The notes beneath the pieces are model-generated. The model was not told where the DNA came from, made no database searches, and was given only the letters and a program-made list of their open reading frames with translations. A program made the position numbers and the translations under genes. This document shows positions 1-64,000 of a DNA stretch of 64,000 nucleotides, in pieces. How positions within the stretch are numbered: the stretch's first letter is position 1; every line of letters begins with the position of its first letter. Origin of the DNA: Macrostomum lignano (lineage: Eukaryota); NCBI GenBank assembly GCA_002269645.1, contig NIVC01000403.1, forward strand, positions 1 to 64,000, in the 5' to 3' direction.

Positions 1-1200
1 TGAGTTCATGAGTGTAGTCATAAGTGAGTTCATGAGTGAGTTCGTAAGTGAGTTCATGAGTGAGTTCATGAGTGAGTTCATAAGTGAGTTCATAAGTGAG
101 TTCATAGTGAGTTCATGAGTGAGTTCATGGGCGTGAGTTCATGAGTGAGTTCATAAAGTGAGTTCATAAGTGAGTTCATAAGTGAGTTCATGAGTGAGTT
201 TATGAGAGAGTTCATAAGTGAGTTCATGAGTGAGTTCATAAGTGAGTTCATGAGTGAGTTTATGAGAGAGTTCATGAGTGAGTTCATGAGTGAGTTCATA
301 AGTGAGTTCATAAGTGAGTTCATGAGTAAGTTCATAAGTGAGTTCATAAGTGAGTTCATAAGTGAGTTCATGAGTGAGTTTATCAGCTTATGAGTTTGCT
401 AGAGAGTTCATAAGTAAATTCATTAGTGAGTTTCATGAGTGAGTTCATAGTGAGTTCATGAGTGAGTTCATAAGTGAGTTCATGAGTGAGTTTATGAGAG
501 AGTTCATAAGTGAGTTCATGAGTGAGTTCATGAGTGAGTTCATAAGTGAGTTCATGAGTGAGTTTATGAGAGAGTCCATGAGTGAGTTTCATGAGTGAGT
601 CATAAGTGAGTTCATAAGTGAGTTCATGAGTAAGTTCATAAGTGAGTTCATAAGGAGTTCATAAGTGAGTTCATGAGTGAGTTTATCAGCTTATGAGTTT
701 GCTAGAGAGTTCATAAGTAAATTCATAAGTGAGTTCATGAGTGAGTTCAAGTGAGTTCATGAGTGAGTTCATAAGTGAGTTCATGAGTGAGTTTATGAGA
801 GAGTTCATAAGTGAGTTCATGAGTGAGTTCATAAGTGAGTTCATGAGTGAGTTCATAAGTGAGTTCATGAGTGAGTTTATGAGAGAGTTCATGAGTGAGT
901 TCATGAGTGAGTTCATAAGTGAGTTCATAAGTGAGTTCATGAGTAAGTTCATGAGTGAGTTCATAAGTGAGTTTCATAAGTGAGTTCATGAGTGAGTTTA
1001 TCAGCTTATGAGTTTGCTAGAGAGTTCATAAGTAAATTCATTAGTGAATTATGAGTGAGTTCATGAGATGAGTTTATAAATGAGTGCATGAGTGAGTTCA
1101 TGAGTGAGTTTATAAATGAGTGCATGAGTGAGTTCATGAGTGAGTTTATAAGTGGGTTCATGGTAAGTCCATAAGTGAGTTTATGAGTAAATTTATGAAT
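1..1200. repeat. 12-bp minisatellite (AGTGAGTTCAT[G/A]) with ~310-bp higher-order blocks
   Basis: Direct reading. Marker TTTATCAGCTTATGAGTTTGCTAGAGAG recurs at ~380, ~682, ~997. Confidence 0.95.
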
Positions 1201-1232
1201 GACTTTCGCGAGTGACTTCATGAGTAACGCAC

Positions 1233-1568
1233 ATTGAGACTTGGGCGCGAATCCGCTGCGGTCCTGCGGGTGCACAATCCAGTAGTAGTGCTTCAGCGTG
1301 TGAATAGTCTGCAGTACGGCGCTGACCGTCGAACGGAATTGAATATGCCGACGCTGCAACGAAGTCGGTGGCCAAGAATTTGTACAGACGAATTTGCACC
1401 TGCACGGGCGCTTTGATCACAGTGTCGGATTGAACAATACGTGATCGAACAGCTGTTTGACGAGGCCGACCGATGTTTTATTCTGGGCCAGCTGCTTGGT
1501 CATCTTGACGAAATTCGTCCAGCACTTTGTCGGTCAGGCTCTCCTGCGGGATGTCCGGTTCGGGATGC
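1233..1568 (-). CDS. NBEA: Neurobeachin/LRBA exon 10 (contains several frameshifting indels; 5' boundary uncertain)
   Basis: Pieces in different frames: [14 protein letters not shown]...[64 protein letters not shown], resembling 'LLNPAIWIHTP...VLQLMHTLKYYYW'. Probable donor GTGCGT at 1232. The gene continues beyond the window start. Confidence 0.8.
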
Positions 1569-1597
1569 AATGAAGAGATAAACATACTGGCTAGCTA

Positions 1598-2550
1598 CCT
1601 GACTGTCTGACTGACTGACTGACTGACTGACTGACTGACTGACTGACTGACTGCCTGACTGACTGACTGACTGACTGCCACTGCATGACTGACTGACTGA
1701 CTGACTGACTGACTGACTGACTGACTGACTGACTGACTGACTGACTGACTGACTGCCTCTGCCTGACTGACTGTCTGACTGACTGACTGACTGACTGACT
1801 GCCACTGCATGACTGACTGACTGACTGACTGACTGACTGACTGACTGACTGACTGACTGACTGACTGACTGACTGACTGACTGCCTCTGCCTGACTGACT
1901 GTCTGACTGTCTGACTGACTGACTGACTGACTGACTGCCACTGCATGACTGACTGACTGACTGACTGACTGACTGACTGACTGACTGACTGACTGACTGC
2001 CACTGCATGACTGACTGACTGACTGACTGACTGACTGACTGACTGACTGACTGACTGACTGACTGACTGACTGACTGACTGACTGACTGACTGACTGACT
2101 GACTGACTGACTGACTGCCTGACTGCCTGACTGACTGACTGACTGCCTGACTGACTGACTGACTGACTGACTGCCACTGCATGACTGACTGACTGACTGG
2201 CTGACTGACTGACTGACTGACTGACTGACTGACTGACTGCCTGACTGCCTGACTGACTGACTAACTGACTGCCTGACTGACTGACTGACTGACTGACTGA
2301 CTGGCTGACTGACTGACTGACTGACTGACTGGCTGACTGACTGACTGACTGACTGCCACTGCATGACTGACTGACTGACTGACTGACTGACTGACTGACT
2401 GACTGACTGACTGACTGACTGACTGCCTGACTGCCTGACTGACTGACTGACTAACTGACTGCCTGACTGACTGACTGACTGACTGACTGACTGGCTGACT
2501 GACTGACTGACTGGCTGACTGACTGACTGACTGACTGACTGACTGACTAG
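1598..2550. repeat. (GACT)n microsatellite with recurring GCCACTGCAT interruptions
   Basis: Direct reading. Confidence 0.97.
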
Positions 2551-2647
2551 CTACTTGCCTGCCTAGCTAAATATGACAACAGCATGTATATAAGCTGTAG
2601 CGCGTCACTTAAAAGGCAACATAAGTAACACACGCAAATCCTTATAC

Positions 2648-2756
2648 CTTGGTCAAATACTGGCTAATAACCAGAAATCCTTTGTTCTGCATAAATTGCT
2701 GCTGTATTGACTGAGACGATTGCAGCAGGTCGCCTAGCAGAGCCAGCAGTGCGGCG
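2648..2756 (-). CDS. NBEA: Neurobeachin/LRBA exon 9
   Basis: TTCCAG|(C)AALLALLGDLLQSSQSIQQQFMQNKGFLVISQYLTK|GTATAA, resembling 'CSTLLAFI...MQEQMLACKGFLVIGYSLEK'. 109 nt. Confidence 0.92.
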
Positions 2757-3389
2757 CTGGAAATTGGAGAGAGAAAAAATTATAGGCTCAATCCTTCATC
2801 AACTAATCACAAAAAACGAAGAAAATGAAGAAGAATAAGAAGCGCAAAGACTATTAGAATTGTAAATTAAGTTTCTGACTGAGCAACGAGTAAATCGAGG
2901 GCCGCCATCTGATTGAACAGCAGGAGCAATTGTCCCTGCCTAATTCCTTAAGAGGGAAAATTGACGAAAGAGCCTAACCACGCTTAAACGCTGGGAGTAT
3001 TCGATATTAGTTGCGGTTCGTTTAAAAGTGCGATACACTAGAATCTAGTTGAATAGTTTAGTAGCAAAGAGAGAGGCAGAGCAGGAGTATATTAGCAATT
3101 TCAACTTTGATAGTGCAGCCTTGAGCCGGGCATTAAAATAGTAAACCGATTCCCCCAATGTCGTATTACCGCGAGCCTCAGCCTCTGCTGCCTCATTTAC
3201 AGCATTCTAATAACAGATTGAAATACCGACTTCCATCCATCCAGCCAGCATACGAGTCGTACACTCAGCAACGTTTTAAAATGACGCATGTCACTCCACG
3301 CCTCAACTGTGGAATGATGCAATTTGCGTCACAAGGCCCCAAAAAGCTAGTCAGAACCTAGTCTAGATGTAAACTGACTGATTGTTAAC

Positions 3390-3985
3390 TGCTCATCGGG
3401 GGAGGGTAATTGCTGAGATGTCAAGGCTCATTGGGGGAGGGTAATTGCTGAGATGTCAAGGCTCATTGGGGGAGGGTGATTGCTGAGATTTGCAAGGCTC
3501 ATTGGGGGAGGGTGATTGCTGAGATGTGCAAGGCTCATTGGGGGAGGGTGATTGCTGAGATGTGCAAGGCTCATTGGGGGAGGGTAATTGCTGAGATGTC
3601 AAGGCTCATTGGGGGAGGGTGATTGCTGAGATGTGCAAGGCTCATTGGGGGAGGGTAATTGCTGAGATGTCAAGGCTCATTGGGGGGGGGGTAATTGCTG
3701 AGATGTCAAGGCTCATTGGGGGAGGGTAATTGCTGAGATGTCAAGGCTCATTGGGGGAGGGTGATTGCTGAGATGTGCAAGGCTCATTAGGGGAGGGTAA
3801 TTGCTGAGATGTCAAGGCTCATTGGGGAGGGTAATTGCTGAGATGCGCAAGGCTCATTGGGGAGGGTAATTGCTGAGATGTGCAAGGCTCATTGGGGAGG
3901 GTAATTGCTGAGATGTCAAGGCTCATTGGGGGAGGGTGATTGCTGAGATGTCAAGGCTGATTGGGGTGACTGAGATGTCAAGGGT
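3390..3985. repeat. ~35-bp minisatellite, core ATTGCTGAGATGTCAAGGCT
   Basis: Direct reading. Related arrays at 10205 and 26325. Confidence 0.95.
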
Positions 3986-4242
3986 CAATTGGAAGTTTTT
4001 AATAGGCCAAGCATTAAAGGGAGAGTAAGAGTTCGGGTTAAGCCATGGCTTAAAGGGAGGCTTTGATGCCAAATCTAAAAGGTGCTGATGTCTTAGGCTA
4101 GATAGCTGGCTTTCAGGGCTGATGCTTATTTGCTCTAAACATCGTTTTTTTATAAGGACATAGATATAGTGACTGTACAATATCAAAAGCTGCATGCATA
4201 GTGTATTTAAAAGACATTTAAAACCCAACCCAGAGACATAGT

Positions 4243-4640
4243 ACGCAGGAGGGGAGGTCATGCTGACCCCCTACCTAAGGAACACGGTAGGAGGGGAGGT
4301 CATGCTGACCCCCTACCTCAGGGACACGGTAGGAGGGGAGGTCATGCTGACCCCCTACCTAAGGAACACGGTAGGAGGGGAGGTCATGCTGACCCCCTAC
4401 CTCAGGACACGGTAGAAGGGGAGGTCATGCTGACCCCCTACCCCAGGGACACGGTAGGAGGGGAGGTCATGCTGACCCCCTACCCCAGGGACACGGTAGA
4501 AGGGGAGGTCATTCTGACCCCCTACCCCAGGGACACGGTAGAAGGGGAGGTCATTCTGACCCCCTACCCCAGGGACACGGTAGGAGGGGAGGTCATGCTG
4601 ACCCCATACCCAGGGACACGGTAGAAGGAGAGGTCAGTCA
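4243..4640. repeat. ~42-bp minisatellite containing GGTCAnnnTGACC
   Basis: Unit GGAGGGGAGGTCATGCTGACCCCCTACCCCAGGGACACGGTA, ~9 copies. Confidence 0.95.
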
Positions 4641-4699
4641 GACCGTCACGGACACCACAAAATGACCCTGTCGATCCCGCACTACAACCAGACTCTCAC

Positions 4700-5082
4700 C
4701 AGATGTCGGAGCCAGTAACCTCCTGACCGCCACCGTTGGCCTCGCTGCCAGCGTCGCCAAGTTGGCCAAACAGCGGCAGAAAGATCTGCACGCCACCCAG
4801 ACTGTGCAGAGTGCTAAATATAGAATGAGTGCAAACGGACCTGGCCTCGCCAGTCATCAGGGCGTGGCCGCTGTGCACAAACACCGAAGGTTGAAGAGGC
4901 TGGCCGCAGACTTTGGGACTCTGCTCCAGGCACAGCTGACCGTCGCAGGCCACCGGATTATAGGTGAACATGATGGACGAGTGCAGCCGACTGTCCGGCC
5001 GGTAGAGTGCGGTCTTTTGGGCGCCGGACAGGCTGCTCTGGCTGTGCGGACCGGCCTGCTCGGACTCGAACTTGAACTGGCC
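4700..5082 (-). CDS. NBEA: Neurobeachin/LRBA exon 8
   Basis: TTGCAG|GQFKFESE...IMFTYNPVACDGQLCLEQSPK...VFVHSGHALM...THSIFSTLHSLGGVQIFLPLFGQL...DI(TG)|GTGAGA. 383 nt, phase 2. Confidence 0.95.
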
Positions 5083-5113
5083 CTGCAAGAATAGCAAATT
5101 CATGCATATAGTC

Positions 5114-5640
5114 TAGCTCAAAGCCTAGTGGTTCGAGCGTCGAACTAGTGACTGAAAGGTCGGGGGTTCGAATCTCGACCAAATCGGAAAAAATGTTGTG
5201 TCCTTGAGCAAGACACTCAACTCCACAGATTATATTACCTAGATGGGCCACTCCAGCGACCTTGGCGGCAGCGCGAAAACCCCGAAGTTTTGACCATAGA
5301 CTGTAGCTTCTGCTGCTCTCAAGGCATTAGCAGCAGCAGCTGGTGTCTGTGGCCCAAACCCCAGGGTTTCGGGGCCTCGGGACGGCCGCTAAATACATTA
5401 GCGAATGCTGGAGTGACACATCTGGGTAATAAAGAATCTGTGACTCAATTCTGCATTGCTTCAGTTCACCCAGCTGTAAAATGGGTGCCAGCATTAGCTG
5501 AGATAATTGAGGGTGTGTGTGGCGACCCCCCAGCACTTGGACTGAACAGCCTTCAGGCCTTCAGGTGCACCGTGCAATGTATGCATGTTGACGGCTTTTC
5601 TCGGCAGCAATCGCACTAAGCTGAAGCGCCCTTTTGCCTA
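5114..5640 (+). mobile_element. tRNA-derived CORE-type SINE, interrupted by a MITE
   Basis: tRNA-like head with B box GGGTTCGAATCTC. After removing the MITE it reads GTTGTGTCCTTGAGCAAGACACTCAACTC-TGCATTGCTTCAGTTCACCCAGCTGTAAAATGGG, resembling the MIR/CORE domain. Confidence 0.8.
5224..5442. mobile_element. 219-bp MITE with ~35-bp TIRs and 9-bp TSD (Mutator-like by TSD length)
   Basis: TIR CACAGATT..TATTACC(T/C)AGATG.G.CACTCCAGC at both ends. Flanks ACTCAACTC (5215-5223) and ACTCAATTC (5443-5451). Confidence 0.85.
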
Positions 5641-5975
5641 TGGTTGGGATAGCGCAATCTGTATTCAGTATTGTTCCCTTTTGTCTATGGTTGGGATAGC
5701 GCAATCTGTATTCAGTATTGTTCCCTTTTGTCTATGGTTGGGATAGCGCAATCTGTATTCAGTATTGTTCCCTTTTGTCTATGGTTGGGATAGCGCAATC
5801 TGTATTCAGTATTGTTCCCTTTTGTCTATGGTTGGATAGCGCAATCTGTATTCAGTATTGTTCCCTTTTGTCTATGGTTGGGATAGCGCAATCTGTATTC
5901 AGTATTGTTCCCTTTTGTCTATGGTTGGGATAGCGCAATCTGTATTCAGTATTGTTCCCTTTTGTCTATGGTTGG
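5631..5975. repeat. 47-bp minisatellite at SINE 3' end
   Basis: ATGGTTGGGATAGCGCAATCTGTATTCAGTATTGTTCCCTTTTGTCT, ~7 copies. Confidence 0.95.
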
Positions 5976-6127
5976 GTAGAGCAGGTGTAATAAAAACCTC
6001 TAGCTTATACAATAGTTACAAGCCGAACTGTCTATGGCCAAGAACGCGCGTACAATTTTTAATCCAGAAAAATTAAAAAGCTACTCGTAGACTAATTATC
6101 GAGTAAGTAAACAATGATTTGTCAAAC

Positions 6128-6274
6128 CTTGTACGCCGGACCCAGGGCAAACACTCCGGCAATCTGTTGCGGACTGAGCGCCTCGGCGAATCCGTAGATG
6201 GAGCTGATCTGGCCGGAGAACATGCAGTCGGCTTCTGATCTGGACGCTGAGCCGATGAAGCACCGGTCGAATGG
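6128..6274 (-). CDS. NBEA: Neurobeachin/LRBA exon 7
   Basis: TTGTAG|PFDRCFIGSASRSEADCMFSGQISSIYGFAEALSPQQIAGVFALGPAYK|GTTTGA, resembling 'FDKCFLGSS...FCGQ...LGPGYK'. 147 nt. Confidence 0.94.
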
Positions 6275-6434
6275 CTACAAGAGGAATTTGATTTTTTAAG
6301 CTACTCAGCACTACATCTGGAAGGCTTGCTGTGGCCCACCAACTCAGGATCTGCGAATCTGAGAACCCGAATTGAAGAAAATTCAATTAAACTTAAATGT
6401 TGGTTGCAGCAGAAGCAGACAGAATACTATTCAA

Positions 6435-6790
<356 letters not shown>

Positions 6791-7379
6791 ACGGATTGCT
6801 CTATTAGTTGCAAAATATTGGCGACGCCCACGCATCCCCTGCCCTCCCCAGAGCCATCAGATGCGCGGCCCGAGCATGCCAGGGCCTGGCAGAGAGCACA
6901 ACACTGGTAGTCGAGAGGCCGAGGCGAGGCAGCGCACAGGCGCAGCTCTGGCAGAGATTTATTCGCCAGATAGTTAATCCCATTTCTCCAGTCCCTTTTC
7001 CCCTTCCCTCTCCCTCTCTCTATTGAGGATTGGACCATCCTATTCGGAATTCTCGCACCCAGCCCGCTAGTCCCAGTTGGAAATCTCATTAGAGCCATTC
7101 TTCTCGGTCTCCCTTAGACTGTTATACCCAGCCTCGTCGGGCATAATGCTGCTCATTGCTCACTGGTAGACCGAGTGTGTGCACGCAAGACTAGCCATGG
7201 AGATCTAATTTAGACTTGCTTATATAGAATCTGGAGTGGAAAATGAATTAAGCCTACTTAGTTTATCGGGAGCTTCCGGCCGGCTATTGCATACTAACCG
7301 CTACCAACTGAGCTTAACTTAAAGGGAGTATTTGCGGAGAAACTGCGCCAAACCATTGCTAAGCTAGGTTTTTAAAGTT

Positions 7380-7558
7380 GGCAGAGTGTATGAAAAGATT
7401 GCAGTTAATTGTTCGTTTTCCAACTCAAACATTGCATTCTCATCTTCAGACGGTGCGCCACAAGCCCCAAATGAATGCAGCCGCTCACGGGGAATCGAAC
7501 CCAGGTTCCTTAGCGTCGAGAGAGTCAGGCGTTGCAACTACTCAGCTACTCTGCCCCC
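7380..7558 (-). mobile_element. tRNA-derived SINE (head 7484-7558; 3' extent uncertain)
   Basis: Reverse complement GGGGCAGAGTAGCTGAGTAGTTGCAACGCCTGACTC...CCTGGGTTCGATTCCCC has A and B boxes but no clean cloverleaf or CCA end. Confidence 0.65.
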
Positions 7559-8127
7559 TAAGAGAATGTCAGAGAAATTCTCACTTGCTGTAATACGTAC
7601 AGATAGTTGGTTTCCAAATCCAGGATCTAGAACTCCTTGTGACGAACCAACCAACTCGACGAGAGAGAAGCGGCCGGGGGACCCCGAGTGACCCGATTAG
7701 CCTCTGGCTTGCAGCTTTGCATCGCCTTGCCCCAACCAACTAACTGACCGTTGCGAGTGGGCCATTGGAGTTCAAGACTAGGGGGTGGGGAAGAATATCC
7801 CAAAGTAGCCAGCAGATCTTCTGGTCAAGGAATAGAGGGAGGAAGGGAGGGAGGGGACGAAATACTGGATGGACAGAGGAAAGAGGAACTGGGTCTGTCT
7901 GAAGAAGCTCCGAGTGAGCACAGCTCACTGAGTCAGCCTCGGCCATACCAGACTGGGACTGATAGCTTATCGACTGCAATGCAGCTGTGCGTACGAACTA
8001 TGAACAGCAGCACGGGGCCGAGAAAAAAGTTTACGGCGAGACGACATTAGCGCCAGCGACATTGATTAAGTTTTGTCATGCTCTCACACACGCTTTCAGT
8101 CATTTCGCGCCAAATCGAAAATCCTAG

Positions 8128-9450
8128 GTTCGGCGCCAAATCTATAACCCCAAGTTTGGCGCCAAATCTATAACCCCAAGTTTGGCGCCAAATCTATAAC
8201 CCCAAGTTTGGCGCCAAATCTATAACCCCAAGTTTGGCGCCAAATCTATAACCCCATGCTTGGCGCCAAATCTATAACCCCAAGTTTGGCGCCAAATCTA
8301 TAATCCCATGCTTGGCGCCAAATCTATAACCCCAAGTTTGGCGCCAAATCTATAACCCCAAGTTTGGCGTCAAATATATAACCCCAAGTTTGACGCCAAA
8401 TCTATAACCCCCTGCTTGGCGCCAAATATACAACCCCAAGTTTGGCGCCAAATCTATAACCCCATGCTCGACGCCAAATCTATAATCCCATGCTCGGCGC
8501 CAAATATATAACCCCAAGTTTGACGCCAAATCTATAACCCCCTGCTTGGCGCCAAATATACAACCCCAAGTTTGGCGCCAAATCTATAACCCCATGCTCG
8601 ACGCCAAATCTATAACCCCATGCTCGACGCCAAATCTATAACCCCATGCTCGACGCCAAATCTATAACCCCATGCTCGACGCCAAATCTATAACCCCATG
8701 CTCGGCGCCAAATATATAACCCCAAGTTTGACGCCAAATCTATAACCCCCTGCTTGGCGCCAAATATACAACCCCAAGTTTGGCGCCAAATCTATAACCC
8801 CATGCTCGACGCCAAATCTATAACCCCATGCTCGACGCCAAATCTATAACCCCATGCTCGGCGCCAAATATATAACCCCAAGTTTGACGCCAAATCTATA
8901 ACCCCTGCTTGGCGCCAAATATACAACCCCAAGTTTGGCGCCAAATCTATAACCCCGTGCTCGACGCCAAATCTATAACCCCATGCTCGGCGCCAAATAT
9001 ATAACCCCAAGTTTGACGCCAAATCTATAACCCCCTGCTTGGCGCCAAATATACAACCCCAAGTTTGGCGCCAAATCTATAACTCCATGCTCGGAGCCAA
9101 ATCTATAATCATAAATTTGACGCAATCGATAACCCCAAATCTGTAATCTCAAGTCTGGTGCAAAATCTACAACCTCATGCTTGGCGCCAAATATATAACT
9201 CCAAGTCTGGCGCGAAATCTATAACCCCAAGTTTGGCGCCAAATCTAAAACCCCAAGTCTGGCGCCAAATCTATTACTCCAAGTCTGGCGCCAAATCTAT
9301 AATCATAAATTTGACGCCAAATCGATAACCCCAAAATTTGGCGCCAAATTTGTAACCCCAAGTCTGGAGCAATATCTATAACCTTAAGCTTGGCGCCAAA
9401 TAGATAAATCCTGGTTTAGCACCGAATCGGTAATTCCCTAGTTTGGCGCC
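8128..9450. repeat. 26-bp minisatellite (TTTGGCGCCAAATCTATAACCCCAAG)
   Basis: Roughly 50 units with variant blocks, degenerate toward 9450. Confidence 0.95.
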
Positions 9451-9467
9451 AAATAGACAAAACTCAC

Positions 9468-9714
9468 CTCGTTAGTATTAACAACCCAGGACAATTCGGT
9501 TTGAGTAACCAGTGTGCCATTAACGTAGGTTCGAATCTCCGACTTGCTCCACCGATTGTACACGAACACAACGGTGAGCATGTGCCACTTTCTAGGCACA
9601 AAATCGTATCGAATGGAATGCTGGAAACCTTTGCCTTTCACTTTCATCACCGTTATAATCAAAGCGTTGCCAATGAAATGCCCGGAATAGCCCATGCCTT
9701 TGTCGGTGCGGAAG
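9468..9714 (-). CDS. NBEA: Neurobeachin/LRBA exon 6
   Basis: TTTCAG|(C)FRTDKGMGYSGHFIGNALI...GKGFQHSIRYDFVPRKWHML...VNTNE|GTGAGT. 247 nt, completes the Cys codon from exon 5. Confidence 0.96.
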
Positions 9715-9998
9715 CTGAAAGAGTAGGAATTTTGGAATTATTATTGATATTATGCAAATGGGATTAACAGTAGGAGACTGAAGCTAATTCATCCGACAAT
9801 ATCAATCAAGCAGTCAGGCCCAGTCAGCTGACTCCTGAGCACACACAAGCGCGCCAATGCTGTAAGCAGGCACTCATGCACACGCTCACACAGCGTGTAC
9901 ATCGGCCCTGACTGTCTAATCGTCACACACGAAATCGAAGCACGGGTCGCGGCGCGAGAGTCGGACTCGTTCACCGCTGAGCTTAAGCAGTTACTAAC

Positions 9999-10120
9999 CA
10001 AAACAAATGCGGCTTGTCCCGCTCCACAGAGCTGTCAGACGGTGGATCCGTGTAGAACCAGCAGTGAAAAGTCCAGCCATTTTGATAAGGCCACTTGGAT
10101 ATGGGCGGGATGCTGATGGC
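9999..10120 (-). CDS. NBEA: Neurobeachin/LRBA exon 5 (start of ConA/LamG-like region)
   Basis: CTGCAG|AISIPPISKWPYQNGWTFHCWFYTDP...DKPHLF(TG)|GTTAGT, resembling 'AIALPPIAKWPYQNGF'. 122 nt, phase 2. Confidence 0.95.
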
Positions 10121-10204
10121 CTGCAGTGCGGAGGAACTGAAGCTTAGTCTGATGAAGCCAAACGCGCTCAAAATTCACGCGAGTGACACTATAGTTGTAG
10201 AGAT

Positions 10205-10572
10205 TACGGGGGCATTGCTGAGATGTCAAGGCTTACGGGGGAATTGCTGAGATGTCAAGGCTTACGGGGGAATTGCTGAGATGTCAAGGCTTACTCGGGG
10301 GGGAATTGCTGAGATGTCAAGGCTTACGGGGGAATTGCTGAGATGTCAAGGCTTACGGGGGAATTGCTGAGATGGCAAGGCTTACTGGGGGGAATTGCTG
10401 AGATGTCAAGGCTTACTGGGGGAATTGCTGAGATATCAAGGCTTACGGGAGAATTGCTGAGATGTCAAGGCTTACTGGGGGGGGGGGGATTGCTGAGATG
10501 TCAAGGCTTACTGGGGAGAATTGCTGAGATGTCAAGGCTTACTGGGGAGAATTGCTGAGATGTCAAGGCTTA
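10205..10572. repeat. ~29-bp minisatellite, core ATTGCTGAGATGTCAAGGCTTAC
   Basis: Direct reading. Confidence 0.95.
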
Positions 10573-10826
10573 GGTCAGAAGCTACGTGTAGTTTATTCAA
10601 AAAAATTATTGCATTCTTTGTTTGCGCCGAAACGGGGGGCGCTGGTTGCTAGTAAAATGCTAAAAATTGATACCCAACTGACACTAGAAGTGAAGCTAAA
10701 ACTGACACTAAGCAGACACTAAACTGGCACTAACAGATACAGTTACTCACAATTAGTAGATAAATTTAGTATACAGGAAATCCTATCTCTCCAGAGTCCA
10801 AAAGAAACAAAAACAAGCCCACTTAC

Positions 10827-10922
10827 GGATCCCTTCTTGCCGGGGAAGCTGAAAAACTCGTCCGGCCCAGTTCGAGCTGTCAATTGCCGCAGGATGCCCA
10901 GCAGCTTGACATAGTGAGAATT
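10827..10922 (-). CDS. NBEA: Neurobeachin/LRBA exon 4
   Basis: CCGCAG|[32 protein letters not shown]|GTAAGT, resembling 'HAVKLLSVL...GPDTFFNFPG'. 96 nt. Too short for the ORF track. Confidence 0.92.
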
Positions 10923-11294
10923 CTGCGGAATGTGTTGAATAAACTACCGATATGTAATGTAAGCAACTTTATACTGGTTTTTTGTTTCAAAAGAAAAAAG
11001 CGAGTGAAACTACAAGGTTAAATGGTTTTTCTAAGCCTTTTTATCACGAGTAGGTACACTGACGCATTGATTAAGGATTGAATAGACTACCGATATGTAG
11101 TGTAGATAACTTTAATACGGGTTTCCCTAATGCATCAGAGTACAGAGGCGAAAAACAAAAAAGTCCAATTGGTTACCCGCGCCTTTAAGTCACAACTGGT
11201 CACTAGTAGAGTCAATAGTCATAACTCAGTCAACTACCGATATGTACCGTAAATAACTTAACAAAGAATAGCGTAGATTTCTCCAAAATCTTAC

Positions 11295-11525
11295 CAAAAC
11301 ACCATTCTTAGCTTTGAGCAGACCGAACAGCAATTTGAACTCTTTAACCGACACTGAGAAGCTGACTAAGCATTCGATAATGTCAATTAGGAAGTCGGCC
11401 AGAGGACCGGAGCCGGCGCTGGGCAGTCGGGCAACCGCCTGTTGAATTAAGCCGGCCTCGCAGCAGACCATCAGGCTGCGCTTGTTCTTGCGCAGGATGG
11501 CGGCCAGGGTGCCCCAGACCTCCGA
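11295..11525 (-). CDS. NBEA: Neurobeachin/LRBA exon 3
   Basis: CTGCAG|SEVWGTLAAILRKNKRSLMVCCEAGLI...VKEFKLLFGLLKAKNGVL|GTAAG, resembling 'AEVWSMFTAILKKSIRNLQ'. 231 nt. Confidence 0.92.
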
Positions 11526-11629
11526 CTGCAGGCAGAATTGACGTTTTGAGATTACTAATAATACAATGGTTGTTATAAATGGATAATGGCTTGGATTGGA
11601 TCAGCGGCTAATGAGATCATCTTCGAAAG

Positions 11630-12050
11630 GATCCATCCATAGGGGTCACTTGACCTCCCTAAAATAACCTCTAAAAGAATCCATAGGGGTCACTTGACCT
11701 CCCTAAAATAACCTCTAAAAGAATCCATAGGGGTCACTTGACCTCCCTAAAATAACCTCTAAAAGAATCCATAGGGGTCACTTGACCTCCCTAAAATAAC
11801 CTCTAAAAGAATCCATAGGGGTCACTTGACCTCCCTAAAATAACCTCTAAAAGAATCCATAGGGGTCACTTGACCTTTCTAAAAATAACTTTGAAAGGAT
11901 CCATAGAATTCATTTGACCTCCCTAGAAATATCTTCCAAAAAAATCCATAGGGGTCATTTGACCTCCCTAGAAATATCTTCGTAAAGATCCCTAAGAATT
12001 ATTTTACCAACATTTAAATAGATTCCTAGGGGTCACTTGTCCCCTCCCTA
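11630..12050. repeat. 44-bp minisatellite (CATAGGGGTCACTTGACCTCCCTAAAATAACCTCTAAAAGAATC)
   Basis: About 6 near-perfect and several degenerate copies. Confidence 0.93.
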
Positions 12051-12178
12051 AAAACGTTATCTCAATTTCTATTCATAGCACAACCATACAAGTAAGCTAT
12101 TGTCACATCACAGCCCAAGGATATTACATAATTTGTAATCATAACAATAATTCTGTTATACATAAATTCTGAACCAAC

Positions 12179-12283
12179 CTGAATCTGTTGCGAGCAAAGA
12201 TCGATAATTTCTAGCGCCGGCGGAATCACGTCGGGCCCGGATATTACAAAATTGTTCTCCTGATCGAACGGGCCGCCAACCAT
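12179..12283 (-). CDS. NBEA: Neurobeachin/LRBA exon 2
   Basis: TTCCAG|MVGGPFDQENNFVISGPDVIPPALEIIDLCSQQIQ|GTTGGT, resembling human 'LVGGQFDLEMNFII'. 105 nt. Confidence 0.92.
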
Positions 12284-12587
12284 CTGGAAATTGTCATTCA
12301 TTATAATAATCTAACATTATTTGAATCAAAAGTCTATTGAAAAACATTAACAAAATTAAAATAACTCTAGATTGAAACTCTAGATAGATATCACTAGATA
12401 TCAGTAGAGCTATAAGAAAGCAAAACATAGCAAAAGATGAACAACGGGTCTGCCTGCCTTTCAAAAGCAATGACAATTTTCGTGCTGAAAAATATGAGAC
12501 TATCCCTATATCCGCTGTTTCGAAGAAACCTGACTCCTAAAATTTTCCAAGAAACGAGGTTTCCCGGACTACTTGAGTAGTCCTTGC

Positions 12588-13068
12588 CTTCCGGCTGGCA
12601 ACCTTCTGGCTGGCAACCTTCGAGCTGGCAACCTTCTGGCTGGCAACCTTCTGGCTGGCAACTTTCTGGGCGGCAACCTTCCGGCTGGCAACCTTCCGGC
12701 TGGCAACCTTCCGGCTGGCAACCTTCCGGCTGGCAACCTTCCGGCTGGCAACCTTCCGGCTGGCAACCTTCCGGCTGGCAACCTTCCGGCTGGCAACCTT
12801 CCGGCTGGCAACCTTCCGGCTGGCAACCTTCCGGCTGGCAACCTTCCGGCTGGCAACCTTCCGGCTGGCAACCTTCCGGCTGGCAACCTTCCGGCTGGCA
12901 ACCTTCCGGCTGGCAACCTTCCGGCTGGCAACCTTCCGGCTGGCAACCTTCCGGCTGGCAACCTTCCGGCTGGCAACCTTCCGGCTGGCAACCTTCCGGC
13001 TGGCAACCTTCCGGCTGGCAACCTTCCGGCTGGCAATGTTCCGGCTGGCAACCTTCCAGCTGGCAAAG
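12588..13068. repeat. 15-bp minisatellite (CCGGCTGGCAACCTT)
   Basis: About 32 copies, highly homogeneous centre. Confidence 0.97.
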
Positions 13069-13166
13069 TTCGTAGACCCGACGCGTTAATCCGCTGGGCT
13101 AATCTGCCCCCCCCTACAACACACCAGCAAAGCGCCGTCAACACAATGCCGCTGCCCCGAGCTCAC

Positions 13167-13781
13167 CAAAAAGAACAGATTCTCCACAACAAACTGCCCA
13201 GTGACAGCCGGTTCAGCTTTAACCCGTTCCAACAGCGCGGCGAAGCCTTCGCTAATCCGAGTCTCGCTGTTAAACAGCAGCTGGCACCGGTTGGCCGAGG
13301 CGGCTTTTTTCTCCTTGCCTGGCGCGCCTGCGGCTCGGACCGGCGCCTGCAGCGGCGGCGGCATCGGCGCGGTCACCTCGTTGGTCGGCCGCTCCTCGGC
13401 GTCCGTAGCTTCGGTGTCCTCGACATCGCCAGCGGCACCTGCGATTGCCGCTGTTGTTGTTGTCGATTGTGGCGACGGGCTGATAGTGTCGGAACGCCCG
13501 TTGGTCATCGGCTCCTGCTGAGATGCTTCATCTTCATCATTTGCTTTTACTGTCGGTTCAGCTTCTTCTTCCACGTGCCTATTAGCGTCTTCTTCGGCGT
13601 TTTCGTCACCGTAGTCGTCGTTGTCGTCGTCAACCTGCTCTCCTTCGTCGGGATTCTCGCCGGTAGTCTCCGATTCCACGATTGCCTCCTGTTGTTGCTG
13701 GGCGGCCTCGTCAGCTGCTGCATCATCCTCGGTACCAGCTTTGATCTCCTGCTGGATCGAATTCTCAGCCTCGTCAGACAT
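13167..13781 (-). CDS. NBEA: Neurobeachin/LRBA homolog, coding exon 1 (acidic low-complexity N-terminus)
   Basis: ATG at 13781. Ends ...VVENLFFL|GTGAGC donor. The C-terminal part matches NBEA/LRBA 'IVETVFNL'. 615 nt, phase 0, joins in frame with exon 2. Confidence 0.85.
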
Positions 13782-14973
13782 TGTCTCGCCCTTGTCTGTC
13801 CCGAGATTCGGTGTTGGGATTTGAAAATAAAACCCTCTCGCTATGGATTAAGGACGATTAAGGGGGAGAGTTAGCGATTTGGTCTTGTTTGCCTTCAACT
13901 GTGTTGCTGCTTGACTGATTGTGTCATGAACAATTATGGATGTTCGAGTATTAGCTCGTATTTAGGAAATGGTCGGCATTTTCGACAACAAATAATCAAC
14001 TTGGCATATTTTAGCTTGCAAAGAACAACTAAACTGAAAGGAATTTGATTTGTATACCAATCCTTTTCACCTTAATATCTACAGTGTAATCAGCTATGTA
14101 CTTACTTAGCTTCTAATTCTAGCTGTATTGTGATATTTTCTTATAATATATAAAATTTCAAACATTAGCAAATAAAGTTTATTTAGAATTCTTCATTCCC
14201 CTTCAGGTTATTTACTAATTGTTAAGCAAGCCACTTGATATATATTACTAGAATTTAAAATCAGTTGAACTCTTGGTAGCATCGATAAATACTGACTTTA
14301 TATATAATATATATATCTAATATATAATATCTATAAATAGAAAATAGGCATAGTAAATACAAGTGTAATTATTATGCATTGCATGTTTCTACAATACAAT
14401 TATTATAAAAAACCTACACTATTTTTATTAGGTAAAAATCATATTTAAAGCATGAAAAACATTAAATGCATGAAAAACACAAACAATATTATCAATTGAT
14501 AAGCATTAATAATGTGGTATTGGTATAGCACAATTTACCTATTAGGTAAAGCAGAAAATTCTCCCAGTTTCCAAATTAAACCTATAGAAATTTCTAGAAG
14601 CTTCTACATGGTCTTATGTGAAAAGGTATATAGATACTATTGACTAATACAGAGCAACCTAAATTCAAGTTTCAGCTAATGTTACAATACCATTATATGT
14701 ACTTTAAGTACTTCATTTCATAGAAGGCTTCACAAATCCCAAGAACTTTCTGTTTTATCCAATAATTTTTTGGTATCTAGCATGCATCTACAAGTTTTCT
14801 TAAAGTATTATAATAGGGCTATTTTTTATCTATGCTTATATTATTATAATTAAAACTATTAAACAACTTATCAATTATAGTAAATATTGTTATAACTGGT
14901 ATATATTTTAAGGCACATTCATAGTCTTGTATTTATATATATATATACTAAAACACTTGTGCATTATGTATTG

Positions 14974-15758
14974 GGCTCATTCCATATAAGCATGGTCGTA
15001 ACATGACAGGTTATTTTTACTTATAAAATGAAATCTAATAATAGAATATACTAAACCAATATTTTAAATGAAAGATTATTTTGTCTAGAATATATTTATA
15101 GAGTTTCATATAGATATCATCATTAGTATATATGCTATTAAACCTTAAATGACACTTATGGTCGTAACGACAGGATTTTTGACATATAGAAACTAAAAGG
15201 TAAAAGTCTTATAACATTTTTCATTTTTGATATTTTGCAATACATTTTTAAAATTTGACTAAGAACATCTTTAGAAATCATACTCTTTTATTAGAATATA
15301 TAAACTCAAAAGGCAACAAAGATACAAAAGAAAAGGCAGCCTTATGGTCGTAACATTATGGTCGTAACATATTTTTTTCTGTCAATTCAGTAACTTTGAG
15401 GTACTAATACATTAAAAATATAATAGATTATTTGGTCACTAATGCTTTTATCTAATGATGCAAGTACTATACTTTTATCTATAGTTTGTTTCAACCTTCA
15501 AAAGCTTTCTATTTGTTTTTAAAAGGTACAAAATCTTAATGATGTCTTTTGCTTCGAAAAATGTCCAAATTTTTACAAAAATGACTTTTTGCCAATTGAT
15601 AACATACTAATCCAACATTTTACCATTCCTTTATTCTTAGATTGTATATATTGCACAATATAAACATTTGGTAAAAAATAGGCTAATTGGGCAATGGCAA
15701 GCAAAAATATTGACTTTTTTCTATTTTCCAAATATGTCCATCTTATATGGAATGAGCC
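14974..15758. mobile_element. Decayed non-autonomous DNA transposon (~785 bp)
   Basis: TIR GGCTCATTCCATATAAG(C)ATGG / CCATCTTATATGGAATGAGCC. ATT(G) on both flanks (3-4-bp TSD). Internal repeats ATGGTCGTAAC x4. Confidence 0.75.
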
Positions 15759-17276
15759 ATTGTATATTATTTATATATGTTGTCTATAAATATATAATAT
15801 TTATAAATTGAAATACTTTAATATAACTTAAAATTGAATATTCTTTAGTTTTCATGTTAAGAAATTTTATATACAAAAGTAGCTATTTATATTTTGCTTT
15901 AAATAGCAAAAAAGTTATATATGCTTATATTACTTATAGCCAATAGAATTAAACTTTGTCTTATTACTATATACATATACCACATGATTAACATAGCATA
16001 TATACAAGGGAATAGCATCAAATGTAAGCAATTCATTTGTTTAAATTTTCATCCACTTAAATGCAACTAGTCACTTTATCTACTAATAGCCAAACTAACA
16101 GCAATTTTGCTAATTAATTGCTAGAAATATTTTTAAAAATGCCCTCTTAATTTTTAGTACTAAAAGACCATTTTTAGTATATTAGAATACAAACCTTAGA
16201 GATTTAGTATATTTAGATATAAATAACAAAACCTGTTAAACTCTATACTATTATGCAATGATAATTTATATGTCAATTAAGTTTAATTACTATTTTCACA
16301 GCAAGATAGGCATAATAATAGATACATATAACAATCTAAAATTGTTACCAAAGATGTATAACTGGAATAAAACTAAACTATTAACAATAAAACAATAATA
16401 AAACTACCAAAATACCATACATTAAAGTTTGTAAACTTAGCTTAGGTCATTATTAGTTTTGTTAACAATTCCAAGAGATAAAAGTAGTATAGTATCAACT
16501 AGATTAGCCAAAATAAATGTTGGTGCTACTTATATATGCCCAATACCTATTTGACCCAACAAGAGTTTTGGCCAAGATAAGTTGCAAAAGATGGCATTTT
16601 TACAGAAAATTCTAGCACAAAAAGATATTGAAATTGTGCTACCCAGCATATTTAGGCACAATAACAAGCAGGAGAAAGGGGGAATCTAACACAATATGAC
16701 GCAAGACAAAACCTTTTAGCAAGACAATATTTTTGCAAACAGAAAATTAGCACTTTTTTGCTCATGTATTGATGGCTTTTTAAATTAAAATATATTAAAC
16801 TTGTATTTGTTAACTTGTAACTTGTATGCATATTAACTTATAAAATTGAAAATATTTTGTATTCTTGTTTTTTTATAAAAAAGTTTTAGCACATAGTCCA
16901 AGCAAACTTTTTTGATAGAATTTGTTCTAGTGTAGGGCCCAATCAAACTTTTTTTGATAAGATTTGTTCTTGCACAAGCATGCCATGATCCTGACTATGG
17001 ATTTCGATCTTTGATCTTAATTATTTTAAATTTTGGGATATAGTAGACCTGAAAATACCTTTTTTAATTGCATAATAAACCCTTATTACCAGATAATTTG
17101 GTTGCTTTTTATGCTTTTTAGAAATATTATTTACAGTGCAAAATTTACACATAAAAATATTTGTTTAAATGCTCTTTTACAAGCTTGAAAAAACATAAAG
17201 CTTGAAATTTGTGCTTAAAAATGAACTTTTTTCATCCTTTTTCTATTTCACAATAACTCTTATGCATGGTTCTATA

Positions 17277-17306
17277 ACGTGCATGCCAGGTGCGCATGTG
17301 TACTAG
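17277..17306 (+). mobile_element. Helitron-like 3' terminus (eroded hairpin + CTAG)
   Basis: ACGTGCATGCC-A-GGTGCGCATGT then GTACTAG. Becomes a perfect 11-bp stem if four TG/CA are restored to CG. Confidence 0.5.
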
Positions 17307-18540
17307 CTACTATTTTCTCAGGAGTGATGCATACCAATTGTGCATGCCTAATTTTGGCATGCAAGGCCAATGCATGCCCAAATTTTCGGGCATATACTAC
17401 ATGATCCAGAGTGTGGAATAAATGAACTTAATATTACAAGAAGCAGAAATTATTTTCTCTGCCAGAGATAAACATGTATTAGGATTCTATTATCTTGCTT
17501 TATTAAACAAATGTTTTGTTAAGTTCTAGACTATAGGCTTTGCTAAAGTGGACTTTTCAAAATGGTCTTTTGCTGAAATGGCCTTTACCAAAGTGGTCTT
17601 TTGCCAAAATGGTCAGCAGTGTCAGCATCTATCCTTATTCATTTATTTAAACTCAAAGATTCTTCTATTTAAAAAAGCTACAAGAAAAGGGACCTAACTA
17701 AAATTAAAGTTAAAATTTGGTAGTGTTACAATTTTTCCGAGTGTACATATCATGTGCAATATATTTGCTGGTGTAACTTTAATTTATAGCATAAGGGGGC
17801 ATTTTTTCTGGCATACTGTGTACAGATTAGAGAGTATGGCAATCAGGCAATATGACCCTACGGCCTAAGAATACAGTAACAATGCATAGTATTATGTAGT
17901 ATTATCTACTTATAGAAATATAAAATAGCCAAAGTATAGTTCAGATAAAATATTTCAAACACAAAGCAAAAAGAGCCTAAAACAAAATTTAAAAATTGAC
18001 ATTATATGTGATGAATGCAATGTCACTGACACTGAGAAGTGAGAATGTCTAATTAAACTGTATCTGAACGAATAGAAAGATAAAACATAAGAAAAGTTAA
18101 CTTTATTTTAATTACTAAAGTATCAAAATTGTATAGCTATTATTAAATAAGCATTAAAAACATGCAGAACATTAAGAGCAATAAAACCAAGGCGGCAGCA
18201 AAGCGTCGCGTATATGAGGTCGATTTCCAAGAAAAAATATTTCCTTCTCTCAAGTTAAATAATAATTTTTATATGTGATATAACAAAGGATAAATCAAGG
18301 TTTGATACCAAATATATTTTACGATAATTTATGAGCAACAAGAGCTTTTTAAACTTAATTAAACGTAATAAAAAGCATAAAAGTTATTTTCTTTACAAAT
18401 TCAGGCACTTTTAAAAGTGGTATTCGTCAACATAAATTTTAAATAAAGTTGTTAGGAAATCGATTGTTTAAGTCAAATTTTAACATTAGTCTATAAGCTG
18501 ATTTTCTCATCTGCTAGAACTCTTATCTTAAATTTTAGTT

Positions 18541-18697
18541 ATGGCAGAAGATCCATTGTCTGATTTTCTTAGCCGAGAGCAGGAACACATGAATGAGCTA
18601 GGGGATGACTTCGTCTCAGGACAAAATCAGGATCAAGAAGAACAAAATCATGAACAAAACAACGAGTTTGTTGAAGAGGATTGGAACGGCATTGGCG
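18541..18697 (+). CDS. Clc: Clathrin light chain, coding exon 1
   Basis: MAEDPLSDFLSREQEHMNELGDDF resembles the CLC N-terminal 'EDPAAAFLAQQESEIAGIEND'. Donor G|GTAGGT, phase 1 matches exon 2. An acceptor-like TTTTAG lies 2 nt before the ATG. Confidence 0.8.
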
Positions 18698-19062
18698 GTA
18701 GGTTATGTAGTTTTTTGCATTGTTGCTTGATTTTAATATAAATTCAAATAAGGTATTAATTATTGTTTTTTGAATTTTACATAGGCCTAAAAGGCTAATC
18801 ATAACAATGAGAATGGCAATGTCAATGAAGTCTAGATAGGCCTAGTGTATAATGTTTTATCTTAGTAACAAAGTGAATTTTATGTGCTTCATTTTGAAAC
18901 ATGGTTAATAGAAATAGTACCATGCCTTATAGCAACATTTCATTTTTGGTAACAAAGCTGTTTGTTTGCAAAAAAAAATCATTTAATACATAGGCCTGAT
19001 AATCAGGATTATTATTGGCCCTATGCCATAGTCCAGATGGGTGTGGGTCGTTTTGTCTGCTG

Positions 19063-20689
19063 CCATAGTTAGGAAGGCAGTCAATTTCACCAAATTTTCT
19101 GGTGCAAATTGGCCATTTCTCTGGTCAAAACAAACTTGGCGCATTAAATGCAAAAGGAAAAATGACAGCCTATAACTTTGTGCAGTTGGCGCCTATAAAA
19201 GTCAGGAAGATGGTGTTTTACTCGGAAAATTCCAGCATACACAGGGAACTTTTGGGCCAATTTTAGCGTACATGGTGTACCACGGTTTAGAGAAAGTACC
19301 CCATGGCGTGCAATGGCGTGCCACAACACACAATTGTATGCCGTGCCACTGTGGGCGTGGGGCCCTGCCTACCCACAATATTCTGAATCCTAATGCATAA
19401 AATTTATTTTAAAAAACTGTTTTTTTAAAACTGAAATTGAAAAAAAAAGAAAAAATGATTTTTCTGGTACTAATTTTCTTTCGTTAAAGTCATTGAACTT
19501 TCATCACAAATGTTGTGCAATCGTGCCCTTTCTCGCCCTCCTGCCCCGCCCCAACCCTCCAGTCTGCCCCACCCCTCCAATCAATAAACGCGTACGCCGA
19601 TCATGCCACCCTGCCCCACCTCCCCTGCTGTACCATACATTTGTTCTTAAGTTATATTCATGTATGCATAGGACCAATGAAAAATATATAGTTGCTGTCT
19701 GGAGGGCAGACTCCTCCCTTGCGTGCGTTGGTCCACCTCCATTGGCTATTGACTAAAACCACTCGTCGATCTACCATAAAAAGTGCATGGCGAACTGCAT
19801 CGGCTATGGTGTGTAAGTTCGTGTTTGCGAGTTACTGTCCTTTTTCTGCTTCTCCCTAGGGCGCGGGATAGGAGCTCTGACTGGGGACCTGGGGGTCGCA
19901 GCTTCCCGACAGGTTAAAGCTGTAGGCGTTGCTCCGGAGGACGGGGCTCACAACACAAATGAAAACTTTGTTAAAGTTTGACTTTTACATTATTTTAAAC
20001 TTCCATTATTATTTAATGGATTATTATCGAAACCCATTCACGTGCACTGCTAGGTTGACGGTCATTTTGTCTGCCGCCAGTTTGTCTGCTACCCTTTCGT
20101 CTGCATGAATACGATACAGTTGTTTCATCTGCCAACAAATAGTAAAGTTTTAATAAGTAAGGCGACAGACGAAAAGACCACGTGGCGCACCCACTGCTAC
20201 CCCTACCCCCCCCCCCTGGTCCATCGGCATACCACCACGTTCCAATCTTGGCGCACACGGCGTACCACTTTTTTTACCGACTTTTTATTCCGGCGTACCC
20301 GTGCCATCATCCTGACTATGGGTTGGCGCATGGGATAGATTCCTTTGATTATTTTTTTGTATTTTTGGATATTTTGTTGTTACAATTATAGTAACTTTAA
20401 CAACAATCGTTTATTTACCTAATTAATTTTATGGAACTTTTACAAAAATTGTTATTTTTTATGAACATTAAAGACTACTCAAAGTTCAAATTCAAATTTC
20501 CATTTATTGTTTGCTGTTTGCCATTTAATCTTATTGCTGAATCATCATTTTTATATTGTTATAAATAGCATTTTAACTATTTTAAGCATTGGCACATGGT
20601 GTAAGGAGAAATAATTGCTTTGGCACATGGCGCATTTGAAAAAAGGGGAAATTTATTCCAGCATACATGGCGCACTTTCCTAACTATGG
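19063..20689. mobile_element. TIR element with TGGCGCA-type subterminal repeats (CACTA/EnSpm-like, tentative)
   Basis: CCATAGTTAGGAAGG (19063) inverted to CTTTCCTAACTATGG (20675-20689). Many (T)TGGCGCA/ATGGCG motifs inside. TSD not identified. Confidence 0.5.
19511..19955. mobile_element. Solo LTR (445 bp), Gypsy-like
   Basis: Termini TGTTGTG...CACAACA. 4-bp TSD CAAA on both sides. GC-rich and CpG-retaining, with an internal AATAAA. Confidence 0.75.
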
Positions 20690-22659
20690 GTCTACTGGAG
20701 GTGCATTCTAGGGTAGACATTTTGTCTGCTATTGTGTCTAATGAAAACAATATTTATTTGGTATAAAGCACTAAAGTATATATTGGTATAAAATCAATAA
20801 AGAGCCGTATTTGCTACAAATAAGCATCTATTTTTTACCATTTAGTGCTACTTTTGTTAAGATAAATGACAAATGTAGACGGTCAGTAGTTGGAAGTTTT
20901 AAATATACATTTGAAAGAAATTTTGTACAAAGTCTGAAATCAATGTAGTTTCTAGTAGAAGCTATTATGCTTTTCTTATTATGCTTTTGGAGACCATGAT
21001 ATGCAAAGACCACTCTTGAATTGTTAAGTTCTTTTGGAACTCTTGGGTTCTTAGCTTTTCTCAAATTTATTAATTATGTTTAAGAGAGTCGAGCTCTACT
21101 GGCTCAAGCAGCCGTTAGCTGCCTACACAGCCATAGACAAAAATAAACTGAATTACGCTCAAAATACAAGTGAAGCTTGCAATAAGTTTGCTATGCTCAA
21201 CCCACAGCAGAAGCATTAGCAAATATAGATTAAAATAAGAGTATTTATATAGAAGATTAAATATAAGATTAAATATAAGATTAACATAAATAGAAGACAG
21301 AAAGGCTATAATAAAAATTCACATGAAATACATTAGGGAATTATAGTCAAAATATTAAAATTAATGTTTAAAATCACAGTTAAAATAAAAGCTAAATTTA
21401 TATAGCGCCATCTCTTCAAATTATGTTATGTAGCATATAAACTAACTATATTAAATTGGTTTTCTTTGTTTTGAATATTAGCAACTAAATTATGCACAGA
21501 TTAACTAACTAATCATATAATACATCATATGTCATATTAATAATGCTAGCAAACAAACTTATAGTCGACAAAATTATTGCATCCTATCCAGATCATGCTA
21601 GCTATATACTAGAAATAATTTGGCTTGCATTCTTCACTTTATCCCAAATTATGCCAAGCAACAAATGGCCCCAAGCCAAGGCATTATAGAAAAATAAATA
21701 GTTATAAAACCTTAGCATATTTAACATTAATTTAGATATCCTAGGGCTTTGTCTTTTATAAATATTCTGCCACTAGGCTACCAAAGTTGTGCTAGGGGTA
21801 TTCTACTTCTTTGCTAATTTCATTGCTTTCACCAAGTTGTCATAGACATATTTTGTAATATAATACTTTGATGCACTTTAAATATACTGTATAATATATA
21901 GGGACTTCAGTGAGACTTTGAAAGGCAAAAGCTTTGAATTCAGTTTTTTTTCATAACAAAAATAGATAGGCTATGTTATTATGAACATAAAAAGTGCTTA
22001 CTTTAATTGTTTGGTTCAGTAATAAAAAGTTATTAACATTTTATTTTTTAAAATTCATTTTTTAAATGGCCAAAATGTATTATGGAATGTAACTTTTTTA
22101 AAATAAAAGTTGAGGATTTTTTTATTTTAATGTGAAGAACTTTTTTATTTGAAAAGTTGACTATTGAGTTTAGTGTCATTTTATTTTTTTAAGCTCTATA
22201 TCAAATTTTATCAAGAGTGAGTCTTGGATTTCAAGACTTTTTATATTCAATTTGTCTTGCAATTTAGTATAGAAAAAGCTTCAAAATGCTTCCCCCTTTG
22301 GATTAAAAAATATCTGGATTTTTCATATTTTAAATGATAAAAGTTATATCTATATATATTTTGATATAACTGAAAACTCTATGTGTGACAGCAAATTCTT
22401 CCCAATTTTTTTGCTCTGTGTATATAGTTTTGTATATTGAACACATTTTTTTAATCCTTTTTTCTTCCTCTTTATCAGAAATTGTAAAAAAAATTATGCA
22501 TATAGAACTATAATATAATAAATAAATTTTATTAAAAACATTAAGCATCAAATTATTGTAGTATTTATCTATCTTTATTTTCTACAATGAAAACTTTTGA
22601 CTTTACATTATAATTGTACCTATTTTCCATGACCTCTTCTTTGTAAACTATATATACAT

Positions 22660-22815
22660 GTGCAACCTTGGGAATCACTTGGCTGTTTATATTGGCAACA
22701 TACACATGTAAGTCGCTATTGGCTGAGAGCAGTCATGTGACTACTATTCTGTCCAATAGCAACTTATGTATGTGTGTTGCCAATAGAAACAGCTGGGTGA
22801 ATCCCTAGGTTGCGC
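22660..22815. mobile_element. Palindromic (foldback) MITE remnant, ~70-bp arms
   Basis: Left arm GTGCAACCTTGGGAATCACTTGGCTGTTT..ATTGGCAACA..TAAGTCGCTATTGG is inverted at 22752-22815. Centre AGTCATGTGACT. Confidence 0.8.
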
Positions 22816-23284
22816 CCAAGCATGAAACTATACTAAATTAATGAACTTTCGAAGGTCAAGTTATATTTGATTTTATTGCATTTTTATTCTAGATTACAGA
22901 GTATTATACTTTTTTAATTCAATTTAGTTTTAGAAAATTTTATACTTAAAGTAGCAATGTTTTAGCATATTCAAAAAAGTTTCCTACATTTTACCAATGT
23001 CATGAAAGTCCCTATACTATGTATTGGTAATATCTTATATAAAGTATATTGTATATTATGTACTATTGGCCTAAGTAGTCTTATGGCACTATACTTATCC
23101 TATTTTATGTATTATGTCTACTCCTATTGATGATTTCTCTCAGTTAGGGTGGTGCTACTACTAGCAAAAACTATCACCTGTTCTAATAAATTGCTATTAA
23201 TTTTTACACATTAGCTAAAAAATAAGACTTGAAAGTTGTTCAAAATGAGTATCAATATTCCCCTTTCCACTGGTTGAATGCCAG

Positions 23285-23584
23285 GCGGTGACCAGCAGCC
23301 GCCAGCTGAGGAGAACGGTCCCCAGGACACCTATTCGGCCATCCGCTCGGCCGACACTGAGCAGGGCGAGCCAGAAAAGATTCGCCAATGGCGCATAGAA
23401 TTCGAAGCTAAAATTGCCGAGAAAGACGAGGCCGAGGCCAAAGCTATTAACGAATGGCGCGAGTCTGCCAAGCACGAGCTGGAGACCTGGGCCAAGAATC
23501 ACGAGGAGCAGATGGCTAAGAATAAGACTGGCAATCGGGAGACTCAGGAAGCTTTCATTCGGGAGCGCGATGAAAGCCTGCCTG
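23285..23584 (+). CDS. Clc: Clathrin light chain, exon 2 (heavy-chain-binding helix)
   Basis: GCCAG|...NGPQDTYSAIRSAD...EPEKIRQWR...AKHELETW...NKTGNRETQEAFIRERDESLPG|GTAAGA. 300 nt, phase 1/1. Confidence 0.95.
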
Positions 23585-23726
23585 GTAAGACGGCTATTCG
23601 GGTCATGCGATGATTTTTGGGGGCGTAAGACAGAAAGATGAGTCATGGCTTCTTCGCCATTCTCTTGAATATTTTGCAAAGCCATTTTAGAAATCTTCAG
23701 GTTTGGCCGCCGTTTTAACCCGCCGG

Positions 23727-23922
23727 CCTCCCAGATCCTCAGTTGCTGGGCCAGCCTCCCAGATCCTCAGCTGCTGGGCCAGCCTCCCAGATCCTCAGCT
23801 GCTGGGCCAGCCTCCCAGATCCTCAGTTGCTGGGCCAGCCTCCCAGATCCTCAGTTGCTGGGCCAGCCTCCCAGATCCTCAGTTGCTGGGCCAGCCTTCC
23901 AGATCCTCAGTTGCTGGGCCAG
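23727..23922. repeat. 28-bp minisatellite (GCCTCCCAGATCCTCAGTTGCTGGGCCA)
   Basis: About 7 copies in clathrin light chain intron 2. Confidence 0.95.
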
Positions 23923-24062
23923 CCACCAACGCTAAGCAGCCACTTTGTAAAAGAGAGTCGCATTGTCAGTGCTATTTTGGGCACCCATTGCTGATAATTT
24001 GGAACCCAAGCTGTAATATCGCACTAACGAACTCAAAAGCAACACAATAATTGCCCGCGCAG

Positions 24063-24080
24063 GTGCCCATACTGAGCCAG
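24063..24080 (+). CDS. Clc: Candidate 18-nt in-frame microexon of clathrin light chain (adds AHTEPG)
   Basis: Branch-point-like CACTAAC (24022-24028), AG at 24061-62, exon GTGCCCATACTGAGCCAG, donor GTATGC. Phase 1/1, no stop. Confidence 0.55.
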
Positions 24081-24799
24081 GTATGCCGCCTCGACGGCCT
24101 GTCATGATTTGTCTGTTTCAGTTGATCCCTATTCTCGTGAAATTGTTTGGTTTCTGTTTAGTTCAATCGATAGACCTGCGCCCTATAGTGAGACACTGCA
24201 GTCCAACGGCGCCACCGTTTAACAGTGCCAGCTGGGATGCTAATGAATTATTTTACCTATTTAACATGGCCTTATTTGTTGTTATTTATCCTAAATGTGC
24301 GTCGCATGTTCTAATCATATTAATGAGGACAGTAAAGGTTTTTAGGCTTAGGAAGGCAAAATAATGCATGCATGAACACACATTTAATAGTCGGATTTTT
24401 ATGTTAAATAGCAAAGTACGGCCAAGCCTGTATTGGGTCCGATTGTATGTTAACACGAATTGTACAGATTTAAAGTGCACGCACAACAAAAAGTATTATT
24501 GTTATTCTGCCAATGTATAATTTTTTTAAGTTGGCAAACCCTACGTTAAAGATGCGCCCTAACAACATTGTCAATTTATTGTTTCTGTGGTCGCATGCTT
24601 TTTTGCTACTCGTAGTAGTATATCAAATAGCGTATTTTTTAAATCGTGGCTGTTATTGGTACTTTTTACTAATCGCTTGGTAGTTACGATTAGGGTTATT
24701 TATTATTTATGTTCAGTCATGATTTACAATAGAGAGACTTGGCTTTTGATCGTCTGGTTCCCTTGTATTTATTATTGCCAAGGGACTTATCAGCTTGGT

Positions 24800-25365
24800 T
24801 TTGTTGTCCAGTTTGTGAAGTGTCCAGTTTGTGAAGTGTCCAGTTTGTGAAGTGTCCAGTTTGTGAAGTGTCCAGCTTGTGAAGTGTCCAGTTTGTGAAG
24901 TGTCCAGTTTGTGAATTTTCCAGTTTGTGAAGAGTCCAGTTTGTGAAGAGTCCAGTTTGTGAATTTTCCAGTTTGTGAAGTGTCCAGTTTGTGAAGTGTC
25001 CAGTTTGTGAAGAGTCCAGTTTGTGAAGTGTCCAGTTTGTGAAGTGTCTAGTTTGTGAAGTGTCCAGTTTGTGAAGAGTCCAGTTTGTGAAGTGTCCAGT
25101 TTGTGAATTGTCCAGTTTGTGAAGTGTCCAGTTTGTGAAGAGTCCAGTTTGTGAATTTTCCAGTTTGTGAATTTTCCAGTTTGTGAAGTGTCCAGTTTGT
25201 GAAGAGTCCAGTTTGTGAAGTGTACAGTTTGTGAAGAGTCCAGTTTGTGAAGTGTCCAGTTTGTGAAGAGTTCAGTTTGTGAATTTTCCAGTTTGTGAAT
25301 TTTCCAGTTTGTGAAGTGTCCAGTTTGTGAAGAGTCCAGTTTGTGAAGCATCCAGTTTGTGAAGG
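24800..25365. repeat. 16-bp minisatellite (CCAGTTTGTGAAGTGT)
   Basis: About 35 copies upstream of the last clathrin light chain exon. Confidence 0.95.
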
Positions 25366-25444
25366 GGATGCAGGGTGTCGCTCACTCCTCAAAGCTTTAT
25401 CCGCATCATCGTCACTCACTCAACCCCACCGCAACTTCCCTCAG

Positions 25445-25569
25445 GCGGCGAGTGGGAGCGAGTGGCCCGCCTGTGCGACTTCAACCCGAAGACGGGCAAG
25501 CAGACAAAGGACGTCAGCCGGATGCGCAGTATCCTGTTCCGGCTCAAGACCGAACCACTTGTGCGCTGA
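25445..25569 (+). CDS. Clc: Clathrin light chain, last exon
   Basis: CCTCAG|GGEWERVARLCDFNPKTGKQTKDVSRMRSILFRLKTEPLVR*, the hallmark CLC C-terminus 'EWERVARLCDFNPK...KDVSRMRS'. Confidence 0.97.
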
Positions 25570-26066
25570 GCTGGTGTCTTACTGACTGACATCCCTGTTT
25601 TGCTAGTAGTAACGGATCTTTAATCTGAGACTTGACACCTTTAATTTATAACAGCGCTTCAAAAACACTTTGAAAATTTAATTCCTGAGTCATTGATTGA
25701 GTTTTATCTCTATTTATTTGTTTAATTAAATTATTAATTTCCAATGTCTCGTGATTCTGTTCTGTCTTATCTTCTCTGTACTCGGTCTGTTCTCTATTGA
25801 ATGCACCATTGGATATTGTCAGTAGAACTTGGCATCTGTCACCCTCGTCATTATATTTAGCCTGTTTAATTTTTCACCTAAGTTGTTGATTCTTGATAAA
25901 TCTTTGTGAAGTCTCTTTTTCGTGTTTAATTTTTGTCAATTCTCAAATCTGCCACAATTACCTACTTATTGGTAAACAATAATATTCGTTTATTATTAAC
26001 TATTTTTATTGCATAACTGTCGCATGCTTATTGTTCGGTTTTTTAAATGTGATCTGACCAATCTAT

Positions 26067-26072
26067 AATAAA
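26067..26072 (+). terminator. Possible polyadenylation signal of clathrin light chain
   Basis: AATAAA ~500 nt after the stop codon in a T-rich 3' region. Confidence 0.35.
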
Positions 26073-26324
26073 ATATTAATCTGCGTGTTTGATCAGTTTT
26101 GTTTAATTCATTTATTAAATACGAATATACCTGTCGCATGTTGTGTCTGGCGCAGTAACAATTGAAAATAATCATATATTGAGATAATTATGGTGTTTAA
26201 ACTGCATGTTTTTTTGAGCTCTGCCGTAAACGCGTCCGAATCAAGCACCACTGTGATGTAACAGGATATAAAACTCAAAGATCCTGTCATTTTTGAAGGC
26301 ACACGTTGATCCTTGATCTCTAAA

Positions 26325-27540
26325 AAGTTGAATTGCTGAGGTGTCAGGCTTGGCGAGTTGCTGAGATGTCAGGCTTTGGGGGAATTGCTGAGATGTCAGG
26401 CTTGGGGGATTGCTGAGATGTCAGGCTTGGATGGATTGCTGAGATGTCAGGCTTTGGGGGGATTGCTGAGATGTCAGGCTTGGGGGGATTGCTGAGATGT
26501 CAGGCTTGGGGGGATTGCTGAGATGTCAGGCTTGGGGGGATTGCTGAGATGTCAGGCTTGGGGGGATTGTTGAGATGTCAGGCTTGGGGGGATTGCTGAG
26601 ATGTCAGGCTTGGGGGGATTGCTGAAATGTCAAGGCTGACTGGGGAATTGCTGAGATGTCAGGCTTTGGGGGAATTGCTGAGATGTCAAGGCTGACTGGG
26701 GAATTGCTGAGATGTCAGGCTTTGGGGAATTGCTGAGATGTCAGGCTTTGGGGGAATTGCTGAGATGTCAGGCTTTGGGGGGATTGCTGAGATGTCAGGC
26801 TTGGGGGGATTGCTGAGATGTCAGGCTTGGGGGGATTGCTGAAATGTCAAGGCTGACTGGGGAATTGCTGAGATGTCAGGCTTTGGGGGAATTGCTGAGA
26901 TGTCAAGGCTGACTGGGGAATTGCTGAGATGTCAGGCTTTGGGGAATTGCTGAGATGTCAGGCTTTGGGGAATTGCTGAGATGTCAGGCTTTGGGGGAAT
27001 TGCTGAGATGTCAGGCTTTGGGGGGATTGCTGAGATGTCAGGCTTGGGGGGATTGCTGAGATGTCAGGCTTGGGGGGATTGCTGAGATGTCAGGCTTAGC
27101 GGGAAAGCTGAGATGTCAGGCTTAGTGGGATTGCTGAGATGTCAGGCTTAGCGGGAAAGCTGAGATGTCAGGCTTAGTGGGATTGCTGAGATGTCAGGCT
27201 TAGGGGGAATGCTGAGATGTCAGGCTTAGGGGGAATGCTGAGATGTCAGGCTTGGGGGGATCGCTGAGATGTCAGGCTTAGGGGGAATGCTGAGATGTCA
27301 GGCTTAGGGGGAATGCTGAGATGTCAGGCTTAGGGGGAATGCTGAGATGTCAGGCTTAGGGGGAATGCTGAGATGTCAGGCTTAGGGGGAATGCTGAGAT
27401 GTCAGGCTTAGGGGGAATGCTGAGATGTCAAGGCTTGCGGGGGATTGCTGAGATGTCAAGGCTTGCGGGGGAATGCTGAGATGTCAAGGCTTGCGGGGGA
27501 ATTGCTGAGATGTCAGGCTTGGGGGGATTGCTGAGATGAG
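26325..27540. repeat. 26-29-bp minisatellite, core ATTGCTGAGATGTCA(A)GGCT
   Basis: Direct reading. Same family as 3390 and 10205. Confidence 0.95.
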
Positions 27541-28239
27541 AGGTCAAAGGTTGCATGTAGTCTATTAGAAAAATTTGTATTCTATTCATTGTTGCCTCTC
27601 CAATGGGTGGGCGGTGATAGCTTAATTAGTTGAAAGTAAAGGTGAGCGCGAATCAAGCACCGGCGCACCCAGAGTTCTCAATATACTACTTGTCAAGTAG
27701 CCAATTCAGCGCATAGTTCCATTATTCAAACCTTAATAAAAGAGCCGTGTTGGCCAATTTGTTCTTCGACTCCCATGCTAACAATGCGTAACAATACAAG
27801 AAGCGGGCTCTTGTAATTCTTTATTATAAGTTACTGTAATAGCGAAAATTTATTTGTACACGCCTGAGACGCAGACAACTAAAGTTAATTAATTAATTAT
27901 GATTTATGACAGCAGAACTGCCGCCGGCAAGTCAATGCGGATCACCTGCTTTGCTGCGGATTGTCTGTTTGGCAGCGAGCCATACAAATTGCGTATGTTT
28001 CTGCCAGCTATGAGTCTATAGTAGCAAGTACTCACAAAAGAATCGTACATGCACATGCAACCGAGCTTGCATGTAGCCTGCACCCAGACTGTGCGCTTTG
28101 AGTCGGGAAGATTTGGCCAGACGTATCGATCTGTAGGAAGACCATGTACCCGCACTCTTATGGTTTTCTGTGTAAATATGTACGAGTTGCGATATTTGCT
28201 TCTAGGAAATCAGCACTACAGTCTCCAACCAAAAACTCT

Positions 28240-28790
28240 AAACCCTGAACCCAAAAAATCTAAACCCTGAACCCGAAGAATCTGAAGCCTGACCCAAGAA
28301 TCTAAACCCTGAAACCAAGAATCTAAACCCTGAAACCAAGAATCTAAACCCTGAACACTACGAAACTAAACCCTGAACCCAAGAAACTAAACACTCAACT
28401 AAAGATTCTAAATCCTGAACCCAAGAATCTAAACCCTGAACCCAATAATCTAAACCCTGAAACCAAAGAATCTAAACCCTGAACCCAAAGAATCTAAACC
28501 CTGAACTAAAGAGTCAAAACCCTGAACCCAAAAATCTAAACCCTGAGCCCAAGAAAATTAACCCTGAACCCAAGAAAATTAACTCTAAACACAAAGAAAC
28601 TAAACCCTGAACCCAAGAATCTAAACCCTGAACCCAAGAAAATTAACTCTAAACACAAAGAATCTAAACCCTGAACTCATCAAGAATCTAAACCCTGAAC
28701 CCAAGAATCTAAACCCTGAACCCAAGAAAATTAACCCTGAACTCAAAGAAACTAAACCCTGAACCCAAGAATCTAAACACTGAACTTATT
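28240..28790. repeat. ~21-bp minisatellite (AATCTAAACCCTGAACCCAAG)
   Basis: Direct reading, with an internal 7-nt sub-periodicity. Confidence 0.9.
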
Positions 28791-29203
28791 GACTCAAACC
28801 CAAGGTAATATTTCATGAGACCCAGTTGCTTACAATAAAAAGTCCCAAAGCCAAGAACTCAAAAACCCTGAAATTCAAACTCTGGTTTTATGGCCTAATT
28901 AAGGAAACTGCGTTAATTAGATTTACCGCAAAGAAGAAGTAATTGAAGCTTCATTCAACTTCAGCGCTATTTCTTGATCGAATGAAACTAGAGAGGAATC
29001 TGTGTTTTCATAGGTAAATCAAGGCAGTCAATGTCAGAGCTTGCTCAGACTTTTAATAACGTATAACGGCTGGGTTTCGTTCTAACTCTACATTTCAAGC
29101 CACAACCGCTCAACGGATTTACGATAGAGAACCTGTTGGCTCCATGGAGTCGGCTCCAGCGAACTGAACAAGTTCTGGTGTGTGGGGGCTCCTGATCCCC
29201 CAC

Positions 29204-29317
<114 letters not shown>

Positions 29318-29534
29318 AGCTCTGCTCACCAGCTTGTCAATATTTGGGCCGCGGCCTCTTAGTCTCACTGGTTGCTTCTGTACTTAAGTGCAGATTCTGA
29401 TTGCATTGACATTACGGGTTATGGGGGTTAACCCGTAAACTGCTCTCACTCTGTCTCAGATCCTCCGCTTTAATCTGATCACCGCCGACTAACGGGTACC
29501 GCTCCTGAAACAGCTCTAGCTGTTTTTTAACAGC

Positions 29535-29890
29535 TCCCCTACAGAATCCCCTACATCCTTAAAGCCTCCCCTACACCTCTACAGCCTCTCCTACACTCCA
29601 ACAGCCTCCCCTACACCCCTACAGCCTCTCCTACACCCCTACAGCCTCTCCTACACCCCTACAGCCTCTCCTACACCCCATACAGCCTCTCCTACACCCC
29701 TACAGCCTCCCCTACACCCCTACAGCCTCCCCTACACCCCTATAGCCTCCCCTACACCCCTATAGCCTCCCCTACACCTCTAAAGCCTCCCCTACAGCCT
29801 TCCCTACAGCCTACCCTACAGTCTCCCCTACAGCTTCCTCCTACAGCCTCCCCTGCAGCCTCCCTTACAGCTTCCCCCTACAGCCTCCCC
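29535..29890. repeat. 20-bp minisatellite (CTACAGCCTCCCCTACACCC)
   Basis: Direct reading. Confidence 0.9.
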
Positions 29891-31194
29891 CCAAAGCGTC
29901 ACTCCAATTTAACCAACGATCCGAAACCAACATTTTGTCCCGTTAATTAGCTCATCGCCAGAGTCGAGTGAGTTTCTATGCACAATGGTTCGGCAGTTCA
30001 CGTGTTTTTTCTCACTAATTGCCCCCCTCATATACTCAACTCCAGCATTCTCTCACCAAACAATGGAAATCGCATGGCTCACCTTAACTAATTGAAGGCA
30101 CGCACAAGATTTCCGAATAATTTCCGAGCTCGTAAAGGACGGAGATGGAAGCTGAGCCTAAGGAATCAGCATTCTCTTCCCCCCCCCCCCAGAGCCCTCC
30201 TCCTAATTCTGAGCAGTTCAAAAACAAAGTCTTTCATCCAAATTTCCTCAAACTGCTCAATTAAACCTTCCTCACGGCCCCGTTCTGCCTGCGCGTACGC
30301 CAGCCTGCCTGCCTGCCTGTGCCAGCTACCGGGGGGGGGGGGGGAAGGTAGGGGCGGGAGGACAGGACTTGGGACTTGGGCGGTGAGTTAAGAAGGAGAG
30401 GCCGCGGTGGCGGCGGCTCCTTTGAAGACTCGCCGGCGCAGTCCTGGCCAAGGCAGGCAACGCCCCCCCCCAGCCCCGGACCTCCCCCCCGGTCAATATT
30501 CTCCGCTCCGAGTCTTTTCCTCGCCCGGCCGGCCGTTATCCCACACCTCCCCCGGTCATATTCCACTCCGATTGCCCATGGGAACGGAGAGGCCTGTGTT
30601 GCACCCAACTGTCTTCTTCTTTTAGCTCTAGCTGCCCCCCCCCAGCTATATCTGTCACTTTCTTTGGTTAATATCTTTTTTTAGATTCTCCCTATCGACT
30701 GAGATTGCCAATTAATTCGATGTAAAATGCGTGATTCTCTCCAACCAGTCGAAACTGACCTGCCTTTCTCTCTCTTCTCGCTCTAATCTAATCTTGGTTT
30801 TTTGTCTGAAATCGTTTATGGCTATTTGAGCGGCACCTGACGACTGAGACTTAAGAGGGTCCATCGTGGGTGGGCTAGTCTCTAAGCGCGAGTAGTGCTA
30901 TAAGTCTAACAAAATCTGAGTTGGTATGGCATGGCATGCTTTCGCCGATCAGGATATGCTGGTCCGGTCAAAGGCTGCGTGGGTGGCCCTCTTGATTGAC
31001 CGCATGGGGGATCGCGAGAAATCCCAACCATTGCTGTTGTTGTTACCATGGTGATGGGATTTAGTTTTTCTCGTCTTTCCTGCGCTGTGTGCTTTATATT
31101 TAACTTAACAAATAGGTGGATAATCGTATTTAATAATTATAAACTCTAAATCATATCCGATGATTATATTAAAATATTTATTGTTTAACGAACG

Positions 31195-31705
31195 ACTGTA
31201 TACTATATTTCTACCCGACTGTCTATGCTCTATTCTATACTGTCTACCCAACTGCCTATGCTCTATTCTATACTGCCTACCCAACTGCCTATGCTCTATT
31301 CTATACTGCCTACCCAACTGCCTATGCTCTATTCTATACTGCCTACCCGACTGTCTATGCTCTATTCTATACTGCCTACCCAACTGCCTATGCTCTAATC
31401 TATACTGCCTACCCAACTGCCTATGCTCTATTCTATACTGCCTACCCAACTGCCTATGCTCTATTCTATACTGCCTACCCGACTGTCTATGCTCTATTCT
31501 ATACTGCCTACCCGACTGTCTATCTTCTACCCTATACTGTCTACCCTACTTTCTACCCTATACTGCCTACCCAACTGCCTATGCTCTATTCTATACTGTC
31601 TACCAGACTGTTTATCTTCTATCCAATACTGTCTACCCTACTGCCTACCCTATACTGTCTACCCTACTGTCTACCATATACTGTCTCTGCCTACCATACT
31701 GCTAC
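31195..31705. repeat. 33-bp minisatellite (CTGCCTACCCAACTGCCTATGCTCTATTCTATA)
   Basis: Direct reading. Confidence 0.93.
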
Positions 31706-32609
31706 GCTATCCAAACACAATCCAGCCACTTGTCAATAAGAGAGCACACCGCTTAGATCTGAGTCCATGCTCAAATAGCCACTCCATCAACTGATCCATT
31801 AAGTCCAAGAATAATGGACAATGGTTTCCGAGCGATCCATCGCTGTCGCTCTTGAACTGTCTTTTTTATCGAAATTTTCAATGCTCACCCAGTGTGTGTG
31901 AGTTGCATTTTTTACAATCGCTTCGATTCCGCAGTGCCAGCCGGAGGAAAGAGAGCGGACAAGGAGGCTGCTTGACCTCCATCTCGGCCGTGGATTGTGA
32001 AGACTTGGATAAACAACAAAGACACGCGATCAGCGCCTACCTTAGCAGAAGCAGAAAAAAAGTGTAAATCCAGTTGTTTGCTTATTCCAGCCTTGAAATT
32101 TTGATATCGAAAGAATAGGAAAAAGGATCTGAAGCTGACTATGGGATACCGACTGTCTGATCCCCTATAGGTTTCACGTTTTTTGCGGCTCTCCTTGCTT
32201 TGCCTCTCAGTGTGAGATGGTCTTCACACACTTGTGTCACAATGCGTTTTAAAAAACTCACAAAAATTTCAATACTGTGCGCAGACAGGATATCAGAGAA
32301 AGAGAGACTGAGCACTTTTTTACGACACCAACGGATCCATATGGCTTATGTCTTTCCATTGTGTGAGAAGCCGCCAAGAGCTTGTGTCCCCCGGATCGAG
32401 GACAATGCCCTCACGCTGTAATGGATCCAGATTCCGGAAGTGCGCGTTCAAAAAATGCCGCCAATATATTCAAACTGTTTTTGCTTATCGATCTGTGAGC
32501 TAACTCTTTCTCTGCCAGTTTTTTCTCTGCGCGAGATATATTGGCATCCGGGTTATTGGATGAGCTGGATGGCAACTGGTGCGTGTCCATGTCGGGATTG
32601 AGAGCTGGA

Positions 32610-33612
32610 GAGATAAGCTAAGGAGAGATAGAGAGAAAGAAAGCTAAGGGGCGATAGGGAGATAAGCTAATGGGAACTACAGAGATAAGCTGAGGGGGGC
32701 TACAGAGATAAGCTAAGGTCAGCTACAGAGATAAGCTAAGGGGGCCTACAGAGATAAGCTAAGGGGGGCTACAGAGATAAGCTAAGGGAGGCTACAGAGA
32801 TAAGCTAAGAGGAGCTACAGAGATAAGCTAATGAGAGCTACAGAGATAAGCTAATGAGAGCTACAGAGATAAGCTAATGAGAGCTACAGAGATAAGTTAA
32901 TGAGAGCTACAGAGATAAGCTAATGAGAGCTACAGAGATAAGCTAATGAGAGCTACAGAGATAAGCTAAGGTCAGCTACAGAGATAAGCTAATGAGAGCT
33001 ACAGAGATAAGTTAAGGGGAGCTACAGAGATAAGCTAAGGTCAGCTACAGAGATAAGCTAATGAGAGCTACAGAGATAAGCTAAGGGGAGCTACAGAGAT
33101 AAGCTAATGAGAGCTACAGAGATAAGCTAAGGTCAGCTACAGAGATAAGCTAATGAGAGCTACAGAGATAAGCTAATCAGAGCTACAGAGATAAGCTAAT
33201 GAGAGCTACAGAGATAAGCTAATGAGAGCTACAGAGATAAGTTAATGAGAGCTACAGAGATAAGCTAAGGGGAGCTACAGAGATAAGCTAAGGTCAGCTA
33301 CAGAGATAAGCTAAGGGGAGCTACAGAGATAAGCTAATGAGAGCTACAGAGATAAGCTAATGAGAGCTACAGAGATAAGCTAATCAGAGCTACAGAGATA
33401 AGCTAATCAGAGCTACAGAGATAAGCTAAGATGAGCTACAGAGATAAGCTAATGAGAGCTACAGAGATAAGCTAATCAGAGCTACAGAGATAAGCTAATC
33501 AGAGCTACAGAGATAAGCTAAGATGAGCTACAGAGATAAGCTAATGAGAGCTACAGAGATAAGCTAATCAGAGCTACAGAGATAAGCTAATCAGAGCTAC
33601 AGAGATAAGCTA
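32610..33612. repeat. 23-bp minisatellite (CTACAGAGATAAGCTAATGAGAG)
   Basis: About 43 copies. Confidence 0.95.
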
Positions 33613-34189
33613 CAAAGGCAGATTCAGAGTCTGCATGGAGAAGGTGCTCAGTGCGGGCCATGAGCTGTCACCTCAGCGTCTGAAACAATTAAAACTGAAT
33701 TGTATGGCTATTACTGTTGATAATCTGCCGACAGATCAGTCAAACAGATTTTATCCCACAAACGGGAATAGACTCCAGACAAGAGAGGCACTTGAAAGCT
33801 TGAAAGCGTAAACGCTTAGGATTTTGCCTCAACTGCAGTTCTCGGCTGCATTTGCATGGGAAGATTGGGGAATTGAAATCAGTAGGAATTGTTTCAGCAG
33901 CAGATGGGATCTGGCAATTATGAGAACGAGAATTATTGTTTTTTTAATATGCTCACAAGCATACAATTTGGAGATATCCAATCAGGCAGGGAACAATTGC
34001 TGTCTTTGTCACGATTCAGCTGCCATCGATTGGAGCAGCGGCAGCTGACTGAGTATTGATCGGGTGGTGCAGCGCTGATATGAATTTCCGATTTGGCTGC
34101 TGGGAGATGATGAGGCTGATTGCACTTGCAGCTTCTCGCATGGCTGCGTTTAGCTTCATTTGGACACCACTGCCGGCTGCAGCTGTTCC

Positions 34190-34324
<135 letters not shown>

Positions 34325-35257
34325 AAGCACCTTAGCACAACAGTGGCTGTTTAAACACAACTTCAAACTAATATCCACCTCAATACTCCAAGCCCAACAA
34401 TATCCGTGACATCTCATATCTTATTCAACAGCAGTTATTGTTAAACAAAGGTGAGACACGCTATTCTTCAACTGAGCGCACAAGCAATTGGCCGCCGCCA
34501 CTTGAACGCGGCTACGCAAAACTTTCTCCCGAATACACAGTATATTAAAAGTGTCCCAAATTAATAATAAGCAGCTCGGGAGTGCCAGCTGAGATTCTCT
34601 CAATGTTGAGCAAAATGGCAACACAGAGGATCCGCTGGGCGGCACTTCAAACGTGGCACAAAGACCCAGAGAGAATAAAATTGGTCCAAGTTACTCGTGC
34701 GGCTTCTCTCAAAGAAATTCGATGCCGTCTTCTTCAATGTAAGATTTTCTAGATTCTGCCGTTGACTTTTTAATTAAAACCTTCTCTCCAAGCTTCTCTC
34801 TCCCTCCATTGTTCGTCCGTCTTAAACACGAAATTCCAACACAAAAACTTGGCGGCTGTATTACGTTGGCTAGACAACATCGACTAGTTCTAGTCTAGCT
34901 TACTAAATATTTGAATTTATTCTTAAAGCCTATGCATACCTGATGTGAGAGTTCAGTTTACACTCTGGGGTGGAGTTGTCCAGGTTCGGGAAAGGTTTGC
35001 ATGTTACCAGGTAGGCATGCATTGCTCGTTACCGATTCAGTGCTAAGCACCGGGTGTTGAATTGCATCTTCGAATTTCGATGCCCTAATGATGCAATACC
35101 ACCCTCGTTGTCAGGCCAGGGTTGGGACATCTCCGTGTTGCTATTGGATGCTTGCAGAAAGGCCGATATCTTGGCTTATTTGGGTCCCTTTTGGCTAGTT
35201 CATTGATTGATATATTGATAGATTGAATTAATTGATTAAATAATTATTCATTTCATT

Positions 35258-35408
35258 CGACTCATTTGACTCATTTGACTCATTTGACTCATTTGACTCA
35301 TTGACTCATTTGACTCATTTGACTCATTGACTCATTGATTCATTTGACTCATTGACTGATTTGACTCATTTGACTCATTTGACACATTGACTCATTTGAC
35401 TCATTGAC
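35258..35408. repeat. 8-9-bp repeat (TTTGACTCA)n
   Basis: Direct reading. Confidence 0.9.
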
Positions 35409-35946
35409 TGGTTTAACGCATTGATGAATTGTTTTATTAATCTATTTACAAAAGTCATCAATTCATTGTGTCTTGCACCTTGTACATTACAGCTAAGAAT
35501 TTCCCAGTCCTAAGCAGTACAAAAAGATCTCAGTGGCTGTAAAACTACTGAATTGCAGTCTCTTGGATTGTTTCAAAGTCTTAACGGAAACTGGTATAAC
35601 ACCTGCTTATACAGAGCAGTATTAGTATAATATCAGCTATAGTTATTATAGTAACTCATACCTCGGAATCACCGTTCCAATCTTCTTTAGCCTCTCTATT
35701 CATACTCGTACAGATGCTGAGTGACCTGGGCCCCCGCCCACTTCCCCCACTTGCTCTCTTGAAGTTCCCTTCCATACCCGAGAGCACTTCTTGCTCTTCA
35801 AAGTCTCGCCGATGCGGAGGAGGCTTTTTTCTTTCAACAAAAAATCCATGAAAGGAAAAGATTGAGAACGTCTATAGGTGAGAGTGAGTGAGGGAGAGTT
35901 ATATGAGTTTGAGCAATTCTTGGGCGGCTGGGTACATTTCACTTCA

Positions 35947-36165
35947 GGAAAGGAAAGGAAAGGAAAGGAAAGGAAAGGAAAGGAAAGGAAAGGAAAGGAA
36001 AGGAAAGGAAAGGAGATTAGAGATGAGAGATGAGAGAAGAGAGAAAAGCGAAGAGGGAAGAGAGAAGTGAGAAGAGAGTAGAGAGGAGAGGAGAAAGAAG
36101 AGAGAAAGAGAAGAGAGAGGAGAAAGAAGAGAGAAGAGAGAAGAGAGAAGAGAGAAGAGAGAAGA
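35947..36165. repeat. (GGAAA)n followed by GA-rich tract
   Basis: Direct reading. Confidence 0.95.
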
Positions 36166-37854
36166 GCGGTCCGGATTTCCGTTGGGAAGTTTTGAGGGGA
36201 CCGAGGTCCAAATGGAGATGCTTTGTTGACCGCAAATTGCCTACACCCGGTTCTATCAGTATACTTTATTGTCTACGGTGTAACTTCAAGTACAACAGAG
36301 GGACGGGATGCATGCAGCGAGGGCAGCTGCCCCTGCTTAAACTTCAAGAGTAAAAATGCCTGGGAGCCGTGACACCAAATAGTTACATAAGTAATGTATA
36401 ATAAACATGGTAGTATAAAAACCGCCAACAAAACCTCTGGATTAGCTTAGCTAAGCTAATCTTATCACTCGGATTAAATCAGCTTCCGAATTGAATGGCA
36501 TCGCAACCGGACCGCCAGCGATGCAAATGGAGATGACCTTCGTCTGGTTCGGCTTGGATGCATAGTATCGCTCTGGCTTGATGCTATGCTCCTCCTTTGG
36601 TCTCCCAGCTGTGCCCTATCCCCTAGGAGAAGGGAAATGTCCCCCCCCCCCAGCACCCCAGCCTGCCTTGGTCGTAAACCGTCAGCGCCTCAGCGCGATA
36701 GCAAGCGGATGGGAGGGGCGGCCGCTGAGCTGGGCCACCTCCTCCGAGCCATAAACTATGTCCTTCCTGCCGCAGCACCAGCCATCTATCAATGCGTTAA
36801 CTTCCCAAACCGACGGTAGCGCCCTCCCCTCCCTGTCCCTCAGGGATTTTCGACTGTCGTGCCAGAGGGGAGACTGTCGCCTCCCGCTTCCACTCTCTCT
36901 CTCTCTCTCTTCACTCCCATTCACCTCTGTCTCGGCATTTACGATCTATACGGGCGTTGTAAAGTTCGGGCCCGTTTAAGTGCCAGTTTATGTGCTCGGG
37001 GACCCCGCTCTGCCTGACTCCGACATCGCTCTCTCACTGGGCTTTCTAAAACTTCGCTTTTGGGAGGCTTCTAATCTGTCCACGCGTCCCTATGCATCAG
37101 ACGCATTAGATAAAACCTGTCCAAGTTGAGAGACTATATGATACTATATACTATTTTAAATTCGTATTCTAGATTTTAATTGCTCCAAAAACTTTTGAGC
37201 CTTTTCTCTTGTCAACAGCAATTCCGCCTTCCCAAGAGAGAGAGGCAGATCGAGAAGTTAAACAAGCTCAAGTGCAAGTCGGTCCAAGTCCCAGCAGAAG
37301 GTGTTGGAATATTGGGGTGGGTAGGTGTGGCTGGAACTTGAAAAAATGAGTCAAAGACAGTTGGTTAGTTGACCGCTGCCGCCGCCTCTGTTGCCCTTAT
37401 GTGTGTGTTTTTTATTGTTATTGTCAGTTTGGGAGGCGCTAGGGCTTCAGCAAATTGCACATGGCCTGTGTAAGTCCCAGCTTGGCATTGGCACGTTGGG
37501 GTGTTTTCGGCTTAGCTTCTCGGGCGGCACACATTATACATATAGAGTCTTAGTGTAGTGGACTAGCCTCAGCCCCCTTGGGGGTGTCAAGTATTGGCCT
37601 GCAGCGTGTGGCAATATAACATAAGACAGATATTCACTGCCGGCAAGAGTGCCAGGAGTCAGGACCGGCTGTCAGGCGGGGCAGGCGATTTAGCCAGTCA
37701 TTTATGACTGCAAGCCTTGGTGCTGCGCCACCCCGCCTCCCCTAATCGGCTGGCTGCAAACGCTCCGGTGTCGCATCTCCCACGCTCTCCTGGGAGCAGT
37801 TTTCAGTTTATCTCTTCCGTGTTTGAGACACCGGACTGGCCCCGTCCCCTCCAA

Positions 37855-38195
37855 TCGTCCCCTCTCCCATCGAGACTTTCCCTATGCAAGAATCTCCCAT
37901 CGAGACTTTCCCTATGCAAGAATCTCCCATCGAGACTTTCCCTTGATTCTCATACAGTCTCCCTACTTGAAGAACCTCCCATTCAAAAAATCTCTCTATT
38001 TAAAGAATCCTCCCATTTAAAGAATCTCCCCATTCAAAGAATCTCCTCATTTAAAGAATCTCTCTATTTAAAAGAATCTCCCCATTCAAAGAATCTCCCC
38101 ATTCAAAGAATCTCCCCATTTAAAGAATCTCCCTATTTAAATAATCGCCCCATTTCAAGAATCTCCCGATTTAAGAATCTCCCTATTTAAACAGT
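37855..38195. repeat. Degenerate repeat, core AAGAATCTCCC(C)ATT
   Basis: Direct reading. Confidence 0.8.
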
Positions 38196-38990
38196 CTCCC
38201 ATCACCCCATTTGAAGAACCTCCAGGCACGCTCAGGCCCCTGTATACGAGTATATGTCACTGCATTGGCATCTGTCAATAGACAAAGCGCGGCACCTTTG
38301 TTCTCTCAGTGCTAGCAGATGCATGCCTAGCTGTAGATGAACAAAAATAAACCCAGCATGAGAGCAGTGAATAAGAGAGAGAGAGACATGAGAAAGACAT
38401 TGACGGAAACTATGGATGCAAATCAAAACCATGCATTGGCTTCATAGCCTATACAGCAATAAGGGGTCATCTTTCGCACAATGCACAAATCAGCTTTACT
38501 CCTGAGTTGAGCCTTACTCGCCTGTCTCACGGCGGCCCCACCGCAGCAGGCAGTTAGCCTCTCGTCAACCCCCCACCCTCTCCGGCGGCCCGACTCCACC
38601 CCGCCCTTCCGCGGTGTCCTGATTGATGTCGGTACGGAAGCCCCTTTCAGTTCAATCAAACCCCTCCCCACTGCCCTCCACCCCCAGCTCACTTGACAGG
38701 CTCTTCTAGCTCTCAGTGTGTGTGTGTGTGTGTCTCACTGCACCTCAATGCGCCTACCCACGCTATGCATTTTCATTCTCTCCGTGTCCCCCCCCCCTGC
38801 GGACCTGCCGCGCCACCTCCGCGGCGGCACTCTTTTACCCGCGCCGCGTACCGCCCTGTGTGTGTGGGTGTGTGTTTGACAGCGCGTGCCGCCACAGTTA
38901 TGCGGACGGCTTATATTATAGCGATAGCCCTGGTGTGTGTGTGTGTGGGATATTGGGCGGCGCGATGGCAGAGGTTTCAATGCAAATATA

Positions 38991-39030
<40 letters not shown>

Positions 39031-39480
39031 CTTTCTTTATTCTTTTCTCCGCCCATGCCGTCGGGGTGGATGGGGCGTGTCGGTGTCTGTCTATGCATTA
39101 TGAGTAGGGGGGGGGGGGGGCAGCGGGTCTGAGCAGTCCCGCTATGGATATGAGCTATATTGGCTTAGCCGGCCAAGTGGCGGTCAGCCTTTATTGTTCT
39201 TCTTCTCATAGCGGTGCGACCGCCCCCCCCCCAGCCCGCCTTCATTCCTGTCAGCTTTTCTGTCTGACATTAGAGCGATCCCTATTCTGCTGCTCAAATT
39301 CTCGAGGGTGGAGGGTAGGGGAGGCTTCTCAAACTGTGCTTTGGCATTCAGAAATAATTGGCACTGTTCTGTGTGGTAGCAAAGTTTTTTTCAGTTTGAG
39401 TTTTGGCAACTTCTCTATTTCTATTCTTAATGGGGATCGATCAGCCCATTTAGAATTTCGTTTAGTCACAACTGTCTTTC

Positions 39481-39770
39481 AGTGGCTTCCGTTTCCCATC
39501 CTGATCATTCAGTGACTTCCGTTTCCCATCCTGCTCATTCGGTGACTTCCGTTTCCCATCCTGCTCATTCAGTGACTTCCGTTTCCCATCCTGGTCATTC
39601 AGTGACTTCCGTTTCCCATCCTGATCATTCAGTGACTTCCGTTTCCCATCCTGGTCATTTAGTGACTTCCGTTTCCCATCCTGATCATTCAGTGACTTCC
39701 GTTTCCCATCCTGGTCATTCAGTGACTTCCGTTTCCCATCCTGATCATTTAGTAACTTCCGTTTGCCAAC
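39481..39770. repeat. 30-bp minisatellite (GTGACTTCCGTTTCCCATCCTGATCATTCA)
   Basis: About 9 copies. Confidence 0.95.
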
Positions 39771-39814
39771 CTAGTCACTAGCTCAGTGACCTATTTTTTG
39801 TTCCAAGTCAACTG

Positions 39815-40545
39815 CTGTTTCAGTTTGCAGATCTAACACCCACTGCTTCAGTTTGCAGATCTAACACCCACTGCTTCAGTTTGCAGATCTATCTAACACC
39901 CACTGCTTCAATTTGCAAATCTATCTAACACCCACTGCTTCAATTTGCAGATCTATCTAACACCCACTGCTTCAGTTTGCAGATCTATCTAACACCCACT
40001 GCTTCAGTTTGCAGATCTATCTAACACCCACTGCTTCAGTTTGCAGATCTATCTAGCACCCACTGCTTCAATTTGCAGATCTATCTAACACCCACTGCTT
40101 CAGTTTGCAGATCTATCTAACACCCACTGCTTCAGTTTGCAGATCTATCTAGCACCCACTGCTTCAGTTTGCAGATCTATCTAACACCCACTGCTTCAGT
40201 TTGCAGATCTATCTAACACCCACTGCTTCAATTTGCAGATCTATCTAACACCCACTGCTTCAGTTTGCAGATCTATCTAACACCCACTGCTTCAGTTTGC
40301 AGATCTATCTAACACCCACTGCTTCAGTTTGCAGATCTATCTAACACCCACTGCTTCAGTTTGCAGATCTATCTAACACCCGCTGCTTCAGTTTGCAGAT
40401 CTATCTAACACCCACTGCTTCAGTTTGCAGATCTATCTAACACCCACTGCTTCAGTTTGCAGATCTATCTAACACCCACTGCTTCAGTTTGCAGATCTAT
40501 CTAACACCCGCTGCTTCAGTTTGCAGATCTATCTAGCACCCGCTG
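39815..40545. repeat. 32-bp minisatellite (CACCCACTGCTTCAGTTTGCAGATCTATCTAA)
   Basis: About 23 copies. Confidence 0.95.
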
Positions 40546-41169
40546 ATTCCCTCACAAAAGGTTCCCATAATCGCCAGGCACAAATTTCTATTTTACAGCG
40601 CCTTCTCCTGATCTCCCTTCTCCCTCCGGTGCGCAGTGATCCCATGCAGTTATTACCGCGGCTTGTCAAATCCCCCCCCCCCCAGCAGCGCCTTGTCCAG
40701 ATCGGTCCCCCACCTGGAGTCGGCAGCCGCCGTCACAAAAAGAGCTGCAAAGCGGCGCGCACTTCAAAGAACACGCGGAGGCCCCTGTGGCAAACCAAAA
40801 TCCCGAAGGTATGAGGAGGAGAGAGAGGAGATCACTTTGAGTTTGGGGTCCGGCCGCGGCTACCGGGGGTGGCGTGGGAATTAAGAGACGAACTCATAAC
40901 GAATCCCGCCGTTCAATTCCCGTCGGTAAAATTTCCTACGAGCCATTGGGACGGTTAATCCTAGTCTCAGATCTCAACCCCCCCCCCGCGTATGGAACTC
41001 ATTGTTCCGTCTTTTAACTACAAGCATGATTATAGTTTCTGGAGAATGCACCTTTACTAGATTTTTTGTTAAGCCCAAAATTTATTGCAGCATATCGTAT
41101 AGTCGTATTTGTGCATTGAGATCGACTTAAAGAGCAGAAGATTATCCAGTGACCTGGATTTAGTAGTAT

Positions 41170-44100
41170 TCAAAGGACCAGGGTATAGTAGCTTGCAGAG
41201 GACCACCAAAGGACCAGGGTATAGTAGCTTGCAGAGGACCACCAAAGGACCAGGGTATAGTAGCTTGCAGAGGACCACCAAAGGACCTGGGTATAGTAGC
41301 TTGCAGAGGACCACCAAAGGACCAGGGTATAGTAGCTTGCAGAGGACCACCAAAGGACCAGGGTATAGTAGCTTGCAGAGGACCACCAAAGGACCTGGGT
41401 ATAGTAGCTTGCAGAGGACCACCATAGGACCAGGGTATAGTAGCTTGCAGAGGACCACCAAAGGACCAGGGTATAGTAGCTTGCAGAGGACCACCAAAGG
41501 ACCAGGGTATAGTAGCTTGCAGAGGACCACCAAAGGACCAGGGTATAGTAGCTTGCAGAGGACCACCAAAGGACCTGGGTATAGTAGCTTGCAGAGGACC
41601 ACCAAAGGACCAGGGTATAGTAGCTTGCAGAGGACCACCAAAGGACCTGGGTATAGTAGCTTGCAGAGGACCACCAAATTACCTGGGTATAGTAGCTTGC
41701 AGAGGACCACCAAATTACCAGGGTATAGTAGCTTGTAGAGGACCAATAAATTACCTGGGTATAGTAGCTTGCAGAGGACCACCAAAGGACCAGGGTATAG
41801 TAGCTTGCAGAGGACCACCAAAGGACCAGGGTATAGTAGCTTGCAGAGGACCACCAAATTACCTGGGTATAGTAGCTTGCAGAGGACCACCAAATTACCT
41901 GCGTATAGTAGCTTGCAGAGGACCACCAAAGGACCAGGGTATAGTAGCTTGCAGAGGACCACCAAAGGACCAGGGTATAGTAGCTTGCAGAGGACCACCA
42001 AAGGACCAGGGTATAGTAGCTTGCAGAGGACCACCAAAGGACCAGGGTATAGTAGCTTGCAGAGGACCACCAAATTACCTGGGTATAGTAGCTTGCAGAG
42101 GACCACCAAAGGACCAGGGTATAGTAGCTTGCAGACGACCACCAAAGGACCAGAGTATAGTAGCTTGCAGAGAACCACCAAAGGACCAGGGTATAGTAGC
42201 TTGCAGAGGACCACCAAAGGACCAGGGTATAGTAGCTTGCAGAGGACCACCAAATTACCTGGGTATAGTAGCTTGCAGAGGACCACCAAAGGACCAGGGT
42301 ATAGTAGCTTGCAGACGACCACCAAAGGACCAGAGTATAGTAGCTTACAGAGGACCACCAAATTACCTGGGTATAGTAGCTTGCAGAGGACCACCAAATT
42401 ACCAGGGTATAGTAGCTTGCAGAGGACCACCAAATTACCTGGGTATAGTAGCTTGCAGAGGACCACCAAAGGACCAGGGTATAGTAGCTTGCAGAGGACC
42501 ACCATAGGACCAGGGTATAGTAGCTTGCAGAGGACCACCAAAGGACCAGGGTATAGTAGCTTGTAGAGGACCACCAAAGGACCAGGGTATAGTAGCTTGC
42601 AGAGGACCACCAAAGGACCAGGGTATAGTAGCTTGCAGAGGACCACCAAAGGACCAGGGTATAGTAGCTTGCAGAGGACCACCAAAGGACCTGGGTATAG
42701 TAGCTTGCAGAGGACCACCAAAGGACCAGGGTATAGTAGCTTGCAGAGGACCACCAAAGGACCAGGGTATAGTAGCTTGCAGAGGACCACCAAAGGACCA
42801 GGGTATAGTAGCTTGCAGAGGACCACCAAAGGACCTGGGTATAGTAGCTTGCAGAGGACCACCAAAGGACCAGGGTATAGTAGCTTGCAGAGGACCACCA
42901 AAGGACCTGGGTATAGTAGCTTGCAGAGGACCACCATAGGACCTGGGTATAGTAGCTTGCAGAGGACCACCAAAGGACCAGGGTATAGTAGCTTGCAGAG
43001 GACCACCAAAGGACCAGGGTATAGTAGCTTGCAGAGGACCACCAAAGGACCAGGGTATAGTAGCTTGCAGAGGACCACCAAAGGACCTGGGTATAGTAGC
43101 TTGCAGAGGACCACCAAAGGACCAGGGTATAGTAGCTTGCAGAGGACCACCAAAGGACCTGGGTATAGTAGCTTGCAGAGGACCACCAAAGGACCTGGGT
43201 ATAGTAGCTTGCAGAGGACCACCAAATTACCAGGGTATAGTAGCTTGCAGAGGACCACCATAGGACCAGGGTATAGTAGCTTGCAGAGGACCACCAAAGG
43301 ACCAGGGTATAGTAGCTTGCAGAGGACCACCAAAGGACCAGGGTATAGTAGCTTGCAGAGGACCACCAAAGGACCAGGGTATAGTAGCTTGCAGAGGACC
43401 ACCAAAGGACCTGGGTATAGTAGCTTGCAGAGGACCACCAAAGGACCAGGGTATAGTAGCTTGCAGAGGACCACCAAAGGACCAGGGTATAGTAGCTTGC
43501 AGAGGACCACCAAAGGACCAGGGTATAGTAGCTTGCAGAGGACCACCAAAGGACCTGGGTATAGTAGCTTGCAGAGGACCACCAAATTACCTGGGTATAG
43601 TAGCTTGCAGAGGACCACCAAAGGACCAGGGTATAGTAGCTTGCAGAGGACCACCAAAGGACCTGGGTATAGTAGCTTGCAGAGGACCACCAAATTACCT
43701 GGGTATAGTAGCTTGCAGAGGACCACCAAAGGACCAGGGTATAGTAGCTTGCAGAGGACCACCAAAGGACCAGGGTATAGTAGCTTGCAGAGGACCACCA
43801 AATTACCTGGGTATAGTAGCTTGCAGAGGACCACCAAATTACCTGCGTATAGTAGCTTGCAGAGGACCACCAAATTACCAGGGTATAGTAGCTTGTAGAG
43901 GACCAATAAATTACCTGGGTATAGTAGCTTGCAGAGGACCACCAAAGGACCAGGGTATAGTAGCTTGCAGAGGACCACCAAAGGACCTGGGTATAGTAGC
44001 TTGCAGAGGACCACCAAATTACCTGGGTATAGTAGCTTGCAGAGGACCACCAAAGGACCAGGGTATAGTAGCTTGCAGAGGACCACCAAAGGACCTGGGT

Positions 44101-44280
44101 ATAGTAGCTTGCAGAGGACCACCAAATTACCTGCGTATAGTAGCTTGCAGAGGACCACCAAAGGACCAGGGTATAGTAGCTTGCAGAGGACCACCAAAGG
44201 ACCAGGGTATAGTAGCTTGCAGAGGACCACCAAATTACCAGGGTATAGTAGCTTGCAGAGGACCACCAAAGGACCTGAGT
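41170..44280. repeat. 36-bp minisatellite (GGACCAGGGTATAGTAGCTTGCAGAGGACCACCAAA)
   Basis: About 86 copies, the source of the 1185-aa pseudo-ORF. Confidence 0.97.
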
Positions 44281-44590
44281 AAAGCAGCAGAGGACCTGAG
44301 TATAGCAGCAGAGGACCTGAGTATAGCAGCAGAGGACCTGAGTATAGCAGCAGAGGACCTGAGTATAGCAGCAGAGGACCTGAGTATAGCAGCAGAGGAC
44401 CTGAGTATAGCAGCAGAGGACCTGAGTATAGCAGCAGAGGACCTGAGTATAGCAGCAGAGGACCTGAGTATAGCAGCAGAGGACCTGAGTATAGCAGCAG
44501 AGGACCTAAGTATAGCAGCAGAGGACCTGAGTATAGCAGCAGAGGACCTGAGTATAGCAGCAGAGGACCTGAGTATAGCAGCAGAGGACC
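44272..44590. repeat. 21-bp minisatellite (GGACCTGAGTATAGCAGCAGA)
   Basis: About 15 copies abutting the 36-mer array. Confidence 0.95.
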
Positions 44591-45244
44591 CCAGCAACAG
44601 AAGAGCTGATCTACCAAAGGTAGCATTGTGCTCAGTAACCATTAAGTTAATCCGGCAAGTCTTATTTAATAATCCCCTGCACAGCCCAAATGCTTCTGTT
44701 ACAATCTCTTCATATAAAAGTGAATGAAAATTGATAATTTATTGCATAAGTCAGCGTCATACAGAAGCAGTCATATCGCGGGTTTCTATTGACCGAATTG
44801 CATGGTCAGTCAAGATTGACCCACATAGCTTTTATAAGGAGCTTCATGGCATGCAGAATGGCATAAATTGAATATCCTGTGCCCGCATATCACCCACTAT
44901 CTATTATTCCCAATTTCCTGGCATGCTTTCTTCTCAAAATATTCCCAGAATTCTTTTCTTAAATTATACGATCTAACTTGGTCATTCTTTAGTTTACTTA
45001 CTATTATATAGTTTGGACACGTGGCCTCCTCACCAACTCCTCTCGCGGCGGTCCACACCTCAATTTCATACATTTTCCACACAGTCCATATACATATCTT
45101 CTTTTTTCGGGCCTTTGTCTAGATTGACACGTTCAGAAAGATGGCTCTGGCCTTGACTAACAGAAGCAATGAGATTCTGGATAACCAATTTTTTTATGTT
45201 TTTTTATCTTCATCTTTCCTTTGTAAGCCAATATCTCCTGAATA

Positions 45245-46510
45245 CTGACTATAGATCTACTGACTCTAGATCTAATGACTCTATATCTTCTGACTCTAGA
45301 TCTACTGACTTTAGATATACTGACTATGGATCTACTGACTATGGATCTACTGACTCTAGATCTAATGACTCTATATCTTCTGACTCTAGATCTACTGACT
45401 TTAGATATACTGACTATGGATCTACTGACTATGGATCTACTGACTCTAGATCTTCTGACTCTAGATCTACTGACTATAGATCTACTGACTATGGATCTAC
45501 TGACTATAGATCTACTGACTATAGATCTACTAACTATAGATCTACTAACTATTGATCTACTGACTCTAGATCTACTGACTCTAGATCTACTGATTCTAGA
45601 TCTACTGACTCTAGATCTACTAACTCTAGATCTACTGACTCTAGATCTACTGACTCTATATCTTCTGACTCTAGATCTACTGACTTTAGATATACTGACT
45701 ATGGATCTACTGACTCTAGATCTAATGACTCTATATCTTCTGACTCTAGATCTACTGACTTTAGATATACTGACTATGGATCTACTGACTATGGATCTAC
45801 TGACTATGGATCTACTGACTCTAGATCTTCTGACTCTAGATCTACTGACTATAGATCTACTGACTTTAGATATACTGACTATGGATCTACTGACTATGGA
45901 TCTACTGACTATAGATCTACTGACTATAGATCTACTAACTATAGATCTACTAACTATTGATCTACTGACTCTAGATCTACTGACTCTAGATCTACTGATT
46001 CTAGATCTACTGACTCTAGATCTACTAACTCTAGATCTACTGACTCTAGATCTACTGACTCTAGATCTACTGACTCTAGATCTACTGACTCTAGATCTAC
46101 TGACTCTAGATCTACTAACTCTAGATCTACTGACTCTAGATCTACTGACTCTAGATCTACTGACTCTAGATCTACTGATTCTAGATCTACTGACTATAGA
46201 TCTACTAACTATTGATCTACTGACTCTAGATCTACTAACTCTAGATTTTCTAACTCTAGATCTACTGACTTTAGATCTACTGACTATGGATCTACTGACT
46301 ATAGATCTACTGACTCTATATCTTCTGACTCTAGATCTACTAACTCTAGATCTACTGACTCTAGATCTACTGACTCTAGATCTACTGACTCTAGATCTAC
46401 TGATTCTAGATCTACTGACTATAGATCTACTAACTATTGATCTACTGACTCTAGATCTACTGACTCTAGATCTACTGATTCTAGATCTACTGACTCTAGA
46501 TCTACTGACA
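45245..46510. repeat. 15-bp minisatellite (TCTACTGACTCTAGA)
   Basis: About 84 copies with variants. Confidence 0.95.
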
Positions 46511-48314
46511 AATAAAACTAAATTTATTTAACTTGTATTTTTAGAAACCGCAGTTTAAAGCAGAATAGAATTTCTTGATTTAAATTCAATTCTCAAAATT
46601 ATTCAACCAAAAATTTCTGCTTGGACCGGATTAGCCCCAGTTGTTTTCCAGGAGTTCTGTTAGAGTTTTTTAATCCTCCACAGTGTCACCCGTTCGCGAG
46701 AAGAGACAATGGCGTCTGCATTTTCAAAGGGACCGCTGCTGCTGCTGCTGCGGGTGTCAAAAGACGGCAAAACAGGCCTCATGCGCTTGACTTCAAGCCG
46801 CAGAGAAGCGATATAGAATGAAGGTTGGGGGTGAATTAAAAAGAAATCCGTCAGAAACTTTTCTTTGTCGGGAAATTACTTAACCCAGCAGAAAAACCGG
46901 AACGCAAAAAATCATATCTTAGATACCAAAAAAGTTATAATCCCCCTATAAGCTCTGTCTGCCTACCAATGCTCTGTCATCTCACCGCCGCAGTCAAGTC
47001 TGCAGGAGTCTCTTCTTTGAGTGAAGTCACCCCAACCCCCCGGCGGCAACGGAGTGAAAGAGAGAAAAAGAGAAGCCGTGTAAAGAAGAAGTATATAAAT
47101 ATACTTTGCAGCATTGTCGGGCTGCATATACACAGCCTGTCCCTGTTGTTTTGCTATATTGGCTTAGCTATATAGCAGCCTGCAGGCAGCTTTATGGCTA
47201 GCGGATGCGCCTGTCACTGAGCCTGAACAGGGGGGGGGGGGCATGCGCCAAACTGGCTGACTCTATTTAAGCTGTTAAGCTCCACCTACCTCTACGGGTA
47301 TACTCAATATATATATATCATCCATCATGATTTCTGAGCAGCTAAACGTGACACACTATAGATTTGGACCTTAAATGCCTATACGTATTGAGCTCACCTT
47401 GCCTGTCTATAGTTCTGATGGTGGTCCCCTATATAGGAAAGGTGGCATGGCTACTGTCACCACTTCCTTGACGCGAATTGAAAGAGAGGGGAAGGGAGCG
47501 GTGATCGCTCAATCACGATTGGGGGGGTCTGGCGGTGGCTGCAAAGGCGGGCCGGAGCCGTCAAAGAGAATGCGGGGCGTGAGGGGATGCCGGTAGACCG
47601 GAGGCGACTTCCAAAACTGAGCAGCTGACTTGTGCTCAGGCATACAGGCCGGCCTCCCGTGTGTCAGCGATCCCAGCCGTGCACCTCCCCCCCCGCCCCC
47701 GACACACCGTTTTTTATCCCCACCCATCCATCCAGGCAGGCGCGTGTAGCGGTTTGATCTGCTCAAGCATGCCAACCCGACTCAAAAAGCTCATGCCTCG
47801 GCTTGATCGGTTTGCGCGCATCAATTTCCAGCTGAGCTGCTGACTGGCCGCTTCCTCCTCTTCTGGCTGCGACGGAGGGGAAAATTATCCCCTTTTGTAT
47901 CCCCGCCACTATATATAGGTCGAGAGCTTAGCCGAGCAGAATCAGTCGTTAGTCCTGAGCTGTTCAACTTGTGTGCATCAAGAAAACCGACTCAAAAATA
48001 AAATTAAAGCCCCCTTTTGGTCAGTTGTTGAGCAATCTTTCTAATTTCTTTTCGGTATTAAAAAAATCGAAGATCTGCTTGACAACTTGTTGCCGAGGCA
48101 AAGGGAGAGGTGTCGCGAGGTGATTTGTCATTAAAATTTAACTCCCATGCAGTCACACCGAGTCAAGCAGCAAAATGCGGGCAAACTAGGCCCAGAATCC
48201 TTTGATGAAGTTTCTAACCGACTTTTATTACGATGGTTTTTACGACGAGTATACTATTTGCATTACCTCGTAATTTCATGAATTGGATTCTGATAGCAGT
48301 ACTTCAATTCAGAC

Positions 48315-49200
48315 TACAGTATTATATTTCCCCATGATAAACCTTGAGCATCCAGAGAAATTCACCATGACGAGTCTTGAGCATCCAGAGAAATTCCCCA
48401 TGATGAGCCTTGAGCGCTCGGAGAAATTCCCCATCATGAGCCTTGAGCACCCGGAGAAATTCCCCATGATGAGCCTTGAGCACCCGGAGAAATTCCCCAT
48501 GATGAGCCTTGAGCGCCCGGAGAAATTCCCCATGATTAGCCTTGAGCGCCCGGAGAAATTCCCCATGATGAGCCTTGAGCACCCGGAGAAATTCCCCATG
48601 ATGAGCCTTGAGCGCTCGGAGAAATTCCCCATAATGAGCGTTGAGCACCCGGAGAAATTCCCCATGATGAGCCTTGAGCACCCGGAGAAATTCCCCATGA
48701 TGAGCCTTGAGCGCTCGGAGAAATTCCCCATAATGAGCGTTGAGCACCCGGAGAAATTCCCCATGATGAGCCTTGAGCATCCAGAGAAATTCACCATGAC
48801 GAGTCTTGAGCATCCAGAGAAATTCTCCATGATGAGCCTTGAGCGCCCGGAGAAATTCCCCATGACGAGTCTTGAGCATCCAGAGAAATTCCCCATGATG
48901 AGCCTTGAGCGCCCGGAGAAATTCCCCATGATGAGCCTTGAGCGCTCGGAGAAATTCCCCATGATTAGCCTTGAGCGCCCGGAGAAATTCCCCATGATGA
49001 GCCTTGAGCACCCGGAGAAATTCCCCATGATGAGCCTTGAGCGCTCGGAGAAATTCCCCATAATGAGCGTTGAGCACCCGGAGAAATTCCCCATGATGAG
49101 CCTTGAGCATCCAGAGAAATTCACCATGACGAGTCTTGAGCATCCAGAGAAATTCCCCATGATTAGCCTTGAGCACACGGAGAAATTCCCTTGTGATGAG
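48315..49200. repeat. 33-bp minisatellite (GAGAAATTCCCCATGATGAGCCTTGAGCACCCG)
   Basis: About 27 copies, ~0.9 kb beyond the Sp5 stop codon. Confidence 0.95.
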
Positions 49201-50071
49201 CGTTGAGAAATCAAAAGAGCCTTTTAAAACGGCACAACCAGCGTTTCAGTTTCTTCTCAATGGAAGTCAATAAAACTATTTTGGCATTTCTATATGTATT
49301 TCTATATAAATTATTCATAACAAATATATTTTATAATCCGCGAATAGTATGCGTAGAACAGTATGTACAAATGAAGCCAATTTTTTCAATAGCAAAGTTA
49401 CCAGCAGCTACATATACAGTATAGTATACTACAAGATAGCAAATTTAAATATGTTTGGGAAGATAGGAGTTGAAAGAGATTCAATTACCAGGATTAAACT
49501 GCATTCGGAATTCCCCCTGATTACGGCACGAGGAATCAGACAGCAGTCCCAGGACGATAAAAAGGTGACACTCCCGTCCCCGTGTTTATAACAAGTATTT
49601 CTATCGATGCCATAACTTTGTTTTTGGTTGCCATGCGGGTTCTATACAGCCATGCAGTGTGCTACATGACTGCAGGGGCATAAAAACATGCGAAATGCGA
49701 CACTATCCGATGGATGTTGTAATGTTGTAACACGAGAATTTCGGAATTTTTATCTGCTGCGAGTGAGCGCTAAAACTTGAAGCTTGAAAATGTTTTATAG
49801 CCATCATCAACATTATCGGCATATATTAGCATGCGGTTGATATGCAAGTGAGACAATTTATGCACATGTGTACGGAAAATATGTTGGCTCAAACAGTTGC
49901 GCATGGTTGAAAGAAAATTTATAGGGGATTAGCTGACTTATAGATCCCCTGCCCTACACGACTGCATCAGTATTTACATAATCAGAGCTTTCTTATCACA
50001 AGAGGAAATGCATTGAAGCAGTTTCAATTATTATATGCATATACAAGTCAGTCTGCCATCCAGCCAGCAAG

Positions 50072-50171
50072 TCAGTGCATCGAGGCGTCGCTATCGTCTG
50101 TAGATTCAACGTCAATCTCCTGGTCGAAGTCGTCTTCGTCGTCATCGTAGTCGGCGATCACTTTGACGACG

Positions 50172-50202
<31 letters not shown>

Positions 50203-51154
50203 TGACGGCGTGAAGGCCCCCGAGGCCGCCGGCAGCGCACAGCTCGTGAGTCTTCCTGTGCTTGCTGAGGTGGTCGGAGCGCATGAACCGCTTGCCGCAC
50301 TGGCCGCAGGAGAATCGCTTTTCGCCCGTGTGCGTCCGCATGTGGCGCTGCAGCTCGTCGGACCGCGTGAAAGACTTGCCGCAGTAGAACCAGCTGCAGA
50401 CGAACGGCCGGTCGCCCCGGTGCCAGCGGAGATGCGCCTTCAAATGCGAGGTCTTGCCGTAGACTCGGCCGCAGTTGTCAAAGTGGCAGATGTGCACCCG
50501 CCGTTCGCCTGGCTTCAGCTTGAGGCTGAGGTCCATGCAGTTCGGGCACTGGCAGCGGCGGCATCGGCGCTGACCGGCCGCTGCATGGGGTGGCTGCGGC
50601 TGCTGCTTTGGCTGCTTCTGACGCACCGGCTGCTGCTTCTGCTGAGGCGCCTGCGGTGGCTGAGCCGGCTGAGGCTGCTGCGCCGCCGGCACGTTCAGCG
50701 ACCACCAGGCCGCGCCAAGACGCTTCGCCTCTTGGCGCTTCTGCTCATGCTCGACTCCGCCGCCGCGGCAGCTCCTGTCGGACAGAATCGACTCGACAGA
50801 GAAGCTCAGCTTGGCCGGGCTGCCGCCGCCACTGCCGGCGCTGCAGGTCGAGGCCAACCGCTCGATCGATCGGCGCGCTGGCTGTGGATTCGTCGGCCCT
50901 TTCGTCGTCGTCAGTGGTACAGCGGCGGAGGAGGCGGCGGCTACTGAGGCCGCGGACGCCACGGCAGCCGCAGCGGCAGCCGCTGCCGCAGCCATAGCAG
51001 ACATCGGCGAGCCGAGAGATGCAGGCTGAAGCGGCAGCCCCCTCAGATGATGGTGCTGCGGTCCCGGCTGTTGCTGGTGCGGCAGCTGGTACTGCGGGCA
51101 GAACGGCCGGCCGGGCATGAAGAACGGCGGCAGGTAGGCGGCCGCTCCGTGCAT
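50072..51154 (-). CDS. Sp5: Sp5/buttonhead-class Sp transcription factor (3 C2H2 zinc fingers, btd box), 360 aa, single coding exon
   Basis: Btd box [11 protein letters not shown]. ZFs [73 protein letters not shown] and [10 protein letters not shown] favour Sp5 over Sp6-9. Degenerate SP box LASTCS. In-frame upstream TAG. Confidence 0.9.
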
Positions 51155-51299
51155 GATTCTCTCCTCGTTTTGCTACTGCAGCAACTGCACAAAAAAGTTG
51201 ATAGCAGGGGATAAACTGCTGTGTTAGTGGATTCAAAAGGATGGGACAAATTGGTGGATTGGTGGATTAGTGAATTTATAAAGCAGCAGGAGACAGGGG

Positions 51300-51740
51300 G
51301 AGGAGGAGGGTGGGAAGATTTGGGCGGGGGCGACTTTGCCAAAACACGGGTGGGCGGGGTCCGGCAGACTGTGGAGACCAATGGCAGCGGAGGGGCGGCC
51401 CCAGCTTTGCCTATGGTTCATTCCCGCCCCCTCCAATCAGCCGCCCCTGCATCCACAGCCTCGGAGACCCAGCTCCTCCTCCTCATCAGTCAGGCCCCAC
51501 GCCCCAGTTCCCACACCAGGCGCCCCCGAAATGACGCAACTGGAAAAGTTTTGCTGGTCCTTCTGGACAATCCCCGCCGCCTCAAGAGAGAAATGGGATT
51601 ATAAACAAGCTGAGGAATTTGGAATCCCCGCGGGGAACATGAGCACACCGCCACCCACCCCCAGGACCTGTTGCTGCCCTGGATACCCTTGATGGGATAA
51701 TTGGTGGCGCCCAGTCAGCCTTACACCCGCCCACAAACAA
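51300..51740 (-). promoter_or_regulatory. GC-box/CCAAT-rich 5' region of the Sp gene
   Basis: GGGCGG/CCGCCC boxes at 51322, 51352, 51423, 51726, CCACGCCC at 51497, CCAAT at ~51379 and ~51434, just upstream of the ATG. Confidence 0.4.
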
Positions 51741-52219
51741 ATGCGCTGTGAAGTTGGGAGACTGCAGGCTTGTCTTGTTTCGTCGCTATGGCGTCATCAC
51801 TCTGGACCCCCTGTTCTGTCCGAAATCTCTTTTTTTGTCCGCAGGGGGGAGGAGGCAGACCTGGGGGGGGGGAGAAAGGTAGCCTGCCTGACCTTCAGGT
51901 GACAATCGCGACCACCTACCTGGACAGTGTGTGGGGGACGGCAGTTGTCATGGGCAACTTAAATTTTTCGGGACCCACCTGACTCGGGCAACCAGCCTCT
52001 TGTTTTGGTTGCTACCAAATGTTAACAAGATGGATTTAGTTGAACCGTATTTGATTGATTCTGCATTAGAAAGTAAGAGAAACTCAGGGGACAGGGCTCA
52101 TTGTGCTCCCGAATTCTTTGAGACAGCAGTTTCCCTTCCACGTTAAAAGAATCCTTGTGCTCAATTTCGGTTCAGAAATCCCTTTGTGAAAATCAATTTT
52201 GAAGTTCCTATCTTAGACC

Positions 52220-55200
52220 CTCGGACTCTGCCATCTCGGACTCTCCCTCTCTGTCTCTCCCTCTCTGTCTCTCCCTCTCTGACTCTCCTCTCTCTGACTG
52301 TGCCCTCCCTGACTCTCCCTCTCTGTCTCTCCCTCTCTGACTCTCCCTCTCTGACTCTCCCCTCTCTGACTGTGCCCTCTCTGGCTCTCCCTCTCTGGCT
52401 CTCCCTCTCTGGCTCTCCCTCTCTGACTGTGCCCTCTCTGACTCTCCCTCTCTGTCTCTCCCTCTCTGACTCTCCCCTCTCTGTCTCTCCCTCTCTGACT
52501 GTCCCTCTCTGACTCTGTCTCTCTGACTCTCCCCTCTCTGACTGTGCCCTCTATGTCTCTCCCTCTTTGACTCTCCCCTCTCTGGCTCTCCCTCTCTGAC
52601 TGTGCCCTCTCTGACTCTCCCTCTCTGACTGTGCCCTCTCTGACTCTCCCTCTCTGTCTCTGCCTCTCTGACTCTCCCCTCTCTGTCTCTCCCTCTCTGA
52701 CTATCCCTCTGTGTCTCTCCCTCTCTGACTCTCCCCTCTCTGACTGTGCCCTCTCTGACTCTCCGTCTCTGTCTCTCCCTCTCTGGCTCTCCCCTCTCTG
52801 TCTCTCCCTCTCTGACTGTCCCTCTCTGACTCTCCCCTCTCTCACTGTGCCCTCTATGTCTCTCCCTCTTTGACTCTTCCCTCTCTGGCTCTCCCTCTCT
52901 GACTGTACCCTCTCTGTCTCTCCCTCTCTGACTATCCCTCTGTGTCTCTCCCTCTATGTCCCTCCCTCTCTGACTGTGCCCTTTATGTCTCTCCCTCTTT
53001 GACTCTCCCCTCTCTGACTCTCCCTCTCTGACTGTGCCCTCTCTGTCTCTCCCTCTTTGACTCTCCCCTCTCTGGCTCTCCCTCTCTGACTGTGCCCTCT
53101 CTGACTCTCCCTCTCTGACTGTGCCCTCTCTGACTGTCCCTCTCTGACTCTGTCTCTCTGACTCTCCCCTCTCTGACTGTGCCCTCTATGTCTCTCCCTC
53201 TTTGACTCTCCCCTCTCTGGCTCTCCCTCTCTGACTGTGCCCTCTCTGACTCTCCCTCTCTGACTGTGCCCTCTCTGACTCTCCCTCTCTGTCTCTGCCT
53301 CTCTGACTCTCCCCTCTCTGTCTCTCCCTCTCTGACTATCCCTCTGTGTCTCTCCCTCTATGTCCCTCCCTCTCTGACTCTCGCTCTCTGTCTCTGCCTC
53401 TCTGACTCTCCCCTCTCTGTCTCTCCCTCTCTGACTATCCCTCTGTGTCTCTCCCTCTCTGACTCTCCCCTCTCTGACTGTGCCCTCTCTGACTCTCCCT
53501 CTCTGTCTCTCCCTCTCTGGCTCTCCCCTCTCTGTCTCTCCCTCTCTGACTGTCCCTCTCTGACTCTCCCCTCTCTGACTGTGCCCTCTATGTCTCTCCC
53601 TCTTTGACTCTCCCCTCTCTGTCTCTCCCTCTCTGACTATCCCTCTGTGTCTCTCCCTCTATGTCCCTCCCTCTCTGACTCTCGCTCTCTGTCTCTGCCT
53701 CTCTGACTCTCCCCTCTCTGTCTCTCCCTCTCTGACTATCCCTCTGTGTCTCTCCCTCTCTGACTCTCCCCTCTCTGACTGTGCCCTCTCTGACTCTCCC
53801 TCTCTGGCTCTCCCTCTCTGACTCTCCCCTCTCTGTCTCTCCCTCTCTGACTCTCCCTCTCTGGCTCTCCCCTCTCTGTCTCTCCCTCTCTGACTGTCCC
53901 TCTCTGACTCTCCCCTCTCTCACTGTGCCCTCTATGTCTCTCCCTCTTTGACTCTTCCCTCTCTGGCTCTCCCTCTCTGACTGTACCCTCTCTGTCTCTC
54001 CCTCTCTGACTATCCCTCTGTGTCTCTCCCTCTATGTCCCTCCCTCTCTGACTGTGCCCTTTATGTCTCTCCCTCTTTGACTCTCCCCTCTCTGACTCTC
54101 CCTCTCTGACTGTGCCCTCTCTGTCTCTCCCTCTTTGACTCTCCCCTCTCTGGCTCTCCCTCTCTGACTGTGCCCTCTCTGACTCTCCCTCTCTGACTGT
54201 GCCCTCTCTGACTGTCCCTCTCTGACTCTGTCTCTCTGACTCTCCCCTCTCTGACTGTGCCCTCTATGTCTCTCCCTCTTTGACTCTCCCCTCTCTGGCT
54301 CTCCCTCTCTGACTGTGCCCTCTCTGACTCTCCCTCTCTGACTGTGCCCTCTCTGACTCTCCCTCTCTGTCTCTGCCTCTCTGACTCTCCCCTCTCTGTC
54401 TCTCCCTCTCTGACTATCCCTCTGTGTCTCTCCCTCTATGTCCCTCCCTCTCTGACTCTCGCTCTCTGTCTCTGCCTCTCTGACTCTCCCCTCTCTGTCT
54501 CTCCCTCTCTGACTATCCCTCTGTGTCTCTCCCTCTCTGACTCTCCCCTCTCTGACTGTGCCCTCTCTGACTCTCCCTCTCTGTCTCTCCCTCTCTGGCT
54601 CTCCCCTCTCTGTCTCTCCCTCTCTGACTGTCCCTCTCTGACTCTCCCCTCTCTGACTGTGCCCTCTATGTCTCTCCCTCTTTGACTCTCCCCTCTCTGT
54701 CTCTCCCTCTCTGACTATCCCTCTGTGTCTCTCCCTCTATGTCCCTCCCTCTCTGACTCTCGCTCTCTGTCTCTGCCTCTCTGACTCTCCCCTCTCTGTC
54801 TCTCCCTCTCTGACTATCCCTCTGTGTCTCTCCCTCTCTGACTCTCCCCTCTCTGACTGTGCCCTCTCTGACTCTCCCTCTCTGTCTCTCCCTCTCTGAC
54901 TCTCCCCTCTCTGTCTCTCCCTCTCTGACTCTCCCTCTCTGGCTCTCCCTCTCTGACTGTGCCCTCTCTGACTCTCCCCTCTCTGTCTCTCCCTCTCTGA
55001 CTATCCCTGTGTGTCTCTCCCTCTATGTCCCTCCCTCTCTGACTCTGTCTCTCTGACTCTCCCCTCTCTGACTCTCCCTCTCTGACTCTCCCCTCTCTGT
55101 CTCTCCCTCTCTGACTCTCCCTCTCTGGCTCTCCCTCTCTGACTGTGCCCTCTCTGACTCTCCCCTCTCTGTCTCTCCCTCTCTGACTATCCCTGTGTGT

Positions 55201-56245
55201 CTCTCCCTCTATGTCCCTCCCTCTCTGACTCTGTCTCTCTGACTCTCCCCTCTCTGTCTCTCCCTCTCTGTCTCTCCCTCTCTGGCTCTCCCCTCTCTGT
55301 CTCTCCCTCTCTGACTGTCCCTCTCTGACTCTCCCCTCTCTGACTGTGCCCTCTATGTCTCTCCCTCTTTGACTCTCCCCTCTCTGTCTCTCCCTCTCTG
55401 ACTATCCCTCTGTGTCTCTCCCTCTATGTCCCTCCCTCTCTGACTCTCGCTCTCTGTCTCTGCCTCTCTGACTCTCCCCTCTCTGACTCTCCCCTCTCTG
55501 TCTCTCCCTCTCTGACTATCCCTGTGTGTCTCTCCCTCTATGTCCCTCCCTCTCTGACTCTGTCTCTCTGACTCTCCCCTCTCTGTCTCTCCCTCTCTGT
55601 CTTTCCCTCTCCGACTCTCCCCTCTCTGACTGTACCCTCTCTGTCTCTCCCTCTCTGTCTCTCCCTCTCCGACTCTCCCTCTCTGACTGTGCCCTCTCTG
55701 ACTCTCCCTCTCTGACTCTGTCTCTCTGACTCTCCCCTCTCTGACTCTCCCTCTCTGACTCTCCCCTCTCTGTCTCTCCCTCTCTGACTCTCCCTCTCTG
55801 GCTCTCCCTCTCTGACTGTGCCCTCTCTGACTCTCCCCTCTCTGTCTCTCCCTCTCTGACTATCCCTGTGTGTCTCTCCCTCTATGTCCCTCCCTCTCTG
55901 ACTCTGTCTCTCTGACTCTCCCCTCTCTGTCTCTCCGACTCTGTCTTTCCCTCTCCGACTCTCCCCTCTCTGACTGTACCCTCTCTGTCTCTCCCTCTCT
56001 GTCTCTCCCTCTCCGACTCTCCCTCTCTGACTGTGCCCTCTCTGACTCTCCCTCTCTGACTCTGTCTCTCTGACTCTCCCCTCTCTGACTCTCCCTCTCT
56101 GACTTTCCCTCTCTGACTGCACCCTCTCTGACTCCACCACTCTGACTCTGTACCCTCTATCTCTATACCTCTCTCTCTCATCTGACTACCCTCTCCCCGT
56201 TCTCTCGCTGACCCTACCATCTCTCATTCTCCCTCTCCACCTCTC
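52220..56245. repeat. 4-kb CT-rich complex satellite with 1078-bp and 344-bp higher-order duplications
   Basis: Units such as CTCTCTGACTCTCCC. Identical ORF translations at 53266/54344 and near-identical ones at 55526/55870. Confidence 0.93.
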
Positions 56246-57274
56246 TCTGAAGTCTACATCCGCTCGTAACGGAAAGAAGGTTGCCTCAACTGTGGATAAA
56301 ATCAGTTTTTTACAACAAAAGCCTTATACAGTCAGTACGTATAGCAACTAAATTTAGAATCAGTTTATGATGGGGGTTGAGGAGAATTGTACACCGCGAC
56401 ACACTGTTCCCTTCCAATATACGATGCTGTTTAGTTTTAGCCATATAGTGACAAAACTAAACCGTTTATGCGCATTTGTTTATGCATTCATTAGAATAGG
56501 AAAGGTGTTGTACACACAAACTTGTGCATGGAAATTTCCCTCTTCGCGCCTGGTCAAAGGGGTGTCGAAATGTGTCTGCCTCTTTTTGCCTAGCAACCCG
56601 GAGCACATGTGTGTGTAGTGTAAACAGTGAATAGTTTTGGGCTTGGGATACAAAAATCACTTTTATAGGACCTGCAGGCCGCTGCAGGGGGGGGGGCGGT
56701 GAGAGGGAGAGATTTCCTGTTGGGAGGCAATTAGAAAATGTGAGAAGGGCCACCCACACTGGACACACACACAGGCTGGCCCAGCAACAAGTTGTGAAGG
56801 CATTTTATGCATAGGAAAGGAAACGCAACACCTCCCAGTCCTTGTTTTCGCATGGATTGGCTGTCTATGGCACAGGCTGTGGCTCCGTGCGCTGCATGGA
56901 CCAGCGCGCACTGATAAATATATAGAAGCGCAAATGACCATCAGCCAAGTTTAGGTGGATTCCGTCATGGACCCGATTGCGCAAGCTTTGCGCAAGCTTT
57001 GCCATGTTTGGTGACTGTATATAGCTGGTTCGATTACAGTTTGAAGGCTGTCAAAACTTGGGTTGTTGGATAATGTCTCTATGTGTGTGTAGCAAACCAA
57101 AGGCTTAGCAACCATGAAAGTCAAAAGTTCCCGGCCGCGTTTCCGGTTTCCCAACTTCCGCCATAGATTGTCATGTAGTTGGACTGCCCATGCAGGGATT
57201 TCAATTGAAGGGGCACAAACCTAAGGGGCGCCAATATTTGACATGTGGGCGCCACTGTCTCTTGGTGAGCTCCC

Positions 57275-57590
57275 TGTCTCTTGGTCACTCTCTTACCCCC
57301 AATATCACTCTCTTTACTCCTAATGTCACTCTCTTACTCCCAATGTCTTTATCTTACTTACTACCAATGTCACTCTCTTACTACCAGTGTCACTCTCTTA
57401 CTCCCAATTTCACTCTTACTCTCCATGACACTCTCTTACTACCAATGTCACTCTCTTACTCTCAGAGTGTCACTCTCTTACTACTAATGTCACTCTCTTA
57501 CTCTCCATGACACTCTCTTACTCCCAAACTAAATATAATAAATCTCTAAAGATTTGTATCACTCTCTTACTCTCCATGTCACTATCTGCT
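57275..57590. repeat. Degenerate ~20-bp repeat (TCACTCTCTTACTCC.AATG)
   Basis: Direct reading. Confidence 0.85.
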
Positions 57591-58563
57591 CAAAACTATA
57601 TGTAACTACGGATCACTATAGTTTGTTATTCTGAGATAAAAACTTAGCCATATGTATATAAAAAGCTATATTGAACTTGTTTACCAACTGACCTGGATGC
57701 AATATCAAGAAAGAAATTATGGTGTCGACTATAAATGATTGCTTGAATTTTCTCACCCATATAGAACTCGGACTCAGGAATTTAGCTCATTCACACTAAA
57801 TAAGTAACCATTTGTTTTAATTAACCTTTTCGTTTTCTTATTAAACCTATATTTGTCTGCTATAATTCCGAAATGACAATCGACAACATAAAACTTGTTC
57901 TGCAGTTCTCACAATGCATTTTTAACACTGAATTAATCTTGCGAGATGTACCTGGCACACCTGGGCAGCCAATACTTGAGTGAGGCCGAGATAGTCGAAG
58001 AGAATAAAAAGTAAGACAGAGATTTCGTACATCAAAAAACGCCGATAAAGGCGGGCCATACGAAGCGAGTTGTAAAAAATGCCCTGTATGGAGGCTGTAG
58101 TTACAATACAGGCATATAATGCACCTGCAGTGCCTCCCAGCCATATACGAGTTGCAAAAGCGAGAGGTGTATAAATAAGTTCTACCGCGGCCACGCCTTC
58201 CCCTAACTATTGGCAGTTTCTCCCTTGGAGGCTTCATGCTGCTCTTCTAAAACTTTTCTCGCGCGGATTCTTTTACAATTTCATGCGCGCATAGTGCAGG
58301 ATGGCGGCGGAACACTAAAAATTGGGATAATAGAAACTGCGGAATGGCTTTAGGGTTGCCTTCATGTATGCCCCTCCCCTAGGGTCATATATGTAATAAA
58401 AATATATAATTGCGCGTTAATGATATGCAGTAAGCTTTTGCCGCACGTGGGAATAAACTGATCTAATCTGTACAGCACTCAACTTCGACTTACATTCTGA
58501 GTCTTTCAAAGTCTTTAGAAACTCGTCTTATTATCTAAAAATGATTTCTAACACCACATTTGT

Positions 58564-59721
58564 TGATCTAGTCTCTGTGATCTAGTCTCTGTGATCTAGT
58601 CTCTGTGATCTAGTCTCTGTGATCTAGTCTCTGTGATCTAGTCTCTGTGATCTAGTCTCTGTGATCTAGTCTCTGTGATCTAGTCTCTGTGATCTAGTCT
58701 CTGTGATCTAGTCTCTGTGATCTAGTCTCTGTGATCTAGTCTCTGTGATCTAGTCTCTGTGATCTAGTCTCTGTGATCTAGTCTCTGTGATCTAGTCTCT
58801 GTGATCTAGTCTCTGTGATCTAGTCTCTGTGATCTAGTCTCTGTGATCTAGTCTCTGTGATCTAGTCTCTGTGATCTAGTCTCTGTGATCTAGTCTCTGT
58901 GATCTAGTCTCTGTGATCTAGTCTCTGTGATCTAGTCTCTGTGATCTAGTCTCTGTGATCTAGTCTCTGTGATCTAGTCTCTGTGATCTAGTCTCTGTGA
59001 TCTAGTCTCTGTGATCTAGTCTCTGTGATCTAGTCTCTGTGATCTAGTCTCTGTGATCTAGTCTCTGTGATCTAGTCTCTGTGATCTAGTCTCTGTGATC
59101 TAGTCTCTGTGATCTAGTCTCTGTGATCTAGTCTCTGTGATCTAGTCTCTGTGATCTAGTCTCTGTGATCTAGTCTCTGTGATCTAGTCTCTGTGATCTA
59201 GTCTCTGTGATCTAGTCTCTGTGATCTAGTCTCTGTGATCTAGTCTCTGTGATCTAGTCTCTGTGATCTAGTCTCTGTGATCTAGTCTCTGTGATCTAGT
59301 CTCTGTGATCTAGTCTCTGTGATCTAGTCTCTGTGATCTAGTCTCTGTGATCTAGTCTCTGTGATCTAGTCTCTGTGATCTAGTCTCCGTGATCTAGTCT
59401 CTGTGATCTAGTCTCTGTGATCTAGTCTCTGTGATCTAGTCTCTGTGATCTAGTCTCTGTGATCTAGTCTCTGTGATCTAGTCTCTGTGATCTAGTCTCT
59501 GTGATCTAGTCTCTGTGATCTAGTCTCTGTGATCTAGTCTCTGTGATCTAGTCTCTGTGATCTAGTCTCCGTGATCTAGTCTCTGTGATCTAGTCTCTGT
59601 GATCTAGTCTCTGTGATCTAGTCTCTGTGATCTAGTCTCTGTGATCTAGTCTCTGTGATCTAGTCTCTGTGATCTAGTCTCTGTGATCTAGTCTCTGTGA
59701 TCTAGTCTCTGTGATCTAGTC
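58564..59721. repeat. 14-bp near-perfect satellite (GATCTAGTCTCTGT)
   Basis: About 83 copies with only two visible variants. Continues for ~2 units after the transposon at 60887. Confidence 0.98.
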
Positions 59722-60886
59722 GGGGTGCTTTCACAAGGTCGAAATTTCACAAGGTCGAAATTTCACAACATCGAAAACTCTAGCAGAAGACTTCATAAGG
59801 TCGAAATTTCACAAGGTCGAAATTTCACAACATCGAAAACTTGAAAAGCAGCCACTTTCATAAGGTCGAAATTTCACAAGGTCGAAATTTCACAACATCG
59901 AAAACTTTAGCAAGAGACTTCATAAGGTCGAAATTTCACAAGGTCGAAATTTCACAACATCGAAAACTCGAAAAGCAGCCACTTTCATAAGGTCGAAATT
60001 TCACAACATCGAAAACTCTAGCAGAAGACTTAATAATTGTAAGTCTTCGAGGCTTTTCTATATTCTATTGTTGTTTAGTAGGCCTATATATGTTGTAGGT
60101 GTTTTTCTGTTTGTCACTTAGTCTAATTTATCCTAACCAGTCATTGCCAAAGTTATAGGGCTTTTTTCTCTTTTCAAAGTTTTTCTCTTTTCCCCTAAAT
60201 TTATCCTACTTCTGATACCAAATTTTAGGTGCTTTTTACTGCTCTAATTCCAAAATGCTTCCCAACTATATAGCTAAACTTACAGCTTATGTAAACTAAC
60301 CCATCGTCCCAGTAGTGATAAGATACTTAGCAGAGCACTCAGCACTCCTTGACGTTGAACTACTTAAAGAAGAGGTGATTAAAAACTTCTCTGAACCAAA
60401 GCTATTAAAACAAAAAATAATAATATAAACATTGACAAAATAAAGACTTTAGTTTTCTACATTGTAAAATTTTGATCTTGTCATACTTGAGGCTGCTAAA
60501 TTCTCAGTTTTTACATTGTAAAATTTCGATCTTATGAAAGTGGCTGCTATTTGAGTTTTCGACCTTGTGAAATTTCGACCTTGTGAAATTTCGACCTTAT
60601 GAAGTCTTCTGCTAGAGTTTTCGATGTTGTGAAATTTCGACCTTATGAAGTCTCTTGCTAAAGTTTTCGATGTTGTGAAATTTCGACCTTGTGAAATTTC
60701 GACCTTGTGAAGTCTCTTGCTAAAGTTTTCGATGTTGTGAAATTTCGACCTTGTGAAATTTCGACCTTATGAAAGTGGCTGCTTTTCGAGTTTTCGATGT
60801 TATGAAATTTCGACCTTGTGAAATTTCGACCTTATGAAAGAGGGTGCTTTCGACGTTGTGAAATTTCGAGTTTGTGAAACCCCCCC
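59722..60886. mobile_element. 1165-bp foldback DNA transposon with internally repetitive arms, GG termini and 8-bp TSD (Merlin- or Mutator-like)
   Basis: ATCTAGTC duplicated at 59714-59721 and 60887-60894. Arms of ~300-350 bp built from TTTCACAAGGTCGAAA units in inverted orientation. AT-rich centre. Confidence 0.85.
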
Positions 60887-62074
60887 ATCTAGTCTCTGTG
60901 ATCTAGTCTCTGTGATCTAGTGTCTAAAATCTAGTCTCTGACTGTCAGCACTACACAGCTTTCAATATTTTTTATTTTATCTCTATCCGCCTGATCTAGT
61001 CTCTAACCACCTGACTTGGTCTCTATCATCCTGATCCAGTCTCTATCATCCTGATCTAGTTTCTATCATCCTGATCCAGTCTCTATAATCCTGATCTAGT
61101 CTATATCGGCCTGATCACTTATAGGATGACTTGAAATCATTTCAAAAAGCAGATTTATTGCTAGTCGACTTACCAACTCAAATAAATCCTATAAAACCTT
61201 TTGGAAACCAGAAGGTTCAATCAGTGGCAAAAATAGCAATCGCTGAATATGTATGAATATGATGAGTCGATTAATAATGACAGGTCTTGTCCGCCAGACG
61301 GAGTGACAGATCCGCTAGAAAAAAATTGAACTGCGCTGCTAAAAAGCAGACAGACACGGCGGCGGAGCTTTCAAGTTCAACCCACCGCCCCACCAAAGAA
61401 CCCAACCCCTCGCCTCCACCACCCCTGTTTCCCAATGGCTTGAGGTTCTGGCCAGTTCGGGGCGTGGCCCAAAATGTATTATAAAACTTCCAATAGGCCC
61501 AAGCCAAGCTGGGGTTGCCAGCCCAGCCTGGACCAGTTGGAGAAGGCCGGGCCTATTGTGCGGGCGACCCCCCTCTGTCCCCTGTCATGGACCCCCCAAT
61601 GCCCCACCCCCTCTTCGTCTCAAGAGCAGAGAAAAACGGGTTTAGTGGGTGGGTCGGTAAAGGGGGGGGCTTACGGCGCCTTTGATGTTTGCCGCTAAAA
61701 TGAAAGCCCCGATGGCGGCTGCAGCCTTGCCCAGTCTGCTTTTGCACTGGCTGCTGCCAGGGGCGAACACACCTTGCCTCTGGGACTTGAAGAGGAAGAG
61801 GAGGGAAAGAGGAAGAGGCACTGCAGCCATTGCAGCCATAATGCTTTCAGAAGAATCTGCACAGAGCACACACGCGCAGTCTCATCCTTTCCGCAACGTG
61901 AAATCCAGTCGAACTTGGCTTTGATTGTTCAAACATTATATTAGTATAACAGCCTGTTTGGTCTGTCTAGCTAGATAAAAAATCTGGTTAGAATCACCGA
62001 TATTTTGCTTGAATAAACTCGGTGAACGAGCGAACCAAGCTAAAGCTGCTCGTATTTTATCGGACCTTTTAGTC

Positions 62075-62835
62075 CTATCATCCTGATCTAGTCTCTATCA
62101 TCCTGATCTAGTCTCTATCATCCTGATCTAGTCTCTATCATCCTGATCTAGTCTCTATCATCCTGATCTAGTCTGTATCATCCTGATCTAGTCTCTATCA
62201 TCCTGATCTAGTCTGTATCATCCTGATCTAGTCTCTATCATCCTGATCTAGTCTCTATCATCCTGATCTAGTCTCTATCATCCTGATCTAGTCTGTATCA
62301 TCCTGATCTAGTCTCTATCATCCTGATCTAGTCTCTATCATCCTGATCTAGTCTCTATCATCCTGATCTAGTCTCTATCATCCTGATCTAGTCTCTATCA
62401 TCCTGATCTAGTCTCTATCATCCTGATCTAGTCTCTATCATCCTGATCTAGTCTCTATCATCCTGATCTAGTCTCTATCATCCCGATCTAGTCTCTATCA
62501 TCCTGATCTAGTCTCTATCTTCCTGATCTAGTCTCTATCATCCTGATCTAGTCTCTATCATCCTGATCTAGTCTCTATCATCCTGATCTAGTCTCTATCA
62601 TCCTGATCTAGTCTGTATCATCCTGATCTAGTCTCTATCATCCTGATCTAGTCTCTATCATCCTGATCTAGTCTGTATCATCCTGATCTAGTCTCTATCA
62701 TCCTGATCTAGTCTGTATCATCCTGATCCAGTCTCTATCATCCTGATCTAGTCTCTATCATCCTGATCTAGTCTCTATCATCCTGATCTAGTCTCTATCA
62801 TCCTGATCTAGTCTCTATCATCCTGATCTAGTCTT
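62075..62835. repeat. 20-bp satellite (TCCTGATCTAGTCTCTATCA)
   Basis: About 38 copies. A short degenerate sibling lies at 60985-61110. Confidence 0.97.
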
Positions 62836-63224
62836 TATCGAACTGATCTCTTATAGGATGACTTAAAATCACTTCAAAAAGCAGATTTATTGCTAGTCGA
62901 CTTACCAACAAATCCTATAAAATCGGTCGGCCAACTCCGGCCCGCAAAGCCTCTCTATCCGGCCCTCGGCCCTTTAAAAATCTCAAAATAGCAATCCAGC
63001 CCAATTTGTGTCTTTTCTCAGCTCTCTTCTCTCTAATCTCCCCTCCTCTCCATTCTCTCCTCTCTTCTACTTTATTTTCTCGCCTATTCTTTCTCCGATT
63101 TCTTTTCTCTATTCCCTCTCCTCTCTCCCATCCTCTGGCCCGCAGTCAAGCGTCCTATCTGGCCCGTGAAGTAAAAACGTTTTCCAACCCCTGTTTTAGA
63201 TGCATTATTGCATGCGAAGCCTGC

Positions 63225-64000
63225 TAAAAAGGGGGGCGCCAAGCTTGCTGAAAGGGGGGGGGGCGCCAAGCTTGCTGAAAAGGGGGCGCCAAGCTTGCTG
63301 AAAAGGAGGGGGGCGCCAAGCTTGCTGAAAGGGGGGGGCGCCAAGCCTGCTGAAAAGGGGGGCGCCAAGCTTGCTGAAAAGGGGGGGCCAAGCCTGCTAA
63401 AAAGGGGGGCGCCAAGCTTGCTGAAAGGGGGGGGCGCCAAGCTTGCTGAAAAGGGGGGGGCCAAGCTTGCCAAAAAGGAGGGGGGGCGCCAAGCTTGCTG
63501 AAAAGGAGGGGGGGGGGGCGCCAAGCTTGCTGAAAGGGGGGGGGCGCCAAGCCTGCTGAAAAGGAAGGCGCCAAGCTTGCTGAAAAGGGGGGGCCAAGCC
63601 TGCTAAAAAGGGGGGGCCCCAAGCCTGCTGAAAAGGGGGGGGGTGCCAAGCTTGCTGAAAAGGGGGGCCAAGCCTGCTAAAAAGGGGGGTGCCAAGCTTG
63701 CTGAAAAGGGGGGGGGCGCCAAGCTTGCTGAAAGGGGGGGGCGCCAAGCTTGCTGAAGGGGGGGGGCGCCAAGCTTGCTGAAAGGGGGGGGCGCCAAGCT
63801 TGCTGAAGGGGGGGGGCGCCAAGCTTGCTGAAGGGGGGGGGCGCCAAGCTTGCTGAAAGGGGGGGGCGCCAAGCTTGCTGAAGGGGGGGGGGCGCCAAGC
63901 TTGCTGAAGGGGGGGGGCGCCAAGCTTGCTGAAAAGGGGGGGGCGCCAAGCTTGCTGAAAGGGGGGGGCGCCAAGCCTGCTGAAAAGGGGGGCGCCAAGC
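63225..64000. repeat. G-tract minisatellite (G6-9 CGCCAAGCTTGCTGAAA), runs off the window end
   Basis: Direct reading. Confidence 0.95.

What the first reader, a model, noticed from the sequence alone, without database searches (positions are those of the whole stretch)
13960..23270. Sharply bounded ~9.3-kb AT-rich, CpG-eroded domain between and within two divergent housekeeping genes
Composition drops abruptly (by eye roughly 25-30% GC versus ~45-50% outside) just past the neurobeachin start and recovers at clathrin light chain exon 2. Inside, CG is scarce and GCATGC/TG/CA motifs are abundant (e.g. 17330-17400). Two internal palindromes show mismatches mostly or entirely explained by CG>TG/CA, and there are also CC>TT changes. 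Minisatellites just outside keep dense CpGs. Inference: a long-lived, locally targeted germline cytosine methylation/deamination domain (or a RIP-like process) acting on a transposon nest rather than on repeats in general. This is the best candidate for an undescribed system in the window.
Basis: partly seen in the sequence, partly recalled or inferred. Interest (0 to 1): 0.72.

Follow-up and report, generated by a model that had tools for sequence, protein, structure and literature searches.

The report
AT-rich, CpG-poor block in flatworm
A 9-kb stretch between and inside two housekeeping genes of the flatworm Macrostomum lignano is much poorer in G+C and in CpG than its surroundings, most likely an old, locally methylated compositional domain rather than a new kind of genome-defence system.

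Summary
The window is Macrostomum lignano contig NIVC01000403.1. From about 13.9 to 23.28 kb GC falls to 27.5%, against 47% in the non-repetitive flanks. CpG o/e is 0.28 against 0.81, GpC o/e is 1.85 against 1.22, and tandem repeats cover 1.5% against 48%. The edges are sharp (200 bp or less). They lie just upstream of the neurobeachin-like start codon and at the acceptor of clathrin-light-chain exon 2. Two other contigs carrying homeologous copies show the same domain with collinear junctions, so it is not a misassembly and it predates the homeolog split.

CpG-specific loss fits local germline 5mC, since the species keeps DNMT1 and DNMT3. CpG decay alone can explain about 4.5 to 9 of the 19.5 missing GC points. 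CLC exon 1, inside the domain, has lowered GC3. The CLC promoter keeps conserved CpGs although it is only 26% GC. The indices for Neurospora-type RIP are not met, no duplicated targets were found, and transitions show no strand-clustering. The flank is at equilibrium near 43% GC, so two substitution regimes sit side by side.

Whether the process is still running, and how common such blocks are in this genome, could not be tested. I rate it a moderately interesting new member of a known kind.

The parts
13086..13781 (-). First coding exon of the neurobeachin/LRBA-like gene (GC 59%, GC3 0.63). It forms the left boundary of the domain.
   Evidence: ORF and translation. The homeolog gene is annotated as 2711 aa. 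GC drops about 120-300 bp upstream of the ATG.
13900..18100 (.). AT-rich, CpG-poor intergenic spacer shared by the two divergent genes.
   Evidence: GC is 0.18-0.36 and CpG o/e 0-0.5 per 200 bp. Only 7 CpGs lie in the ancestral sequence between 14284 and 18068.
14972..15757 (.). MITE-like insertion specific to this haplotype. It is 26% GC, has 17-bp terminal inverted repeats GGCTCATTCCATATAAG and four TATGGTCGTAAC motifs.
   Evidence: It is absent from L002 and L003, where the empty site is seen. It carries 6 of the 13 CpGs between 14284 and 18068.
16963..17400 (.). Eroded fragment related to the end of the young hAT-like element, followed by the GCATGC cluster (17281-17377).
   Evidence: A 38-nt match at 76% identity. 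All three CpGs of the young copy are TG/CA-type in the old copy.
18101..18540 (+). Promoter-proximal region of the clathrin light chain gene. It is AT-rich (25.7% GC) but CpG-replete (o/e 1.24), with a CpG cluster at 18193-18221.
   Evidence: Composition. Eight of 9 CpGs are conserved in all three homeologs despite about 5% local divergence.
18541..18697 (+). Clathrin light chain exon 1, inside the domain (GC 43%, GC3 0.40).
   Evidence: The exon 1 plus exon 2 splice reproduces PAA83836.1 at 100%. GC3 differs from exon 2 at p=0.0056.
18698..23284 (+). Clathrin light chain intron 1, AT-rich and CpG-poor apart from the young insertion.
   Evidence: No CpG at all from 21567 to 22713.
19193..20321 (.). 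Young non-autonomous hAT-like element. It is 46% GC with CpG o/e 0.83, has imperfect terminal inverted repeats (..AGTCAGGA[A/T]GATGG) and an 8-bp target-site duplication GTTGGCGC.
   Evidence: Absent from both homeologs, where the empty site CAGTTGGCGCAGGGG is seen.
22662..22813 (.). Foldback (MITE-like) palindrome with 61-nt arms that are 82% complementary.
23285..23586 (+). Clathrin light chain exon 2 (GC 57%, GC3 0.65, CpG o/e about 1). It forms the right boundary of the domain.

Best explanation
The block is an old, kilobase-scale compositional domain of the Macrostomum lignano genome. It covers the spacer between two divergently transcribed genes plus the first intron (and first exon) of the clathrin light chain gene. 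Two local processes keep it different from its neighbours.

(1) CpG-specific loss. This is best explained by germline cytosine methylation confined to the domain and sparing the CLC promoter. That would make it one methylated compartment of a mosaic methylome.

(2) A substitution regime whose GC-to-AT versus AT-to-GC rate ratio is about twice that of the flanks. It affects coding and non-coding sequence alike and holds GC near 27%. The cytosines that survive are preferentially those preceded by G. That pattern fits spontaneous deamination that depends on local strand opening and so reinforces itself in AT-rich DNA.

Shown here: the composition, the boundaries, the age relative to the homeolog split, the different equilibrium in the flank, the spared promoter and the exon 1 shift. 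Inferred: methylation itself, the deamination mechanism, and whether either process still operates.
For: - Composition contrast and its significance.
- All three homeolog contigs carry the same domain, with single alignments crossing both junctions.
- CpG is 0.28 while GpC is 1.85 inside the domain. Flank CpGs are not hypermutable (5 of 24 C>T at CpG, equal to their share).
- Flank substitutions polarised on three lineages give S>W 37 and W>S 34, so GC*=0.43, close to the present 0.446. A GC* of 0.27 is rejected (p=0.0027).
- ts:tv is 167:79 in the domain against 49:46 in the flank (p=0.006).
- CLC exon 1 GC3 is 0.40 against 0.65 in exon 2 (p=0.0056).
- The promoter-proximal 440 bp are 25.7% GC but have CpG o/e 1.24, and 8 of 9 CpGs are conserved in the homeologs. 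The rest of the ancestral domain has CpG o/e 0.21.
- Retention of C by its 5' neighbour runs G 1.85 > C 1.15 > A 0.88 > T 0.74. Transitions per C run in the opposite order, T 0.082 > A 0.075 > C 0.066 > G 0.048. From my own knowledge of the SantaLucia parameters, this is the order of nearest-neighbour stacking stability.
- DNMT1 and DNMT3 are retained and 5mC is low-level in this species (PMC11292947, PMC9246332, PMC10658182).
Against: - There are no methylation data for this locus.
- Only two haplotypes exist in the domain (L002 and L003 differ by 0.15%), so no substitution could be polarised.
- The 31 CpGs private to one haplotype can be explained almost wholly by gains from the large TpG/CpA pool (and my estimate). 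CpG depletion may therefore be a relic rather than an active process.
- The higher homeolog divergence in the domain (3.5-3.8% against about 1%) also holds for A<->T transversions (0.58% against 0.17%). Genealogies differ between regions, and the left flank is 0% diverged. That divergence therefore cannot be read as a higher mutation rate.
- Only one locus was seen, so prevalence in the genome is unknown.
- The 5'-neighbour differences in transitions per C are small.
Confidence: 0.5

Rival explanations
1. The flanks are the unusual part. GC-biased gene conversion, including exchange between the three homeologous subgenomes, together with recent minisatellite expansion keeps genic and repeat-rich DNA near 45% GC and low in divergence. 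The domain is a conversion cold spot sitting at the AT-biased mutational equilibrium. Its CpG deficit is an old or weak genome-wide effect that only shows where nothing counteracts it.
For: - The left flank (11697-13546) is identical in all three contigs, and divergence begins where GC falls.
- L003 switches from L002-like to window-like near 21.3-22 kb, which shows exchange between homeologs.
- Divergence and GC are inversely related across 500-bp windows.
- All substitution classes, not only C>T, are about 3.3 times higher in the domain.
- Flank GC* is 0.43.
- Tandem repeats cover 48% of the flanks against 15% genome-wide (PMC5730564).
Against: - Flank CpGs are not over-represented among S>W changes (5 of 24). 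They are therefore not hypermutable-but-rescued, and CpG loss does differ locally.
- ts:tv differs between the regions (p=0.006).
- The edges are sharp to 200 bp or less and coincide with exon edges, which is tighter than typical conversion-driven gradients (my knowledge).
- Chimeric or collapsed assembly could mimic homogenisation. 36% of the assembly length lies in chimeric scaffolds (PMC10733133).
Confidence: 0.28
2. The domain is AT-rich because it is built from intrinsically AT-rich transposons (a transposon nest). Its composition was inherited at insertion and not produced in place.
For: - A MITE-like element of 26% GC entered this haplotype after the homeolog split (14972-15757).
- A foldback element lies at 22662-22813, and eroded hAT-like ends lie at 16963-17000.
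- There have been three lineage-specific insertions in about 7.3 kb since the split.
Against: - CLC exon 1 shares the AT shift (GC3 0.40).
- The young MITE has weaker signatures (CpG 0.46, GpC 1.38) than the old sequence (0.21, 1.88).
- The other young insertion is GC-rich and the L-lineage insertion is a minisatellite block.
- No internal repeat families were found in most of the domain.
Confidence: 0.1
3. A RIP-like or AID/APOBEC-like enzymatic hypermutation system targets this locus and deaminates cytosines well beyond CpG.
For: - The GC deficit is far larger than CpG decay can give.
- TpC/GpA is depleted (0.74) and GpC retained (1.85).
- Transitions are enriched.
- C<->T differences before A are the most numerous class (71 of 150).
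Against: - (CpA+TpG)/(ApC+GpT) is 1.33, whereas RIP gives 1.03 or less (my knowledge of the indices).
- No duplicated sequence is present to trigger RIP.
- GC and AT skews are about 0.
- There is no strand-coordinated clustering of transitions (87 runs against 85.5 expected).
- G/C alleles are split 83:88 between the haplotypes.
- The young GC-rich insertion is untouched (CpG o/e 0.83).
- RID/Masc-type enzymes are fungal (my knowledge).
Confidence: 0.05
4. The block is an assembly chimera or contaminant DNA.
For: [quoted passage not shown]
Against: Three independent contigs share the block, with single alignments spanning both junctions. A spliced gene runs across it, with exon 1 inside and exon 2 outside, and the splice reproduces the annotated protein.
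Confidence: 0.01

Closest known systems
Methylated compartments of mosaic invertebrate methylomes, such as Ciona and other invertebrates (Tweedie 1997 and Suzuki 2007, from my knowledge; reviewed in PMC9246332 and PMC11292947)
   Same: A kilobase-scale, sharply bounded block with a CpG deficit lies next to blocks with near-expected CpG. DNMT1 and DNMT3 are present in the species.
   Different: Classic mosaic methylation sits on the bodies of housekeeping genes, exons included. Here exon 2 and the sequence after it have CpG o/e about 1. The depleted block is the intergenic spacer plus intron 1. It is also 20 points poorer in GC and has a strong GpC excess.
Vertebrate-style landscape: CpG-poor methylated bulk DNA with an unmethylated CpG-retaining promoter
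   Same: The CLC promoter-proximal 440 bp keep conserved CpGs (o/e 1.24) inside CpG-depleted surroundings (o/e 0.21).
   Different: The 'island' is not GC-rich (26% GC). The depleted region is only 9 kb and the rest of the window is not depleted.
AT-isochores made by repeat-induced point mutation in fungi, such as Leptosphaeria maculans and Neurospora (my knowledge)
   Same: Sharply bounded AT-rich blocks interleaved with GC-equilibrated gene-rich DNA. Genes inside or beside them drift towards AT.
   Different: There are no duplicated targets and CpA is not depleted. The blocks here are much smaller. The host is an animal and no RID homologue is known in it.
Isochore-like GC heterogeneity, GC-biased gene conversion, and the melting-dependent cytosine deamination model (Fryxell & Zuckerkandl 2000; honeybee GC-poor regions; my knowledge)
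   Same: GC3 of a coding exon follows the surrounding non-coding GC. Adjacent regions have different equilibrium GC. Retention of C follows the stacking stability of its 5' neighbour.
   Different: The scale is 9 kb, not hundreds of kilobases, and the boundaries are sharp to 200 bp or less. No recombination data are available.

Membership tests
Repeat-induced point mutation (Neurospora type) | CpA>TpA bias: (CpA+TpG)/(ApC+GpT) of 1.03 or less, with TpA/ApT raised | tested here: not met
   (CpA+TpG)/(ApC+GpT) = 1.17/0.88 = 1.33. TpA/ApT = 0.96/0.95 = 1.0.
Repeat-induced point mutation (Neurospora type) | Acts on duplicated sequence of a few hundred bp or more | tested here: not met
   No long direct or inverted repeat families in the domain. 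The longest is a 61-nt palindrome, and the two young insertions have no second copy in the 120 kb in hand.
Repeat-induced point mutation (Neurospora type) | RID/Masc1-type cytosine methyltransferase homologue in the genome | not testable with these tools
   The M. lignano proteome could not be searched; only exact look-ups and three capped searches were available.
Methylated compartment of a mosaic methylome | CpG deficit specific to CpG, not shared by GpC, and confined to the block | tested here: met
   Inside: CpG 0.28, GpC 1.85. Flank: CpG 0.81, GpC 1.22.
Methylated compartment of a mosaic methylome | DNMT1 and DNMT3 present in the species | not tested
   Taken from the literature only (PMC11292947, PMC9246332, both citing Wasik 2015).
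Methylated compartment of a mosaic methylome | 5-methylcytosine actually present on the block in germline DNA | not testable with these tools
   No bisulfite or nanopore data were accessible. The Wasik 2015 paper is not held.
Methylated compartment of a mosaic methylome | Present-day CpG>TpG hypermutability inside the block but not outside | tested here: inconclusive
   Outside there is none (5 of 24 C>T at CpG). Inside, CpG turnover is 53% against 17% for GpC (OR 5.4, p=7e-8). Gains from TpG/CpA could account for this, and the changes cannot be polarised.
Methylated compartment of a mosaic methylome | Methylation centred on the transcribed bodies (exons) of housekeeping genes | tested here: not met
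   CLC exon 2 and the downstream sequence, and the neurobeachin-like exon 1, have CpG o/e of about 0.9-1.3.
Isochore / gBGC compositional domain | Synonymous-site GC of embedded exons tracks the regional GC | tested here: met
   GC3 is 0.40 for exon 1 inside the domain, against 0.65 and 0.63 for the exons outside.
Isochore / gBGC compositional domain | Different equilibrium GC in adjacent regions | tested here: inconclusive
   Flank GC* is 0.43, and 0.27 is rejected at p=0.0027. The domain GC* could not be measured independently because there is no polarisation.
Isochore / gBGC compositional domain | Scale of 100 kb or more with gradual transitions | tested here: not met
   The block is 9.3 kb and its edges are 200 bp or less.
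AID/APOBEC-type editing | Strand-coordinated clusters of C>T in a fixed 5' context | tested here: not met
   Runs of Y-type and R-type transitions number 87 against 85.5 +/- 6.3 expected. Skews are about 0. TpC is depleted (0.74), but ApC is depleted too.
hAT superfamily (the young insertion at 19193-20321 only) | 8-bp target-site duplication and short terminal inverted repeats | tested here: met
   GTTGGCGC is duplicated and the empty site is present in L002. No transposase ORF is present, so the element is non-autonomous.

The most novel reading that the evidence does not exclude
M. lignano directs its sparse DNMT1/DNMT3 methylation to discrete AT-rich intergenic and first-intron compartments, not to gene bodies or its abundant minisatellites. 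Combined with context-dependent deamination of unmethylated cytosine, this drives those compartments into self-reinforcing, minisatellite-free AT islands. That would be an animal counterpart of fungal AT-isochores that needs no repeat recognition.
Probability: 0.12. Interest if true: 0.7.

Novelty: new member of a known kind. Interest (0 to 1): 0.38.

Why it matters
[quoted passage not shown] M. lignano is one of the few flatworms that kept DNMT1 and DNMT3.

A sharply bounded block that is CpG-depleted but GpC-enriched, next to CpG-replete exons, introns and minisatellites, makes a concrete and cheaply testable prediction about where germline methylation has acted. It points to an intergenic and first-intron compartment that spares an AT-rich promoter, not to gene bodies.

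The locus also shows two non-coding substitution regimes (equilibrium GC about 43% and about 27%) less than 200 bp apart. It is a compact natural test case for separating methylation, melting-dependent deamination and biased gene conversion.

If such blocks turn out to be common in the genome, they matter in practice for promoter choice in transgenesis and for short-read coverage bias in this model species. If this is a single locus, it is a curiosity.

Tried and rejected
The young hAT-like element and the MITE have no other copy in the window or the homeolog loci. Only a 38-nt old fragment matched, which is too little to tabulate.
- Polarising domain substitutions with three homeologs. L002 and L003 differ at only 8 of 5240 sites in 13.9-21.3 kb, and L003 is never the odd one out in 21.3-23.3 kb. 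The domain therefore has only two haplotypes.
- Reading the 3.7-fold higher homeolog divergence as a higher mutation rate. I rejected this because genealogies differ between regions and A<->T transversions rise as well.
- Sampling other M. lignano loci to measure prevalence. One protein search was swamped by a low-complexity N-terminus. The next did not return the M. lignano neurobeachin-like protein. An exact look-up of the window's zinc-finger gene returned only the window's own contig.
- Wasik 2015, which holds the bisulfite data, is not in the library.
- Rfam and tRNA scans of the window found nothing.
- The 'age only' model, in which the flanks are young and still decaying. I rejected it because the flank is at equilibrium (S>W 37, W>S 34).
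- Mitochondrial-insert or contaminant ideas. I rejected them because a spliced nuclear gene runs through the block and all homeologs share it.

Full report
**Identity of the sequence.** The spliced product of 18541-18697 plus 23285 onward is 100% identical to Macrostomum lignano clathrin light chain PAA83836.1 (BOX15_Mlig005152g2; Pfam PF01086). An exact look-up places it on NIVC01000403.1 of assembly GCA_002269645.1, and the window equals positions 1-64000 of that contig. On the minus strand a large gene starts at 13781. Its N-terminal exons resemble the ConA-like region of neurobeachin/LRBA proteins, and its homeolog is annotated as 2711 aa. The name 'neurobeachin' is plausible but only partly verified.

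**The observation.**
- GC per 200 bp falls from 0.51-0.69 to 0.18-0.36 at about 13.9 kb and jumps back to 0.57 at 23.3 kb.
- Without CLC exon 1 and one young insertion the block is 8025 bp at 27.5% GC. It has 43 CpG where 151.7 are expected (o/e 0.28; P=7.5e-17 even against the flank's 0.81) and 280 GpC (o/e 1.85).
- The non-repetitive flanks (28,240 bp) have GC 47.0%, CpG 0.81 and GpC 1.22.
- Tandem repeats cover 1.5% of the block and 48% of the rest of the window. The genome average is 15% (PMC5730564).
- The right edge is the acceptor of CLC exon 2. The left edge lies 120-300 bp upstream of the other gene's ATG.
- Two details are weaker than stated. In the 22662-22813 palindrome about 8 of 12 arm mismatches are transitions, but only one is a clear CG/TG difference. 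The minisatellite on the right side has almost no CpG.

**Not an artefact, and old.**
- The two other homeologous copies of the locus (L002 on NIVC01000835.1, L003 on NIVC01000401.1) show the same AT-rich block between the same exons.
- Single alignments run across both junctions: window 11697-14347 and 21259-23924 against L002.
- The block therefore predates the divergence of the subgenomes described in PMC10733133.
- Since that split this haplotype has gained two insertions. One is an AT-rich MITE-like element (14972-15757). The other is a GC-rich, CpG-replete non-autonomous hAT-like element (19193-20321) with 8-bp target duplication GTTGGCGC and the empty site present in L002.
- The other lineage gained, or this one lost, a 3.7-kb minisatellite block.

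**What CpG loss can and cannot explain.**
- CpG is depleted 6.6-fold relative to GpC inside the block. That is the classical signature of CpG-specific loss.
- In the right flank the three homeologs form three lineages. Majority-rule polarisation there gives 24 C>T changes, of which 5 are at CpG. That equals the share of CpG among C/G sites (about 21%), so flank CpGs are not hypermutable.
- The species retains DNMT1 and DNMT3 and has low-level 5mC, but its pattern is undescribed (PMC11292947, PMC9246332, PMC10658182). Local germline methylation is therefore the simplest reading.
- Flank-like DNA holds only about 0.81 x 0.235^2 = 4.5% CpG. Converting every CpG once lowers GC by about 4.5 points, or 9 if both bases go, out of a 19.5-point gap.
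- AT-richness and CpG loss are separable. The 440 bp upstream of the CLC start codon are 25.7% GC yet have CpG o/e 1.24, and 8 of 9 of their CpGs are conserved in all three homeologs. The rest of the ancestral block has o/e 0.21.
- That picture resembles an unmethylated promoter inside a methylated compartment.

**A regional substitution regime.**
- CLC exon 1, inside the block, has GC3 0.40. Exon 2 has 0.65 (p=0.0056) and the neighbouring gene's exon 1 has 0.63. Whatever lowers GC acts on all sequence in the block and not only on transposons.
- In the right flank S>W and W>S substitutions are balanced (37 and 34). This gives GC*=0.43 against the present 0.446, and an equilibrium of 0.27 is rejected (p=0.0027). 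The flanks are therefore not merely young DNA on the way to AT-richness.
- ts:tv is 167:79 in the block against 49:46 in the flank (p=0.006).
- A roughly two-fold higher S>W to W>S rate ratio is enough to account for 27% against 43% GC.
- The frequency of C by its 5' neighbour, relative to expectation, is G 1.85 > C 1.15 > A 0.88 > T 0.74. Transitions per C between the haplotypes run the other way, T 0.082 > A 0.075 > C 0.066 > G 0.048.
- From my own knowledge, that is the order of nearest-neighbour stacking stability (GC > CC > AC > TC). It fits deamination that depends on local strand opening, as in the Fryxell-Zuckerkandl model. This step is an inference.

**What could not be settled.**
- Homeolog divergence is 3.5-3.8% in the block against about 1% in the flanks. 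A<->T transversions are raised as well (0.58% against 0.17%).
- The left flank is identical in all three contigs. L002 and L003 differ by only 0.15% in the block, and L003 switches partner near 21.3-22 kb.
- Genealogies therefore differ between regions, through inter-homeolog exchange or assembly chimerism. Divergence cannot be read as mutation rate, and block substitutions cannot be polarised.
- CpG dinucleotides turn over much faster than GpC in the block: 31 private and 28 shared, against 48 private and 234 shared (OR 5.4, p=7e-8). In the flanks turnover is 2-6% against 2-3%.
- Gains from the 20-fold larger TpG/CpA pool could supply nearly all the private CpGs. An active process and a relic are therefore both possible.
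- G/C alleles at transition sites are split 83:88 between the haplotypes, and transitions show no strand-coordinated runs (87 against 85.5 expected).

**Rivals.**
- The main rival reverses the roles. Biased gene conversion and homogenisation keep the genic, repeat-rich flanks GC-rich and little diverged, while the block is a cold spot at mutational equilibrium. The coincidence of the zero-divergence tract with the GC edge favours it. The lack of CpG hypermutability in the flank and the ts:tv difference argue that the block also has something of its own.
- An origin from intrinsically AT-rich transposons is contradicted by exon 1, and by the young MITE having weaker signatures than the old sequence.
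- RIP-like or APOBEC-like hypermutation is disfavoured. (CpA+TpG)/(ApC+GpT) is 1.33, there are no duplicated targets, there is no skew and no clustering, and the young GC-rich insertion is intact.

**Comparison with known kinds and verdict.**
- The block behaves most like one methylated compartment of a mosaic invertebrate methylome, with an isochore-like AT shift superimposed.
- It differs from the textbook mosaic pattern because the depleted unit is a 5' spacer plus first intron, not the exonic gene body. It also differs in its strong GpC excess and its freedom from minisatellites.
- It fails the defining tests for RIP and for APOBEC-type editing. It is far smaller and sharper than an isochore.
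- I found no description of such blocks in M. lignano in the searchable literature, but I could not measure how common they are.
- I rate it a real, well-bounded feature of moderate interest: a new member of a known kind and a good target for existing bisulfite data, not an undescribed system.

Noticed in passing
window 1-64000 (for example 41171-44275, 52220-56149, 58564-59721): Tandem repeats (periods 4-47 bp) cover 41% of the window, and 48% outside the AT-rich block. The published genome average is 15%. Several arrays create long spurious ORFs, for example 1185 aa at 41069-44626.
   Followed up: partly
window 3391-3966, 10204-10572, 26332-27538: One minisatellite family (unit about ATTGCTGAGATGTCAAGGC..GGGGG, 26-35 bp) recurs at three separate places. 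This suggests a dispersed array, possibly carried by a transposon.
   Followed up: no
window 11697-13546 against L002 and L003; window 21336-25347 against L003: The three homeolog contigs have no substitutions between them over 1.85 kb of the neurobeachin-like 5' region. L003 changes from L002-like to window-like (99.2% identity) near 21.3-22 kb. This means either gene conversion or recombination between subgenomes, or chimeric or collapsed assembly.
   Followed up: partly
L002 2662-6392 (and L003 3197-6402): A 3.7-kb block made mostly of about 24-nt minisatellite units lies inside the homeologs' AT-rich spacer and is absent from the window. It has GC 37%, CpG o/e 0.37 and GpC o/e 1.65.
   Followed up: partly
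window 60037-60515: This is the only other AT-rich, CpG-poor patch in the window (GC 32%, CpG o/e 0.25, GpC 1.26). It sits between two inverted arrays of the same 16-nt unit (59728-60014 and 60516-60839), like the core of a large foldback element.
   Followed up: no
window 50072-51154 (-): A single-exon C2H2 zinc-finger gene (360 aa) in a 66-68% GC island. Its upstream region is GC-rich, so not all promoters here are AT-rich.
   Followed up: partly
window 14995-15370: The motif TATGGTCGTAAC occurs four times inside the young MITE-like element and holds most of that element's CpGs. It may be a subterminal binding-site repeat.
   Followed up: no
window 18193-18230: The block GGCGGCAGCAAAGCGTCGCGTATATGAGGTCG is fully conserved, about 320 bp upstream of the CLC start codon. 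It is a candidate core promoter with a TATA-like element. L002 has a 9-bp duplication (AGCAAACTG) inside it.
   Followed up: partly
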